Below are positions 1 to 64,000 of a DNA stretch of 64,000 nucleotides, one piece after another (position 1 is the first letter of the stretch; each line of letters starts with the position of its first letter). Below the pieces are notes generated by a model that did no database searches, was not told where the DNA came from, and saw only the letters and a program-made list of their open reading frames with translations. A program made the translations under genes and the position numbers. Source of the stretch: Roseibacillus sp. (GTDB lineage Bacteria > Verrucomicrobiota > Verrucomicrobiia > Verrucomicrobiales > Akkermansiaceae); contig CBDEUM010000018.1 of NCBI GenBank assembly GCA_965242925.1, positions 65,041-129,040 on the forward strand. Reading direction: 5' to 3'.

Positions 1-380
1 TCGAGGGTGAGCGCATGGCCGGGAAACATCTCCCGGAACTGGCGCCCCGTGGTGATCACGTCACTGTGGCGACCTGTAAGGGCGTAGCCTTCGATGAGCT
101 TGACCATCACTGCGGGACGTTCGGGATGTTTGGTTTGTGCCCGGGAGAATTTCCCTGCAGTCCGGATGATTCCGAAGAGTTTCTCACCTCCCTCGTAGAT
201 CCCGATGAGATCGAGCATCATCCGGGCGGCCGGAGGTGAGGATTCCGCGGTTTCCTTGAGACGGGCTTCCAGGTGGGCCGCTCGATCCTGACCGGCGGCG
301 GGTGGGATACCCGCGATCAGGACGGGGACAAGGGCGGACAGGATTGACGTTTTCAAGGTGGAAAGTTTTCTACTCAACAT
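1..380 (-). CDS. N-terminus of a secreted hypothetical (helical/TPR-like) protein, truncated by the window edge
   Basis: Not in the ORF track. I read it manually from ATG at 380: MLSRKLSTLKTSILSALVPVLIAGIPPAAGQDRAAHLEARLKE..., open to position 1. Signal-peptide-like N-terminus; starts 18 bp after the TPR gene stop on the same strand. Confidence 0.7.
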   Translation of the reverse strand, partial: MLSRKLSTLKTSILSALVPVLIAGIPPAAGQDRAAHLEARLKETAESSPPAARMMLDLIGIYEGGEKLFGIIRTAGKFSRAQTKHPERPAVMVKLIEGYALTGRHSDVITTGRQFREMFPGHALTL

Positions 381-398
381 TCGTGAGCGCGCAGGCCG

Positions 399-2606
399 CT
401 ACTCTTCCGGTGCCGGGGCAACAGCCTTCTTCAGGGCGTCGACAATCTTCTTGGCTTCCGGCGCGATTTCGCTTTCAGGAAAGTCGTTGATCAACTGGTC
501 GAAACGTCGCCGGGCCTCCTGCTTGCGTCCGAGCTTGTAGAGGCAGCGGCCGTAGTTGAAGAGGATGACATCGAGAAAGTTGGCGTCGGGGTAGTCGGCG
601 AGCACGTTTTCAAAGACGTCGACGGCCCGGGCGTAATCTTCCTTCTGATAGTAAAAGGCCGCCATCTTGGCCACCGCATCACCGATGCGGCCAGACTCCG
701 GGAAGTTTTCGTAGACAGCCTGATAGGCGAGGAAGGCCTTCTCGAAGAGCCTTGAGGCCTGCTCGGCAGTGGACTTGAGAGCCATCGCCTCGTAGCACTC
801 GCCCACGAAGAACTGCCCCTCGCCGCGCAGACTGCTATTGGGAAGTTTCGCGATGGAGGAATAGAGTCCGATGGCCCGGGAAAAGTTCTCGCGTTTCCGC
901 TCCACGTGAGCCTGCTGCAGCATTGCTTCGTCAACGAAGGTGCTGGCGGGAAACTCGGTCTGCAGACGCCGACTCATGGCGAGAGCGAGGTTGAGTTCGT
1001 CCATTGCGAAGTAGATCCGCCAGAGCTGGACGTAGGTTTCCTCAAGGAGTTTGCCGCCGGCCTTTCGGGCCTCCTCCAGAATGCCCTCGCACACGATGAG
1101 GGCCTCGCCGTACTTGAGATCAGCCTTTTCCTTCAGGCCGAATTCCTTGTAGTGGTTGCCTACCTGGGTAAGGGCGGTGGCGGTGCGGAGCTTGGTTTTG
1201 AGTTGCAGTTCCTCGTCGGAAATCTCGGTGCGGGTCACTCGCATCTCTCCCAGGTTGCCCTCAATCACCCGGGCCTCGGCGGTGCGCGTGAGGGAGTCCT
1301 CGCCGAGGTGCCGCTTGTCGAGGTAGACCAGTCGCACCACCTGTCCGGGGTCGGCATGGAGGGCGTCGGGCACTCCGCTCCCCGGATGCAGGGGGACGGC
1401 AAGGCGAAAGACCCCGTTTTCAGCACTTTCACGCAGTTGAACCGGAAGCGAGCGCACCAGCTTGAGCGGATCGATCAGGTCCTTGAGGGTCCCATCCTCG
1501 GGGGCTTCTTCCAGTTCGCCGTTGGCCACCCTTTCCGCGATCTCCTCGTCGATCTCATCGGGAGTCTTGCGGCTGTAGACCTGCACGGTGGCCTCCAGGC
1601 GGTCGGCCTGCGGGGTGAGGTCGTGGTCGGCATCGGAGACCTGGAGGTGGAGGCGCTTGCCCAGGACCGCAGCCTGGAGGTCGTGCTGGTAGGTTCCATC
1701 CGCGATGCGGGCGATGCCGTTCCCAATTACCAGGACTTCCTTGAGGCGCTGCTCGTTGGTGCCCTTGTCGGTGGTGTGCCTGTCGAGGTAGATGACAGTG
1801 ATGAGGTCTCCTCCCCGCACCTCGAGAATTCCATTGCCTGGTTCAGGGCTTCCAAGCTGTGTCACAATGCTGCCCAGGGTTATCTTGGCATTCCGTCCGA
1901 CAGTATCGCAGAGAATCTTTTCCCGGTCCCCCGTCTTCGTCTGGCAGATCACTTCGACCTGCTCTCCCGGTTCCAGGATGGCGAAGTCCCTGTCATCGAT
2001 CTTGATGAAGAGGCGTTTGCCGGCCTCCACTTTTTCGATTCTGGCATCGTTGTCGGAAAGGGCGGTGCCCACCTTCTCAAGTGCTTCGATGGCACGGCTG
2101 TAGTGCCCCTGTTTGAAGTGGCCAAGCCCGATATAGTAGTAGGCCTCATTGACTTCGGACGCCGCGGGAAAGTTCTCGATCACCTGCCGCATGATCTTGA
2201 AGCAGTTGCCGTAACGCCCCGCCTCATAGTAGCAGGTGCCCGTGTTCAGGAAGGCGTAGGCCCGCAATTGGTCGTTGGGATTGGCCTCCTGGGCGGCGGC
2301 CTGATAGTGGGCGCGGGCCTTGTCGAACTGGCGCAGTTCCTGCAGGAGATGATCGGCGAGACGCAGGTGTGCCTCGAAGCGGACCGGGCTGCGCGGGTAG
2401 CGCTCGATGACCGATTCCCAGATCTCAAGGGCCTTTTCATTTTCTCCCACCTCGAGTCGGGCATCCCCCGCTTGCAGGAGCTTGCGGGCGGCCCGGTCTT
2501 CAACGATGGATCCGCGTTCTGCGGCTGCCGGCTGCTGGGCAACGGCCACCGGGAGGAAGGTGGCAAAGGGAAGGCAGGCGAAGAGTGAGAGAACGGCGCG
2601 TGGCAC
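399..2606 (-). CDS. Secreted tetratricopeptide-repeat protein with two internal beta-sandwich-like repeats
   Basis: TPR-type helices (e.g. EAYYYIGLGHFKQGHYSRAIEALEKV, ILFNYGRCLYKLGRKQEARRRFDQLINDFPES). Signal peptide ending AVA-QQ. Probable GTG start at 2606 just after the DUF1501 stop; the ORF-track start at 2741 overlaps that gene. Confidence 0.8.
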   Translation of the reverse strand: MPRAVLSLFACLPFATFLPVAVAQQPAAAERGSIVEDRAARKLLQAGDARLEVGENEKALEIWESVIERYPRSPVRFEAHLRLADHLLQELRQFDKARAHYQAAAQEANPNDQLRAYAFLNTGTCYYEAGRYGNCFKIMRQVIENFPAASEVNEAYYYIGLGHFKQGHYSRAIEALEKVGTALSDNDARIEKVEAGKRLFIKIDDRDFAILEPGEQVEVICQTKTGDREKILCDTVGRNAKITLGSIVTQLGSPEPGNGILEVRGGDLITVIYLDRHTTDKGTNEQRLKEVLVIGNGIARIADGTYQHDLQAAVLGKRLHLQVSDADHDLTPQADRLEATVQVYSRKTPDEIDEEIAERVANGELEEAPEDGTLKDLIDPLKLVRSLPVQLRESAENGVFRLAVPLHPGSGVPDALHADPGQVVRLVYLDKRHLGEDSLTRTAEARVIEGNLGEMRVTRTEISDEELQLKTKLRTATALTQVGNHYKEFGLKEKADLKYGEALIVCEGILEEARKAGGKLLEETYVQLWRIYFAMDELNLALAMSRRLQTEFPASTFVDEAMLQQAHVERKRENFSRAIGLYSSIAKLPNSSLRGEGQFFVGECYEAMALKSTAEQASRLFEKAFLAYQAVYENFPESGRIGDAVAKMAAFYYQKEDYARAVDVFENVLADYPDANFLDVILFNYGRCLYKLGRKQEARRRFDQLINDFPESEIAPEAKKIVDALKKAVAPAPEE

Positions 2607-2613
2607 GATGCTC

Positions 2614-3867
2614 TTATACGAGCAGTTCCCGGATGGGCTGTCCATCTTTCCGCAATAACCGCATGGGCCTGCCCTGCTGGGTGATGATTTCCCGGTTGTG
2701 ATCGATTCCGAGGGCGTGGCAGACGGTGGCGTGGAGGTCAAAAGGCTTCACCGGACGTTCGGCCGGGTCCATCCCGTCCTCGTCGGATGCCCCGATGATG
2801 GTGCCGCCCTTGATGCCGCCGCCAGCCATGAAGGCACTGAAGACCCGGGCCCAGTGGTCACGTCCACCCCCGTCGTTGATGCGTGGCGTCCGTCCGAACT
2901 CGGAGAGGACCAGCACCAGGGTCTTGCTTAGCAGGCCGTTGGCCTTGAGGTCGCTCAGGAGAGAGGCGAGGGCGGGATCCATGGTTGCCCCGTGGTTGCG
3001 CATGGCTTCGAAGATGGTGCCGTGGTTGTCAAAGCCGCCGCGGTTGACCTGGACAAAGCGTACGCCTTTTTCCACCAGGCGTCGCGCGAGGAGGGCGCCT
3101 CGTCCGAACTCGGTGTTGCCATAGCGCTCCACCGTGGCGGGATTCTCCTCGTTCAACTCGAAGGCTTTCAGAGCAGGACTTTCCATCAGGGCAATGGCAT
3201 CCTTGAGAGCAGTTTCGGAGGCCTTGAGCTTGCGGGCATCGAGCTGGTCCGACGTGCGCGCATTCATTCTCGCGAGGATCTCAAGGCGCTTCTTTCCGCG
3301 TGCGTGGTGAATGCCCTCGGGGAAGGCGAGGTAGGGATCCTTTTCGCCGGGACGGCCCACGTAGTAGGCTTCACACTGCTGGCCGAGGTAGCCTGCGCGG
3401 GCCGGGTTGCCACTGATGCTGATGTAGGCAGGAAGGTCGCCCAGGGGATCGCGCTCGTGCACAACGATGGAGCCGAGGCCGGGGTGCATCACGTTGGGAG
3501 CCTGATTGAAGCCGGTCTGCAATTCATACTGTGCGCGCCCGTGGTCTCCATTGGTTCCCCGGATGGAGCGAATGAGAGCCGCGTTGTGCATCTGTCTGGC
3601 AAGTTCCGGAAAGATCTCGGAGATCTCCATCCCGGGCACGCTGGTCTTGATCGGGTTGAATTCACCCTGCACCGGGCGTCCTGGCTTGGGATCCCAGGTG
3701 TCAAGGTGGCTCATGCCCCCGCTGTTCCAGAAGAGGATCACGTGTTCGGCAGTGCCACCTTTTCCGGGCGTCGCGGCGAGGAGATTGCTGATGGGCATTC
3801 CCAGAATTGAAGCGCTGAACATCTTCAGCATGTTTCTTCTGGTGTGGACGTAATCCTGGCAGCTCAT
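2614..3867 (-). CDS. DUF1501 domain protein with Tat-like signal
   Basis: TRRNML twin-arginine motif; GGMSHLDTWDPKP, LARRLVEKGVRFV, SEFGRTP and GRDHW family motifs. Confidence 0.9.
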   Translation of the reverse strand: MSCQDYVHTRRNMLKMFSASILGMPISNLLAATPGKGGTAEHVILFWNSGGMSHLDTWDPKPGRPVQGEFNPIKTSVPGMEISEIFPELARQMHNAALIRSIRGTNGDHGRAQYELQTGFNQAPNVMHPGLGSIVVHERDPLGDLPAYISISGNPARAGYLGQQCEAYYVGRPGEKDPYLAFPEGIHHARGKKRLEILARMNARTSDQLDARKLKASETALKDAIALMESPALKAFELNEENPATVERYGNTEFGRGALLARRLVEKGVRFVQVNRGGFDNHGTIFEAMRNHGATMDPALASLLSDLKANGLLSKTLVLVLSEFGRTPRINDGGGRDHWARVFSAFMAGGGIKGGTIIGASDEDGMDPAERPVKPFDLHATVCHALGIDHNREIITQQGRPMRLLRKDGQPIRELLV

Positions 3868-3877
3868 TTCGGGAGAG

Positions 3878-3905
3878 GTTCAAGTTTCAGGTTCAAAGTT
3901 TCAAG
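3878..3905. repeat. Degenerate heptamer tandem repeat (GTTCAAG TTTCAGG TTCAAAG TTTCAAG)
   Basis: 7-nt periodicity read directly in the intergenic spacer. Confidence 0.5.
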
Positions 3906-3966
3906 GTGCGAGGATTGGAGAATTGGACACTGGGGATCGTTTCGAAATGAAAAGGTGGAGTTTCTG

Positions 3967-6414
3967 TCAGGGCAGGTAGCGGAACTCGTGGCTATTGAGC
4001 AGGGCCCAGCGGAGATCAGCCATGCCGCCCTTCGGTGTTCCGCCGGTTTTCAGGATCAGCTGAGCGTCGGCCAGTTCCTCGGTGGCGGGCAGGCGGGTCA
4101 GGATTTCCTGGTAGGCCCATTCGATGGCCCGCTTGTAGTTCTTGCGTTCCAGGAGCTTGTGGAGGGGCTCCATCGTGCCGACCCGCGATGCTTCGTGCGT
4201 CATGCGACCGTTCATCATCATGAGTTGCTGGCGCAGGGAAGCCTGCCCGTCGCGAAACTGGCCCAACCCGTCGCGCGCGGGCTGTCCGAAGACCCGCAGG
4301 AAGTGTGCCGGGGGTGCGGGGGTAGCCATCCTCATCGCGCTTCCGAAGCGCGGGTTGTCGTCGACCATCTCCTCCACCTTCTCGGTCCGGTACTTCATGA
4401 CCATGCGCTTCTGCTCGGCCGCCTCGGCCGCCATCTTCCTGGCCTGGATCTGTTCGTTGGACTTCCGGCGCATCTTCTCCAGTTCACTCATCTCCTCTTT
4501 CCGGAGGAGGGCGTTGAAATCGAGGGAGAGAGAGGACTCCAGGTCGTAGCCATCCATCCGCATTGCAGGCTTCGCGCTGGCCATCATCCGGGGAGTGGTC
4601 CCCTCCGGGGTGGCGGCCACCAGTTCCCCGGTGGGCACGTTGATTTCACGCACGACTTTCTTAAGGTTGGCGCCGGCGGGCCACTTGTGTTCGCCGATGT
4701 TTCCGGCCACCACCACGCTGTCGTAGAGGACTTCGCTGAGCATCCGGCGCAGGGGGGCGGCCGCGAAATTTTTCTCCGAGTGTTCCCGCCGGGCAATGGG
4801 AAGGGAACCGGAGAGGTGGGAGCGCTGGTAAGCGTCGCTCAGCATGATGAGCTTGATGAGATGCTGCATCTCGAATCCGCTGGCGATGAATTCCTGGGCC
4901 AGGAAGTCGAGTGTCGAGGCGTGCCGCAGTTCATTGTAGTCGGAGAAGTTGTCGAGGGGTTCCACGAAGCCGTGGCCCACCAGTTCGGCCCACATGCGGT
5001 TCACGAAGGCGCGGGCAAAGTAGCCGTTGCGTGGGCTCGTGATGAGCTCGGCGAGCTGGTTGCGCAGGATACTGGCGCGGTAGATGTCGCCGAGGACATC
5101 AAGTTTCCTGCTCTCCTTCCTGGCTTCCTCGAGGACCACGTTCTTCCTGCGGCCAACGGTCGGATTCACCGAGTCGAGGAGGGCCTCAAGGGAGGCGTCC
5201 TCCGCCCCTGCGTCCGTCACCGCAGTCTGGGCGGATCGTTTTTTTTCAAAGCGGGTGAGGAAGGTCGGCAGTTTCCCGTAGTCGGTCAGGGCAAAGGGGA
5301 ACCGGGGACTGACGGGCTTGCGCTGGTCGGCCTCCGCCCTGTCTTCCGGGGGCCAGAGAACCATCATCTCGTGCCCCTCGGTGGTGTAGATCTGGTTGCG
5401 CTGACCGCCGCGCACCTGCCTGGTCTTGCCGAAGAAGGCCGCCAGTTCGTAGAAATCCTTCTGTTCCCAGTCGTCAAACGGATGGTCATGGCACTGCGCA
5501 CAACCGATGCGAACTCCCAGGAAGACCTGCGAAGTGGTGGCCGCGAGCTCCATGGGGTCGGTGTTGTCTCCCAGGATGTAGCCAACCGCAGGATTGGAAT
5601 TGGGCTTGCCGGAGGAACCGATGAGTTCCCTGACCATGATGTCGTAGGGCTTGCCTTGTTCGATCGACTTGTTGACGTAGGCGAGGAGCTGGTTGCCGCC
5701 CGTCACATTGGAACGAATACGCAGCATGTCGGCCAGGAAGATGGTCCAGCGGTCAGCAAAGCGTGGATGCTCGCACAGCTTCTCGATGAGTCGGGAGCGC
5801 CGGTCCTTTCCCCAGCCTTCGTAGAGCGCTACCTCCACCATGGTCGGAATCCGGCCGATGAGGTCGAGGGTTGCGCGGCGCAGGAAGGCCTCGTCACTGA
5901 TCACCGGGGTGGTGATGACATCCCCTCCGAGGTTTTCGCGGCGGAGGATGTCATCGAGCATGTGGGCAGCTTCCACCATATTGGAAGGAGTCTTCTTGGG
6001 CATGGCCACCCGTTTGACAGAAATGCGCTTGCGCTCGGTCAGGGTGATTCCCTCAGGCCACTCCGCACCCGACTTGATCCAGGCGGTGAGCAACTCAAGT
6101 TCGTTCTTCTTAAGGGCTTGTCCTTCATCCGGCATGAAACCCTCGTCAATCGGGCGCAGGTGCGTGCGCCGGATGATTTCGCTTTCTCCGGGTTTGCCGG
6201 GGACGATGGCCTCGGCCTCCTCACCGCCTTCCAGCATGAGGGGGTGGGTTTCCATTCGCAGACCACCCTTGGCCTTACCCTGCTTGTGGCAACGGAGGCA
6301 GTTGGTCTCCAGGATGGGCTGGATGTCGCGCTTGAAGTTGAGCGCACCGGTGGCCCCCAGCGGCAGGAGCGCAAGGAAGATGATGTAGATGGACTGCGAA
6401 ATGTGAGATCGCAC
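3967..6414 (-). CDS. Planctomycete-type cytochrome c / DUF1549 / DUF1553 (PSCyt1-PSCyt2-PSD1) protein
   Basis: Signal peptide; CLRCH and CAQCHDH heme-binding motifs; FLRRATLDLIGRIPT, FVNRMWAELVGHG and C-terminal WALLNSHEF motifs. Confidence 0.9.
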   Translation of the reverse strand: MRSHISQSIYIIFLALLPLGATGALNFKRDIQPILETNCLRCHKQGKAKGGLRMETHPLMLEGGEEAEAIVPGKPGESEIIRRTHLRPIDEGFMPDEGQALKKNELELLTAWIKSGAEWPEGITLTERKRISVKRVAMPKKTPSNMVEAAHMLDDILRRENLGGDVITTPVISDEAFLRRATLDLIGRIPTMVEVALYEGWGKDRRSRLIEKLCEHPRFADRWTIFLADMLRIRSNVTGGNQLLAYVNKSIEQGKPYDIMVRELIGSSGKPNSNPAVGYILGDNTDPMELAATTSQVFLGVRIGCAQCHDHPFDDWEQKDFYELAAFFGKTRQVRGGQRNQIYTTEGHEMMVLWPPEDRAEADQRKPVSPRFPFALTDYGKLPTFLTRFEKKRSAQTAVTDAGAEDASLEALLDSVNPTVGRRKNVVLEEARKESRKLDVLGDIYRASILRNQLAELITSPRNGYFARAFVNRMWAELVGHGFVEPLDNFSDYNELRHASTLDFLAQEFIASGFEMQHLIKLIMLSDAYQRSHLSGSLPIARREHSEKNFAAAPLRRMLSEVLYDSVVVAGNIGEHKWPAGANLKKVVREINVPTGELVAATPEGTTPRMMASAKPAMRMDGYDLESSLSLDFNALLRKEEMSELEKMRRKSNEQIQARKMAAEAAEQKRMVMKYRTEKVEEMVDDNPRFGSAMRMATPAPPAHFLRVFGQPARDGLGQFRDGQASLRQQLMMMNGRMTHEASRVGTMEPLHKLLERKNYKRAIEWAYQEILTRLPATEELADAQLILKTGGTPKGGMADLRWALLNSHEFRYLP

Positions 6415-6616
6415 CGGAGTAATCTATAGAGATTATGGTAAATACCCCACCTTTAATTCGTTCCTTACGATCAATTTGAATTGGTTGGGTGCCCGACCGT
6501 TAACTCAATCGGGGCAGGACGCTTCCTGCTATTCCATTCATCTGGTGAATAATGCTCCCGGTAACAGAGCCCACGTCCCACGTTTTTCCGTTATCCGCGT
6601 TGCTACAGGTCCGATC

Positions 6617-9343
6617 CTAGTTGGAGTCGTCAACATTGATGTTGTCAATGGTCAGACCGCTGAAGGCGTCCGGAGTGCTGTCGCTAATAAAGTTCCACTC
6701 GATGATTACGTTTTCGCCGATGGCTTCCGGGACCACATCGATGCGGATGATTGAAAAGTCGATGTCGAAGACGGACAGGTCGAGGTCGGTCTCTCCTCCG
6801 AGCTGGGCGAAGTCAGAGGCTCTCAGGAAGCGGACAAAGGCCCTGTCTCCAAAGCCGTCGGCGTCCCGGAAGACCTCGAACGTCAACTCTGCCTTGGTCA
6901 CAGTGCTCAGATCGATGGCGGGCGAGCGAAGGGCGATACTGGAGTCGGGACCGTAGTCACCAAGGTTGGTGCTCCATGCGTTGGCCGAATTGCCGGCTCC
7001 AGAGAGGGGGCCCGTCGATCCGCCGGGCGTTCCAAACTCCCAAAGGGTGTTTCCAACAGTGTCGTTAACCAGGGTGGTCCAGCCCTGCACCCCTGATTCA
7101 AGGTCATCGTTAAAGAGAATGACGGGAGGGGCTTTAAAGCCCTCGATCACAAACAGGCGGGTGAGATCGGCAGGCAGGGCAATGGTCAGGGTGTTTTCAG
7201 GAGGGGTTGCCGCCATTTCCGTGTTGCCGCCATGAATGGGCCAGTCGAGAGGGGTTGCAGAGCCAGGATCGAGTTCACTACGGAGATTGTAGAGCATTCC
7301 TGCTTCGCTCTCCCAACTGATGCTGAGATTGCCCGTTGCCTTGTCGTGATGAACGTCGGTGATCCGGACATTGCCCTCATCCGGCAGGTCCGGACCCTGG
7401 GACAGGCTCTCTGCCACCTCTTCCGGAGTCAGGGGCTTATCGTAGATGCGAAACTCCTCGAAGGTGCCGTCCAGGGTTCCATCGTTGATCCAGGTCGAGC
7501 GCCCCAGCCAGTTGTTGACATCGTTAATCTCGGAGAGTGTCGTCTGGGCGATCGCGTTGGACGTTTGCTGTGTGCCATCACGCCAGTAATTGATTTCGGT
7601 TGTTCCATCTCCGAGGTCCTTGACCGTCACCGCGAAGTGAATCTGCTCACCGAAGACGGTCACCATGTCGCTGTCAAAGGTGTTGACCCCGCCACCGGGC
7701 GGATCCTCATTGCGGATTTCTATTCGCTGCTGGTCGTAGTTCCCACCACGTGAGGCCGACAGCATGATGTAATCGCGACCGTCCGTGCCGCCGCCGTTGG
7801 TATTGCCGGGACCTGTGATCTCACCGGCCACCGGGTCTCCTTGAGTGTTGCCGAAATCAAAGAAGCGAGTCCAGCCTCCTCCGTTACTTGAGCTGACAGT
7901 CACCCATCCCTCGAAGGTGGCGTCGGTCAGCGAGGAAATCAGTCCATTGGGGAGATCCCCATAGGCCGCCTTACCGTTCAGGGAATCCCCACCGGGGAGA
8001 TCGAGTCCCGTCCCGGTGAAGTTGGCTCCATCCCCGCGCACCGCTCCGTCGGCACCACCTATCGAATCGGAGAATGTTGCCCCGTCCGGGGCCGTGCTTG
8101 CTGGCTCGTTGAAGGCCCACCGGTGAATGAGTCCCCGTGGCTGTGGATGGCTGCTGGGATCCGCAGGGTCAGATCCTTGCCTGACTTCCACGCCGTCCAG
8201 GAACCTGTCGCCATCCGTGTCCGGATTGAGAGGATTTGTCCCGAGATCGGTCTCCACGCCGTCAAGCAGGCCGTCATTGTCGCTATCCGGGTTGTTGGGA
8301 TCCGTGCCGGCATCAATCTCGTCTCCATCGTTATCACCATCCGCATCGCTGTCGGGATTATCCATGGTGGTGTGGCTGGTGAATTCCCCCAGGTTGTCGA
8401 GGCCATCATTGTCTTCGTCTTCGAGCGCGTCGTTCGGATCATTTGGATCGAGGAAGTCGAAAAGGTTTTCAATTGTGTCAGGGATTCCGTCGTCGTCGGA
8501 GTCCGGCGAAGGGGCAGGACCTGTATTGAAGTTCCCGGTGATTTCCTGAGGACTAAGTGCTTCATCGTAGATGCGAAACTCCTCGAAGGTGCCGTCCAGG
8601 GTGCCATCGTTGATCCAGGTCGACCGCCCCAGCCAGTTGTTGACATCGTTAATCTCGGAGAGCGTCGTCTGGGCGATCGCGTTGGCCGTTTGCTGTATGC
8701 CATCACGCCAGTAATTGATTTCGGCCGTTCCATTTCCGAGGTCCTTGACCGTCACCGCGAAGTGAATCTGCTCACCGAAGACGGTCACCATGTCGCTGTC
8801 AAAGGTGCTGACCCCGCCACCGGCCGGATCCTCGTTACGCCATTCCACCCGCTGCTGGTTGTAGTTTCCACCACGCGAGGCCGACAGCATGATGTAATCG
8901 CGACCGTCCGTGCCGTCGCCATTGGTATTGCCGGGACCTGTGATTTCGCCGTTCAGTCCTCCCGGCATGGTGCTGCCAAAATCAAAGAAGCGAGTCCAGC
9001 CTCCTCCGTTACTCGAGTCGACAGTCACCCATCCCTCGAAGGTGGCGTCGGTCAGCGAGGAAATCAGTCCATTGGGGAGATCCCCATAGGCCGCCCGGCC
9101 GTTCAGGGAATCCCCACCGGGGAGATCGAGTCCCGCCCCGGTGAAGTTGGCTCCATCCCCGCGCACCGCTCCGTCGGCACCACCTATCGAATCGGAGAAT
9201 GTTGCCCCGTCGATTGCATTGCCCGCCGGTTCATCGAAGGACCAGCGGTGGATAAGGTCCGGACAGGCCGAATTCGTTGCCAGGGCCAGAGTCAGGATTC
9301 CTATTGGGATAGGGTTGCTGATTACCGAATTCATATTCTCCAT
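6617..9343 (-). CDS. Secreted protein with two LamG/concanavalin-A-like domains, acidic TSP3-like Ca-binding repeats and a C-terminal beta-sandwich domain
   Basis: LIHRWSF...EEFRIYD LamG-like domain present twice; DxDxDGxxDxxE repeats between them; hydrophobic N-terminus. Start is uncertain (9343 or 9334). Confidence 0.8.
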   Translation of the reverse strand: MENMNSVISNPIPIGILTLALATNSACPDLIHRWSFDEPAGNAIDGATFSDSIGGADGAVRGDGANFTGAGLDLPGGDSLNGRAAYGDLPNGLISSLTDATFEGWVTVDSSNGGGWTRFFDFGSTMPGGLNGEITGPGNTNGDGTDGRDYIMLSASRGGNYNQQRVEWRNEDPAGGGVSTFDSDMVTVFGEQIHFAVTVKDLGNGTAEINYWRDGIQQTANAIAQTTLSEINDVNNWLGRSTWINDGTLDGTFEEFRIYDEALSPQEITGNFNTGPAPSPDSDDDGIPDTIENLFDFLDPNDPNDALEDEDNDGLDNLGEFTSHTTMDNPDSDADGDNDGDEIDAGTDPNNPDSDNDGLLDGVETDLGTNPLNPDTDGDRFLDGVEVRQGSDPADPSSHPQPRGLIHRWAFNEPASTAPDGATFSDSIGGADGAVRGDGANFTGTGLDLPGGDSLNGKAAYGDLPNGLISSLTDATFEGWVTVSSSNGGGWTRFFDFGNTQGDPVAGEITGPGNTNGGGTDGRDYIMLSASRGGNYDQQRIEIRNEDPPGGGVNTFDSDMVTVFGEQIHFAVTVKDLGDGTTEINYWRDGTQQTSNAIAQTTLSEINDVNNWLGRSTWINDGTLDGTFEEFRIYDKPLTPEEVAESLSQGPDLPDEGNVRITDVHHDKATGNLSISWESEAGMLYNLRSELDPGSATPLDWPIHGGNTEMAATPPENTLTIALPADLTRLFVIEGFKAPPVILFNDDLESGVQGWTTLVNDTVGNTLWEFGTPGGSTGPLSGAGNSANAWSTNLGDYGPDSSIALRSPAIDLSTVTKAELTFEVFRDADGFGDRAFVRFLRASDFAQLGGETDLDLSVFDIDFSIIRIDVVPEAIGENVIIEWNFISDSTPDAFSGLTIDNINVDDSN
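7439..9211. repeat. Intragenic direct repeat of 648 bp: copies at 7439-8086 and 8564-9211
   Basis: Constant 1125-bp offset at both ends (no net indel); roughly 90% identical by manual comparison. Confidence 0.95.
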
Positions 9344-9555
9344 TTTAAGCGGATGGTTAGTTGATATGTGATGACACATCATACACAAGAGGAAGTAAAA
9401 AACTGAATCAATGGCGCGATCAAAAAAGGATCAAGCTCTCGTGTTTTGCATGAAGAATCTGATAATGAGAAGGATGCTCCCGTGACCCTCGGGCCGTCTT
9501 CTTTCGGGAGCGCAATCTCGACAGCGGATGATGTGTTGAGCAGACTCCCCTCCAT

Positions 9556-10239
9556 ATGAGACGTTTACTTGCTACTCTGGGCCTTTTCTGGACCTTTCCT
9601 TTCCTCGCATGGGCGGACCATCACGGCAAGGCAGAGGACATGTCCATTTTTGACGGGAAGACCCTGAAGGGATGGAATGTAAACCAGGGGGAGGAAAAGT
9701 GGTGGAAAGTGGCTGATGGTGCGATCGAGGGTGGCTCGCTCACCGAGCACGTCCCCCACAACACCTTTTGCGTATCTGACAAGTCCTACAAGGACTTCGA
9801 GTTGAATGTGAAGTTCAAGATCACGCCGGTGAAGGGCGGGATCAACTCGGGGGTCCAGATCCGGAGCCAGCGCATCGCGAACCATCACGAGATGATCGGC
9901 TACCAGGCGGATGCGGCGAAGAATTACTGGGGAAAGATCTATGACGAATCGCGCCGCCGGAAGGTCATCTCCAAGGTGCTGGATCCGGAGGCCCTGGCCA
10001 AGGTGGTCAAGCCGGAGGGCTGGAACCACTATCGCATTCTCTGTAAAGGTCCGCGCATCCGCATGTGGTTCAACGATGTGGCGTGTGCCGACTACACCGA
10101 GAAGGATGCCGGGATTCCTCTCGAGGGATACATTGGCCTGCAGGTGCATGGTGGCGGAACGCTCACGGTGCGGTTCAAGGAGATCACCCTGAAGGAGTTG
10201 TCCCCCTCCAAAGCCGGGCAGCAGAAAGCGGAAGAGTAG
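9556..10239 (+). CDS. DUF1080 (3-keto-disaccharide hydrolase-like) secreted protein
   Basis: IFDGKTLKGW, NSGVQIRS, WNHYRI and GYIGLQVH...VRFKEI motifs; signal peptide. Confidence 0.9.
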   Translation: MRRLLATLGLFWTFPFLAWADHHGKAEDMSIFDGKTLKGWNVNQGEEKWWKVADGAIEGGSLTEHVPHNTFCVSDKSYKDFELNVKFKITPVKGGINSGVQIRSQRIANHHEMIGYQADAAKNYWGKIYDESRRRKVISKVLDPEALAKVVKPEGWNHYRILCKGPRIRMWFNDVACADYTEKDAGIPLEGYIGLQVHGGGTLTVRFKEITLKELSPSKAGQQKAEE

Positions 10240-10420
10240 AAGCGGTTTACAGGACAAATCGCATCTCATGAAAGCGTTTCTTGTCTGCCTCGCGCACCCT
10301 GGCACCTCGTCCGGGAATGGAGGGTGGGGAGGCGTGCCCGCGGACCCGGTCCCATAAACCTAAACAGGGAGATCCCGGTTTATTTTCTCCCCGGGCCTCT
10401 CCATTCCTCCACGGTGGCAA

Positions 10421-11119
10421 CTATCGACCGAAGAGCAGGTGGAGATGGTAGAGGTAGAGTTCGCGCAGGGTGAAACTTGCGCGGGACTTCATCGATTCGA
10501 ATCGCGAGGTGGTGGTGCCGGAGGGGGAGGCTTCAATCCCCTGTCTGCGGGCTATCAGTACCCCGCGCTTGAGATGCCAGGGATCGCTCACGATGAGGGC
10601 ACTTGCGAAGTCCTGCTGATCCAGGATGTTCTTGGCCTCTTCCAGGTTCTGGATGGTCGTGCGGGAACGGCTTTCCACGAAGAGCACGCTTTCCGGAATG
10701 CCCCGCTGGAGGCAGTAATCGCGAGCCACTTCTCCCTCCGAGTAGGGCGCGCCCGTCCCTTTTCCCCCGGTCAGGACGAGCGCCGTGACGCGGCCCTCCT
10801 GATACACCCTGATGGCGTGATTGAGGCGTTCGCGGAATACGGGAGAGGGTTTGTCATGCCAGGCTGCTCCCCCGAGGACGATGGCACAGTCGGCATTCTG
10901 TCCGTTGTCGCGAAAACCGTATCGGTTGATCGAAACGGCTTGCCAGATGAAATAGAGTGCGAGGGTGCCGAGGAGACAGAGAATGAGGCGTCGGAGATTA
11001 CGCGGCTTCCGGTTTGGGTTTTCCCGATTATCCGGTGTGGGTTGAGGAGCGGAACCAGCAGCGCCGTCCGGATTCGGATCCGTGGTACGGACCTGCCCTG
11101 TTGCCTGATCGTCGCTCAT
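10421..11119 (-). CDS. YdcF/ElyC/SanA family (DUF218) membrane-anchored protein
   Basis: AIVLGG, LVLTGG, SE, ESRSRTTIQN, VSDPWHLKR and RE motifs; one TM segment. Confidence 0.85.
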   Translation of the reverse strand: MSDDQATGQVRTTDPNPDGAAGSAPQPTPDNRENPNRKPRNLRRLILCLLGTLALYFIWQAVSINRYGFRDNGQNADCAIVLGGAAWHDKPSPVFRERLNHAIRVYQEGRVTALVLTGGKGTGAPYSEGEVARDYCLQRGIPESVLFVESRSRTTIQNLEEAKNILDQQDFASALIVSDPWHLKRGVLIARRQGIEASPSGTTTSRFESMKSRASFTLRELYLYHLHLLFGR

Positions 11120-11270
11120 ACCTGCAGACTCTAGTCTAGCCCAGTCTGGAGAGATGGCGAGGAATCAGTGGTCAGTCTACCGGGGAGGGCGTACCACAGT
11201 GCGGGGTACACCGTATGATGCCGCCTCTCTCTGCCGTTTGACGTTCCGGGGGGAGATGCTGGCTCAGGAC

Positions 11271-14060
11271 TTAATGCGCCTCCAGCCAGTTTGTTCCCGT
11301 TCCGGCATCCACCCTGATGGGAACGTCATGGGGAAGAGGGAGAGCCAGCTGCATCGCTTCCACGATAACCGGGACTAATTCGTCTGCTTCCTCTTCGTGG
11401 AGATCGAAGACCAGTTCGTCATGGACCTGCAGAAGCATGCGGCTCCGGTAGTTGCCGTCACGCAGGAGTTCCTGCACCCGGATCATGGCAACTTTGATCA
11501 TGTCGGCGGCACTCCCCTGGATGGGAGTGTTGATGGCCGCCCGCTGGGCATTGCCGCGCACGGTGGCATTGGCTGAATTGATATCACGCAGGTAGCGACG
11601 TCGGCCGGTGAGGGTCTCAACGTAGCCATTCTCCTTCGCTCCCTCCACCGTGGAATCCATGTAGTCCTTCACTCCGGGATACTGCTCGAAGTAGGTGCTG
11701 ATGATTTCTCCTGCTTCTGTCCGCGGGATGCCCAGCCGTTGTCCCAGGCCAAAGGCCGAGATCCCGTAGATGATTCCGAAGTTGACCATCTTGGCAGCAC
11801 TGCGCATGGCCGGTTCCACGTTTTCGAGGCTGACGCCATGGACCCTTGCGGCGGTGGCGGAATGAATGTCGAGATCCTTCTCAAAGGCCTCGATCATGCC
11901 CGTGTCCCCCGACATGGCGGCCATGATGCGCAACTCGATCTGCGAATAGTCTGCCGAGAGAAGAATGAAGGCCCCGTCCCGGGGCACGAAGGCGGTCCGG
12001 ATCTCGCGTCCGAGCTCGGTCCGGACCGGGATGTTCTGCAGGTTGGGATCGCTGGAGGCCAAGCGCCCGGTGGCTGCCACCAGCTGGTGGAACTGGGTGT
12101 GGACGCGTCCGTCCTTGGCCGCCACCCACTCGGGAAGACGGTCGATGTAGGTTGACTTGAGCTTGGCGGCTTCCCGGTAGGAAAGGATGTCGGCCACGAA
12201 AGGGTGCTTGACCGCGAGGGAGGCCAGGGTCTGCTCATCCGTCTTGTATTGTCCGGTAGCGGTCCTGCGCGGTTTGTCCACAAGCTTCATCTCATCAAAG
12301 AGAACCTCCCCGAGCTGCTTGGGAGAGTTGAGATTGAATTCCCGGCCGGCCTGCTCGACAAGTGACCGGGAGAGGTCATCGATACGCTTCTGCATGCTCT
12401 TTCCGCAGGATGCAAGCACCTCAAGGTCGAGGGCGATGCCCTCGTCCTCGATTGCCACCAGGACGGGAAGAACCGGGGCTTCGATTTCGTAGAAAACGCG
12501 CTGTTGTCCCTTTTCCTCGAGGCGGGGGCGCAGTTTGTCAGCCAGTTGGAAAGTGATATCGGCATCCTCTCCCGCATACTGGGCGAGTTTTTTCACGGGA
12601 ATGGAGGCCATGTCGATGACGTCCTTTTCCTGGAAGAGGTCCCCCTGGGACGGGCTTTCGCCTGCCTTGGAGGGGTCCCCCCCGGTCAGTTCGCTCAGTT
12701 TGATGGGAGTGTAGGCCAGAAGAGACTCCGCGAGGTAGTCCATGGTGTGGCGCTGGTCGGGTAGCAGCAGGGTGTGCGCGAGGAGGGTGTCGAAGAAGGG
12801 GCCGTTCACGATCATCCCGTGATTGCGGAGGACGGCGAGATCGTATTTGAGGTTGTGCCCGATCTTCTCCGCCGGGCCTGTCAGCGCGGTCCGGAAGACC
12901 TCCAGGGCCTCCGCGTCAGGAAGGGTTGCGAAAATCGCGGTCCCACTCTTCCAGCTGAATGAGATGCCGAGCAGCTTCGCCTCGAAGCGGTCAAGGGAGG
13001 TGGTTTCGATGTCGAAACAGAAACGCTCCTGACTCTCCAGGGATGCAGCCAGCTTGCGTCGTTTGGCATCGGTGTCGGCGAGAGTATATTCGGGATCGAG
13101 GTCCTTGATGGTTCTGAGGTCGGCAGAGAGGACTTCCTCTCCTTTCTCGTCGACCACCAGCGCAGTCTTTCCGCGCCCTGCCACGAACTCCTTGCCGAAG
13201 AGGCGTCGTCCCAGGGCATTGAACTCAAATTCCGTGAAGAGTGACTTGACCGCCTCATCGTCGAGTTCCTGCAGGACAAGGTCTTCAAGGCTCTGCTCTA
13301 CCGGGACATTCTTTATGATGGTGGCGAGTTCCTTCGAGAGGCGGGCCTGGTCGGCATTCTCAATCACGCGCTCCTTGAGCTTGCCCTTCAGCGCCCCGGT
13401 ATTCTCCAGCAGGTTCTCCACGGATCCCCACTCGGCGACCAGTTTTTTTGCGGTCTTTTCTCCCACCCCGGGGATCCCGGGAATGTTGTCGGACTTGTCG
13501 CCCATCAACCCCAGGATATCGATGACCTGGTCCGGGCTCTCGATTTCCCAGAGCGCGCGCAGGGCGGAGAGGTCCACGATCTCGTGGTCATTTCCCCGCC
13601 TGCCGGGCTTCCACATGACACACCGTTCCGAGATGAGTTGTCCGAAGTCCTTGTCGGGGGTCACCATGAAGGTTTCGATTCCGCCTGCCTCATCGGCCTG
13701 ATGGGCGAGGGTGCCGATGATATCGTCCGCCTCGTAACCATCGAGTTCCAGCAGGGGGATACGGAAGGCCTGGCAGAGGCGCTTGAGATGAGGGAGTGCA
13801 GCAGCCAGGTCCTCGGGCATTTCCTCCCGGTTGGCCTTGTATTCCGGGTAGATCTCATGGCGCGGGGTGGGGGCCCGGGTGTCGAAGGCGACTGCGAGGT
13901 GAGTGGGTTTCTCCTTCTCGAGGATGGTCAGGATAGTGTTGGTAAAACCGAAGAGCGCGGAGCTGTTTACTCCTTTAGAGGTAAAGATGGGGCTGCGAAT
14001 CAGCGCGAAATGGGCCCGGTAGGCCAATGCCATGCCATCGAGCAGGAAGAGTCGCCGCAT
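11271..14060 (-). CDS. polA: DNA polymerase I
   Basis: 5'-3' exonuclease (LLDG..LAYRAHFA, YEADD); 3'-5' exonuclease (DIETT, HNLKYD, YAGED); polymerase motifs DYSQIELR, KMVNFGIIYG and QVHDEL. Confidence 0.98.
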   Translation of the reverse strand: MRRLFLLDGMALAYRAHFALIRSPIFTSKGVNSSALFGFTNTILTILEKEKPTHLAVAFDTRAPTPRHEIYPEYKANREEMPEDLAAALPHLKRLCQAFRIPLLELDGYEADDIIGTLAHQADEAGGIETFMVTPDKDFGQLISERCVMWKPGRRGNDHEIVDLSALRALWEIESPDQVIDILGLMGDKSDNIPGIPGVGEKTAKKLVAEWGSVENLLENTGALKGKLKERVIENADQARLSKELATIIKNVPVEQSLEDLVLQELDDEAVKSLFTEFEFNALGRRLFGKEFVAGRGKTALVVDEKGEEVLSADLRTIKDLDPEYTLADTDAKRRKLAASLESQERFCFDIETTSLDRFEAKLLGISFSWKSGTAIFATLPDAEALEVFRTALTGPAEKIGHNLKYDLAVLRNHGMIVNGPFFDTLLAHTLLLPDQRHTMDYLAESLLAYTPIKLSELTGGDPSKAGESPSQGDLFQEKDVIDMASIPVKKLAQYAGEDADITFQLADKLRPRLEEKGQQRVFYEIEAPVLPVLVAIEDEGIALDLEVLASCGKSMQKRIDDLSRSLVEQAGREFNLNSPKQLGEVLFDEMKLVDKPRRTATGQYKTDEQTLASLAVKHPFVADILSYREAAKLKSTYIDRLPEWVAAKDGRVHTQFHQLVAATGRLASSDPNLQNIPVRTELGREIRTAFVPRDGAFILLSADYSQIELRIMAAMSGDTGMIEAFEKDLDIHSATAARVHGVSLENVEPAMRSAAKMVNFGIIYGISAFGLGQRLGIPRTEAGEIISTYFEQYPGVKDYMDSTVEGAKENGYVETLTGRRRYLRDINSANATVRGNAQRAAINTPIQGSAADMIKVAMIRVQELLRDGNYRSRMLLQVHDELVFDLHEEEADELVPVIVEAMQLALPLPHDVPIRVDAGTGTNWLEAH

Positions 14061-14160
14061 GCCGGAGGATTCCGGGGGGAGCTCCTCAGGTCAACGGTTT
14101 CCCCCAATTTGACAAATCCACGGAAATAGCCCTTTATTGAGAGGTAGACCATTTATCAAA

Positions 14161-15021
14161 ATGAATAAATATGCCATCTGGGCTGCCGCCATCATCATCA
14201 GCTTCTTCGTGGGGCGCGGGATGTACCCACCTCTCAGCGGAGCTCTTCTCGGCGGGGAGACGTCCGCGAGCACGCCGCAGGCGTTTCAAGAGGTAAAGTA
14301 TGGGGCTGGTAGCCGTGAGCTTTTCATCAAGATCAATCTGGAGACCATCGAGGAGGGTGAGATGCCCGCGACCATCGAGCTGAAGAAACGTACGACCGTT
14401 GCCACAAGCGATGGAAGCCAGGAGACAGCGCTTGAGGTGGGAACCACGGTAAATGTTCGTAAGATGAACGGCTACAACCTTGAGATTTCCCCGGGGGGAC
14501 CGCTTGTTGGATTCGTTCGCATCGTTGATACCGACTTTGTCGAGCACGTGATTGCCTACCGGGCGCGCCGTCATTTTGGAAAAGACCCTGCCGTTGCGGA
14601 CAATTCGGAGCCGCGCCCCGTGCCTCCGCCCACTCTTCCGGAGATCGCGGCCAATACGCCTCCCAAGGCGGATCCCACCCCGGCTTCCGAACCCAAGCCA
14701 GAGCCCGCTCCGGAGCCCGCCGCCCCGGAGCCAGAGCCCGCCCCAGAGCCAGAGCCCACGAACCTGAACGCCGAGCAGATTGTGGCGGCCATGAAGGAGA
14801 GCGTGAAGGGAAGTCGCATCAAGGAGTTCAAGTTTGAGCAGGTGGAAGGCTGGAAGGCCGGCGAAGAGGAGAACGTGGACGGGGAGATGTACCAGACCGG
14901 GTTGGCTGCCTACAAGGCGCAGACCATCTTCGGCGAAAAGACCGTGCAGGCCAAGGCGCTCATCAAGGAGGGCAAGGTGGTCAAGTGGATCTACGCCAAG
15001 ACCGGGATGGAAATCCGCTAG
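14161..15021 (+). CDS. Hypothetical membrane-anchored protein with a Pro/Glu-rich linker
   Basis: N-terminal hydrophobic anchor, (PE/PA)n linker, two globular segments; coding-like codon usage. Confidence 0.7.
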   Translation: MNKYAIWAAAIIISFFVGRGMYPPLSGALLGGETSASTPQAFQEVKYGAGSRELFIKINLETIEEGEMPATIELKKRTTVATSDGSQETALEVGTTVNVRKMNGYNLEISPGGPLVGFVRIVDTDFVEHVIAYRARRHFGKDPAVADNSEPRPVPPPTLPEIAANTPPKADPTPASEPKPEPAPEPAAPEPEPAPEPEPTNLNAEQIVAAMKESVKGSRIKEFKFEQVEGWKAGEEENVDGEMYQTGLAAYKAQTIFGEKTVQAKALIKEGKVVKWIYAKTGMEIR

Positions 15022-15185
15022 GCGGGGTTCCGTTTTGTTCCGGGTTGGCGGCTGGCGGCAGTGGGAGGGCGAAGGCTCTCATGCTTGCTCCTTCACTTCA
15101 GGGAGATGCCCTGTGGTCGGGATGCGGCCCGGGCGATTGCTTTCCGATGTTGCCAGCCCCCAACCGGCTCCTGGAACCGTTTTCC

Positions 15186-16664
15186 CTAACAGAACCGCGT
15201 TCGCAGGTGCGCCAGATAATGCTCGGGATTGGTCCGCTCCCCGGTGACGGACTCCATCAGATCCTGGGGGAGCAGGGTGGATCCGGTGGCGTGCACCTTG
15301 TCCTGCATCCACTTGAGGAGGGGGAGGTAGTCGGCACGGATGCAGGCGGAGGCGATCTCTTCGTCGTTGATGGCAGTGTCGTGCAGCTGGGCAGCGTTGA
15401 GATTGCCAATACTGTAGGTCGAAAAATAGCCGAGCCCACCCATTGACCAGTGGATGTCCTGCAGGCAGCCGTTGGCGTCGTCGGGTGGTCGGAAGCCGAA
15501 GAGGGATTCGAATTCCGAATTCCACGCCTCCGGGACGTCAGCCACTTCCAGGGTCCGGTTGAGCAGGCGTCGTTCGATGGAGAAACGCAGGAGAATGTGC
15601 AGGTCGTAAGTGGCTTCGTCAGCTTCCACGCGAATACACGAGTAACTCGCACGGTTCACTCCACGCAGGAAGTTATCCAGGGACATGGTGCGGAGGTTGG
15701 GGAAGATCTCCGCTGCCCTTGGAAGCCACTTTTCCCAGAAGGGGCGGGCGCGTCCGACATGGTTTTCCCATAGCCGGGACTGGGACTCGTGAATTCCGAG
15801 GGAGACCGCCTGCCCCGAGGGCAGGCCGTGTTCGCTTCCGGGCAGGCCTTGGTCGTAGAGGCCATGGCCGGCCTCGTGCATCACTCCGAAGAGCGAGGAG
15901 AGAAAGTCCCGCTCATCGTAGCGGGTGGTCAGGCGGGTGTCACTGGGGCCGAGGTGGGTGCAGAAGGGATGGGTTACAGTATCGATGCGGCCTGCCTCGA
16001 AGTCGAATCCAAGGCTCTCTGCAATTTCACGATTCAAGACCTTCTGATCCTCGATGGGGTAGTGTGCGTCCAGCAGGTCGGCAGGGGTGGATCTGGAATT
16101 CTCAACTGCCTCGCGGGCGATCTCGGCCACCGGTTTGCGAAAACGGTCGAAGAGGCTGGCCACCTCGGCAGTATCGGAACCACGCTCGTATTCCTCAAGG
16201 AGGGCGTCATAGGGCTCGCCGTGGTAGCCCCAGAGTTCGGCCTTCTCCCGGGCGATATCGAGGAGGTTGTTCAGGGAGGGGGTGAACTTCGAGAAATCAG
16301 ACTCCTTGCGGGCGGTGACCCAGGCCGCCTTGCCGCGGGAGGAACTTTCGGTGTCACGTTCCACCAGTTCCCGGGGCAGCCTGGCGGATCGGTCGAAGTG
16401 GTGGCGGAACTCCCGCAGGTTGGCCACCACCACCGGGTCGTCACTGCCTTCCGCCTCGGCAGCTTCCAGGGCGGCGCGCCATCGATCGGAGGTGGCTAGT
16501 TCATGGGCCTTTCCCGAAAGCCAGGCCAGTTGACCCGCACGGTAGTTGACCGCGGCGGGAGGGAGGCGGGTTTCCTGGTCCCAGCCCAGCACCGAGGCAG
16601 TGGTGGAAATGAGAGCCCGTTCCCGGGACAGTTCGCACAGAGACTGGTAGGCGCTCGCACTCAT
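15186..16664 (-). CDS. Carboxypeptidase, M32 (Taq) family
   Basis: HPF, HEAGH, IHESQSRLWEN, IRVEADE, GCLQDIHW and GYF motifs. Confidence 0.95.
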   Translation of the reverse strand: MSASAYQSLCELSRERALISTTASVLGWDQETRLPPAAVNYRAGQLAWLSGKAHELATSDRWRAALEAAEAEGSDDPVVVANLREFRHHFDRSARLPRELVERDTESSSRGKAAWVTARKESDFSKFTPSLNNLLDIAREKAELWGYHGEPYDALLEEYERGSDTAEVASLFDRFRKPVAEIAREAVENSRSTPADLLDAHYPIEDQKVLNREIAESLGFDFEAGRIDTVTHPFCTHLGPSDTRLTTRYDERDFLSSLFGVMHEAGHGLYDQGLPGSEHGLPSGQAVSLGIHESQSRLWENHVGRARPFWEKWLPRAAEIFPNLRTMSLDNFLRGVNRASYSCIRVEADEATYDLHILLRFSIERRLLNRTLEVADVPEAWNSEFESLFGFRPPDDANGCLQDIHWSMGGLGYFSTYSIGNLNAAQLHDTAINDEEIASACIRADYLPLLKWMQDKVHATGSTLLPQDLMESVTGERTNPEHYLAHLRTRFC

Positions 16665-16789
16665 GGGCGAGCGCTTAGCGTTCCGGGCCCCCATGGGCAA
16701 GGTAAAGCTCGATTTCCTCCTTGTGGGAGGGAGTCCCGATGCCCAGATTAAAACCGGGTGGAGCAGAGAAAATTCGGAATCCCCCGTTC

Positions 16790-17854
16790 ATGAGTATTGT
16801 CAGTAGGAGCTACGCCAGTCCGGATGCCGCCGATGCTCTCAAACGGCAGCGGCGCATGGCGAGCGTCACCAGTCTGGTCATCGCCATCCTGGTGGTGGCG
16901 CTGGTTGCGATTGTCCTTGCTCTCTTCCTCCTGCCCGCCTTCAGGCTGGAGGTGGCTCCGATCGTGGCTTATTCGGCGGAGGTGGAGGAAGAGGAGGTTG
17001 TCGAGCAGCCTGAAGTTACGCCTCAGGTGCAGCGCCAGCCCGCTGCTCCCAGCTCCACCATGGCAAAGGTGATCGCGACCTCTGTTCCCAGCCCCACGGC
17101 TGTTCCGGTGCCGGAAACCGATACTCCCGATCCGTCCATGGAATACGGGGACGGCGACGACTTCGGTGAAGGCTGGGGAGAAGGATCCGGATCCGGGCTC
17201 GGTGGAGGCACCAGCTTTTTCGGGGTAGCTTCCAGGGCGGAGCGCATCGCCTACGTCATCGACTACTCGGCATCCATGCGAGGGCAGGGGAGGGAGGAGC
17301 TGATGCGCAAGGAATTAATACGTTCGGTGGACCGGATCGCCCCCAAGACGAATTACGCTCTCATCTTCTTTGCCGGTCCGGCGTGGGTGGCGGGGGATGA
17401 GGTGGACTGGACCAAGAAGAAGGCGACCGTGACAGGGAAGGGTCGACGGAAATACGACTGGAAATCGCCCGGCACCGCTCATGAGTGGAAACAGGTCGGT
17501 GAGAAGGAACCCGTTGACTGGCTCAGAGCTACCGACGGACAGCTCTCCAAGTCACGCAAGATCATCAAGGAGACCCGCCTGGTGTGGGGGACGCGCTGGG
17601 ACAATCCCCTCCAGATGGCCCTCGACATGGATCCTCCGCCCCAGGTCATCTACTTCATGACGGATGGTTCGGCCAGGGGGTCGGACAAGTGGTCGCGCGA
17701 GATCGGAGCCAGGGCCAGGAGCCGTGGAATCAAGATCAATTGTGTGGCCATGATGCAGCCCAAGGCGCACGATGACATGGAGGATCTTGCCAAGAGAACC
17801 GACGGTCACTTCACCATCGTCATGCAGGGTGGACAGCGAAAGAAGGTGCGCTAG
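16790..17854 (+). CDS. Membrane-anchored von Willebrand factor A domain protein
   Basis: TM helix, Pro/Glu linker, MIDAS motif VIDYSASM, YFMTDG. Confidence 0.8.
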   Translation: MSIVSRSYASPDAADALKRQRRMASVTSLVIAILVVALVAIVLALFLLPAFRLEVAPIVAYSAEVEEEEVVEQPEVTPQVQRQPAAPSSTMAKVIATSVPSPTAVPVPETDTPDPSMEYGDGDDFGEGWGEGSGSGLGGGTSFFGVASRAERIAYVIDYSASMRGQGREELMRKELIRSVDRIAPKTNYALIFFAGPAWVAGDEVDWTKKKATVTGKGRRKYDWKSPGTAHEWKQVGEKEPVDWLRATDGQLSKSRKIIKETRLVWGTRWDNPLQMALDMDPPPQVIYFMTDGSARGSDKWSREIGARARSRGIKINCVAMMQPKAHDDMEDLAKRTDGHFTIVMQGGQRKKVR

Positions 17855-19625
17855 ATCCCCCGCTTCCCTCCTGAATCAATTCGGGGTATGCCGCGGTGGC
17901 AACGTTGCTGCAGAGTTGCACGATTTGCTTCGTTTCGGCGGCCTGCAGGCACTGGTCGGCCAGGGTTGAGCACTTCTCAAAATCGAGCAGGCGGACAGCC
18001 TGTTTCACCAGCGGGGCGAGGGGAGCGCCCACCGAGAGTTCATCCACGCCGAGGCCCACCAGGAGGGGAAGCAATATCAGGTCGCTCGCCATTTCGCCGC
18101 ATACCCCGGTCCAGATGTTATGCTGAGAAGCCCCGTCGATGACCATCTTGATCAATCGGACGACACCCGGGTGGGCGGAGCGATAGAGTTTTGCGACGCG
18201 TGGGTTCACGCGATCGACCGCTACCGTGTACTGCACCAGATCGTTGGTTCCGATGGAAAAAAAGTCGACCTCGGAGGCGATGTCGGCGGCGATCATGGCG
18301 GCGGAGGGGACTTCGATCATGGCGCCCACCGCGATATTCTGGTTGAACTCCACTCCGCGGGCAGTGAGTTCCGCTACACACTCAGCCAGCAGGCTCTTGG
18401 CCTGTTTTACCTCCCCGAGCCCGGAGATGAGGGGAAACATGAGCCCGACCCGGCCCGCGGTGCCGGCGCGCAGAATGGCGCGCAGCTGTTCCTTGAAGAG
18501 GTCCTTGCGGTCGAGAGAGAAGCGGATGCCTCTCCAGCCGAGGAAGGGATTCGGTTCCGGTTCGCTCAGGGGTTCCCCGGGAAGCTTGTCGCCCCCGGCG
18601 TCCAGGGTTCGGAAGATCACTTCGCTGGGTGCGGCGCGTCGTGCCACCCGCGAGTACAGCGCGGCTTGCTCCTCCTCATCGGGGCATTCCTCTTTCTCCA
18701 GCAGAAAAAACTCGGTCCGGAACAGGCCCACCCCCTCCGCCCCCGAGCGGTTCACCAGATCCAGCTCATCCTCGGACTTGATGTTGGCAGAGAGGATGAT
18801 TGCGTGTCCGTCGGTGGTGATCGCCTTCAGATCGCGCAACTTATCGAGTTCGGCCCGCCGGCGCTGGTGCTCTTCTTCCAGTTCGCGATATCTGGCGACC
18901 GTTTCCGGGGTAGGATTGGAGATCAATTTGCCCTCGTATCCGTCGAGGATACAGGAATCGAGGGCGTGCAGATTGAAGACAGCGTTGCGCAGGCCCACCA
19001 CCGCGGGAATACCCAGGGAACGGGCGAGGATGGCGGTGTGGGAGGTGACGCTGCCCTGTTCGGTTGCGAATCCCAGTACCTGGTGCCGGTTCATGGTCGC
19101 GGTGGCGGAGGGGCTGAGATCGTAGGCTACAAGGATGTGCAGGTGATCAGGATCGTCGGAAGCGGGTTCCTCGTGTTCCGTGTCAAAATTGCGCAGGACC
19201 CGTTGGCAGACATCCTCGATGTCGGTAGTGCGGTCGCGCAAAAAGGGGTCGGGGATGCGCCGCATCGACTCAAGCTGGTTCTGCATCACTGCGTAGAAGC
19301 AGTATTCGGCATTCTGCCGTCGTTCCTCGATGGCCTTGGGCACGCCCGTGAGCACAATCGGGTCCTCCAGGACCAGCATGTGGGCCTCGAAGATACGTCC
19401 TTCCTCGTTTCCGGAGAGGGACTCCATGTGTTCACGGAGACCTTTAAGCTGCCCATGGGTGCGGCGCAGGGCGTCTTCGAACCTTTCGGTTTCGCGGGCC
19501 ACGTTGGCGATGGGATAGACGTCGGGAGCCGAAAATCCCCGCGCGACTACATGGATCGGGCCGAACACGATCCCGCCTGAGACAGGAGTCCCCGCATAGA
19601 CCATTTCCTTCCTGACTCTGCCCAT
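17820..19625 (-). CDS. ptsI: PTS enzyme I (PEP-protein phosphotransferase)
   Basis: TSHTAILAR phospho-His site; GVGLFRTEF, NPFLGWRGIR, SIGTNDL and CGEMA motifs. Start is uncertain. Confidence 0.95.
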   Translation of the reverse strand: MGRVRKEMVYAGTPVSGGIVFGPIHVVARGFSAPDVYPIANVARETERFEDALRRTHGQLKGLREHMESLSGNEEGRIFEAHMLVLEDPIVLTGVPKAIEERRQNAEYCFYAVMQNQLESMRRIPDPFLRDRTTDIEDVCQRVLRNFDTEHEEPASDDPDHLHILVAYDLSPSATATMNRHQVLGFATEQGSVTSHTAILARSLGIPAVVGLRNAVFNLHALDSCILDGYEGKLISNPTPETVARYRELEEEHQRRRAELDKLRDLKAITTDGHAIILSANIKSEDELDLVNRSGAEGVGLFRTEFFLLEKEECPDEEEQAALYSRVARRAAPSEVIFRTLDAGGDKLPGEPLSEPEPNPFLGWRGIRFSLDRKDLFKEQLRAILRAGTAGRVGLMFPLISGLGEVKQAKSLLAECVAELTARGVEFNQNIAVGAMIEVPSAAMIAADIASEVDFFSIGTNDLVQYTVAVDRVNPRVAKLYRSAHPGVVRLIKMVIDGASQHNIWTGVCGEMASDLILLPLLVGLGVDELSVGAPLAPLVKQAVRLLDFEKCSTLADQCLQAAETKQIVQLCSNVATAAYPELIQEGSGGSSAPSFAVHPA

Positions 19626-19687
19626 TGGCCCGAGTTTGACGGGCGGGCGAGGGCTGGTCAATGCCGACAGGATTCACCTGAGAACGA

Positions 19688-19954
19688 TCAGATTTCCTCG
19701 AAGTTTCGGTTCACCAAATCTTCCAGAGCTTTCATAGCATCCTGAGCGTCAGATCCTTCTACGATTATATTGATGACGGAGCCATGACCGGCCGCCAGCA
19801 TCATCAGGCCCATGATGCTCTTTCCGTTCACCTCTTCACCGTCCTTTTCCACCCGGATATCGGCTTCGAACTTACTTGCCGTCTTCACGAATTGGGCCGC
19901 AGGCCGGGCGTGAATTCCGAGTTTATTGGATATGGTGAGTTCCTTGCTGGTCAT
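19688..19954 (-). CDS. ptsH: Phosphocarrier protein HPr
   Basis: GIHARPAA (His15) and GKSIMGLMML (Ser46) motifs. Confidence 0.95.
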   Translation of the reverse strand: MTSKELTISNKLGIHARPAAQFVKTASKFEADIRVEKDGEEVNGKSIMGLMMLAAGHGSVINIIVEGSDAQDAMKALEDLVNRNFEEI

Positions 19955-20296
19955 AGACAACATCTCAGCACGGGAAGTTTAGGTGGCAGCCCGGTTCGGA
20001 GGGAAGGCAAAACTCCCCGCCGTTCGTGAAGAACTGGTCATTAGCTTCATCGAACTTGAATTTCTGGGTGTTCAATCCGCCGATGCGGGTCATTTCGGGG
20101 AAGGAAGCTCCAGAATCCCGGCCTGAGAACGGGAGCGGACCGCTTTGCCCGGGGGGCAGTTCACCCGGGGTGGATCCACTGCAATCCGCGGAGGTTGGGA
20201 AAGTGGCTCGCCCCCTCGAAAAACGACTCTGCTTCCGGGTGCGGACGATGGCGGGAATGAGGGTTTTGACCAGGGGATTGCCGGACTCGCGGCTCC

Positions 20297-21262
20297 TCAG
20301 ATTGCCGGGTCGTTGCCCTGCATTTTGGCGAGGAGCTTCTGGTTGAACTCGTCGGCCATGTCGTAGCCGAGGCGGCGTAGTTGCAGGTCAAGGGCGGCCA
20401 CCGTCACGAGGCGGGCGGTGTCGCGTCCGGCGGCCACCGGAATCTCCACGTGGGGAACCGAGTGGTCGAGGATGACATGGCCTTCGCGGTGTAGGCCCAG
20501 ACGATCAACATTGTTGAGGTCGCGTTCGTCCTTCAGGGTGACCACCAGGTCGAGTCGTTTTTCCGGGCGGATGGAGGAAAGTCCGTAGAGGTTGGCTGCG
20601 TTGATGATGCCGATACCGCGCATCTCGATGTAGCCGCGGGCCAGATCCGGACAGGAGGCGATCAATTCGTCGCCGTGGCGTTTTATGCGAACCATGTCGT
20701 CCGCTACGAGAGCGCCACCCCGTTCGAGGAGACCAATGGCGGTTTCGCTTTTTCCTGATCCGCTGCTGCCAATGATGAGGATGCCCACGCCGCGGAAGTC
20801 GACCATGCAACCGTGCAGGGTGGTCGATTCCGAGAACTCCTGTTCGAGGAGAATGGAGGCGAGGTTGAGGAACTGCATGGTCACCATCGGGGTGCGGAAG
20901 ATGGTGAGCTTGTACTCGGAAGCGATGGCCAGCAGTTCGTCGGGAAGGATGTGATCGCGGGAGGTTACGACACAGGGGATGTTCTTTTCACAGACTTGGC
21001 GGAAGCGTTGGGCACGCAGGCTGGGGTTGAGTTTTTTGAGATAGGAAGCTTCCGAATTGCCGATGATCTGGATGCGCTTGTTGGCGAAGTAGGTGAAGAA
21101 ACCTGCCAGCGCGAGTCCGGGGCGGTTGGGGGCTGGTTCACGGATGGTTCGTTCGAAGCCGTCCTGCGAGTCACCGACCAACCTGAGCTTGAGGGCCTCA
21201 TGGTGGCGTTCGTAGAAGCGGCTCACGCTGATGGAGGTGATCTTTTTCACCCGGGATGCCAT
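20297..21262 (-). CDS. hprK: HPr(Ser) kinase/phosphorylase
   Basis: RPGLALAGFF, Walker A GSSGSGKSE, LVADD and EMRGIGII motifs. Confidence 0.95.
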   Translation of the reverse strand: MASRVKKITSISVSRFYERHHEALKLRLVGDSQDGFERTIREPAPNRPGLALAGFFTYFANKRIQIIGNSEASYLKKLNPSLRAQRFRQVCEKNIPCVVTSRDHILPDELLAIASEYKLTIFRTPMVTMQFLNLASILLEQEFSESTTLHGCMVDFRGVGILIIGSSGSGKSETAIGLLERGGALVADDMVRIKRHGDELIASCPDLARGYIEMRGIGIINAANLYGLSSIRPEKRLDLVVTLKDERDLNNVDRLGLHREGHVILDHSVPHVEIPVAAGRDTARLVTVAALDLQLRRLGYDMADEFNQKLLAKMQGNDPAI

Positions 21263-21465
21263 GGCCCCAAGGTAGTGCGTCCGGGGAAATATCTAAATGC
21301 TAAATCTCAGTTTCGAGACCTCAAACCACGGATTTCGGAGTCCAGGGGCGGACCGGACCTGCTCTTGGGCAGGAGCAGTGGCATTATGAGCGGTAATCCC
21401 TGGGGGTGTGCTGCGTGCGATGTCTTGCGGGGATTGGCGAATTCCCCAATGCAGGATCCCGCTGT

Positions 21466-22074
21466 TTAAACGGTGGTGTTCAGTTCCACGAGGGCGTAGT
21501 CGCTGTCCTCCCGCCGCTTGTAGACAATCTGGAGGACATTTCGCCGGGCGTTCTTGAAGAGGACGAACGGGCGATCGCTCAGTTCCAGTTCCATGAGCGC
21601 CTCTTCCTTGAAGAGAGTGGGCAGGTGGAAGGATTCCTCGCGGGTCTTGCTTGGCCCCGGCTCCGTTCCGTCGTGCTCCTCCTCAATGACGTGGGTATCG
21701 AGGAAATCAGACGCATAGATTTTCTCATCGAGAAACCTGATGGCATCCTTGGCGCGGGGGCGATGTCGCTTGAGGAGTCGCGTCTTGTGCTTTCGCATTC
21801 GGCGGGCGATCTTGTCGATGGTCTCGTCAGTGCTCTTGTACATGTCCTCGGTCTCGGAGGAAGCGTCGATGGTGATATGATTGGCGCAAAAGAGGAGAAT
21901 TTCAGCGGTGTGGCGTTTGCCCTGCACGTCCAGGATCGCTTTGGCCTCGATGATTTTCGGGTAGTCGAGATGAAGACCCTCAATCTTGCTGGTGGCGTAT
22001 TCCTTGAGGAAGGCGGTCGCCTGTTCGTGGCGGACGGTTATGGTGATGTGCGGTTTGAGGTTTGCGTTTTGCAT
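21466..22074 (-). CDS. hpf: Ribosome hibernation factor, long form (HPF/RaiA)
   Basis: ITVRH...DMYKSTDETIDKIARRMRKHK N-domain; EEALMELELSDRPFVLFKN...VYKR C-domain. Confidence 0.9.
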   Translation of the reverse strand: MQNANLKPHITITVRHEQATAFLKEYATSKIEGLHLDYPKIIEAKAILDVQGKRHTAEILLFCANHITIDASSETEDMYKSTDETIDKIARRMRKHKTRLLKRHRPRAKDAIRFLDEKIYASDFLDTHVIEEEHDGTEPGPSKTREESFHLPTLFKEEALMELELSDRPFVLFKNARRNVLQIVYKRREDSDYALVELNTTV

Positions 22075-22282
22075 TGGAATCTTGTCGTGGGTGAGGACGG
22101 GAAAAGAACTTTCGAACTCTCGATCCATCACCTTTCAACATAGAGCACTAAAGCCACGAGCGCTACTTCCTCCTTTTGGGGGATGTTTCGATTGTTGATT
22201 AATCGAACGTTCTCATCCGAATGGACGATCTCCCCATACGATCCTCCTATGGATTGTTGCAGGTCTTCCCCTGGCCGGCGAT

Positions 22283-22310
22283 TCTCAAGATCTCCTAGGA
22301 GATCTTGAGA
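22283..22310. other. Perfect 28-bp palindrome TCTCAAGATCTCCTAGGAGATCTTGAGA
   Basis: Read directly; lies 5 bp past the lptB stop. Confidence 0.9.
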
Positions 22311-22315
22311 TATGC

Positions 22316-23104
22316 TTACATGGAGAAGTTCTCGCCCAGGTAGTGGCGGCGGGCCACGGGGTCGTTGGCCAGTTGCTCGGAAGGCCCCTCCAGGACCACG
22401 CGGCCTTCGAGGAGAAGGTAGGCACGGTCGACGATCTGCAGGGTTTCGCGCACGTTGTGATCGGTGATGAGCAGGGAGATGCCGTAGTCGTTGCGGAGTT
22501 GCTTGATGATCTCCTGGATATCAAGAACTGCGATGGGATCGACGCCGCTGAACGGTTCGTCGAGCATAAGGAGGCTGGGCTCGGTGCAGAGTGACCGTGC
22601 TATTGAGAGGCGGCGTTTTTCTCCACCGGAGAGCGTGAGAGCAGAGGAGCGGCGCACGCCTTCGATGCCGAAACGCTCTAGCAACTCTTCGCAGCGGGCA
22701 TGTCGCTGTCTGCGATTCAAGTCGCGACGGGTCTCCAGGACAGCCAGGAGATTCTGCTCTACGCTGAGCTTGCGGAAGATGGATTCTTCCTGGGGGAGAT
22801 AGCCGAGGCCGTGGCGGGCCCGCTTGTGCATGGGCAACCGGGTAACGTTACGGTCGCCCATGCGAACCTGACCAGCGTCGGGGGGAATGAGGCCGGCGAT
22901 CATGTAGAAGGTAGTGGTTTTGCCGGCCCCATTGGGGCCAAGCAGACCAACCACTTCACCTGGCCCCACCGTGAGGCTCACGCTCTCCACCACCGGGCGG
23001 CCGCTGTAGACCTTGCGGAGGCCCTCCACCTGCAGGACAGGTGAAGCCGCTCCCGGGGCCGGGATGGGGATCGGTTGTGGTTGTTGTTCAGCGTTGGCGT
23101 CCAC
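22316..23104 (-). CDS. lptB: LPS export ABC transporter ATPase
   Basis: GPNGAGKTTTF, YLPQEESIFRKL, LSGGEKRR, DEPFSGVDP and ITDHNVRETL motifs. Confidence 0.95.
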   Translation of the reverse strand: MDANAEQQPQPIPIPAPGAASPVLQVEGLRKVYSGRPVVESVSLTVGPGEVVGLLGPNGAGKTTTFYMIAGLIPPDAGQVRMGDRNVTRLPMHKRARHGLGYLPQEESIFRKLSVEQNLLAVLETRRDLNRRQRHARCEELLERFGIEGVRRSSALTLSGGEKRRLSIARSLCTEPSLLMLDEPFSGVDPIAVLDIQEIIKQLRNDYGISLLITDHNVRETLQIVDRAYLLLEGRVVLEGPSEQLANDPVARRHYLGENFSM

Positions 23105-23118
23105 GTTAATACCGATGG

Positions 23119-25629
23119 CTAGTTTGTTTTCTCGTTGCGAAGCTTTTCGAAGTTTTTGTCCTTGAGGTCAAAGAATTGTTCCCAGGCGCCGCGGGAAAGC
23201 TCAAAGCTGCCATTTGGATGGAAAAGGATGTAGAGGCCGTTCTCGCGGGCTTCGAAGAAGCTCTTTCCCTGACGGATTCCAGGGCGTCCGCCGCGCAGGG
23301 CGAGGATTCCCGAGCTGGCCTCGTAGGTGGCGGCGGTGGAGTTGGCCACCACCGGTTGCGCGCCGGCTCCGGGGATGCGGGTGATGAAGACATTCCCGAG
23401 GGCCACGATCTTATCGACATCGGAAAACGCTTCCGGTCCTTTCAGGCGATTTTCCGTGGTTTCTTCACGCCGGGTCAGAGTGATGCGCATGCTATCACTG
23501 CAGCGCAGGCGGAAACGTGGCTCTTGCACCGCGATCTCACCGAGGTAGACAACCTCGCCCTTGATTGAATCGAAGTAGAACCCGCCCTCGCATGTCACGG
23601 TGATAAGCTCGGCCGTTTTTTTCTTTTCACCCTTCCTCCGGCGCAGATTGGCGAGGTCGCCGGTGGTGATCCACGGGCCTGGTTCGGCAAAGAGGCTGCC
23701 GTTTTCGTAGAAGCGCATGTAGAGATCGGGCTTTCCGCCCCGCAGGGAATTGTCACCCTGGCTGATGGCAGGCGTTCCTCCGCGCAGCATGATGTTTGCA
23801 GTCGCCACGTCGAGAATGGCATGTTGAGCGGTCGCAATGACAGCGGCGCGTTTTCCGTCGGGATCTTCCCGGATAAGACGCACCCTGCCGCTGGCCACCA
23901 CGTGGGTAATATCGGAGAAGGCTTCCGGTCCGGCCAAGTCCCCGCCCGAGGCTTCGGGTTTCCTTCCCAGGAAGATCTTGATCTCGTCGTCGGCCTGGAT
24001 GTGAAATTGCGGATGCTGGACCTTGACGTCCTTGAGATAGACGATGTGGCCCTCCCGTGCGTCGAAGTAAAGGCCGCCACGGGAGGTGACGACGACCAGT
24101 TGCGGTTTTCCGGCTTCTCTTCCGGGCTTCACCTCCGCCTTTTTGTCGTTGTCACCTCTCTCGCGTCCCTGCGGGGAAGGTGGGTTGGCGGGTGCAGAGG
24201 GTTCGGAATCTCCGCCGGTCGGATGTCTTGTCGCGGGTGTCGCGTCGGGTGAGGGCTTCTCCCGGGTGTCGGCGCCATTCCCCAGGTGCTTGAGAGCGGA
24301 GAGGTCGCCCACGGTGGTCCAGAGGCCTTCCTCTGCATAGAAGTCCCCGTTCTGGTAGAGGCGGAGATAGAGATCGGGGCTCCCAGCGGTGAGGGAGTTG
24401 AGTCCCTGGCTGATGGTGGGGGTGCCGCCTTGCAGGACGATGTCTCCGGTGCGACGGTTGACGACGGCGGTCTCACCGGTGGCGATGCTGGGCGGATTCC
24501 TGCCGGAGGGATCCTTGAGAGTCACCCGCACCCCACCTGAGATCACGAAGAGGTAGGGGTCGACCAGTTCGGAAAAGGTTTTTTCTTTTTCCCGGTTCCC
24601 ACCCTCCACCGGGGGGGTGTTGTCCCTGCTGGATGTATCCGAGTTTCTGATGGCCTTGGAGAGATCCTGGGGGGGGAAGAAAACCTTGAGGTGTCCGGCG
24701 CAGGTTAGCGTGAAGCGGGACTCGGTAACCTCGATGTTGCGGAGGTAGGAAATGTGCCCGCGCTCGGGGTTGAGGAACATGCCGCCTTCCGCCGTGATCA
24801 GGACTTCTCCCCCGGTTGCTTTGACGGGCGGAGGAGTTACAGGGTTTCCCTGGGAGACGGGGGAGAGGAGTTTTGATTCCGGAATCTGTATGGTATGCGA
24901 AAAGCTGCGAAGGTCGGCATCCGCCTTTCCGCTCGACTGACGGCTTTGAGTCATGAAGTTGCGCGTGGGAGCACGGTTGGCGAGGACTGACCTGGTGCGC
25001 GACTGGAGGAGGGTGTCGATCTTGCGGCGTTCTGTGCCGGTCAGGCCTTCAGGTCCCGTGAAAGCGGTGGCGAGTTCGCTAAGACCCGCAGGCGAGAGGG
25101 GATTTTCCGGGGGGTGTTCATTTTTTCCGGAGGCAGGAGGATTCCCTTTCGGGTTGTCCGACGCGGTCAAGAGGGTGGAGACCGGACCGCGTAAGAAGCC
25201 GGAGCGGGACTCCAGGTGGAAGATGCCTCCTGCTCCCTGGCCCCGGATCTTCTCACCGCGCAGGGTGATGACCTTATGGGCCCGGAGTATTCCCGTGTTG
25301 AGGGAGAAGTTTGCTGAGCCCATGCGCATGCGGATCAGAACGGAGTCGTCCTGAAAATAGCGCAGAGCAATATTCTCTGCGCGGAGGTCCCGCTTGGTGA
25401 GAACCTTGAGGAAGTCGGATTGCAGGAGCGCCATGCGCTCGAGCTTCTTGTTGAAGACGGGGATGCGGACTTCCTTCAACATGCTCCCGGCCGGCAGGTT
25501 GTCCATTATTGGCCCCAGTTTCTGGTAGGGGAGTTCCGGATTCTTTCCCTCCGGCTCCTCCTGTGCCGGTGCGCGTTCGGGGCCGGTCCCGAAAAGGACG
25601 AGAGCCAGAAGAAGCGGAGAAGCACGCAT
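23119..25629 (-). CDS. Large periplasmic LptC/LptA(OstA)-like multi-repeat protein
   Basis: Occupies the lptC-lptA position between kdsA and lptB; signal peptide; one LptC-like segment plus three beta-strand-rich repeats. Confidence 0.65.
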   Translation of the reverse strand: MRASPLLLALVLFGTGPERAPAQEEPEGKNPELPYQKLGPIMDNLPAGSMLKEVRIPVFNKKLERMALLQSDFLKVLTKRDLRAENIALRYFQDDSVLIRMRMGSANFSLNTGILRAHKVITLRGEKIRGQGAGGIFHLESRSGFLRGPVSTLLTASDNPKGNPPASGKNEHPPENPLSPAGLSELATAFTGPEGLTGTERRKIDTLLQSRTRSVLANRAPTRNFMTQSRQSSGKADADLRSFSHTIQIPESKLLSPVSQGNPVTPPPVKATGGEVLITAEGGMFLNPERGHISYLRNIEVTESRFTLTCAGHLKVFFPPQDLSKAIRNSDTSSRDNTPPVEGGNREKEKTFSELVDPYLFVISGGVRVTLKDPSGRNPPSIATGETAVVNRRTGDIVLQGGTPTISQGLNSLTAGSPDLYLRLYQNGDFYAEEGLWTTVGDLSALKHLGNGADTREKPSPDATPATRHPTGGDSEPSAPANPPSPQGRERGDNDKKAEVKPGREAGKPQLVVVTSRGGLYFDAREGHIVYLKDVKVQHPQFHIQADDEIKIFLGRKPEASGGDLAGPEAFSDITHVVASGRVRLIREDPDGKRAAVIATAQHAILDVATANIMLRGGTPAISQGDNSLRGGKPDLYMRFYENGSLFAEPGPWITTGDLANLRRRKGEKKKTAELITVTCEGGFYFDSIKGEVVYLGEIAVQEPRFRLRCSDSMRITLTRREETTENRLKGPEAFSDVDKIVALGNVFITRIPGAGAQPVVANSTAATYEASSGILALRGGRPGIRQGKSFFEARENGLYILFHPNGSFELSRGAWEQFFDLKDKNFEKLRNEKTN

Positions 25630-25718
25630 GGGAGGGAGCTGGAGCGTAAGGGCCTGGGTTATGGACTAGACGTTCTGGCTGGAAAGGGCAGGGCTGTTCT
25701 CCGGGGCGGGGAGCGCCG

Positions 25719-26537
25719 TCAGGTGGAGAGAGCCCGGTGAATCTTCATCAGGGAGATGAGGACGGCTTCGATCTGTCCAAGGGAAATCTGGTTGGGTCCG
25801 TCGGAGAGAGCTTCCGCAGGGTTGGAGTGTGTTTCCATGAAAATGCCATCCACTCCGGTGGCCATTGCGGCGCGGGCCAGAACGGGGGCCAGTTCTCCGT
25901 CGCCTCCGGTCGTCCCTCCCAGGCCACCCGGACGCTGGACCGAATGAGTAGCGTCGAAGATGACGGGAATGCCCTCCTGTCGGATCCAGTAGAGGGAGCG
26001 CATGTCGGCCACCAGGTTGTTGTAGCCAAAGGTCGTCCCGCGTTCGGTGATGAGGAATCGTTCGCAACCGAAGGAACGCAGCTTACCGGCAATATTGGTG
26101 CAATCCCAGGGGGCGAGGAACTGGCCTTTCTTCACGTTCACGGCCCGCCCGGTGGCGGCACAGGCCTCCAGTAGATCGGTCTGGCGGCAGAGGAAAGCGG
26201 GCACTTGGAGAAGGTCGACATGCTCGGCCGCGATCGCAGCCTCCTCCGCCGTATGGATGTCGGTGGTGACCGGGATACCGAGTTCTCTCCCGATCTCACC
26301 GAGGATGCGGCATCCCGCTTTCACACCTGGTCCACGGTAGGAATCGATTGCCGTACGGTTGGCCTTGTCGTAGGAGGCCTTGAAAAGGAGGGGCACGTCC
26401 AGGCGGGAGGAGATTTCAGTGAGGGCGCGCGCCATTTCCCAGGCAAACTCCTCGCTTTCCAGGCCACAGGGGCCGAGGATGAAAAAGGGGTGCCCTCCGC
26501 CAACTTCGACGTTCTGGATCGTGAAGGAATCTACCAT
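25719..26537 (-). CDS. kdsA: KDO-8-phosphate synthase
   Basis: KASYDKANRT, PAFLCRQTD, VKKGQF, ERG and DATHSVQ motifs. Confidence 0.97.
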   Translation of the reverse strand: MVDSFTIQNVEVGGGHPFFILGPCGLESEEFAWEMARALTEISSRLDVPLLFKASYDKANRTAIDSYRGPGVKAGCRILGEIGRELGIPVTTDIHTAEEAAIAAEHVDLLQVPAFLCRQTDLLEACAATGRAVNVKKGQFLAPWDCTNIAGKLRSFGCERFLITERGTTFGYNNLVADMRSLYWIRQEGIPVIFDATHSVQRPGGLGGTTGGDGELAPVLARAAMATGVDGIFMETHSNPAEALSDGPNQISLGQIEAVLISLMKIHRALST

Positions 26538-26775
26538 CGGTTCGTGGTGCCACCACCATGCCGCAGGCTGGGGACTGATTCAATAGCGGGATTGGGCCGG
26601 GAGGACTTCTTGCCTCCGGATCCGGTTTCCCGGGGTCCCGATGAGAGTGGAATGCCCTGCCAGGGATGGCTGTCAGCGGCAAAGTTCCGGGGGTGTCCTC
26701 GGGATTTCCGCTGCTTGCGGCAACAATCCGTGCCGCCCTCCCTCCCTATCGCTGCAGGCGCTGCAGAAGGTTGAA

Positions 26776-27045
26776 TCAGGCTCCGGCAGCCTCCCCCTGT
26801 GCCTCAACCTCGGAGTGGAGGGAGCGTAGATTCAGCAAGGCGGTTTGAAGGAGCTTGTCTTCTTCCGGTGTTCGATTGCCCGTGGTCTTGTTTTCCAGCA
26901 TCTCAAGCGAATCGAGAACCGAACGGGCGGCCTTGATATTCACTTCCAGCTTTCCACTGGTGGGATTGGGGACCTGGCCGAGGAACATTCCTGCGTTCTG
27001 GGCCTGCAGGATGACAAAGTCGGCGAAGCGTGGGTCGTTCTCCAT
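26776..27045 (-). CDS. DUF1844 family protein
   Basis: LGQVPNPTSG...ARSVLDSLEMLENKTTGNRTPEE pattern. Confidence 0.75.
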   Translation of the reverse strand: MENDPRFADFVILQAQNAGMFLGQVPNPTSGKLEVNIKAARSVLDSLEMLENKTTGNRTPEEDKLLQTALLNLRSLHSEVEAQGEAAGA

Positions 27046-27155
27046 GAGGTGTCGTCGGGACGGTTACACCGGATGAAGGCAGAAGGCCAGTCGTTACCAC
27101 ACGCGAAATCTCTGAGGGTTTCCTCCGGTCCTGCAGAAGTCGGACGGATGGGCAT

Positions 27156-29702
27156 TCAGGGACCGGTCTGAGGGCTGACTGTTGCGATGACCGGGTCTCT
27201 CCCGAAGTACCTCCGGGCGGTGGCAAGGATCTCTTCAGCAGTGAGGGACTTGACTCTTTCAGCGTGTTCGAGGTGGTGGAGGGGCCCAAGGCCGAAAAGG
27301 GTGTTGAGGGCACAGACCTGCGCCATGGAGTGGTTGCTCTGGTTTTCGAGTGCATCACTGGCCAGAACGCTGGTCTTGGCATGGGCCAGGGGATTCTCCG
27401 GGATGCCTTCTTGGGTGAGGATCTCTATCTGGGTAAGCAGTTCGCGGCGGGCCACGTCAGCCTGATCGGGCGCTGTTCCCACGTAGAAAGCGAAGAGCCC
27501 GGTACCCAGGCCGTGAAACTGGGTGGCATTGACGTAGTAGGCCAGTCCCAGTTCTTCCCTCAGTCGCGTGAAGAGGGGGCCAGCCATGTTGGCGCAATAC
27601 TCGTGGATCAATTCCAGGGCGGGGATGTCCTCGGAGGTGATGTGGGCACCCGGGTAGCCGATGGCAATGACAGCCTGTTCCTTGGTCAGACGCCTGGAGA
27701 CCTCGCCGGAATTGATCTCTTGCCCGGTTCCGGAGGCGGTTTCGCTGGTCGATCCTTCAGGGAGGGAGGCAAAGATCCCCTCACATAGGTCCGCGGTGGC
27801 ATCGGGATCGATGTCTCCAAAAACGGCCAGCACACCGTTCTGGCGCGTCATGAAGCGGAGGTGGTGGTCAAGGAGGGCCTGGCAGTCGATTTTTTCGAGC
27901 GATTCCTCGGTGCCGAGACGTGGGAGGCCATAGTGCCGATCTCCAAAGAGGGTGCTGCGCAGGAGCCGGAAGGCCGTCTTGAGGGGATCTTCCATCGCTT
28001 CCCGAAGGTCCGTGCGTTGAACCTCACGTTCCCGGGTGAGCGTATCTTCCTGAAAGGCCGGTATGCTCAGCGCTTCCCCTGACAAGCCGAGGACGGTAGC
28101 AAGGTCGGGCTGGAGACAGAAGGAGGACACGATGGTGGTGTTGTTGCCCGCGCTGGCGTGCACGGTTGCACCAAGGGACTCAACCTCCCGGGCGAATTCA
28201 CCGCCGGGGTGGTCCGTGGTGCCCCTGGTGAGAAGGGATGCATGCAGCGGATTAATGCCGCAGTTCCCGGGAGTCTCCGCCAGGCGGCCTGCACGGAAGA
28301 CACCCTGAAAATGCACGGTGGGCACCCTGGGGTCAGGCCGCAGCACGAGGGTGATCCCGTTGTCGAGGGTCCGCGTTGTGATTTCACCCGGAGCCTTGCT
28401 CGAACGTGTCACATGAGCAGGGGCATGCGTCTCGGTGGGATCGAGAGATGTGATGGTGAGCCCATCAGGTCGGAGATAGTGGTGAGCCACCCGCACGAGG
28501 TCGTTGGGGGTTACCTGATCGAGCAGATCAAGGTAGTCACGGGTGAAATCGAGGTTACGTGCCTCATGCCAGTTGGAGGCCAGATCAGCAGCGCGTCCCG
28601 AGGCGGTGGCGAGGGTTTTGAACTGACTGGCGAAAACCTGCCGACGGGCCCTGTCGAGAGCCGGTTGCAGTTCGCTTTCGAGGGCCGGGGTGAGTTCGGC
28701 GAGGACGGCCTGCTCCAGGCGGTCACGTTGATCATGATCGACCTCCGCGGAAATACTGAACATTCCGGGGCCGTCTGCGGGACTCCAGGCCCAGGTTCCG
28801 ATGTAATGGGCGAGTCCCTCCTGCTCGTGGAAGCGGCGGTAGAGGTAGGACGATCGCCCTCCTCCGAGTGCGCCGGAGAGCAGTTCAAGGGCGGGGGTAT
28901 CCGGGTGATCGAGTCCCGGCGTCTGCCACGCCAGGGTGGTTTTGCTGACCGGGATGGCGAAAGGTTGGCGCGCTTCCCGTTGTCCGAGTTGACGGGGTTC
29001 CTGTAGACCATTGACCCGGGAGAGAGCCCGGCCGGGCAGGCGCTCACTCATCTGTTCCAGGTTGGCCAGGACGGTGGTGCGGTCGAAGTCGCCCGAGAGA
29101 ACAAAGATGCTGTTGGAAGGGAGGTAGCACCGGCGGTGATAATCCATCATGTCTTCGTAGCTGAGGGCGTCGAAGAGTCTGCGATGTCCGATGACGGGAT
29201 GGCGGCGGGGGTCGTGCTGAAAGAAGGTCTGAAAGAGGAGTTGGCTGGCGGCGGAGTCAGGATCGTCCCGGCCCATGTCAATCTCGCGCCGGATCACTTC
29301 GCGCTCGGTTTCGAAATCCTCCTCCGGGAAGCTGGGGAGGAAGGCCAGTTCGAAGAGGATATGGACAAAGGTGTCACAGGCAGTGCTGGGACCATCGATG
29401 TAATAGACTGTCCGGTCCAGGGAGGTGTAGGCATTCCATTGCCCTCCCGCGGAGTTTACGCGGGTGGCCAGTTCCGCTCCCGGAAAGGAATCCGTGCCTT
29501 TGAACACCATGTGTTCGAGGAGGTGCGAGAGTCCGCTGCCGGAGAAGTGCTCCTCGTGCTGGCTGCCGGTCGCGATCCAGCACTGGGCGGAGACAACCGG
29601 GGCGGTTTGATCCACCTGCATGATGACAGTAAGCCCGTTGGAGATGGTGTGCAGCGAGGCGTCGGTGGCGGGGAATTGCATTGGTTGTCGGAGGAGAGGC
29701 AT
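27156..29702 (-). CDS. M16 family (pitrilysin-like) zinc peptidase with fused halves
   Basis: SHLLEHMVFKG (HxxEH), NAYTS and EREVIRRE motifs; second half lacks the catalytic motif. Confidence 0.93.
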   Translation of the reverse strand: MPLLRQPMQFPATDASLHTISNGLTVIMQVDQTAPVVSAQCWIATGSQHEEHFSGSGLSHLLEHMVFKGTDSFPGAELATRVNSAGGQWNAYTSLDRTVYYIDGPSTACDTFVHILFELAFLPSFPEEDFETEREVIRREIDMGRDDPDSAASQLLFQTFFQHDPRRHPVIGHRRLFDALSYEDMMDYHRRCYLPSNSIFVLSGDFDRTTVLANLEQMSERLPGRALSRVNGLQEPRQLGQREARQPFAIPVSKTTLAWQTPGLDHPDTPALELLSGALGGGRSSYLYRRFHEQEGLAHYIGTWAWSPADGPGMFSISAEVDHDQRDRLEQAVLAELTPALESELQPALDRARRQVFASQFKTLATASGRAADLASNWHEARNLDFTRDYLDLLDQVTPNDLVRVAHHYLRPDGLTITSLDPTETHAPAHVTRSSKAPGEITTRTLDNGITLVLRPDPRVPTVHFQGVFRAGRLAETPGNCGINPLHASLLTRGTTDHPGGEFAREVESLGATVHASAGNNTTIVSSFCLQPDLATVLGLSGEALSIPAFQEDTLTREREVQRTDLREAMEDPLKTAFRLLRSTLFGDRHYGLPRLGTEESLEKIDCQALLDHHLRFMTRQNGVLAVFGDIDPDATADLCEGIFASLPEGSTSETASGTGQEINSGEVSRRLTKEQAVIAIGYPGAHITSEDIPALELIHEYCANMAGPLFTRLREELGLAYYVNATQFHGLGTGLFAFYVGTAPDQADVARRELLTQIEILTQEGIPENPLAHAKTSVLASDALENQSNHSMAQVCALNTLFGLGPLHHLEHAERVKSLTAEEILATARRYFGRDPVIATVSPQTGP

Positions 29703-29820
29703 CGTTATTGGGGCGAGTGGTGAGGCAGGTCAAGCGGGATGCCTGCCACGACCGTTCTGCCAAGGACCGGGATTCCCTAAATTCCCTTGGCGTGAGGGGG
29801 TGATTTGCTAGAAGAGCTTT

Positions 29821-30318
29821 ATGTCCCGGCCGGTTGTTGTCGTCATTACCGTCATTTTGCTCCTTGGTCTGGTGGGGGGAGGAATCCTGGGCTGGATGTT
29901 CATGAGCAGGGATCGGGTGGGCGTTCTGAATTACCAGGTACAGGTGGAGGAGGGGGCCAATATGCGGGAGGTTCTTGCGAAGGAAGAGGAGTTCCTGCAG
30001 AGCGATCAGGTTCTCAAACAGGTGATCAAGAACCTGAGCCTCATCGAGGGGTGGAGCATGGATTCCGAGGAGGAAGCGCTCTCTCACATGCGCACCAAGC
30101 TCATCGTGAAGGAAGACCGGATAGGTGCCCGCGTGCGGGTGATCTATCGGGACCGCAAGCAGAATCGGGCCCTGGAGATCCTGCAGGAGATCAAGAAGGT
30201 TTTCACCCCGATACGCTCTGAGGCCGTTCGTAGGAATGAGTTGCCACCGCTCATGCCCATGGATGACGAGGGAGCTGAGGATGATTCCAATTGGGCTCCC
30301 CTGCCGGCAAGTCCCTGA
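29821..30318 (+). CDS. Hypothetical single-TM protein (weak Wzz/chain-length-determinant-like features)
   Basis: N-terminal TM helix; EFLQSDQVLKQVIKNL motif. Confidence 0.6.
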   Translation: MSRPVVVVITVILLLGLVGGGILGWMFMSRDRVGVLNYQVQVEEGANMREVLAKEEEFLQSDQVLKQVIKNLSLIEGWSMDSEEEALSHMRTKLIVKEDRIGARVRVIYRDRKQNRALEILQEIKKVFTPIRSEAVRRNELPPLMPMDDEGAEDDSNWAPLPASP

Positions 30319-30349
30319 GACTGGTCGACAAGCTGCTCTCGCAGGAGGC

Positions 30350-32776
30350 TCAATCAGCGCCGACTTTCAGGGGCAGGTTGATGGAGGGAAACTCGCGGAG
30401 AGTGAGACCGATCATGGCACCGAACTCGTCGTCGTAACGGTGGTTGCGGTGGAAAAGTCCGAGTGAGACGACCCAGTTGTCGAAGGTGCGGTGGACAGAG
30501 TAGTGCTGGTATTCCAGGACACTGTCGTCGATTTCCCATCGGTGACTGAAGCCGGCTCCCCAGTCCTTGTTGAATCGTTTGAAGGCTCCGTACTCGAAGC
30601 GGATGGAATCCTGCAGGATGGGATGGTCATTGAGGAAGCGATGTCGGACAGTGAGCTCCAGGTTGTCGGTGGGCATATAGCGGAGGGAACCCACTATCTC
30701 GGTGAAATCTCCCACTTTGCTCAGGAGTGGAAACTGGGTTTCCAGTCCCAGCTCAAGCCACGGGACGGGATGAAAATAGATTTCATTGTAGAAGTTGGAA
30801 AACTCACGATCAAATTCTGGATCTTCCTGGAACCAGTCCAGATAGGAATTGATGGAAAGCCACTCATGGCTGCCGCCGTCGCGCTTTGTAAGGAAGCGGT
30901 TGCGAACGCCCAGACGGATGATGGTCCAGTCCTCAATATCGTCGATGGCAGTGAAGCGGCCTATCCCCAGCGGGCGGGGACGGGTGCTGGTGGTGAGACG
31001 GTCGATGCGGGGAAAACTGGCATCCAGTTCGTTGGTGGCGATCCACGAGGCCCCCGCGTAGGGTTGGACGACGTGCAGGAGACTGTCCAGACCCAGGGCA
31101 TCGCTTTCTACTTCGGGAAAGGAGCGGGAGAACTTTACGGAGGCGTCGACCCCGGCGTAGATGTGGGTACGTTCTTCGTTGCCTTCAGGGCTCTCAACGT
31201 TGTGGTAGGTGGTGGAACCGAGTCCGGCCCGCGGGACGAGGTTGAGCCGGTTGTCGAGGCGCATGGGAAGGGAGAATTCCTGCCAGAGGTGGAGGCGGGT
31301 GTAGCCATGTTCGGCCAGGATGGTGTTGATTTCGGTGATGCGCGGGTCGCCGGGTTGCAGGGAGGCCGCTTCGGCCTTCAGGCTGCGACGACCAAAGGTG
31401 GGAAGGTGTTCGTTGTAGAGACCGGCCACAAATTGTCCTTCGTGCAGAATAGGCGAGTTGAAGAGGGGCTGCCGGACCTGGTCGAGGGCGAACTCGGGCA
31501 GGCGGGTATCGGTCCGGTAGAAGGAGTTGGGACGCAGCCGGGTCCACAGGGTGAGCAGGTTGCGTTCGCGCCGGTGGGTGAGAGCGAGGGTGTTGTCGGG
31601 ATTGGGTTCTACCCGGAAGGTGCTTGGGTCGTAATCCTCCAGGTAGAAGCGGTCACTGAGATAGGTCAGGTTGGCGTCGAGGTGGCTGGTGCCGCCCGGA
31701 ACTACGTCGGGGAGCCGGAGGCGGTGGCGCAACTGGAGGCGGAAACGGTTTTCGGCCACATTTGCACGCCGGATGCCACTCCGGTTTTGGGTCGAGTCGA
31801 AGTCGCGGATGTGGTAGAGCTTGAGCCAGCCTAGGTTTGGGTTTTCGCGCTGCCGGGTATCGAAGAAGTCGACCCCGGTTCCTGCACCGCGTTTGGTAAG
31901 AAGGTCGAGATGCCACTGGGAGAGCAGCCATGCGTCCCTGCGTTCACCGGTCCGGGGGTCTTTGTCGCCTCCGAGCATGAGCCCATAGCGGTTGAGGAGG
32001 TAGGGGCCCCAGTTTGAACGAGCTCCCGGGATGAAGTGGTATCCCAGTTCCGTGTTAAGAGGCTGTGCCAGATAGGGCAGCCAGAAGACCGGCCTGTCTC
32101 CGGCATAGAGCTTCATGTCGCGGAAGATGACCTTGTCGCCCGGGATGACAGTGGTCCTTGCCGCCCGCACCCAGAAGGCGGGATCCCTGATGTCGTGGGT
32201 GGTCACGCCCGCATCCTCGCCCACGAAGAGGGTGCGTCCATCACTCTGCACCATTCGAAATCTGTCGGCTTCAAGGAGAATGGGGTCCATGCCGATGCGC
32301 AGGCCGTCTCCCTCCAGGCGCTCTTCCTCATACCAGTAGGTGGCCGATTTGCCGCGATGCAGGATTGCACCCTGGTAAACGGACACATTTCCGGTGAAGC
32401 GTACGAATTTCCCCTGCAGGTTTATGACGATGTCGTCCGCAAAGAGCTGAATTCCGTTGTTGGTACGGCATTGCATGTTGCCGTGGTAGAGGATGAGTTC
32501 CTTCTTCGCGTCCCATCTGGTTTCGTAGTCCTCGCCGATGATGCGGAGACTCTCGGGCATGGTGGGGACCAGGGTGAAGGGATCCCCAGGCCCCCCGGAT
32601 CCGTTCCCCTCCGGAATGTTCAGCAATTCCTCCCCGGTGGGCGGGGGATCGATCTCCTGGCCGGAACAGGGCGGCGGGACCAGAAGGACAAGGGCGCAGG
32701 ACAGCGAAACGATCGTGCCTTTTGGCGCTTGATCGGTATTTCGGTGGTTCCCGCTCGCCACTCGCCGCAAAGGCAT
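30350..32776 (-). CDS. lptD: LPS assembly outer-membrane protein LptD
   Basis: N-terminal OstA-like strands, PVFWLPY motif, long beta-barrel region; lies near other lpt genes. Start is uncertain. Confidence 0.75.
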   Translation of the reverse strand: MPLRRVASGNHRNTDQAPKGTIVSLSCALVLLVPPPCSGQEIDPPPTGEELLNIPEGNGSGGPGDPFTLVPTMPESLRIIGEDYETRWDAKKELILYHGNMQCRTNNGIQLFADDIVINLQGKFVRFTGNVSVYQGAILHRGKSATYWYEEERLEGDGLRIGMDPILLEADRFRMVQSDGRTLFVGEDAGVTTHDIRDPAFWVRAARTTVIPGDKVIFRDMKLYAGDRPVFWLPYLAQPLNTELGYHFIPGARSNWGPYLLNRYGLMLGGDKDPRTGERRDAWLLSQWHLDLLTKRGAGTGVDFFDTRQRENPNLGWLKLYHIRDFDSTQNRSGIRRANVAENRFRLQLRHRLRLPDVVPGGTSHLDANLTYLSDRFYLEDYDPSTFRVEPNPDNTLALTHRRERNLLTLWTRLRPNSFYRTDTRLPEFALDQVRQPLFNSPILHEGQFVAGLYNEHLPTFGRRSLKAEAASLQPGDPRITEINTILAEHGYTRLHLWQEFSLPMRLDNRLNLVPRAGLGSTTYHNVESPEGNEERTHIYAGVDASVKFSRSFPEVESDALGLDSLLHVVQPYAGASWIATNELDASFPRIDRLTTSTRPRPLGIGRFTAIDDIEDWTIIRLGVRNRFLTKRDGGSHEWLSINSYLDWFQEDPEFDREFSNFYNEIYFHPVPWLELGLETQFPLLSKVGDFTEIVGSLRYMPTDNLELTVRHRFLNDHPILQDSIRFEYGAFKRFNKDWGAGFSHRWEIDDSVLEYQHYSVHRTFDNWVVSLGLFHRNHRYDDEFGAMIGLTLREFPSINLPLKVGAD

Positions 32777-32877
32777 AGGGTAATGGACTCTCATTCGGAG
32801 GCTCGAAACAATCAAAATTGTTTGGGAAATGGTCCTGCGATTTATTGAAAAGGACGGGGATACCGGGGCTTTTCAAA

Positions 32878-33059
32878 GCCGCGGTGTTCCCCGGTCGAGC
32901 CTTGCGTTGGGGTTTCGACTGGGTGCCCTGCCAAATGATCCGTTATGGGCACGGGTGTGAGGAAGACCGGATCCGCTATCTGAACGTGACAAGGGAACCT
33001 GAGGATCCCTAACAGCATGGAGATCACCCCTTCCTGTTGGGGCTATTCGAAGACGCGGC
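32878..33059 (+). ncRNA. Candidate structured non-coding RNA (6S-like size, family unassigned)
   Basis: Terminal GCCGCG/CGCGGC pair plus several internal helices containing G-U pairs; intergenic; 182 nt. Confidence 0.4.
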
Positions 33060-33136
33060 ACTCCCTGTGGGGGCGACCCGAACTTGTCCTTGTGTCGGTC
33101 CCGGTCCACTGCATGGTTGAGACACGTATTTGACCC

Positions 33137-34018
33137 ATGGCGATTCCACAGAGCACGATTGCCCTGATCTACGATTACGATCAAACGTTGAGTCCCAGCT
33201 TTATGCAGGATGACGTGCTTTTTCCCGAATTCGGGATTGATCCTGAGCAGTTCTGGAGGCGATGCGACACTCTTGTCAGGGAGCAGCAGTGGGATGGAGA
33301 ACTGGCCTACATGAAGTGTCTGCTCGACTACCTGCAGATGGATGCAGTGACCAACGCCCGGTTGGTTGAACTGGGTAGCGGACTTCGCTACTACCCGGGT
33401 GTTCCGGAAATTTTCGATGAGATCCGGTCCGCGGTTCTGCGCCCCGAGCATCACGCCGCGGGAGTCGCCATCGAACACTATATCATCTCGTCGGGTCTCA
33501 AGACCCTGCTGGAGGGAAGTAGCTTGGCGGGTAAGATGACGGCCATCTTCGGCTGCGAATTCGGCGAGGATCATGAAGGACACATCAGTTTTCCCAAGCG
33601 TACCATCTCGCATACCACCAAGACGCAGTTTCTCTTCCGGATCAACAAGGGTCTGCTCAAGCACGATGATGACGTAAATGATCACATGCCGCCTGAACTG
33701 CGGCCCATTCCGTTCGAGAACATGATCTATGTGGGTGACGGCCCCACTGACGTTCCCTGTTTCACGGTAATGAAGAGGAATGGCGGACGTGCCATTGCGG
33801 TCTACAATCCCCAGGATCCTAGCGGGCGCAGCTTTCTGAAGTGTTACAAGTTGTGTGCGCACGCTGACCGTGTGAAGCACATCGCTCCCGCGGACTACCG
33901 GAAGGGAAGTCACCTTCGAAATCTGTTGGAAGAGATGGTGTGTGAAACAGCGGACCGCATCCTGGAGCGGCGCCGCGAAGAACTGGATATTGCCACGGTG
34001 GCAGCGCCGGGGTTTTGA
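33137..34018 (+). CDS. HAD-like hydrolase
   Basis: IYDYDQTL (DxD), IISSG, K and YVGDGPTD motifs. Confidence 0.85.
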   Translation: MAIPQSTIALIYDYDQTLSPSFMQDDVLFPEFGIDPEQFWRRCDTLVREQQWDGELAYMKCLLDYLQMDAVTNARLVELGSGLRYYPGVPEIFDEIRSAVLRPEHHAAGVAIEHYIISSGLKTLLEGSSLAGKMTAIFGCEFGEDHEGHISFPKRTISHTTKTQFLFRINKGLLKHDDDVNDHMPPELRPIPFENMIYVGDGPTDVPCFTVMKRNGGRAIAVYNPQDPSGRSFLKCYKLCAHADRVKHIAPADYRKGSHLRNLLEEMVCETADRILERRREELDIATVAAPGF

Positions 34019-34080
34019 GGATTCCGGATGTTTGATGTTGAATGGGCAAGGCGGGATGCGGGATGATTCGCCGATGACAA

Positions 34081-35484
34081 ATGGCTGAGAAAAATCACTA
34101 TCATTTCATTGGTGTTTGTGGGACGGCGATGGGGGCGGTGGCTGCTGCCATGAAAGAGCGGGGGATCACGGTGACAGGATCCGATGAGCGCATTTATCCG
34201 CCCATGTCCACCTTCCTTGAGGAAAGCGGGGTGGAAATCGTGGAAGGCTATCGCGCATCGAACATCCCGGAGAGCGCGGATGTCATCATCATCGGAAATA
34301 CGATCAGTCGCGGCAACGAAGAGGCGGAGGAGGCTCTCAATCGCAAACTTCTATACCAGAGCCTGCCTGAAGTTCTGAAGGATCAGTTTTTGCGCGGAAA
34401 GCGGAATTTCGTGGTAACAGGGACGCACGGCAAGACCACTACCAGCGCGATCCTGACCTGGGTTCTGCAGTCGGCGGGTCGCGAACCCGGCTACATGATC
34501 GGAGGGATCCCGGGCAACCTGGGGCGCGGGGCATGCTTCACGGATTCCGAGCTCAACGTTCTGGAAGGCGACGAATACGACACGGCTTTCTTCGACAAGC
34601 GCTCGAAGTTCCTGCACTACCTCCCCGAGTTCGTCATCATCAACAACATCGAATTTGATCACGCGGACATTTATGACTCCCTGGACGAGATCAAGCTGAC
34701 CTTCCGGCGACTCCTGAACATTGTTCCCGGTGGCGGGTTGGCGGTAGTCAATGGGGATGATCGCAATGTCCTGAATGTGATCGAGGGGGCTCCCTGTCCG
34801 GTGCGCACACTTGGATTCGGGAAGCGTTGCGACATGAGGATCGAGGATGTTTCCTACGAAACGGATGGCAGCAGTTTCACTCTGGTAGACGAGCGTTACA
34901 CCATTCCCATGGTGGGTGAGTTCAATGTGCGCAATGCTGCCATGGCGGTGGCTGGGGGGATGTTTGCGGGACTGAGGTCCGATGAGGTTCGCAGTGCCTT
35001 TGCGAGCTTTGAGGGCATAGCCCGCCGCCAGCAACTGCGCGGAGAGGTGCGTGGGATCAGGGTGATTGATGATTTCGCCCATCATCCTACTGCGATCAGG
35101 CTCGCGGTGCAGGCTTTGCGGCAACGCTATCCCGACGCCCGACTCTGGGTGGTCTTCGAGCCGCGTTCCAACACCACCAGGCGCAACATTTTCCAGTCCG
35201 AGCTGGCGGATGCACTGGCCAGTGCCGACCGTGCGGTGGTCCCCGCCATCGCGGATCCGGAAAAGTTTGCGAAGGAGGAGCGGCTGGACCCTGAACAGCT
35301 CGTCCGTGACATCGACGCGGGGGGAGGGCAGGGAGTCTACCTCCCCACCGTGGAGGAGATAGCAGGGCATGTTGTGGCCGAGGCCGCGGCAGGCGATGTG
35401 GTGGCGATCCTCAGCAACGGCGGATTCGGAGGCCTGCATGGAATCCTGCTTGAAAGGCTGGCCGAGGCCACTACAGGGAAGTGA
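34081..35484 (+). CDS. mpl: UDP-MurNAc:tripeptide ligase (murein peptide ligase)
   Basis: HFIGVCGTAMG, GTHGKTTT, EGDEYDTAFFDKRSKF, DDFAHHPTAI and FEPRSNT motifs. Confidence 0.93.
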   Translation: MAEKNHYHFIGVCGTAMGAVAAAMKERGITVTGSDERIYPPMSTFLEESGVEIVEGYRASNIPESADVIIIGNTISRGNEEAEEALNRKLLYQSLPEVLKDQFLRGKRNFVVTGTHGKTTTSAILTWVLQSAGREPGYMIGGIPGNLGRGACFTDSELNVLEGDEYDTAFFDKRSKFLHYLPEFVIINNIEFDHADIYDSLDEIKLTFRRLLNIVPGGGLAVVNGDDRNVLNVIEGAPCPVRTLGFGKRCDMRIEDVSYETDGSSFTLVDERYTIPMVGEFNVRNAAMAVAGGMFAGLRSDEVRSAFASFEGIARRQQLRGEVRGIRVIDDFAHHPTAIRLAVQALRQRYPDARLWVVFEPRSNTTRRNIFQSELADALASADRAVVPAIADPEKFAKEERLDPEQLVRDIDAGGGQGVYLPTVEEIAGHVVAEAAAGDVVAILSNGGFGGLHGILLERLAEATTGK

Positions 35485-35533
35485 CCCAATGCCCTGGTGT
35501 CCGTTCGAGCCAGCCAGAAGGCTCCCGCATCCA

Positions 35534-36433
35534 TTAGCTCTTGTTGCTCTGTGTCGTCTTGGCGTTCGTGCGTCCGCTAAGCCGATTGTTCAGCGTGATC
35601 GAAAGGGTGAGGGCGGACATCTGATTGAGGAGACTGCGGTGATTTGAGGCGATTTTGGCAAAGGAGCGGCCGTGGTGGTTAACGAGGACGTGGCGACCGA
35701 TTTCCGAGTAGAGAATGATCATTTCACTCTCCAGGGAGCCCATGTCCGCACGGTTGCTGGAGAGGGTCTGATTGGCCTTCCCAATGTTCTGGTAGTTGCC
35801 CAGAGCTTCGTCCCGCATCTTGGAGCGCCGCGCTTCGATACGGGCATCAATGTCCCTAAGGGTGTTTTCGACCGAGTCGATCTTGACGATCAGGGCATCG
35901 CGGTGGTCGCGCAGTTCCTTGAACCGCGTCTTAAGGTTGAGGAGTTCCTGTCTGGAGGCCTCGATTTTCGGAGATTGTTGGTCGTCCTCATCGACGAGGA
36001 CTTCGAGTTTGGCCTTGATGCCGTCATGGCGCCGCTTGACCGAGCGGGCGTCGGACACGATTGTTTCACGCTCGGATTTGAGTCGTTCGCTTTTCTCGGC
36101 TAGAGCGGTCTGTTCTTCCATCAGGTCCTTGGAGCTGTCAACAACCATGCCGAGCAGTTCTGTCCGGTGCTCGTTGTAGTCCGACAGGTTGACATTGGCA
36201 GATTCGATTTTATGCGAGAGCTCCCCGTAACTCTTGGTGAGTTTGCGCAGGTTCCAGTATTCCACCGAGAGGTCCTCGATTCCTTCGACCTCTGCCCAGA
36301 CAAGGCGGCCCAGGATTTCCTCAGCTTCCCGCAGGAGATGAACTTCGGTCGCGGCGTGGGTCGCATGACGCTGCCTCATCGAAATACCGAAAGTCCGTGC
36401 TATGCGCCAGAGGAGATAATGGGTTTGGGTCAT
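35534..36433 (-). CDS. Hypothetical coiled-coil protein
   Basis: Long heptad-like helical region; starts 51 bp after the acs stop on the same strand. Confidence 0.7.
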   Translation of the reverse strand: MTQTHYLLWRIARTFGISMRQRHATHAATEVHLLREAEEILGRLVWAEVEGIEDLSVEYWNLRKLTKSYGELSHKIESANVNLSDYNEHRTELLGMVVDSSKDLMEEQTALAEKSERLKSERETIVSDARSVKRRHDGIKAKLEVLVDEDDQQSPKIEASRQELLNLKTRFKELRDHRDALIVKIDSVENTLRDIDARIEARRSKMRDEALGNYQNIGKANQTLSSNRADMGSLESEMIILYSEIGRHVLVNHHGRSFAKIASNHRSLLNQMSALTLSITLNNRLSGRTNAKTTQSNKS

Positions 36434-36484
36434 CGTTGAGGGGGTGGGATGGTGGGCGGCTGCGGTCTGCTGGGCAACGTAAAA

Positions 36485-38434
36485 TTATTTACTCAAATTC
36501 TTCTGCAGGTTGCTGACCACGCTGAAATCCTCGAGAGTCGTGATATTCCCGGTTACTCCTCCAGTGGCCACCAGTTCCTTGAGGATACGGCGCATGATCT
36601 TCCCGGAGCGGGTCTTGGGCAGAGCGGGGGTCAGGTGAATTTCGTCAGGGCGGGCGATCGCCCCGATAGCTTTGGTGACATGCGCCTTGAGATTCCTGTC
36701 AGTGGCCGCAGTTACCTTCACGCCCTCCTTGAGGGTGACAAAGGCCGCGATCCCCTGTCCCTTGATCTCGTGGGGACGGCCCACAACCGCGGCTTCCGCC
36801 ACGTCCGGGTGAGCCACCAGGGCGCTCTCTACTTCGGCAGTGCCGAGGCGGTGCCCGGAGACGTTGAGGACATCATCTAGCCGGCCCACGATCCAGAAGT
36901 TTCCCTGCTTGTCGGTGCGGGCACCGTCACCCGCGGTGTAGATACCCTTGTAATCGTTCCAGTAGGTTTTGCGGTAGCGGCCCTTGTCGCCGTAAATGGT
37001 GCGCAGCATGGAAGGCCACGGTTTGCGGATGACCAGTTTGCCGCCCTCGTCGGCCTGGCATTCGTTGCCTTCCTCGTCGAGGATGGCGGCATCCACTCCG
37101 AAGAACGGCAGGGTGGCCGTGCCCGGTTTGGTGGGAGTGCATCCGGGCAGTGGAGAGATCATGATGGCACCGGTTTCCGTCTGCCACCAGGTATCGACGA
37201 TCGGGCAGCGTCCCGCTCCGATCTTCTCATGATACCAGATCCACGCTTCGGGATTGATGGGTTCGCCTACCGTCCCGAGCAGTCGCAGGGAGGAAAGATC
37301 GTAGGCATCGGGGAACTTGTCACCGGCCTTGATGAAAGCCCGGATGGCGGTAGGAGCAGTGTAGAAGGTGGTCACTCCATACTCCTGCACGATATTCCAG
37401 AAACGGCCGAAGTCGGGATAGTTGGGTGCGCCCTCATACATCACCTGGGTCACTCCATTGGCCAGCGGGCCGAAGACGATGTAGGAGTGACCGGTGATCC
37501 AGCCTACATCGGCCGTGCACCAGTAGATGTCGTCGTCCTGCATGTCGAAGATGTACTTGCAGCTGGTGTAGGTTCCCACCAGGTAGCCGCCGCCGGTGTG
37601 GAGAATCCCTTTTGGTTTTCCGGTGGATCCGGAGGTATAGAGAATGAAGAGCGGATGTTCGCTGTCGAATCCCTTCGCAGTATGGGAAGCGGATACCTTT
37701 TCGGCTTCCTTGTGCCACCACACGTCCCGGCCGCGCCGCATGTTCACTTTCTCCCCGGTGCGCTGGTAGACGATGCAGCGCTTGACTCCCTTGTACTTCC
37801 CGAGGGCCTCATCAACGCTTTTCTTGAGTTCGACGACCTTGCCGCGTCGGTAGCCACCATCCGCGGTGATTACCGCGGTGGCCCCCGAGTCCTCAAGGCG
37901 GTCCACGATGGATTCGGCCGAAAAGCCACCGAACACGACGGAATGCACGGCTCCGATGCGGGCACAGGCCAGCATGGCGATAGCCGCCTCCGGCACCATG
38001 GGCATGTAGACCAGTACGCGATCCCGGGCCTTGATGCCGTTTGCCTCCAGTATGTTCGCGAAGCGGCAGACCTCCCGGTGGAGTTGCTGGTAGGTAAGAA
38101 CCCGCTTGTCGCCCGGTTCTCCTTCCCAGATGATGGCAGCCTTGTTCCTGCGGCCGTTGGTCAGGTGGCGGTCCACGCAGTTCTCACAGACGTTGAGACG
38201 GGCTCCGGTGAACCATTTCGCAAAGGGGGGCTTCCACTCGAGGACCTTCTTCCAGCGCTTCTGCCAGTGCAGTTCCCTGGCCTCCCGCGCCCAGAAGACG
38301 GAGGGCTTCTCGATCGACTCCTTGTACATCCGCCGGTACTGTGCCATGCTGGAAATGCGGGCCTTCTTGGAGAATTCCTTCGAGGGTTTGAAGACCCTTT
38401 CTTCGATGAGATGGCTTTCAATCTTCTTGCTCAT
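36485..38434 (-). CDS. acs: Acetyl-CoA synthetase
   Basis: [20 protein letters not shown] and [11 protein letters not shown] motifs. Confidence 0.97.
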
Positions 38435-38506
38435 GACCTGACTGGGAGCTTGGTGTGAGTGGTTGTTTACTCGACGGGGCGGTTGGTTGCAAGGAAGGGC
38501 ACGGGA

Positions 38507-39226
38507 TCAGGAATGGCGGGGTGGATCGACACTGAGCATTTCGGTTTCGTGGCGTTCCAGGTGGCGCCACCGGCCGAGGGGCAGGTCCGGGTCGGTGAGG
38601 CGCCCGATGCGGATGCGGAAGAGCTTGTCAACCTGGCTGCCGAGCGTTTTGAACATTTCACGGATCTGGCGCTTGAGTCCGGTCTCGAGGACGATGGAAA
38701 CGCGGCGGGGCGAGAGTCGTTTGAAAGACTTGGCGCGGGCGTGGCCCTCCGGAGTATGAACTCCGTCGATGAGTTTTTTCAGGTCACGATGATCGACCGA
38801 GGCGGTGAGGGTCACCCGATATTCCTTTTCGACCCTGTTGCTTGGATGGGTGAGTCGGTTGGCCAGTTCGCCGTCGTTGGTCAGCACAAGGAGGCCTTCC
38901 GAATCGCGATCGAGACGACCAACGTGATTAAGGTGTTTAAACTTGGGGGGAAGAAGTTCGTAGATGGTGGCCCGGCCCAGTTCGTCCTGCTTGGAACAGA
39001 CGTAGCCGCGTGGTTTCTTGAAGAGGATGGTAGTGGTCTGCCGTGGAGAAACCCGTTTTCCGTCGAACCGCACGACATCATCGTCCTTTACGCGGGTGGC
39101 TGGGTTGGTGCAGGCCTCCCCATTGAGGGTCACGCCGCCTTCCTGAATGAGAGTGTCGCAGGCACGTCTGGAGCCGATCCCGCAGGAGGCGAGAAACTTG
39201 TTCAGGCGGGTGCCTTCGGAAATCAT
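38507..39226 (-). CDS. rRNA pseudouridine synthase (RsuA/RluB family) with S4 domain
   Basis: RLNKFLA..G..SRR S4 motif; VGRLDRDSEGLL catalytic motif. Confidence 0.92.
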   Translation of the reverse strand: MISEGTRLNKFLASCGIGSRRACDTLIQEGGVTLNGEACTNPATRVKDDDVVRFDGKRVSPRQTTTILFKKPRGYVCSKQDELGRATIYELLPPKFKHLNHVGRLDRDSEGLLVLTNDGELANRLTHPSNRVEKEYRVTLTASVDHRDLKKLIDGVHTPEGHARAKSFKRLSPRRVSIVLETGLKRQIREMFKTLGSQVDKLFRIRIGRLTDPDLPLGRWRHLERHETEMLSVDPPRHS

Positions 39227-39242
39227 GACGGAATGCGGGACA

Positions 39243-39275
39243 GAGAAGGCGGAACCCTCCGGTTCCGCCTTTCTC
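39243..39275 (-). terminator. Strong hairpin after the small basic protein gene
   Basis: AAGGCGGAACC-CTCC-GGTTCCGCCTT perfect 11-bp stem; weak U-tract. Confidence 0.55.
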
Positions 39276-39304
39276 GAGATTCGAAATATGAATGGAAAGC
39301 TGCC

Positions 39305-39460
39305 CTAGTCCTCGGACTTGGTTTTCGGCAGGCCGATGGGGCTCTGGCCCTCTTTCCACTGATCGCGCTCCTTGAGGAGCTTGACGCGCTCGAAGCGCTT
39401 GAGGACCGAGCGCTTGCCGATGGCGCCACCGCTGATTTTCAGGCTGTTGTGCTTGGACAT
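39305..39460 (-). CDS. Small basic protein of the PVC superphylum (51 aa)
   Basis: MSKHNSLK...KRSVLKRFERV..L...W..G.SP.GLPK matches the PVC signature small basic protein; ATG at 39460. Confidence 0.85.
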   Translation of the reverse strand: MSKHNSLKISGGAIGKRSVLKRFERVKLLKERDQWKEGQSPIGLPKTKSED

Positions 39461-39555
39461 GGGATTTGGCGGTTCGGGGTGGGGGGACGGGAAGCTAGGG
39501 GGAATCCGGATCTTTGGCAAGGGGGAAGTCCGGACTGCCCCATCTGCCCGGGAGA

Positions 39556-40101
39556 TCAAATCATCCCGAGCTTCATCTTGCCCTCTTCGGAGATCATCTC
39601 CTGATTCCAGGGAGGATCCCAGACCAGTTCCACCCGGGCGTCGTCAATCTGGTCGATCGTCATGATGCGAGCCTGTGCATCAGCTGCGATGGCTGGGCCC
39701 ATCCCGCAGCCAGGGGCGGTAAGGGTCATTTTGATGAACACCACGTCCTTGCCGTCTTCATCGTCCACCGTGCAGTCGTAGACCAGTCCAAGGTTGACGA
39801 TGTCGACGGGAATTTCGGGATCGTAGACCTGCTTGAGCTGATGCCAGACCTGATCGGCGACCGGGGCTTCCTTCATCTGCTCGTCTCCCCGGGATTTTTC
39901 CTCCGTGTCGGCCTGATCGATTCCGAGGGCATCGGCATCATCGGAAGAGATGCGGGCCAGTCCGGCCGAGGTAGCCACCGTATAGGTGCCTCCGAGATTC
40001 TGAGTAATCACCACCACGGTGCCGGTCGGAAGGGAGATGGTGTCACCAGATGGAATCTGGATGGCACTGATTTCGCGGGGGAGCGTAATTTCCTTGTTCA
40101 T
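39556..40101 (-). CDS. sufT: Putative Fe-S cluster assembly protein SufT (DUF59)
   Basis: YDPEIPVDIVNLGLVY, MTLTAPGCGMG and LVWDPPW motifs; N-terminal IPSG..TQ.LGG.YT extension. Confidence 0.88.
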   Translation of the reverse strand: MNKEITLPREISAIQIPSGDTISLPTGTVVVITQNLGGTYTVATSAGLARISSDDADALGIDQADTEEKSRGDEQMKEAPVADQVWHQLKQVYDPEIPVDIVNLGLVYDCTVDDEDGKDVVFIKMTLTAPGCGMGPAIAADAQARIMTIDQIDDARVELVWDPPWNQEMISEEGKMKLGMI

Positions 40102-40382
40102 GGGGAGGTTTGGAAGTCAGCGTTCCCTGGGTGTTTGTCTTCCTCGTCCAGGGGAACGATCCGGGAGGAATCCACCGTGATGGCGGTCTGGTATCCGAAT
40201 GGCTGGAAGGACGCGCGGTCGATGATGTTCCGGCCGTCTCTCCCGAAGAACTTGAACCCCATCCGCAGTTTCTCACCGCGATCGGCCGAGCGGCCGCTGT
40301 CCACCACGTCGGGATCTTCCATTTCGCCCACGTTCAGGCGATTGGTCGAGACCTGGCAGGCTCTGTCATCAAATCCGTCCAT
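40098..40382 (-). CDS. Small hypothetical protein translationally coupled to sufT
   Basis: ATGA 4-bp overlap with sufT; ATG at 40382. Confidence 0.5.
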   Translation of the reverse strand: MDGFDDRACQVSTNRLNVGEMEDPDVVDSGRSADRGEKLRMGFKFFGRDGRNIIDRASFQPFGYQTAITVDSSRIVPLDEEDKHPGNADFQTSP

Positions 40383-40756
40383 TGCCTGAGGGAACAAATC
40401 ATGAGGATGCGGTGAGATCAAATCACAAAATATGGAAAGGAGGGCAGTTTTGTGACTCACGGCAGGTCAATCCATGGTGACTGCGGCCACCCGCTTCTTT
40501 GTTGCCTCATCGTGCTTGTCACCTGCCCGGCGCCCCCCTTCAATCGTCGTGGGCGGGGAACATGGACTTCATCGGTGTGGAAAACTGGGAACGGGGCGTT
40601 ACGCACGCAGATGGCCGTGTTCAACCTGGGATCCTCCGGCGCGGGCGGCTCCCCGGAAGAAACGCGGCGGTCCATTGGATGGCCTGCCGGAGCAGGGGAG
40701 TCAGGGAGCGGAAGGACCGGCTGGTGGAATCGTTGAAGGAAGGCAGTTTCTGACCG

Positions 40757-41473
40757 ATGAACAACAAGGAGAAGGAACGGGAAATCCGGACCAGCTGGAA
40801 GATGCGGGCCCTGGGGGCTTTGGTGGGCTGGATGATGCGGTTCTTCGCCGTGACTCTCCGCATGGAGGTGGTGGATCGGTGCGGATTCACCGATCGCGCC
40901 AAAAACAGCTCCCCGCGCATCTGGTGCATCTGGCACAGTCGCATCGCCGGGACCCTGATGTCCCGCAGGCGCATCTTCCGCTGGCGGAAGGGCGTGGTCC
41001 TGACCAGCGCGAGCCACGACGGGGCAGCTCTCGCAGGGGTGGCCAGGGTGGTGGGACTGGAGGCCGTGAGAGGATCCAGTTCGCGGAGGGGATCGGAAGC
41101 CCTGAGGGAAATGGTGCAGGCGGTGCGCAAGGGTCTGGATGTGGCGGTGACCCCCGACGGTCCGCGGGGTCCGCGCTACCGACTGAGTTCGGGTTTGATA
41201 AAACTGGCTCAGGTGACCCGTGCTCCGGTGATGGGAGTTCACGTGCACTACAGCCGGGCGATCCGCCTCAAGACCTGGGATCGTTTCGTCATTCCACTAC
41301 CCTTCAGCAAGCTCACCATCATTTTTGACGAGCTGCTTGATGTCCCGCGGAAGCTGGATGACGATGCCTTCGAATCGAAGCGTATGGAGGCCGAAAGCAT
41401 GATGCGCGCCGAAGTCGACGATCTCGATCTGCCAACCTATGACCATTCTCAACGGAAAAGAAATCGCCGCTGA
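40757..41473 (+). CDS. DUF374 / lysophospholipid acyltransferase-like protein
   Basis: [25 protein letters not shown] and [10 protein letters not shown] motifs. Confidence 0.88.
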
Positions 41474-42302
41474 AGTCCTGGCTGGGTGCCGGGAAAAGGC
41501 GGGAATCCTTCAGTCAAGAGGAGTGACCCCGGGACTGGCGGTTGTGATTGTCGGGGATGATCCCGCTTCCCATGTTTACGTGAATTCCAAGGTGAAGACC
41601 TGCGGCGAACTTGGGATCCACTCCCGTAAGATCGAGTTGCCGACGGAAACGACCCAGGAGGAAGTGCTGCAGGTGGTTCGTGATCTCAATGAGGATCCCG
41701 CCATTCATGGGATCCTGGTGCAGTCCCCGCCTCCGCCCCATATTAATGAGGAGGAGATCATCCGCCTCCTTGATCCCCGGAAGGACGTGGACGGCTTCCA
41801 CCCCGTCAATGCTGGCAAGCTCGTCATGGAGGATGAAAGCGGGTTTGTTCCCTGCACGCCGCAGGGATGCATCCATTTGCTGGAAAAGGCCGGGATCGAA
41901 ACGAGTGGGGCCAACGCGGTGGTGATCGGGCGCAGCATGATCGTGGGTAAACCGATGGCCCTGCTTCTCATGGGAAAGGGAGTCAATGCCACCGTGACGG
42001 TGGCCCACTCCCGCACCAGGGAACTGGCTGCGGTGTGCCGGCAGGCTGACATCCTGGTGGCTGCGATTGGCAAACCCGGGTTTGTTACCGCCGACTTCGT
42101 CAAGGATGGGGCGGTTGTGATCGACGTGGGGATCAACCGGGTGGAGGACTCGTCGAAGAAGCGCGGATTCCGGCTGGTCGGGGATGTGGCATACGACGAA
42201 GTGGCTCCCAAGTGCCACGCCATCACGCCGGTGCCCGGCGGGGTGGGCCCCATGACCATTGCTTTTCTCATGAGCAACACGGTCAAAGCGGCCGGGGGCT
42301 GA
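41439..42302 (+). CDS. folD: Methylenetetrahydrofolate dehydrogenase/cyclohydrolase
   Basis: [27 protein letters not shown] and [11 protein letters not shown] motifs. Confidence 0.97.
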
Positions 42303-42360
42303 TGTTGATGTGGCAGCTACTTGCCGGTCCCGGGTTGTGCTCTGGAAAAGCGGTGAGTGC

Positions 42361-43323
42361 CTACTGCTCACCGAAGGCCAGCTGCAGGCCCCGTGAGGAC
42401 CAGTATTTGACGAGGCGTTTCTGGATCACATTGGCCTCTTCGGTGGGAAAGGCAGGGGTTGCCGTGGAAAGTTTCGGCAGGCTGGAAAGGTGAACAGAGG
42501 TCCTTGCCCGGCGATCTGCTCCGCCGTGGAAGTGATAGTGGACCAGGAGAAGGGCGGTGGCGTAGGGAAGGTAGGCATTACCGTCGAACTGGTTCTGCGA
42601 GGTCTTGAGCCAGCCAGCATGATCGAGCCTGAGGATCTCGGCGACGGGAATGAGGTGGAACTTCTCTCCCTCCTTGTTCTTGCTGGTGGCATGACGCAGG
42701 TGGTTACGGATGAGGCTTTCGAGGTCCCGGAAGAGATACCAGCCGTCGCCCTGGTGACACACGGCGAAGTATTCCGCCACCCCTTCGGAGAACCAGGGAG
42801 GTAGGCGCCAGAGAATGCCCGACATGCTCATGTGGATCAACTCGTGCACAAGAAGGCCCTGGTTTGGCCGCGGTTGCAGGCGGGAATTCGCAGGTTGGGG
42901 AGGGGCGAGGAAATAGTCGGCGCGAATCAGAGCGCGGCCCCGGCGTCCATCCCACCATCCTACCGCACCTGCCTCCCCTCCCGCCCGGACGAAACTTGCC
43001 TCGTCCTTACAGAGGATAATGTCGATGTCTTCCTGCCGGCGGGGAGCCCACAGCGGCAGAGGATGCGACCTGACGAGTGCAGGAACGGATTCCACCACTC
43101 TGGCGAACCGGGTGAGATCCTGGCGCGCGATCCTGGTCTCGACCACCATCCGGAAGTGCCGGGTGGTCACAACCTGGGTCCCGTTGGTTTCATCATCGAC
43201 GATCTTCAGGGGTGCCGGTTTGCCCTTGAACTCCCACGGCCAGGGTTTCGGTTGGCTCCGGGTGGATTGCTGGGCCGGGAGGGCGGCAGGGAGCAGTAGC
43301 AGCAGGGTGAGAATTCGGAGCAC
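42361..43323 (-). CDS. Secreted zincin-like (HExxH) protein, DUF1570-like
   Basis: Signal peptide; LVHELIH...[12 protein letters not shown]. Confidence 0.7.
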
Positions 43324-43409
43324 AGCTCACTCTCGGTGCAGCGGGAGAAGGAGACAAGAGAATCGCAGCAAATACCTCTGATTGGCGGGAGGAGGGTGGG
43401 AATCTCCCC

Positions 43410-43439
43410 TTTACATGGTAACGGGACCGCCTTTAGGTT
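43410..43439 (+). promoter_or_regulatory. Putative sigma70-type promoter of the tRNA
   Basis: TTTACA-N18-TAGGTT followed by a GC-rich discriminator-like stretch just upstream of the tRNA. Confidence 0.4.
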
Positions 43440-43453
43440 GCCGTCCGCCAAGC

Positions 43454-43545
43454 GGAGAGATGGCTGAGTCCGGTTTAAGGCACACGACTCGAAATCGTGC
43501 GTGGCAGTGATGTCACCCTGGGTTCGAATCCCAGTCTCTCCGCCA
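43454..43545 (+). tRNA. tRNA-Ser (anticodon CGA)
   Basis: GGAGAGA/TCTCTCC acceptor stem, discriminator G plus encoded CCA; CACGA-CT-CGA-AA-TCGTG anticodon arm; long variable arm; GGTTCGAATCC T-loop. Confidence 0.97.
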
Positions 43546-43569
43546 GCCCACCCTTTGGGCTTTGATAAT

Positions 43570-43895
43570 GAGGGCGTAGGTACGAATTCGCCGCCCCACC
43601 AGACGAGCGTATCGTCCAGTGGGCCCCGTTCTTCCAGATCAGCCAAGATCGCCGCGACTGGATGATCAACGGCGTGAGCGTGTTCGGCGTGTTTGGCCAG
43701 GTTGCTGTGTTGATCCCAGCGCGGATTGTCCGTGCTGTCGGTATAGTTGACCTGAAGGTAACGAACGCCCGCTTCGGCCAGGCGACAGGACCGCAGACAC
43801 TGTCTCCCGAACTGCGCACCCGGGAGGGGCTTCACCCGAGGACCTGGCGGCGTAGACGACCCCGGCACGGCTCCTCCTCAATCTCGATAAGGTAA
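43570..43895 (-). pseudogene. Truncated, frameshifted DUF1501 remnant
   Basis: [21 protein letters not shown]...WDQH...[14 protein letters not shown] is a decayed EFGRTP region; both ends of the gene are missing. Confidence 0.75.
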
Positions 43896-43978
43896 TCAAT
43901 TGGGATTGAAGGCTTCGGTGCTTGGCATTGGAATCCCCAAGTCCTAGATTGCGACATTCTAGCGACGAAGTGAGATCG

Positions 43979-46900
43979 ATGAGCTGCCGGACGACATTCT
44001 CTATCGTTGTTGTCGCCGTTTTCGGCTCGGCCAACTGGGCGGTCGCCGCGGATAAGATCAGGTTTGCGACCGATATCCAACCGCTCTTCGCACAGAGGTG
44101 TTTGGAATGTCACGGGCCTGATAAGCAGAAAGGGGGCCTCCGTCTCGACCGCTTGGATAGTCTCTTGAAAGAGCAGAAGTCCGGGGCCTCCGCGGTGGTC
44201 CCCGGACATCTCGACAAGAGTGAAATCATTCGCCGGATCACGAGTGACGATCCCGAAGAGGTCATGCCTTCGAAGGGGGACCCTCTGAGTGCGGACGAGA
44301 TCGGGAAGTTGAAAGACTGGGTGGCCTCTGGAGCCGAGTTTGAGCAGCACTGGGCGTATCTTCCCTTGGCCCCGGGGATGCTGCCGGAGGTGAAGGATGC
44401 ACAATGGGTGCGGAATCCGATCGATCGCTTTGTCCTCGCGCGCCTGGAGAAGGAGGGAATCAAACCGTCGCCGCGGGCGGACCTCCATATCCTGATCAAG
44501 CGGCTGTATTATGATCTCATTGGGCTCCCGCCGAGCCCTGCGGAAGTGGATGCCTTCGTGAGTGACGAGTCGTCCGATGCTTACGCCGCGTTGGTGAAGC
44601 GGCTCCTTGCTTCGGAACACTTTGGGGAGCGATGGGGGCGGCACTGGTTGGACAAGGGCCGCTACGCCGACTCCGACGGCTATGAGAAAGACAACCCGCG
44701 TCCCAACGCCTGGTACTACCGGAGCTGGGTTCTCAAAGCGGTGAACGCGGACATGCCCATGGACCAGTTCGCGATCGAGCAGATCGCCGGCGATCTGCTC
44801 CCGGAAGCGGCGCCCCGCCAGCGACTCGCCACCGCCTTTCACCGCCAGACCCTGACCAACACGGAAGGCGGCGCGGATCAGGAGGAGTTCCGCAACGCCG
44901 CCTTGTTCGACCGGACCGAAACCATCGGCACGATTTGGCTCGGGCTCACCCTCTCGTGCGCTCGTTGCCATACCCACAAATACGACGCGATTCCGCAGAG
45001 CGACTACTATCGCCTCTTCGCCTTTTTCAACAACGCGGACGAGACGAACTACGATCTGCCGCTTATCGGCTCGCCCCTCGAGAAATACAAAGAGGAGAAG
45101 GCGGCAATCGAGGCGGAGCTGAAGGTGATCGACGAGGAGATCGCGGAGGCGAAAACGAAACACGGTGACGCCTTCGAAACGTGGCAAACCCGACTCCGGG
45201 AGAGGCTTGCGCAGGAGAACCCGCCCGCCTTCCACGACCTGGCCGAGATGGAGGTGACATCCGATGTCGAGGGCGTTGGGTTCGAGGTCGAGGAATCGGG
45301 AGTCGTTCAGGTGACCGGCGCCAACCCCGACGGGATGATGATATTCGAGATCGCGGGCAAGGTTGGTGCGATCGGCGAACCGGTGACCGGGATCCGCCTC
45401 GATGTGCTCACCGACAAGCGTCTTCCTGCCAACGGGCCGGGCCGAGCGCCGAACGGGAACTTTGTGCTCAACGAAGTGGAGTTGTTGCGGGGGGAGACCA
45501 AGCTCGCGTTTGGCGGCGCGAAGGCGAATCATTCCCAGGCGAACTTCGAGGTCAGCAAGTTGATCGACGGAAACCGGGACAAAATGAGCGGCTGGGCGGT
45601 GGCGCCCCAACTAGGCAAGCCGCACCATGCGATTCTGAATTTGAAGGAGCCTCTCGAGGTCGAGGCCGGCACGCCGTTGACGGTGCTCTTGGTGCGCAAC
45701 TATGACGGGGAGCACACGGTGGGGCGTTTTCGGGTGCGCCTCATGACTGGGGAGGATGCCGAGGCGGTGGCTCCCGAACCGATTCGCGATCTTCTGGCGC
45801 TAAAGCCGGAAGAGCGAGACGACAAGCAGAAGGAAGCGCTGCTCGATCACTTTCTCCGGAATGTGCACGAAGAGACGAAGGCTCTCTTCGCCAAGCGGGA
45901 CGAAGCACAGAAGAAGATGCCCAAGCGTCCAAGCGCGCGGGTGCGGGTGGTCGCCGAGCGCGGTTCGCCCCGCACGACGAAGATCCTCGACCGCGGCGAC
46001 TTCCTGAAGCCGACCGACGTGGAAGTGAAACCCGGTGGCCTCGCTGTCTTGCCACCGATTGAGGGGCGGGAGGAAGGAAAGCTGGACCGGCTGGATTTCG
46101 CGAACTGGTTGGTTTCGGAGGACAACCCATTGCCGCCCCGGGTCCTGGCGAATCACCTCTGGGACAAACTGTTCGGTGAGGGGTTGGTGCGCACCATGAA
46201 CGACTTTGGGGTGCGGGGTGAGCGTCCGGTCCACCCGGAGCTGCTCGATTGGCTTGCCGCCGATTACCGGAGGCTGGGATGGAGTCGTAAGAAGATGATC
46301 GAAACGATTGTGACGTCCGCGACCTATCAGCAAGCGTCCGCCCATCGCGAGGAGCTTCGCGAGATCGATCCCACCAACAAGCTGCTGGCGCGCCAGAACC
46401 GGTTTCGGGTGGAAGCGGAGATCGTGCGCGATCTTTGCCTCTCGGTGTCCGGACTTCTCTCGGACAAATTCGGCGGGCCCAGCGTCTTCCCGCCGCTGCC
46501 TGCGGGGGTGGCGGCTTTGAGTTATTCCAACAACTTCAAATGGAAGGCCAGCGAGGGGGAAAAGCGCTACCGCCGCGGCCTCTATACCTTTTTCAAGCGG
46601 ACCGCACCGCATCCCAATCTGATCACCTTCGACTGTCCGGATTCGAACACCACGAACGTGCGCCGGAGAACCTCGAACACACCGCTCCAGGCCCTCACCA
46701 TGTTGAACAACGAGGTCTTTGTCGAAGCGTCGCGGGCCTTTGCCAGGCGCCTCCTCGAGATGGAGGCCGCCAGCGACGATCAACGCATGCAGCAGGCGCT
46801 GCGTCTCTGCATCGGGAGAGAGCCCGCGGAGGCCGAGACTACACGATTCGTTGACCTGCTGGAGAATGGCCGCACCTACTACCGCGCACATCCCGAGAGT

Positions 46901-47017
46901 GGGAAGAAGCTGATCGGCAAGTACCTGCCCGACGGCGTCGCTGCCCCTGAGGCGGCCGCCTGGGTTGCGGTGGCGCGCACTGCCCTCAACCTCGACGAAT
47001 TTATGACCCGGGAATAG
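43979..47017 (+). CDS. Cytochrome c / DUF1549 / DUF1553 protein with an inserted F5/8-type-C-like domain
   Basis: CLECH and CARCHTH heme motifs; GERWGRHWLD, HPELLDWLA, TPLQALTMLN and LNLDEF motifs; signal peptide. Confidence 0.92.
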   Translation: MSCRTTFSIVVVAVFGSANWAVAADKIRFATDIQPLFAQRCLECHGPDKQKGGLRLDRLDSLLKEQKSGASAVVPGHLDKSEIIRRITSDDPEEVMPSKGDPLSADEIGKLKDWVASGAEFEQHWAYLPLAPGMLPEVKDAQWVRNPIDRFVLARLEKEGIKPSPRADLHILIKRLYYDLIGLPPSPAEVDAFVSDESSDAYAALVKRLLASEHFGERWGRHWLDKGRYADSDGYEKDNPRPNAWYYRSWVLKAVNADMPMDQFAIEQIAGDLLPEAAPRQRLATAFHRQTLTNTEGGADQEEFRNAALFDRTETIGTIWLGLTLSCARCHTHKYDAIPQSDYYRLFAFFNNADETNYDLPLIGSPLEKYKEEKAAIEAELKVIDEEIAEAKTKHGDAFETWQTRLRERLAQENPPAFHDLAEMEVTSDVEGVGFEVEESGVVQVTGANPDGMMIFEIAGKVGAIGEPVTGIRLDVLTDKRLPANGPGRAPNGNFVLNEVELLRGETKLAFGGAKANHSQANFEVSKLIDGNRDKMSGWAVAPQLGKPHHAILNLKEPLEVEAGTPLTVLLVRNYDGEHTVGRFRVRLMTGEDAEAVAPEPIRDLLALKPEERDDKQKEALLDHFLRNVHEETKALFAKRDEAQKKMPKRPSARVRVVAERGSPRTTKILDRGDFLKPTDVEVKPGGLAVLPPIEGREEGKLDRLDFANWLVSEDNPLPPRVLANHLWDKLFGEGLVRTMNDFGVRGERPVHPELLDWLAADYRRLGWSRKKMIETIVTSATYQQASAHREELREIDPTNKLLARQNRFRVEAEIVRDLCLSVSGLLSDKFGGPSVFPPLPAGVAALSYSNNFKWKASEGEKRYRRGLYTFFKRTAPHPNLITFDCPDSNTTNVRRRTSNTPLQALTMLNNEVFVEASRAFARRLLEMEAASDDQRMQQALRLCIGREPAEAETTRFVDLLENGRTYYRAHPESGKKLIGKYLPDGVAAPEAAAWVAVARTALNLDEFMTRE

Positions 47018-47019
47018 CC

Positions 47020-48498
47020 ATGCATCATCGACGCGATATCGACATTCAGGCCGAGTTGGAACTCACCCGGCGCTCGTTTCTCAACACCGCCGCCAGCGGG
47101 GTGGGGGGGATTGCGCTGGCCAGCCTTCTCCAGCAGGACGGACTCCTCGCCGCCCCGGCCGCGCCAAACCCGCTCGCTCCCAAGAGCCCTCATTTCCCGG
47201 GCAAAGCCAAGAACTGCATTTTCTTCTTCATGGCGGGCGCGCCATCCCAGATCGATCTCTTCGATCCCAAGCCGAAGTTGAACGAACTGCATGGGCAGGT
47301 CCTGCCGGAGTCCATGACCAAGAACGTGCGGTTCGCGTTCATCAACAAGAACGCCAAGCTCTTGGGATCGAGCCGGACCTACAAGAAGTACGGTCAGTGT
47401 GGAATGGAGTTTTCCGACCTCTTGCCGCACCTCGGGTCCTGCGCGGACGACCTTCTCATGGTGCGCTCGCTCCACTCCGAGCAGTTCAATCACCACCCCG
47501 GGCAGCTCATGATGCAATGCGGGCGGGGAACGTTTGGCCTTCCCACCATGGGCTCCTGGCTCACCTACGGTCTCGGCAGCGAATCGCAGGACCTTCCGGG
47601 ATACGTGGTGCTCTCCAGCGGGGTTGGATCCAGCGGCGGTGCCACGCTCTGGCAATCGGGGTTCCTCCCGAGCACTCACGCCGGTGTTTTGTTCCGCGAG
47701 CAGGGGGAGCCGGTCTTGAACTTGGCCAATCCTGACGGCCTCCCGCCCGAACTGCAGCGTGCCTCCCTGGATACCCTGCGCGATGCAAACCAGCAACGTC
47801 TCGAGCTCATGCGCGATCCCGAGATCGCCAGTCGCATCGCCAGCTATGAGCTGGCCTACCGCATGCAGAGCTCCGCTCCCGAGCTCATTGACTTTTCGAG
47901 CGAGTCGAAAGCGACCCTCGAGGCCTACGGAGTCGAGCGTGACGATCCTCCCAATGGAGGTCGCGGCAAGTCCGGAAATACCGCGCAAAGTTTCGGGCGC
48001 AACTGCCTCCTCGCCCGCCGAATGGTGGAACGTGGGGTGCGGTTTGTGAATGTGATCTACGCCTCGTGGGATCATCACGGCAATATCGACAAGGAGCTCC
48101 CCTACAACGCAGCAGTGGTTGATCAGCCGATTGCCGCGCTGATCAAGGACCTCAAGGAGCGTGGCATGCTCGAGGACACCATGGTGGTCTGGGGATCGGA
48201 GTTTGGGCGCACCCCTCTCGGCCAGGGTGACGGAAGCAAGTCTTCCGGGCGCGACCATCATCCTTTCGCCTTCACGATGCTCATGGCCGGGGGCGGCATC
48301 AAGGGTGGCCAGGTTTACGGAGAGAGCGACGAGTTCGGATGGGGCGTCGAGGACAAGCCGGTCCACATCAACGACCTCCATGCCACCATGCTCCACTGTT
48401 TCGGTCTGGAGCACGAACAACTGACCTACCGTTTCCAGGGCCGCGATTTCCGCCTTACCGATGTGGGTGGGAAGGTGATCAAGGACTGGCTCGCATAG
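47020..48498 (+). CDS. DUF1501 domain protein with Tat signal
   Basis: TRRSFL; GAPSQIDLFDPKP; LARRMVERGVRFV; SEFGRTP; GRDHHP; FRLTDV. Confidence 0.92.
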   Translation: MHHRRDIDIQAELELTRRSFLNTAASGVGGIALASLLQQDGLLAAPAAPNPLAPKSPHFPGKAKNCIFFFMAGAPSQIDLFDPKPKLNELHGQVLPESMTKNVRFAFINKNAKLLGSSRTYKKYGQCGMEFSDLLPHLGSCADDLLMVRSLHSEQFNHHPGQLMMQCGRGTFGLPTMGSWLTYGLGSESQDLPGYVVLSSGVGSSGGATLWQSGFLPSTHAGVLFREQGEPVLNLANPDGLPPELQRASLDTLRDANQQRLELMRDPEIASRIASYELAYRMQSSAPELIDFSSESKATLEAYGVERDDPPNGGRGKSGNTAQSFGRNCLLARRMVERGVRFVNVIYASWDHHGNIDKELPYNAAVVDQPIAALIKDLKERGMLEDTMVVWGSEFGRTPLGQGDGSKSSGRDHHPFAFTMLMAGGGIKGGQVYGESDEFGWGVEDKPVHINDLHATMLHCFGLEHEQLTYRFQGRDFRLTDVGGKVIKDWLA

Positions 48499-48506
48499 TT
48501 GGCGTA

Positions 48507-48895
48507 CTATGAGATGCGTCCTGCGGGTTGGACTCCTTCGCGGACGATGACAGCGGCATCGATCCCGCTGGTCTCGACGACCGAGAGGGCAAAGGCATCC
48601 TCGGCGAACCACTTCGCGACAGCTTGCTCATGGGGTCCGCCAACCAGCCGGCCCGAAGGTTTCGGGTGAGCGGCCTCCCACACCGTCAGTTCCTCGCGGA
48701 TGAGAGGTTCAGGATCTTTTTCTGTCACAGGCACCGAGTCCTCAAGCTGCAGGTGCTTCTTCACAAAGGGGAACAAAGGGACAGGTCGACAGGTCAGTGT
48801 CCGCCCCCGGTGGCGGGCCGTAGCGGAGCGAAGACCCCTGCACCCCCACCAACCCCGGCCCGTGAAGCTTCAGGAAATCAGGGCTGGAAAACCAA
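48507..48895 (-). pseudogene. Probable remnant of a PVC-type acetylxylan-esterase-like hydrolase
   Basis: FVKKHLQL..PVTEKD..PL.REELTVW...HPKP recalls the mid-region of that family; no proper start; disrupted upstream frame. Confidence 0.35.
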
Positions 48896-48962
48896 TTTCC
48901 CAGCATAAAAATTAATACTGCTGAATCGTTGAACCTCTACACACCTGAGTAGCTGCCAAAAA

Positions 48963-49727
48963 TCAACACATGACGCCGCCGTCGATGGTGAGGGAGGCGC
49001 CGGTGATGAAGCTGGATCGTTCGCTGGCGAAGTAGAGGGCGGCTTCAGCGACGTCTTCGGGAGTTCCGAGTCGCTTGGCGCAGGTCATCTGGATCGTTTC
49101 ATCGATGATGGAGTCTGCGTTGGGGAAGGCTTTGACTGAATCCCAGATGAGTGGCGTGTCGACCGGTCCGGGACAAAGCGCGTTAACCCTGATTTTGTGT
49201 TCAGCGTAATCTTTGGCCAGGTTTTTCATCAGTGGAATGAGCGCGCCCTTCGAGGCACAGTATGCTGGATGATTGGGGAAGCTTTTGAAGCTGGCGATGG
49301 ATGCGTTGATGACGACGGTTCCGCCGCCTGCCTTGATGAGCTCCGGGAGACCATAGCGGCAGAGGTAGTAAACGCCGTTGAGGTTAACGCCGATGGTCTG
49401 GTGCCAGGTCTCGAGGCTGATCTCGGTGGCCAAGCCGTTGCCGAGGATGCCGGCGTTGGGAACGAGGATGCTGAGCTTGGAGAAGCGATCGACCGCGGCG
49501 CTGACCATGGCTTCGACTTCTTCGGCGTTCGAAACATCGGCTTTATAGAAGAAGGCGCTGCCGCCGCCGTCGGTGATGCTTTTCTCAATGGATTTTCCGC
49601 GTTCCTCGTTGGTGCCGTTGATCACGACCGAGGCGCCTTCGTTCGAAAAGCGACGGGCGATGGCTTCGCCCATTCCGCTGGTGCTTCCGGTGATAAGGGC
49701 GACCTGGTCCTGTAGTTCGTTGCGCAT
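48963..49727 (-). CDS. Short-chain dehydrogenase/reductase
   Basis: TGSTSGMG, PNAG, YCASK and RVNALCPG motifs. Confidence 0.93.
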   Translation of the reverse strand: MRNELQDQVALITGSTSGMGEAIARRFSNEGASVVINGTNEERGKSIEKSITDGGGSAFFYKADVSNAEEVEAMVSAAVDRFSKLSILVPNAGILGNGLATEISLETWHQTIGVNLNGVYYLCRYGLPELIKAGGGTVVINASIASFKSFPNHPAYCASKGALIPLMKNLAKDYAEHKIRVNALCPGPVDTPLIWDSVKAFPNADSIIDETIQMTCAKRLGTPEDVAEAALYFASERSSFITGASLTIDGGVMC

Positions 49728-50501
49728 CTAATTTTCACGTAGTTCGGTGTCGATGAAGTCGGCTTGGACCGAGGTGAGTCCGCCGTCGGAGCACAGGATC
49801 TGGCCGGTGACGTAGTTGGAAAGTTCGGAGCAGAAGAAGAGGAGGGGGCCGACGTGGTCATTGCAGTCTGCCATGCGGCCCAGGGGAATGGTGGCCTCGT
49901 GCGCGCGGCACTTAGCTTCGTCTTCCCAGAGACCCCTGGTCATTCCGGTCTTCGTCGTCCCGGGCGCGATACCGTTGACACAGATGTCTTGCGCCGCGAG
50001 TTCGGTGGAGAGGTTGCGGACGAGGGCGTCGAGCCCCCCTTTGGAAGCCGTGTAGGCGTGGAGGCCGGGGTAGCCGAGCTTTGCGGAGATCGAAGAGATG
50101 AAGACAATTTTGCCGGTGGAGCCGGTGCGGAAGTTGGGAAGGAGTGCCTTGGTGAGCAGGAAGGCGCTCTTCAAGTTGACATCAAAGACATCGTCCCAGG
50201 ATTGCTCATCAAATTCAGCGGCAGGCGAAGCGATATTGATGCCGGCGGCATGGACGAAGATGTCGACCTTCTCGTTGTCCGAGACAATATTTTCTACGGC
50301 GGATTCGATCTCACCGGTGTTCTTCAGATTGCAGGTGATTGCTGAAATCCTGTCATTGGCGCCGTCGATGCGATCGGTGTTCACGTCGAGAGCAACGACC
50401 TTTGCGCCGACTTCGGAGAGGCCGCGGCAGAGGGCGTAGCCAATTTCGCCGCCGCCGCCGGAGACGACCGCTAGTTTGCCGGATAAATCGATGTTTCTCA
50501 G
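49728..50501 (-). CDS. Short-chain dehydrogenase/reductase (KduD/gluconate-5-dehydrogenase-like), probable CTG start
   Basis: YTASK and VNGIAPG motifs. The Rossmann motif SGGGGEIG lies in frame upstream of the ORF-track start (50384), with no ATG/GTG/TTG before it. Confidence 0.85.
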   Translation of the reverse strand: MRNIDLSGKLAVVSGGGGEIGYALCRGLSEVGAKVVALDVNTDRIDGANDRISAITCNLKNTGEIESAVENIVSDNEKVDIFVHAAGINIASPAAEFDEQSWDDVFDVNLKSAFLLTKALLPNFRTGSTGKIVFISSISAKLGYPGLHAYTASKGGLDALVRNLSTELAAQDICVNGIAPGTTKTGMTRGLWEDEAKCRAHEATIPLGRMADCNDHVGPLLFFCSELSNYVTGQILCSDGGLTSVQADFIDTELREN

Positions 50502-50512
50502 GATGGTCTAGG

Positions 50513-51571
50513 CTAAAGTGTTACGACCTGCTTGGTTTTCTGGGATTGGTCTGCGGCAAAGACGATTTGCAGGCTGTTCATGACGCGGTCCTGGTGGGCT
50601 GACATGTCGGTATCATTCTTGATGCAGTCGATGAAGGCTTTCTGCTCGAGCAGGGCGAGCCCTTCGTGGTCGGGTTCGTCGATCTTGATGATGTCGTCTT
50701 CGCGGACGAACTCTTTGTCTTTTTGCTCGGCGTAGTGCCGGATGATGGTGCTGGCCTCGGCATGGTGGTCTTTGTCGTCGGAACGTCCTTTCTCGACGGA
50801 AATGCTGGCGGATCCGTCGGGACCGATGACGTCTTTTACGAAGTAGGCGGTCTCGCTCATGTTCGGCCCCCAGCCGGCTTCGTACCATCCCACGGAGCCG
50901 TCTTCGAATTCGACCTGGAGCTGGCCGTAGTTGCAGATGTGCTCCGGAACGAGGTCCCAGTTGCGACAGCCGATGGCATGCACCCTGACGGGGCGGCACT
51001 TTGCCATTTGATACATGATGTCGACGTAGTGGACACCGCAGTCCACGATGGGGGATTGAACCTGCATGATGTTGTGCAAGGTGTCGTAGAATTCGCCCCG
51101 GGCCTGCTGGTTGAGGTTCATGCGCATCGCGAGGGGTTTGCCCAGGTCGTGAGCGATCTCAGTGAACCTGTTCCATGAAGGATGGGTCATGAGGATGTAG
51201 CCGACGTAGAGCTTGCGGTTGACCCCGTTGGAGAGGTCGAAGAGTTCCTGGGATTGCTCCATGGTTTCGGCGAGCGGTTTTTCGACGAAGACATGCAGGC
51301 CTTTCTTCAGAGCGGTGGAGACGTAGTGGTAGTGGGAATCGGTGTAGGTGCTGATGGCGACGGCGTCAGGGGAGGTTTTTTCGAGGGCTTCCTCGAAATC
51401 GGTGAAGCGGGGGATGTCGCCGCCGAGGATGCCCGCCAGTTTTTTCGAGCTGTCGTAGTTCCTGGTTACGATCCCGACGTTCTGGACGCCTTCGATCTGG
51501 TCGTAGGCCTTGGCGTGGAGGGTCGCCATGAATCCGGCTCCCACATTCAGTACTTTGATGCCTTCGCTCAT
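50513..51571 (-). CDS. Gfo/Idh/MocA family oxidoreductase
   Basis: VGAGFMA, HVFVEKPLA and DCGVHYVD motifs. Confidence 0.92.
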   Translation of the reverse strand: MSEGIKVLNVGAGFMATLHAKAYDQIEGVQNVGIVTRNYDSSKKLAGILGGDIPRFTDFEEALEKTSPDAVAISTYTDSHYHYVSTALKKGLHVFVEKPLAETMEQSQELFDLSNGVNRKLYVGYILMTHPSWNRFTEIAHDLGKPLAMRMNLNQQARGEFYDTLHNIMQVQSPIVDCGVHYVDIMYQMAKCRPVRVHAIGCRNWDLVPEHICNYGQLQVEFEDGSVGWYEAGWGPNMSETAYFVKDVIGPDGSASISVEKGRSDDKDHHAEASTIIRHYAEQKDKEFVREDDIIKIDEPDHEGLALLEQKAFIDCIKNDTDMSAHQDRVMNSLQIVFAADQSQKTKQVVTL

Positions 51572-51692
51572 GAGGTTTGGGACAAATTTTAGTTTGCTGC
51601 GGGAAGAGCGTCCAGAGGGAAAGTGGTTGAGGAAGGATTTGAGTCGGCGAGAGCTTGCCCGGGGGAGGGCGATTGGGCATGATCACGGGGTT

Positions 51693-52931
51693 ATGAGCAG
51701 GGAGCCACGTTCGTCGATGGGATTGTTTGTCCAACTGAGCGTGATGATGTTTGCGCTCTTTTTTGTCTGGGGCGCGTGGTACGTGACGATGGGGACCTTT
51801 ATGGCGAGCCGGAAGTTCGATGCCGCGGCCATCGGTTGGGCCTACTCGGTCGCGCCGATTGCTGCGATTGTGACTCCGTTCTTCATGGGCGTCTTTGCGG
51901 ACCGGTTTGTGAACGCGGAAAAACTGCAAGGGGCATTATTGTTGCTGAGTGGCGTCTTCATCGCGTTGGCACCGCAGTTTGCGGCACCGGAGACGCAATG
52001 GGTTTTCGTCGGGCTCTTGCTGGCCCACACGCTTTGCTTCATGCCGAATCTCGGCTTGTCCAATACGATCTGTCTCAAGCACCTGGTCGATTCGGAGCGC
52101 GACTACCCGATTGTGCGCGTCTTTGCGACGTCGGGATGGATCGTGGCCGGAGGGGTCGTGAGCCTTCTATTCAAGGCGGAGGAATCGCCGGTACAGTTTT
52201 ACGCCGCGGCGGCGGCGGCCTGGGGAGTTGGGATCTACAGCTTCTTCCTTCCGCGCACGCCGCCACCGGGAAAAGGCGCGCCTTTGAAGATGGGAGAACT
52301 CTATGGGTCGGGGACGTGGCGTTATTTCAAGAAGCGGTCGTTTGCGATTTTCATGGTGGCTTCTCTCCTGGCGTCGATGGGAATGATGCCCTACTGGGTG
52401 CTCGGCAGTCCCTTTGCCAACTTCTTGGGCATCGAACGTTCCGGAGCGTTCTTCACGATGGGGCAAATGGCCGAGCTCGTCGTGCTCGCGGTGGTTCTGC
52501 CGGTCTTTATCAAGCGCTTCGGGATCAAGTGGACGATGGGGCTCGGACTTCTGTGCTGGGCGCTGCGCTTTGTGCTCTTCTCAGAGGCGGCGACTTCGAG
52601 CGGGTCGAGCATGATGACCTTGCTGGTGATCGCGGTGCTACTCCACGGATTCAGTTACGACTTTGTTTTTGTTTCGGGGTACCTTTACGTGGACAAGCAC
52701 GTTGGTGAGGAGGTGCGTGCGCAAGCGCAGGGATTGCTGGTGGTTTTCACCCAGGGAATCGGATTCTTCCTGAGCTCTCAGCTATTTGTGGGGCATCTCG
52801 GGGCGCGCTATGGAGTTCCGGGTGACGATGCGGGGGCGTGGCAGGGCTACTGGATGGTGCCGGCGATATTTATGGCAGGAGTGCTCGTGCTGTTCTGGTT
52901 CGCGTTTCGGGAGGAGAGGAAAACCGATTGA
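51693..52931 (+). CDS. MFS transporter, nucleoside:H+ symporter (NupG/XapB/YegT-like)
   Basis: FFVWGAW, YPIVRVFATSGW, GQMAE, LHGFSYDF and RAQAQG motifs; multiple TM segments. Confidence 0.88.
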   Translation: MSREPRSSMGLFVQLSVMMFALFFVWGAWYVTMGTFMASRKFDAAAIGWAYSVAPIAAIVTPFFMGVFADRFVNAEKLQGALLLLSGVFIALAPQFAAPETQWVFVGLLLAHTLCFMPNLGLSNTICLKHLVDSERDYPIVRVFATSGWIVAGGVVSLLFKAEESPVQFYAAAAAAWGVGIYSFFLPRTPPPGKGAPLKMGELYGSGTWRYFKKRSFAIFMVASLLASMGMMPYWVLGSPFANFLGIERSGAFFTMGQMAELVVLAVVLPVFIKRFGIKWTMGLGLLCWALRFVLFSEAATSSGSSMMTLLVIAVLLHGFSYDFVFVSGYLYVDKHVGEEVRAQAQGLLVVFTQGIGFFLSSQLFVGHLGARYGVPGDDAGAWQGYWMVPAIFMAGVLVLFWFAFREERKTD

Positions 52932-53017
52932 TACCTTCCAGAAGGGAGCGAGCGGTCGATCCAGACTTTGTTCCCGGCCTTTTAAGGAAGGAGCCAGCCC
53001 TATTCCACCGCTCCGGA

Positions 53018-53794
53018 TCAGGCAGGTGCATCCCTGAGGAAAAGCGGTGCTTCGGGGCTGGATCCCGCTTTGTCATAACGGTATCCGGCAAGGTCAAAAT
53101 CATGCAGATCGTCAGGGCGCTTCAGTCGGTTCCGGATAATGAAATCCGCCATCATCCCCCTGGCCTTCTTGGCGTAAAAACTGATGATCTTGTATTTCCC
53201 GTTCTTGAGATCCTTGAAAACCGGCGAGACAACATCGGCTTCAAGTTCAGCGTGGTTTGCCGCGCTGAAATATTCATTCGAGGCCAGGTTCACCAGGAAC
53301 CTGCTACGGGTTGCGGCCGCCACTTCATTGAGAGCAGATGCGATTTTCTTTCCCCAGAAGGCATAAAGGTTTTTCCCGCTCCTGGTTGCCAGCTGGGTGC
53401 CCATCTCAAGGCGATACGGCTGGATTAAATCAAGGGGACGGAGGATCCCGTATAATCCACTGAGGATTCTCAATTCCTTCTGGGCGAAGTTGAAATCAGC
53501 GGCCTTCCAGTTCTGGAAATCAAAACCGGTATAGACATCTCCCTTGAATGCGAGCAGAGCCTGCTTGGAATTCTCAAGCGTAAATGGGGTCGACCACTTC
53601 CTGTACCGTTGCGCATTAAGCTCAGCCAGGTTTTCACTGATTCCCATCAGGTTCCTAAGCTCTGACTTGGGTAATTTGACGAGCTTGGAGATAAGTTCCC
53701 CGGACTCCTGCAGGTAATCAGGCAGGCTGTGTTTCCCTGTGAAGCACTGGTCCTCAAAATCAAGGGTCTTGGCAGGTGAGAGTACGATGGTCAT
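53018..53794 (-). CDS. yaaA: Peroxide stress protein YaaA
   Basis: LSPAKTLD, ILSGLYGILRPLD, YRLEMG, NLASNEY and SFYAKKARG motifs. Confidence 0.95.
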   Translation of the reverse strand: MTIVLSPAKTLDFEDQCFTGKHSLPDYLQESGELISKLVKLPKSELRNLMGISENLAELNAQRYRKWSTPFTLENSKQALLAFKGDVYTGFDFQNWKAADFNFAQKELRILSGLYGILRPLDLIQPYRLEMGTQLATRSGKNLYAFWGKKIASALNEVAAATRSRFLVNLASNEYFSAANHAELEADVVSPVFKDLKNGKYKIISFYAKKARGMMADFIIRNRLKRPDDLHDFDLAGYRYDKAGSSPEAPLFLRDAPA

Positions 53795-53954
53795 TTAAAT
53801 TGAAGATACGCCGGGTTGGAGATCGTGCGCAAGGTCGCATGAACCCTGTGCGAGGCAATCAAGCACATCATTATCCCTCTTGCTAAGAGATTCCTTTCTC
53901 ACGACGGAATTTGGGATTTGGAGCACCCCGCCTGCCTGCGTTATGACGGGGCGA

Positions 53955-54866
53955 ATGACGATCCGGGAATTGCAGAGCGAAGAGTGGATGGCGGTGGCGG
54001 AGTTGATTCATGTTTCAACCAACGCCTGGTACCAGGCCAATCTCAACCGCTCTATTTTTCAGCGGGATGATGCTTCAGGCTGTCTGGTGTTTCCTGAAGT
54101 CTACGAGACCCTTGACCCGGGGTGCTGCCTGGTGGCCGAGGACGAGGATGGTTGCTTGATGGGATCCTGTTTCTATCATCCCCGGGAGACGCACGTTTCC
54201 CTGGGCATCATGAATGCTCATCCGGATTTCGCGGGTCGGGGTGTGGCGGGGGCCTTGCTGGAGGAGATCATCCGCCGGGCCGGGGAGCTCCCGGTGCGCC
54301 TGGTCTCCAGTTGCATGAATCTTGATTCGTATTCCCTCTATACGCGGGCCGGATTTTCCCCGCGCGAGTTGTACCAGGATATGTATCTGCCCGCAGACAA
54401 GCCCCGGCCCGAAGCGCCGACCGGTTCGGAACGGGTGCGCCCGGCCACTCTGGAGGACGTGCCAGCAATGGTAGAGCTGGAGGTGGAGATCAGCGGGATC
54501 CGGCGCGGGGGGGATTACGAGTTTTTTATCCAGAACGAGCAGGAGGTGTGGAGAGTGTTCGTGATCGAGAGCGAAGATGGCGGACTCGACGGCTTCCTCT
54601 GCTCGATCGATCACCCGGGGAGCAACATGCTGGGGCCGGGCGTCATGCAATCGGAGGTGAATGCCCTCGCCCTTATCCACGCGCAGCTGGCTGCCATGCC
54701 CGAACGCCAGCCGGTCTTCCTGGTGCCGGCCCGTGCGGAGGGGCTGGTGACCGCGCTGTATGAGTGGGGGGCGCGCAATTGCGAGATGCACGTGGCCCAG
54801 GTGCGCGGGGAGGCCCGGGAGATTTGCGGGGTCACCATGCCGACCTTCATGCCGGAGACTGGTTAG
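53955..54866 (+). CDS. Tandem GNAT-family acetyltransferase
   Basis: HPDFAGRGVAGALL acetyl-CoA motif, LYTRAGF; second VRPAT..D domain. Confidence 0.8.
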   Translation: MTIRELQSEEWMAVAELIHVSTNAWYQANLNRSIFQRDDASGCLVFPEVYETLDPGCCLVAEDEDGCLMGSCFYHPRETHVSLGIMNAHPDFAGRGVAGALLEEIIRRAGELPVRLVSSCMNLDSYSLYTRAGFSPRELYQDMYLPADKPRPEAPTGSERVRPATLEDVPAMVELEVEISGIRRGGDYEFFIQNEQEVWRVFVIESEDGGLDGFLCSIDHPGSNMLGPGVMQSEVNALALIHAQLAAMPERQPVFLVPARAEGLVTALYEWGARNCEMHVAQVRGEAREICGVTMPTFMPETG

Positions 54867-54870
54867 GCTG

Positions 54871-55623
54871 CTAGTCGAAGACGTAGCGCATCTCCCTTAT
54901 CCGGACGTCAGGGGGAAAGTTGTGTTGCTCGAAGAAGTCGTAGCCCTGCTTGAGATTCTTCCAGAAGGGGTGCCACTTGTCAGACCGGGCCTGCTCCAGG
55001 CGCTCGGCAGTCATGCGGAAGGGAAAGGAGTGTACGCGGAAGAACTGCTGGCCATTGGCCAGGGCGGCATGACAGAGCGTGTAGATTTCCTCGATCTTCG
55101 GGTCGGTCATGGCGAAGCATCCGATTGAGACGCGGTTACCGTGGACCATGAGATGGCTGCCATTGCGGTTGTGCGCGCGATCGTAGATATTGGGATAGCC
55201 GAGGTTGAAGGAGAGATGAAACCGGCTGTGGGGATTCATCCGGCGGGGCGGGACGTAGTAAAACCCCTCGGGGGCCTGCAGGTCGCCCTCCCGTTCCTTG
55301 GGGCCGAGTTGACCGGACATGGCGGCGATTTGGTAGGTTCGGAAGAGCTTGAAGGTCTTCTTGCCCATTTCCTGGACGAAGAGTTCGAGTGCGGCCTCTT
55401 CCTTCAGAATCCGGATGAATACTGGATTGCCGTAACGCATTCCGGCGTTCGCGAGATCACGGGTCAGGTCCTCTCGCACATCTTCAGCCGCGGTGCGGGC
55501 ACGTGGGGAGGTTGGAAGATCCCGGGGAGCGGAATTCTGTGCGCTCACCTGTTCGGACACGAGGAGGAGAAAAAAAAGGGAGAAAAGGCTGCTGTTCCAC
55601 AGGAGGAGCCGGGAGGGGGGCAT
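54871..55623 (-). CDS. YafK/DpaA-like L,D-transpeptidase-family protein
   Basis: GPKEREGDLQAPEGFY, YPNIYD and MVHGNRVSIGCFAM (His/Cys) motifs; signal peptide. Confidence 0.88.
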   Translation of the reverse strand: MPPSRLLLWNSSLFSLFFLLLVSEQVSAQNSAPRDLPTSPRARTAAEDVREDLTRDLANAGMRYGNPVFIRILKEEAALELFVQEMGKKTFKLFRTYQIAAMSGQLGPKEREGDLQAPEGFYYVPPRRMNPHSRFHLSFNLGYPNIYDRAHNRNGSHLMVHGNRVSIGCFAMTDPKIEEIYTLCHAALANGQQFFRVHSFPFRMTAERLEQARSDKWHPFWKNLKQGYDFFEQHNFPPDVRIREMRYVFD

Positions 55624-55802
55624 GAAGGCGGTTCGGATCAGGGTTGTGAATCTGGCAGGGGGAGGATGCACCGGACCAGACGGCATTGACATGCTGATAT
55701 TTCCAGTATTTCCGGAGCGGGGGCAACAGCTGTTTCTTGTGAGGAAAATTTTTTGAAGGGGACAGCTGGCCTGCTTCCCGGTTCCGATGATAGGAAATCG
55801 TC

Positions 55803-56711
55803 ATGCAGCAGGAGGACCACGAGGAGCAGGAAACGGCTATTGGTGTGATCGGGGGGAGTGGTCTCTACGAGATGGAGGGATTCGTGCAGGGTGAGGAGCG
55901 GGAGGTGGATACCCCCTTCGGATCTCCATCCGACGCCCTGATCGGGGGCTCTCTGGGCGGCCGGGAGGTCTGGTTTCTACCGAGACATGGGAGAGGACAC
56001 CGCATTCTCCCTCACGAGATCAATCACCGTGCAAACATCTGGGCTCTCCGTTCGCTGGGGGTGCGCTGGATCATCTGTGTCACCGCAGTGGGTAGCCTGA
56101 AGGAGGAGTATGCCCCGCGCTCACTGGTCATTCCCGACCAGTACTTCGACCGGACCAGTCGACGGGAGCATCATACTTTCTTCGGGCAGGGATTGGCGGC
56201 TCATATCTCCTTTGGAGAACCGGTGAGCGCTCCACTGCGGCGCATCCTTCTGGAAGCCTCCCTCGATGAGTCGGATCTGGAAGTTCACTTTGGCGGGACC
56301 TACGTCAACATGGACGGGCCGGCCTTCTCCACCCGGGCAGAGAGTGAGGTGAATCGTAAATTGGGCTTTGATGTGATTGGGATGACCAACCTGCCCGAGG
56401 CGAAACTGGCACGGGAGGCGGAGATTGCCCTGGCGACCTTGTGTATGGTCACGGATTACGATTGCTGGAAGGAAGAGGAAGTTAATGTGGAGGCCGTGAT
56501 CGGGCACCTGCACGCCAACGCAACGGCGGCTCAGCGAATCGTCGGGCGAGCGATTGAACGGATTCCGGGTCGGGCAGACTGGCCCGAACACTCTGCCCTC
56601 GATACCGCAATTATTACTGCCCGGGATCTATGGCCCCCGCAAGTGGTTGAGGACCTGCACCCTATTTTGACGCGTTTTGCAGAAGGGGAGGAGGAGAGCG
56701 GAGGGAACTAA
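55803..56711 (+). CDS. mtnP: S-methyl-5'-thioadenosine phosphorylase
   Basis: IGGSG, RHGRGH, GPAFSTRAES, GMT..PEAKLARE and VTDYDCW motifs. Confidence 0.92.
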   Translation: MQQEDHEEQETAIGVIGGSGLYEMEGFVQGEEREVDTPFGSPSDALIGGSLGGREVWFLPRHGRGHRILPHEINHRANIWALRSLGVRWIICVTAVGSLKEEYAPRSLVIPDQYFDRTSRREHHTFFGQGLAAHISFGEPVSAPLRRILLEASLDESDLEVHFGGTYVNMDGPAFSTRAESEVNRKLGFDVIGMTNLPEAKLAREAEIALATLCMVTDYDCWKEEEVNVEAVIGHLHANATAAQRIVGRAIERIPGRADWPEHSALDTAIITARDLWPPQVVEDLHPILTRFAEGEEESGGN

Positions 56712-56781
56712 GGCGTGACATGAAGCGCCAAAAACGGTAAAAATGGCTGCCGTTTTGTTCACCCTTCTCGAGCCCTTACCC

Positions 56782-57585
56782 ATGTTCCTCCGCTTCCTCA
56801 TTCTTGTTCCCGCGGCTGTACTGATCGCTCTCACGAGCAGCTGCACATCAATCGAATCCGAGGGCAAGAAGCCCTCCACGCTTGCCAATAACGGCTATCG
56901 TTCGCCCTACCACGCCTGGCCGTCGGCCCGAAATCCGAACCTGAGCCTGTCCTCACGCTTCCCCAAGTCAATTGGGATCACCCATTCCCGTGGCCTGGGG
57001 CACCAGCCATATATCGCGATGACCTTTGACGACGGTCCGCACGCCAGGAACACACCGCGCCTGCTCGACATCCTCCGGCGACGCAACATCAAGGCGACCT
57101 TTTACGTGATTGGCAAAAACGTGGATATCTATCCCCATCTCACCCGCCGAATCGTAGCAGAGGGTCACGAAATCGGGAACCACACCTATACCCATCGCAA
57201 TCTGAAGACTCTCAGTGATACGCAGGTTCTGGCCGAGATTTCGAAAACGAGGAGCTCGATCGTGAATGCGACCGGGGTGCAGCCGCGGACCATGCGCCCG
57301 CCCTACGGCGCGCTCTACCAACGGCAGCGCAAACTGATCATGGATCGTTTCGGCTACCCAACGATCATGTGGGCGGTCGATCCCCGTGACTGGCAACGTC
57401 CGGGGGTGAGTGTAGTCAAGAATCGTATTCTCACCAGCACGACCAATGGAGCGATCGTGCTGGCGCATGACCTGCACGCTCCCACCGTGGACGCCATGCC
57501 TGCGACCCTGGATGGATTGCTGGCGAAGGGATTCAAATTCGTGACAGTCTCCCAGTTGCTGAGCCAGAAAGCGCGGTCTAGGTAA
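56782..57585 (+). CDS. Polysaccharide/peptidoglycan deacetylase (CE4), probable lipoprotein
   Basis: TFDDGP, HTYTH, RPPYG, DPRDW and LAHD motifs; LTSSC lipobox-like sequence. Confidence 0.92.
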   Translation: MFLRFLILVPAAVLIALTSSCTSIESEGKKPSTLANNGYRSPYHAWPSARNPNLSLSSRFPKSIGITHSRGLGHQPYIAMTFDDGPHARNTPRLLDILRRRNIKATFYVIGKNVDIYPHLTRRIVAEGHEIGNHTYTHRNLKTLSDTQVLAEISKTRSSIVNATGVQPRTMRPPYGALYQRQRKLIMDRFGYPTIMWAVDPRDWQRPGVSVVKNRILTSTTNGAIVLAHDLHAPTVDAMPATLDGLLAKGFKFVTVSQLLSQKARSR

Positions 57586-57665
57586 GATTTCCCGCTGGAT
57601 TGCGGGGGGAGGCGAGAACCCTCGTGGATGAAGGAAGAGTCGGCAGGAGTGATTCCCTGATACGG

Positions 57666-57696
57666 AAAAAGCCGGGAGAGTTCCTCCCGGCTTTTT
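57666..57696. terminator. Bidirectional rho-independent terminator
   Basis: AAAAA-GCCGGGAG-AGTTC-CTCCCGGC-TTTTT between convergent genes. Confidence 0.9.
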
Positions 57697-57728
57697 GTAA
57701 TTCCTGAAGTCAGGGAATGCTTTCTGGA

Positions 57729-58181
57729 TCAGGCGTCGGGCTTCTTGCCACCGGGCTTCTTGCCACCGGGCTTCTTGCCACCGGGCTTCTTGCCTTCGGG
57801 GCGACCACCTTCGGGGCGACCACCCTGGGGGCGCCCACGACCACGACGACCCTTCATGGCTTCCTTGCGTTCTTCTTCGCTCAGTTCGCCGTCGCCGTCC
57901 TTGTCATATTTCTTAAGGAACTCGGCTCTACGGGCTCTCTGGGCTTCCTTGCGCTCGTCTTCGTCGAGCTTGCCGTCGCCATTCTTATCGAATTTCTCGA
58001 GGATTTCCTTCGGGATCTGGCGGGCGCCGCCTCGGGGCGGTCCCCGGCGTTCGCCTTCGGGACGCTCACCACGCTCGGCGCGGGGCTTCTTCTTGCCCTT
58101 GTCTTCTTCAGCAAGGGAGGTGGTTGATCCTGTGGCGAGGAGGCCCAGGACCACGGTGAATGCTTGGAGTGTCTTCTTCAT
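57729..58181 (-). CDS. Secreted EF-hand protein with low-complexity Arg/Gly/Lys/Pro tails
   Basis: Signal peptide MKKTLQAF...SLA; DKNGDGKLDEDE and DKDGDGELSEEE EF-hand loops. Confidence 0.85.
   Translation of the reverse strand: MKKTLQAFTVVLGLLATGSTTSLAEEDKGKKKPRAERGERPEGERRGPPRGGARQIPKEILEKFDKNGDGKLDEDERKEAQRARRAEFLKKYDKDGDGELSEEERKEAMKGRRGRGRPQGGRPEGGRPEGKKPGGKKPGGKKPGGKKPDA
57737..57826. repeat. 15-bp tandem repeat, about 6 units (encoding GGKKP/EGGRP)
   Basis: CGGGCTTCTTGCCAC three times exactly, plus three diverged units. Confidence 0.9.
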
Positions 58182-58354
58182 CGTCTGTTGGATTGGTTCA
58201 CGGGGTTTATCCGTGCTGGGGGATAAAACTGGGGTCCCGGTCCATAGTTGCGGATTATTTTCCCGGGAGGTGGAGCTCCGGGAAAGATTTGGTGGAGCGT
58301 AGGGGGGATTTGGCATTGCGTGGGTCGTGGGGAAGCGGTTTCATGCCTGCAACG

Positions 58355-59269
58355 ATGTCGTCCGCGTCCAGCAAGGGTTCCTCCCGCGCCGCATCTTTCA
58401 AGGCGCGGCTCATTAGCACGGTCCTCCTCTGGGGTGTCGTGGCGGCGGCCTTTACGAGTGGAACACTCTGGGCCACACGCTGGCCCCTCGGGGTGCTGGT
58501 GGTGGTTTTTACCGTGTTGGGCAGTATCGAGTTCCTTGCCCTGACGAGAGTAGCCCCGGGAAAGGAGTGCCGACGCTGGGGATTGATCGTATGTGTGGGT
58601 TTCCTGGGAGTGCTGGTGACCCAGGCTCTGAATGGATCGCTGGACGAGGGCGGGTTTCTCCCAGAGATGGTGGGATTGCTTGCTGTCACTGTTGGGTCCT
58701 TTGTTCTGCGTCTGCGCTTTCCCATTGAGAGCGACGCTTCGGTGAGAGCGGTGACCCTTGCGCTCCTTGGCTTCGTGTATGTTCCAATTCTCTTTGCCAG
58801 CTTCATCATCCGGCTCGCCCTCCTTCCCCCCACCTCCATTGAATCCGGTTTCTGGCTGATCCTTCTCGTGGTAGTGGTGGCCAAGTTCACCGACATGGGA
58901 GCCTACCTGGTGGGAACCCTGATCGGCAGGCACAAGGCAATCCCGCACATCAGCCCGGCCAAATCATGGGAAGGCTACATAGGCGCGCTCTTTTTTGCAC
59001 AGGGAGGAGCCTTCGCCATTCATGCTCTGGGAGGGGCATATCTCGACTGGCTCGAAGTTCATCATGTTGTAGTCCTCGGGATACTGCTGGCTCTCGCGGC
59101 CATGGTGGGTGACCTTGCCGAGTCTGTCCTGAAGCGCAGTCTGCGGGTGAAGGACTCGGGGCAACTCCTGCCGGGGATTGGTGGGATCCTCGATCTCATT
59201 GACAGTCTCTGCTTCGCGCTACCGGTTGCCTATTTCTACATCCAACTGGTGGTGCTACCGACGCTTTAA
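58355..59269 (+). CDS. cdsA: Phosphatidate cytidylyltransferase
   Basis: DMGAY, ISPAKSWEG, GDLAESVLKR..VKDSG..LPG.GGILD..DS motifs. Confidence 0.93.
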   Translation: MSSASSKGSSRAASFKARLISTVLLWGVVAAAFTSGTLWATRWPLGVLVVVFTVLGSIEFLALTRVAPGKECRRWGLIVCVGFLGVLVTQALNGSLDEGGFLPEMVGLLAVTVGSFVLRLRFPIESDASVRAVTLALLGFVYVPILFASFIIRLALLPPTSIESGFWLILLVVVVAKFTDMGAYLVGTLIGRHKAIPHISPAKSWEGYIGALFFAQGGAFAIHALGGAYLDWLEVHHVVVLGILLALAAMVGDLAESVLKRSLRVKDSGQLLPGIGGILDLIDSLCFALPVAYFYIQLVVLPTL

Positions 59270-59293
59270 CGGCTTCCCATAACTCGTGATCAC

Positions 59294-60478
59294 ATGACCG
59301 CTGCCCCGGAAAGACAGATGAGGCGCCCCAGGAGGGTGGTCATTCTCGGTTCGACCGGATCAATCGGGACAAGCGCGCTCAAGGTGGCCCGGGAGATCCC
59401 GGATGAGATGGAGGTGGTTGGGCTGGCGGCGGGTAGCCGTGCCGACGAGCTGGCTGCGCAGGCCCGGGAGTTCGGGGTGAAGCATCTTGCCATTGCGGAT
59501 GAGAGCCTGCGTGAAACGGTGGTTGGGGCCTCTCCGAAAGGGAGCGTGGTGCATGCCGGGGCGGAAGGATTGCGGGAACTGGCCCGCCTGCCCGAGGCGG
59601 ACCTGGTCCTGGTCTCTATCGTTGGTACGGCCGGGTTGCAGCCAGCCCTTGATGCGATCGAGTCCGGCAAGGACCTGGCCGTGGCGAGCAAGGAGATTCT
59701 GGTCATGGCTGGCGAGATCGTGATGGCTGCGGCCGAGCGGTCCGGAATCAAGGTTCTCCCGGTCGACAGCGAGCACAACGCGATTTTCCAGTGCCTCGAA
59801 GGAAATGCGGGCGGAGCGGAGGCGGTGCGGCGGCTGCTTCTCACAGCCTCAGGAGGCCCCTTCCGGACCGCGAGTGCTGAGAGCCTCGCGGACGTCACTC
59901 CGGAGCAGGCTCTCGACCACCCTACTTGGAAGATGGGCCCCAAGATAACCATTGATTCAGCGACGCTCTTTAACAAGGGACTGGAGATGATCGAGGCTCG
60001 TTGGCTTTTCGGGGTCGAAATGGACCGGGTTGAGGTGGTAGTCCACCCTCAGAGCCTCGTTCACTCCATGGTGGAATTCGTGGACGGCAGCGTGCTGGCC
60101 CAGGTGAGCACGACGGACATGTGTTTTCCGATCCAGTATGCCGTGACCTGGCCTCAACGGGTGCCGCACTCACTCAAGCCGCTCGACTTCGCGGCTCTGG
60201 CGCGACTCGACTTCGAGGAGCCGCGGACCGACGTGTTTCCCGCCCTCCGCCTGGCCCGTGAGGCCGGAAGCAGGTGTGGGACCTTGCCGGCGGTCATGAA
60301 TGCCGCCAATGAAGTAGCGGTCGACGCCTTTCTCAAGGGAGTGATTCCCTTTCCGCGGATCTGGGCTCTCGTAGAAGAGGTCATGATCGGACATGCAGTG
60401 ACAGACTCTCCTTCCCTGGAGGATTTGCTGGATGCGGACCGCGAGGCTCGTGAGGCTGCGCGGGCAGGGCTCAAGTGA
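59294..60478 (+). CDS. dxr: 1-deoxy-D-xylulose-5-phosphate reductoisomerase
   Basis: LGSTGSIG, LPVDSEH, HPTWKMGPKITIDSAT and NAANE motifs. Confidence 0.97.
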   Translation: MTAAPERQMRRPRRVVILGSTGSIGTSALKVAREIPDEMEVVGLAAGSRADELAAQAREFGVKHLAIADESLRETVVGASPKGSVVHAGAEGLRELARLPEADLVLVSIVGTAGLQPALDAIESGKDLAVASKEILVMAGEIVMAAAERSGIKVLPVDSEHNAIFQCLEGNAGGAEAVRRLLLTASGGPFRTASAESLADVTPEQALDHPTWKMGPKITIDSATLFNKGLEMIEARWLFGVEMDRVEVVVHPQSLVHSMVEFVDGSVLAQVSTTDMCFPIQYAVTWPQRVPHSLKPLDFAALARLDFEEPRTDVFPALRLAREAGSRCGTLPAVMNAANEVAVDAFLKGVIPFPRIWALVEEVMIGHAVTDSPSLEDLLDADREAREAARAGLK

Positions 60479-60622
60479 GCCGTGAAACCAAGCTGTGTGG
60501 AGGAGCCCCCGGAAGAGATCCTCCAAGATTGCGAGTGGCGCGACTGGGAATCCGGGTTACCTTTGCGGGGCTAGGTGATGCTGAACCGGATGCCTGCCAG
60601 GGACCGATCTTCTCTTTCGGAC

Positions 60623-61972
60623 ATGATATTCTCCAGGGTTTCGCCGACTGTCCTCCTCCCCGGGATCATTCTCTTGCTGAGTGCTGCCAACCTTCCTGCC
60701 ATCATCTTCTTTGACACGGGCGATCCCGCTCATAACCGGGAGACGGCGCCCACCGGGCAGCTGGCGAACTCCGGATGGCAGTTCCAGGGAGAATACAAGG
60801 AGTTCCTCGGGACGATGATCTCTCCCCGGCATTTCATCACTGCCGTCCACATCGGCAAGGGGCCGACCACCTTTGTCCAGAAACCCTGGTTCACCGGTGA
60901 GGCTGGTGACCGGGTTTATTATATAAATCCCAACTTCAACAACGGGAACGGTTCCCGGGATATTCCCGGGACGGATCTGCGTATCTTTGAAGTCTATGGT
61001 CAGTTTCCGGCCTATGCCCCGCTTTACACCACCTCTGACGAGGCCGGGAGACAGGTCGTTATGATGGGGCGGGGGAAGTCCCGGGGGGTGGAGGTGACCA
61101 GGCTAGGGCAGACGCGTGGATGGCTCTGGGCACCTGGAGACAACCGGGTGCGCTGGGGGACGAACACAATTGATGGTTTCTCCAATGCAGGAGGGAGGGG
61201 GCCTATGATGGTGACTGACTTCGACGATGTGGTGGGGAGCGATGAATGCCAGGCGGCCTTTGGTGATTCTGGTGGGGCGGCTTTCATCAAAAGGGCTGGC
61301 AGGTGGAGGTTGGCCGGTATTTTCTTCGCGGCAGATTCCGTTTATGACACCAACTCGACCTGTGGGGACGGGTCAGAGTTTTTCGCGTCCATGTTCAATG
61401 GGGCGGGCTTTTTTATTGGTGGCGATAATACCGCCTGTGACAACTGGACGTTGGTCACGGCCGCAAACGACCTGGATGAGAGCCGGGCCTACGCAAGCCG
61501 GATCAGTGCCCATGCGCAGGCGATACAGGCTATCGTCCAGCCGGCTTTTGACGATGAGGCCAAGACGTCTCGCCAGCGTTTCAACGAGTGGCTGGCGGGG
61601 TATGGGGTGGGGAATGGGCTGGAACCAGATGATGATGCAGAGCTCGATAGCTGGCCAAACGTCCTGGAATATCTCGCGGGCCTTGATCCTTCCGCGGGAG
61701 ATGCACCCCGTCGCCCGTTCCTGCTGGAGGGGCAACCGGGGAAGATTCGTTTCACGGTGCGGATTCGTCTTGATGCCCTGGCGCGGGGATTGAGTTGGGA
61801 AATCCAGGGAGCGAATGATCTTGAAAGTGGGAGCTTCCAGGCGGTGAACGGGTTAACCCAGGTCGGGCTTACGCGTTCTCTGGGCGAGGGGATGGAGACC
61901 CTGGAGTACGAAATCGATCGGCCCGCCGATGCTCGTATGTTCTACCGGTTGGAGGTAACGCTGGGACCGTAG
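60623..61972 (+). CDS. Secreted trypsin-like serine protease with a Verrucomicrobia-type C-terminal domain
   Basis: Catalytic triad motifs FITAVH, TDLRIF and GDSGG; signal peptide; NVLEYLAGLDP and terminal FYRLEV. Confidence 0.8.
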   Translation: MIFSRVSPTVLLPGIILLLSAANLPAIIFFDTGDPAHNRETAPTGQLANSGWQFQGEYKEFLGTMISPRHFITAVHIGKGPTTFVQKPWFTGEAGDRVYYINPNFNNGNGSRDIPGTDLRIFEVYGQFPAYAPLYTTSDEAGRQVVMMGRGKSRGVEVTRLGQTRGWLWAPGDNRVRWGTNTIDGFSNAGGRGPMMVTDFDDVVGSDECQAAFGDSGGAAFIKRAGRWRLAGIFFAADSVYDTNSTCGDGSEFFASMFNGAGFFIGGDNTACDNWTLVTAANDLDESRAYASRISAHAQAIQAIVQPAFDDEAKTSRQRFNEWLAGYGVGNGLEPDDDAELDSWPNVLEYLAGLDPSAGDAPRRPFLLEGQPGKIRFTVRIRLDALARGLSWEIQGANDLESGSFQAVNGLTQVGLTRSLGEGMETLEYEIDRPADARMFYRLEVTLGP

Positions 61973-62081
61973 GAACGGTGAGGAGAGCAAGGAAAACCTG
62001 ACCGGGTGACACGGAGGCAAGCTGTGAACCAGTGATTTGACCGGTCCCCGGTTGGCACCGAGACTTGCCACCCTGCTCACC

Positions 62082-63902
62082 ATGGTGTCCCATGCCCCCA
62101 TGCCGTCGGAGGAACCGTCCGGGAAGGAGTGTCGGAGCAAGCGCGTGTCGGCGCTCTCCTTTTACGGGTATCTCAATCGCTATCGCGCGATCTTCATTCC
62201 CTCCCTCGTCGCGTTATTCGTCACGGCGGGACTCTCCCTTGCCTTTCCCTACTATCTCAGCAAGCTCATCGGCAGTCCGACCGGATCCTTCGCAGAGGCG
62301 CTGAAATCGACCGGGGCGATCGATATCAAGAGCGTTACCGCCAACATCAACAGGACGGTTCTGACTCTCCTTGTCATTCTGGCAGTCCAGTCCATCATCG
62401 CTTACTGGCGGGTTCGTGGTTTTATCAAGGCCGGAGAGAGTGCTCTTAATGATATCCGCTGCGATGTTTTTGCGCGGCTTGTGCATCTGCCGGTGGAATT
62501 CTTTCAGAGACATCGTGCCGGCGAGTTGAGTAATCGTGTCTCAGCCGATCTCGCGGTCCTGCGGGAAACCCTTCTGACCACTGTTCCGCAACTCGCAAGG
62601 CAGTCAGTTATCCTGCTGGGTGGGCTGATCTTCATTTTCATCATGAGTTGGAAACTTTCCCTCTTCATGCTGGCAATGATTCCGGTGGTGATTCTCGCAG
62701 TTGCGATCTTCGGGCGGCGGGTGCGCTCCTATTCGCGTGGTGCCCAGGACAGCCTGGCATCCAGTGGAGTGGTTCTGGAGGAGAGCACGCAGGGGATTGC
62801 GGAGTTGAAGGCTTACGGCAACGAAGCCCATGAAGAGGCTCGCTATCGGTCTGCCCTCGGCGAGTATCTTACCGTGGTCATCCGGGGGGCGAAGGTTCGT
62901 GCGCTCTTTGTCTCATTTATCATCTTCGTCCTCTTCGGCAGTGTCTCAGTGGTAGCCTGGTTCGGGGCCGGCATGCTGGCGCGGGGTGAGATTACGACCT
63001 TTGAGTTCACGGCCTTCATCCTCTTCAGTGTTTTCGTGGGGGCGTCCCTTGGGGCTTTCCCCGAGATCGTGAGCCAGATTCAGAAGGCCAACGGTGCCAC
63101 CGAGCGGTTGCGTGAGATCCTGGGGGAAGAGCCTGAAGCAACGACCGGTGGGGAGGCGCCCTTTGAAGTGCTGGGTGCGGTGGAGGCGCAGAACGTGAGT
63201 TTTGCCTATCCCTCGCGTCCTGAGAAATCAGTCCTCGACGGAGTCTCCTTCCGGGCCGAAAGCAGCGAGCGAATTGCCTTTGTCGGCCAGAGTGGAGCGG
63301 GTAAATCCACCCTCTTTTCGCTGCTCCTGCGTTTTTACGATCCCCAGGATGGGGCTCTTCTTATTGATGGTGACCCTGTCGCTGAACTTCCCCTTGTGAC
63401 CTTGCGCGGAGCGATGGCCCTCGTTCCGCAGGACGTTCTCCTCTTTGGGGGCTCGGTGGGGGAAAATATCGGGTATGGCAACCCGGAAGCCACCCGGGAG
63501 GACATTGAAGAGGCGGCTCGCAAAGCTCACGCCCATGACTTCATCAGCGGGTTTCCCGAGGGCTACGAGACCACGGTCGGACCACGTGGGGTGAAGTTGA
63601 GTGGCGGTCAGCGGCAGCGGATTGCGATCGCCCGCGCTATTCTTGCCGATCCGAAAATTCTTCTGCTGGATGAGGCCACCAGTGCTCTCGACTCGGAGAG
63701 CGAGCGTCTCGTGCAGGAAGCCCTGGATGAACTGATGAAGGGTCGCACCAGTCTGATTATTGCGCACCGCCTGGGGACCGTGAAACACGCTGATCGAATT
63801 TATGTCCTGCAGGATGGCAAGATCGTGGAATCCGGAACTCACAACGAACTGATCACCGCGGGGGGGACTTACCGTCTCCTGGCAGAGACGCAACTGCTGT
63901 AG
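62082..63902 (+). CDS. ABC exporter, fused permease/ATPase (MsbA-like)
   Basis: TM domain; GQSGAGKS, LSGGQRQR, DEATSALD and IAHR motifs. Start is uncertain. Confidence 0.92.
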   Translation: MVSHAPMPSEEPSGKECRSKRVSALSFYGYLNRYRAIFIPSLVALFVTAGLSLAFPYYLSKLIGSPTGSFAEALKSTGAIDIKSVTANINRTVLTLLVILAVQSIIAYWRVRGFIKAGESALNDIRCDVFARLVHLPVEFFQRHRAGELSNRVSADLAVLRETLLTTVPQLARQSVILLGGLIFIFIMSWKLSLFMLAMIPVVILAVAIFGRRVRSYSRGAQDSLASSGVVLEESTQGIAELKAYGNEAHEEARYRSALGEYLTVVIRGAKVRALFVSFIIFVLFGSVSVVAWFGAGMLARGEITTFEFTAFILFSVFVGASLGAFPEIVSQIQKANGATERLREILGEEPEATTGGEAPFEVLGAVEAQNVSFAYPSRPEKSVLDGVSFRAESSERIAFVGQSGAGKSTLFSLLLRFYDPQDGALLIDGDPVAELPLVTLRGAMALVPQDVLLFGGSVGENIGYGNPEATREDIEEAARKAHAHDFISGFPEGYETTVGPRGVKLSGGQRQRIAIARAILADPKILLLDEATSALDSESERLVQEALDELMKGRTSLIIAHRLGTVKHADRIYVLQDGKIVESGTHNELITAGGTYRLLAETQLL

Positions 63903-64000
63903 GCCATCAGGAAGAGGGGGAAGGGGGAGCAGGGCAAAATCGTTCAAGCATTTGCCCTTCGGGATCCTGAGGTCCCAGAGGCGTTGGTGTTGAAAGGGCC

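Follow-up and report, generated by a model that had tools for sequence, protein, structure and literature searches.

Does the space between kdsA and lptB hold the whole periplasmic part of an LPS transport bridge in one gene? In the window, i.e. the whole 64,000-nt stretch that was analysed, from the marine verrucomicrobium Roseibacillus sp., a single 836-aa ORF lies there, with kdsA on one side and lptB on the other. The preliminary description had reported this arrangement, and the ORF list and the NCBIfam matches of the neighbors bore it out (Table 1). The stop of the gene is separated from the start of lptB by 14 nt, and lptD is encoded 5 kb away. A scan for promoters and terminators gave no signal beyond shuffled controls. 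We consider it likely that this gene encodes the entire periplasmic part of the bridge, as a single secreted polypeptide in which LptC is joined to three LptA units.

Table 1. Positions of the 836-aa gene, its predicted parts and the neighboring genes in the window
Feature	Residues	Position (nt)	Strand	Description and evidence
Whole gene		23119..25629	(-)	836 aa; predicted signal peptide followed by an LptC-type domain, a linker and three LptA-type modules; ORF translation
Sec-type signal peptide (predicted)	1-23	25561..25629	(-)	Proposed cleavage after Ala22, before Gln23
N domain	30-165	25135..25542	(-)	LptC-type half jellyroll by homology; hhalign, PDB profile matches
Low-complexity spacer	166-185	25075..25134	(-)	Mean pairwise identity 23%, dN/dS 0.20-0.71
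Conserved linker segment	186-262	24844..25074	(-)	Mean identity 60%, dN/dS 0.09-0.26
R1	272-447	24289..24816	(-)	First LptA-type module, with low-complexity insert of ~26-30 aa; repeat alignment; dN/dS 0.09-0.25
R1-R2 low-complexity linker	448-507	24109..24288	(-)	Variable length; dN/dS 0.49-1.17
R2	508-663	23641..24108	(-)	Second LptA-type module; dN/dS 0.14-0.24
R2-R3 Lys/Arg-rich linker	664-671	23617..23640	(-)	4-8 aa in 39/39 three-repeat proteins
R3	672-826	23152..23616	(-)	Third LptA-type module; repeat alignment; dN/dS 0.07-0.22
kdsA, upstream neighbor		25719..26537	(-)	NCBIfam KDO8P synthase equivalogs, 377 bits (NF003543) and 359 bits
lptB, downstream neighbor		22316..23104	(-)	TIGR04406, 342 bits (cut-off 240)
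lptD		30350..32815	(-)	PF04453, 29.4 bits (cut-off 22.4); outer-membrane end of the bridge

The motifs VLITAEGG, VVVTSRGG and ITVTCEGG, which had been taken to open three homologous repeats, were found exactly as described, at residues 276, 512 and 676 (nt 24804, 24096 and 23604). The repeats are each about 155–175 aa long and 29–37% identical. The blastp similarity among them was far beyond chance: 36% identity over 172 aa between R1 and R2 (E 1.7e-39), 37% over 150 aa between R2 and R3 (E 3.3e-34), and 29% over 174 aa between R1 and R3 (E 2e-18).

The repeat profile matched LptA domains validated by Pfam (hhalign 98.3%, E 1.5e-14, 108 columns); the value for LptC domains was 0.1%. When the PDB was searched with the merged repeat profile, the top nine matches were all LptA or LptH, the best being 8onu (E 1.2e-5). 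The full-domain matches among them covered about chain residues 13–118, and four matches were partial. With the unmerged profile, the LptA match in the PDB reached just E 0.0042. PF03968 was weakly matched by 15 of 24 single repeats (best E 3.4e-4). R2 alone scored 19.5 bits on this model (LptD_N, cut-off 20.4) over profile positions 10–103 of 113, and a precomputed PF03968 match is present in many orthologues. The whole 836-aa protein gave no LptA or LptC match in Pfam and NCBIfam. A phmmer match of the whole protein to MinC (E 5e-4) was dismissed, as it fell in a low-complexity linker.

The N-terminal segment is distinct from the repeats, to which it gave no significant blastp match (best E 0.06). 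Its profile matched Pfam-validated verrucomicrobial LptC domains (hhalign 96.2%, E 2.5e-9, 105 columns), compared with 0.4% for LptA domains. The top five matches in a PDB search with the merged N profile were all LptC; the best, 3my2 (E 9.8e-4), aligned the domain to LptC residues 67–167, i.e. about 100 residues. The unmerged N profile matched nothing relevant in the PDB. These reciprocal profile–profile matches, together with the merged-profile PDB matches, supported the assignment of one LptC and three LptA units to this gene. A jellyroll fold is predicted for the modules from sequence homology.

Further support came from the relatives. The LptC models PF06835 and TIGR04409 gave no match in the 836-aa protein or in its own genome. 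In the sister genus g2, in which the lptC-like and lptA-like parts are split into two genes, the separate N-ORFs passed the PF06835 cut-off of 21 bits (28.8 bits in G042, 23.2–23.9 bits in G051, 27.3 bits in G135 and 24.3 bits in G105). Within the family, the PF06835 matches fall on ORFs orthologous to the N domain.

Purifying selection was observed on each module. The dN/dS values were 0.02–0.29 for the N domain and 0.07–0.25 for R1–R3 overall, in contrast to 0.2–1.2 for the low-complexity linkers, which are almost free to change. The same contrast indicated that the low-complexity linkers noticed earlier are real. Among 39 three-repeat proteins the R1–R2 linker varies from 11 to 60 aa, that of the window being the longest, and in 793-aa variants (93% identity) it is shorter by 43 aa.

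The N-terminus had been described as a signal peptide and not the membrane anchor of LptC, and the sequence fits this description: a core of 15 uncharged residues precedes a conserved A|Q site, at which a Sec-type signal peptide would be cleaved. Among 20 orthologues, A22 is invariant and Q23 is at least 90% conserved. No single N-terminal transmembrane helix of the LptC type was recognized in the 836-aa protein. Short hydrophobic N-terminal cores are similar throughout the family, and in two other families, f5 and f12, the N-termini of the LptC-bearing chains are of the same kind. E. coli LptC is functional without its helix. A helix-less LptC would be the normal state across the whole phylum.

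The N domain and R1 are separated by a linker of about 100 aa, which means that the LptC and LptA parts need not stack directly. The conserved segment of this linker is kept across the N–R family, and in genus g2 it occurs at the N-terminus of the lptA-like gene, which stands alone there. It gave no Pfam or PDB match, and its DNA contained no meaningful tandem repeat. The idea that it is a degenerate jellyroll was rejected, as no LptC, LptA or LptD-N profile gave an hhalign value above 0.2%.

The position of the gene was compared among relatives. The order lptD-M16-DUF1844-kdsA-X-lptB-(hpf)-hprK, where X is the orthologue of the 836-aa gene, is common to 19 related loci within the reach of each contig. 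X adjoins kdsA and/or lptB in all 19, lptB being reached in 16. In other families the same slot contains separate genes, in the order kdsA-lptC-lptA-lptB in two loci (L049 and L051) and lptC-lptA-lptB, with kdsA outside the locus, in two more (L050 and L052). The split genes of genus g2 also fill the slot, each with its own signal peptide. This positional orthology with the separate lptC and lptA of other Verrucomicrobiota agreed with the profile comparisons.

Searches of the 89.9%-complete genome with the repeat, N, PF06835 and PF03968 profiles detected no separate lptA or lptC, which further supported the reading as LptC plus three LptA units. The repeat profile matched these three modules only and the N profile this gene only, and the sole match of PF03968 was weak and lay inside lptD. 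The LPS pathway is present, as represented by LpxC (305 bits), kdsA, lptB, lptD and LptF/G. Relatives carry two LptF/G genes, one of which is missing here; since relatives have two, we attributed the missing paralogue to an assembly gap. A second LptF/G candidate, on contig C37, proved not to be an LptF/G. The search for LptE with PF04390 gave no match, which is uninformative for such a highly diverged family.

With 89.9% completeness and one LptF/G missing, separate lptA and lptC might lie in the gap. The gene would then code for an OstA-fold protein that has a different cargo or function, with the genuine lptA and lptC located in the ~10% of the genome that is unassembled; the lack of a Pfam match for the whole protein would fit as well. 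This alternative is highly improbable. The gene sits exactly in the lptC–lptA slot in every relative examined, its orthologues alone account for the repeat-profile matches in 117 of 121 family genomes, and the PF06835 matches of the family are the orthologous N-ORFs.

The source is a metagenome-assembled genome, and one public relative, P0040, turned out to be a frameshifted contig; its 659-aa 'short form' was accordingly rejected as an intermediate. It could be argued that the gene itself is an artefact of assembly or gene calling, in which a repeat was collapsed or duplicated or ORFs were fused. We regard the chance of this as negligible. The repeats are too dissimilar, at the identities given above, and across species they cluster by position, with one clade for each of the three (SH-aLRT 96, 100 and 99). 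Independent assemblies and runs also agreed without indels. One contig from DNA run X1, possibly the source of the window itself, covered the whole stretch with 3 differences, and run X6, from another study, covered it in three pieces without indels. Contigs from RNA libraries matched parts of N, R1, R2 and R3 at 95–99% identity, with some bins uncovered, and one of them (23048–23223) bridged the junction between the 836-aa gene and lptB; these contigs indicate presence in the libraries and are no proof of transcription.

We propose the following scheme for the LptC plus three LptA chain. The Sec signal peptide would export the chain, and the short LptC-type jellyroll would dock on the periplasmic domains of LptB2FG. 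After the ~100-aa linker with its conserved segment, the three LptA-type jellyrolls would follow serially, with a floppy 60-aa linker between R1 and R2 and an 8-aa linker between R2 and R3. R3 would then dock on the N-terminal jellyroll of LptD. The N-terminal OstA-type domain of lptD spans about aa 75–250, and the merged LptA profile matched the LptD-N alignment of the genus (hhalign 86%, E 5e-6). LPS extracted by LptB2FG would be pushed through a continuous hydrophobic groove of the stacked modules to LptD, in a manner similar to that in E. coli, and the number of LptA units would be fixed by the gene and not by self-association. The head-to-tail stacking, both docking contacts and LPS as the cargo are predicted features of the scheme.

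The modules may be arranged otherwise. The disordered 60-aa R1–R2 linker and the 100-aa N–R1 linker would permit the chain to fold back, in which case one module would serve in the bridge and the rest would act as reserve docking sites, as a buffer for LPS or in regulation. This arrangement is unlikely, as purifying selection is equally strong on all three modules. The R2–R3 linker, short in every three-repeat protein (Table 1), fits direct end-to-end packing, and the f5 chains have short linkers throughout.

The N-R-R-R architecture was found in 39 full-length orthologues. On the other hand, 115 of the 188 proteins examined were one-module N–R fusions of ~400–500 aa, and no complete two-module form was present among the 188. 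These one-module proteins are orthologous to the 836-aa protein, are encoded at the same locus, and share the signal peptide, the N domain, the conserved linker and the type of module with it; they differ in having one LptA module in place of three. A single unit was found in 99 of 105 matching genomes, from 19 sister genera. Three or more repeat matches were found in 9 of the 11 other sampled genomes of the window's genus, and a one-unit gene was found at the same locus in a species of the same genus. The three-unit form thus represents a tripling, within one genus, of the one-unit LptC–LptA fusion that is found family-wide. It is this confined tripling of an otherwise one-unit fusion that is new; the system itself is a variant of the known LPS bridge.

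The order of the duplications was read differently by two quick trees. In one, the closest single-module proteins grouped with R3 (SH-aLRT 82), and R1 grouped with R2 (90). In the other, P0044 grouped with R1 and R2 (SH-aLRT 87). By eye, the end of R3, W-E-Q-F-F-D-L-K, resembles the end of the module in the one-repeat orthologue of G180, and is unlike the WTTxGDL of R1 and R2.

Multi-module chains also occur outside the family, in other Verrucomicrobiota. Chains of family f5 contain LptC and three LptA modules (619–662 aa) with all linkers short, and those of family f12 contain LptC and four to five LptA modules (839–932 aa). They have the same design and the same position upstream of lptB, and differ from the window's family in their short linkers, the lack of the conserved linker segment, and scores above the Pfam cut-offs. 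An 858-aa cluster of Lentisphaerota is also a multi-module chain according to automatic cluster labels. The f5 and f12 modules form clades of their own, to which no module of the window's family belongs (SH-aLRT 99), and this indicates that the f5 and f12 chains are of independent origin. We suggest, tentatively, that the number of LptA units is genetically encoded and evolvable in the phylum, and has multiplied independently at least three times (in the window's genus, f5 and f12); part of genus g2 is probably a further case. With a change from one to three inside a single genus, one- and three-unit sister species would offer a natural experiment on how many jellyrolls span the periplasm, setting envelope width against replaced self-association.

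Two reasons for the tripling were considered. The preliminary description had invoked a wide periplasm of the PVC type. This rationale found no support: the tripling is limited to a single genus instead of being shared by PVC bacteria, and TamB length is unchanged in the two three-unit genomes compared. In the form in which three modules make a longer bridge in a genus with a wider periplasm than its one-module relatives, it is doubtful. It would account for the lineage dependence of the module number and for the three modules of f5 and the four to five of f12. A review (PMC3944529) mentions a proposal that some four OstA-type domains reach across the periplasm of E. coli, which makes it plausible that the number of modules follows distance. 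However, the envelope-spanning TamB is of no greater length in the two three-module genomes in which it was found complete: it is 1202 and 1204 aa there (G189 and G207), against about 1150–1210 aa in most one-module genera, a comparison with n = 2. TamB was not found in G000, G168 and G198, and G180 yielded a fragment of it. The trait is also at the genus level and not PVC-wide.

The tripling may instead have hard-wired an oligomer, so that head-to-tail LptC–LptA chains of the one-module relatives, or the LptA parts of such chains, became covalent with the same bridge length. This is possible, although we would not call it likely. The unchanged length of TamB is consistent with it, as is the convergence of independent lineages on LptC with three or more modules. 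E. coli LptA oligomerises head-to-tail in vitro, according to two papers (PMC7347655, PMC7237710). On the other hand, in the one-module chains an LptC domain and a linker would dangle from every added LptA unit.

Compared with LptC and LptA of E. coli (3my2, 6mit, 2r19/2r1a), the 836-aa protein shares both domain types, by profile comparison, the neighborhood directly upstream of lptB, and the proposed role of carrying LPS from LptB2FG to LptD via stacked jellyrolls. In E. coli these are two proteins with an undefined LptA oligomer; here they are one polypeptide with three LptA units fixed by the gene. LptC of E. coli has a membrane helix, in place of which a signal peptide is predicted here, and the LptC part aligns to residues ~67–167 only. 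The conserved linker segment of ~77 aa has no counterpart in E. coli, and the sequence, unlike that of E. coli LptC and LptA, is too diverged for Pfam to recognize the whole protein.

A preprint (bioRxiv 10.1101/2022.12.25.521893) reports that an engineered fusion of E. coli LptC and LptA associates stably with LptB2FG, and that with this fusion LPS was passed to LptD in vitro in an ATP-dependent manner, which speaks for the feasibility of a covalent chain. That fusion is man-made and consists of E. coli domains with one LptA unit, whereas the natural chain has three units and long linkers. Single polypeptides with a continuous lipid groove have also been proposed to span the periplasm in the case of the AsmA-like proteins YhdP and TamB (bioRxiv 10.1101/2023.10.05.561070). 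These are unrelated in sequence, carry phospholipid, and are not driven by an ABC transporter. No description of natural LptC–LptA fusions or tandem LptA was found in the literature searched, which lay outside the subscription journals, and the accessible text of Speth et al. 2012 (PMC3422733) describes none.

The number of LptA molecules in an LPS bridge is stated to be unknown or debated in the two papers on LptA cited above (PMC7347655, PMC7237710). In the chain proposed here the gene itself would set the stoichiometry, at one LptC and exactly three LptA units. A one-unit orthologue is present within the genus, and other families have built chains of three to five units independently. Structural work on the E. 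coli bridge has been hampered by LptA oligomerisation (bioRxiv 10.1101/2022.12.25.521893), and the gene-fixed chains would be ready-made monodisperse substrates for such work on a complete bridge. A comparison of one-unit and multi-unit chains would also test whether a longer bridge goes with a wider periplasm.

Public records label the family 'hypothetical protein'. Because of this label and because the family escapes Pfam and NCBIfam when the whole protein is searched, surveys in which these bacteria are recorded as lacking lptA and lptC would be misled.

X, the 836-aa product of one open reading frame, lay between kdsA and lptB as the preliminary description had stated, and both flanks were identified by NCBIfam-type models. 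No rpoN was present in the window between lptB and hpf, its place in E. coli. The three repeats (R1, R2 and R3) were recovered at the nucleotide starts first reported. Their pairwise identities were 36% for R1/R2 (E 1.7e-39), 37% for R2/R3 (E 3.3e-34) and 29% for R1/R3 (E 2e-18), and they were clearly homologous to one another. The N-terminal segment (N) matched none of the three.

Features of X, its neighbours and related loci (G, genome, G000 being the window's own; C, contig; L, locus)
Feature	Location	Strand	Remark
Conserved cluster	17820-32815	-	lptD - M16 peptidase (848 aa) - DUF1844 - kdsA - lptC/A chain - lptB - hpf - hprK - ptsH - ptsI
lptD, outer-membrane translocon gene	30350..32815		5 kb upstream of X; PF04453, 29.4 bits vs 22.4
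kdsA	25719..26537		upstream of X; NCBIfam equivalog, 377 bits
X	23119..25629	minus	single ORF
Conserved linker segment	24844-25074	-	aa 186-262, ~77 aa within N-R1 linker; purifying selection
R1, R2, R3 motif starts	24804, 24096, 23604		residues 276, 512, 676
R1-R2 linker	24109-24288	-	low-complexity
lptB	22316..23104		downstream of X, 14-nt gap; TIGR04406, 342 bits vs cut-off 240
hpf, hprK, ptsH, ptsI			beyond lptB, downstream side
LptF/G gene (G000)	L003 1435-2778	-	
LpxC match	G000:C22:136077-136880	+	inside 617-aa open frame
f5/f12 chain	L078 (G054:C1) 3884-5740	+	
f5/f12 chain	L079 (G018:C10) 5139-7124	-	
f5/f12 chains	L041, L042, L046, L047		
g2 long ORF, 915 aa	L076 (G147:C117) 2169-4913	+	four diverged LptA-type module matches
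g2 long ORF, 769 aa	L077 (G105:C48) 3279-5585	-	two confident and two weaker module matches

Scans of the whole protein against Pfam and NCBIfam gave nothing relevant, and for this reason the public copies are named 'hypothetical protein'. One source uses the name LptA for an orthologue, and precomputed PF03968 matches exist for many orthologues. When single domains were excised from eight orthologues, 15 of the 24 single repeats gave a weak Pfam LptD_N/LptA match; the window's R2 reached 19.5 bits, under the cut-off of 20.4. Before merging with other domains, the repeat profile had LptA as its top PDB match (E 0.0042), and the N profile had no PDB match.

We regarded relatives in which the genes are split or recognised by Pfam as the decisive link for domain identity. 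In g2, a sister genus in the window's family, the kdsA-lptB interval contained two adjoining genes, one for the N domain and one for a lone repeat; both had a start and a signal peptide of their own. The small N-gene exceeded the Pfam LptC cut-off of 21 (28.8 bits in G042, 23.2-23.9 bits in G051). Two other verrucomicrobial families had single ORFs in which Pfam clearly matched LptC (33-47 bits), with two to four stretches of LptD_N (70-115 bits) behind it. Using the Pfam-validated domains of relatives as references for hhalign, the N profile matched LptC at 96.2% (E 2.5e-9, 105 columns) and LptA at 0.4%; the repeat profile matched LptA at 98.3% (E 1.5e-14, 108 columns) and LptC at 0.1%. By these profile comparisons, the assignment of N to LptC and of the repeats to LptA was reciprocal and specific.

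Profiles merging the window-family and Pfam-validated domains were also compared with the PDB. The top of the list for the repeats consisted of LptA or LptH only (nine chains, best 8onu, E 1.2e-5), the full-domain rows spanning approximately chain residues 13-118 and four rows being partial. For N it consisted of LptC only (five chains; 3my2, E 9.8e-4, LptC residues 67-167). The predicted order is therefore signal peptide, LptC-type domain, linker and three LptA-type modules, in agreement with the LptC plus three-LptA chain proposed earlier. The modules would have a jellyroll fold, as judged from homology.

The N-terminus carried a run of 15 uncharged residues; behind it, Ala22 was invariant and Gln23 nearly so. 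The membrane helix of LptC is ~20 residues long. We interpreted the N-terminus of X as a probably cleaved Sec signal peptide rather than this helix, as had also been read from the sequence at first. Similar N-termini were found in the rest of the window's family and in the LptC-bearing chains of two other families, f5 and f12.

In the window's genome, which is 89.9% complete, the repeat profile found these three modules only and the N profile found X only. Pfam LptC gave no match there, and Pfam LptD_N gave only a weak match inside lptD. Within this assembly X was the only LptC/LptA of the organism; the search for separate lptA and lptC genes suggested in the preliminary description found none by profiles or Pfam. 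The LPS pathway genes present were LpxC, kdsA, lptB, lptD and one LptF/G, and LptE (PF04390) was sought in the genome and not detected. At least two LptF/G matches were present in 10 of 10 sampled relatives of the genus. The missing second LptF/G indicated gaps in the assembly, so absences from this genome are to be read with caution. The open frame containing the LpxC match was about twice the usual length of LpxC, possibly through fusion to an adjacent lipid A or fatty-acid gene.

The order lptD-M16 peptidase-DUF1844-kdsA-X-lptB-(hpf)-hprK was kept, to contig ends, in 19 related loci, whose MAGs carry the titles Roseibacillus, Akkermansiaceae or Verrucomicrobiales. All 19 had X adjoining one or both of kdsA and lptB; lptB was reached in 16, which bore out the synteny with lptB. 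In other parts of the phylum this slot was occupied by canonical small genes, in the order kdsA-lptC-lptA-lptB in two loci (L049, L051) and lptC-lptA-lptB in two others (L050, L052), where kdsA fell outside the locus. In Methylacidiphilum, too, LptA and LptC are tabulated as neighbouring genes (PMC10542722, Table 1), in agreement with these arrangements.

When 1.84 billion representatives were searched by profile, 590 relatives were returned, 285 of them at E 1e-10 or better. Module architecture was examined in 188 proteins: 115 were one-module chains (N-R, ~400-500 aa) and 39 were three-module chains (N-R-R-R), all in the close clade of the query. No complete N-R-R form was found among the 188. 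An apparent 659-aa short form from a public metagenome contig (P0040) was rejected, being frameshifted with a nonsense frame after R1.

In a survey of the family, 117 of 121 genomes (20 genera) gave a match. Within the window's genus, nine of the 11 sampled genomes, as well as the window's own, had at least three module matches in one ~780-850-aa ORF. G254 had one match, in a fragmentary contig, and G180 had a ~433-aa one-module gene at the kdsA-X-lptB locus. Outside this genus, 105 of the 109 genomes (19 genera) gave a match: 99 had one and six had two, the second matches of these six being split or weak, or due to the g2 long form. Each repeat position formed its own clade in a quick tree (SH-aLRT 96, 100 and 99), indicating that the tripling occurred once, before the three-module species diverged. 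Quick trees gave no resolution of the duplication order.

Across 151 genomes sampled from the phylum, most families had small separate LptA ORFs. Two to four LptD_N matches were present in 13 of 15 f5 genomes, those listed sharing one 619-666-aa ORF, and in 19 of 24 f12 genomes, those listed lying in 679-1132-aa ORFs. In the five f5 ORFs examined (619-662 aa), a signal peptide and LptC preceded three LptA modules, all with short linkers; lptB and hprK came next wherever the region was long enough. In g30, a genus of f12, LptC with four to five module matches (839-932 aa) preceded lptB in 4/4 examined. A subset of g2, a small-genome genus, had a separate lptC-like gene and then a 769- or 915-aa ORF before lptB, all between kdsA and lptB; Pfam gave no match on two of these long ORFs (G147, G102; partial reads). 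The window-family modules formed one clade (SH-aLRT 99) apart from those of f5 and f12, and the modules therefore multiplied at least three times. Automatic ESM-Atlas labels placed both LptC and LptD_N on an 858-aa Lentisphaerota cluster and on ~300-aa Omnitrophota clusters, which point the same way as possible further single-chain cases.

Over eight species pairs, dN/dS was 0.02-0.29 for N, 0.09-0.25 for R1, 0.14-0.24 for R2, 0.07-0.22 for R3, 0.09-0.26 for the conserved linker segment and 0.20-1.17 for the two low-complexity spacers. All parts of X were maintained. In the 39 three-module proteins, the linkers measured 95-120 aa (N-R1), 11-60 aa (R1-R2) and 4-8 aa (R2-R3). The R1-R2 linker was hypervariable in length: that of the window was the longest of the 39, and 93%-identical strains were 43 aa shorter there. 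The conserved segment was shared by the whole of the N-R family and also opened g2's separate lptA-like gene. It had no Pfam or PDB match, and hhalign gave <=0.2% against all jellyroll profiles.

By homology and context, X is most likely the LPS bridge of the periplasm. In this reading its LptC-type domain would contact LptB2FG, its three LptA modules would form a head-to-tail stack, and R3 would attach to the N-terminal jellyroll of LptD. ATP hydrolysis by LptB would drive LPS along the groove. The merged LptA profile recognised the N-terminal domain of LptD (86%, E 5e-6). An engineered E. coli LptC-LptA fusion is described as binding LptB2FG stably, with ATP-dependent transfer to LptD (bioRxiv 10.1101/2022.12.25.521893). 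X resembles it in being a covalent LptC-LptA chain, and such a chain is workable. The short R2-R3 linker fits direct end-to-end packing. At the N-R1 and R1-R2 joints, where the linkers are long, the geometry is not fixed by their length.

A wide PVC-type periplasm had been offered as a possible reason for the tripling. This was not supported by TamB length, a weak and indirect comparison (n=2): the complete TamB of two three-module genomes was 1202 and 1204 aa, against ~1150-1210 aa in most one-module genera. Alternatively, tripling may make covalent what one-module relatives reach by self-association. A review cites a proposal that the E. coli periplasm is spanned by about four domains of the OstA type (PMC3944529). 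TamB open frames of the family fell into two length classes, ~1150-1350 aa and ~1850-1930 aa (e.g. G197, G188, G185, G162, G211, G159), the longer being found in several one-module genera.

The Lpt system and its domains are already known, and domain databases already label LptC-LptA architectures automatically in better-conserved lineages. Natural LptC-LptA fusions or tandem LptA chains were described neither in the full-text literature searched, which covered few subscription journals, nor in passages of Speth et al. 2012 (PMC3422733). New are the encoded stoichiometry, the one-to-three module change within a genus, the conserved linker and the lack of a membrane helix.

Fourteen DNA runs contained 50% or more of the words sampled from the gene, and twenty rows of the sequence-run survey, from 16 sea water studies, held some of the gene. 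One DNA contig covered the whole stretch, its run possibly being the source of the window, and a run from another study showed the gene without indels. Two RNA libraries yielded contigs at 95-99% identity over parts of N and all three repeats. These were compatible with expression of X, not proof of it; one RNA-library contig linked the X stop codon to the lptB start.
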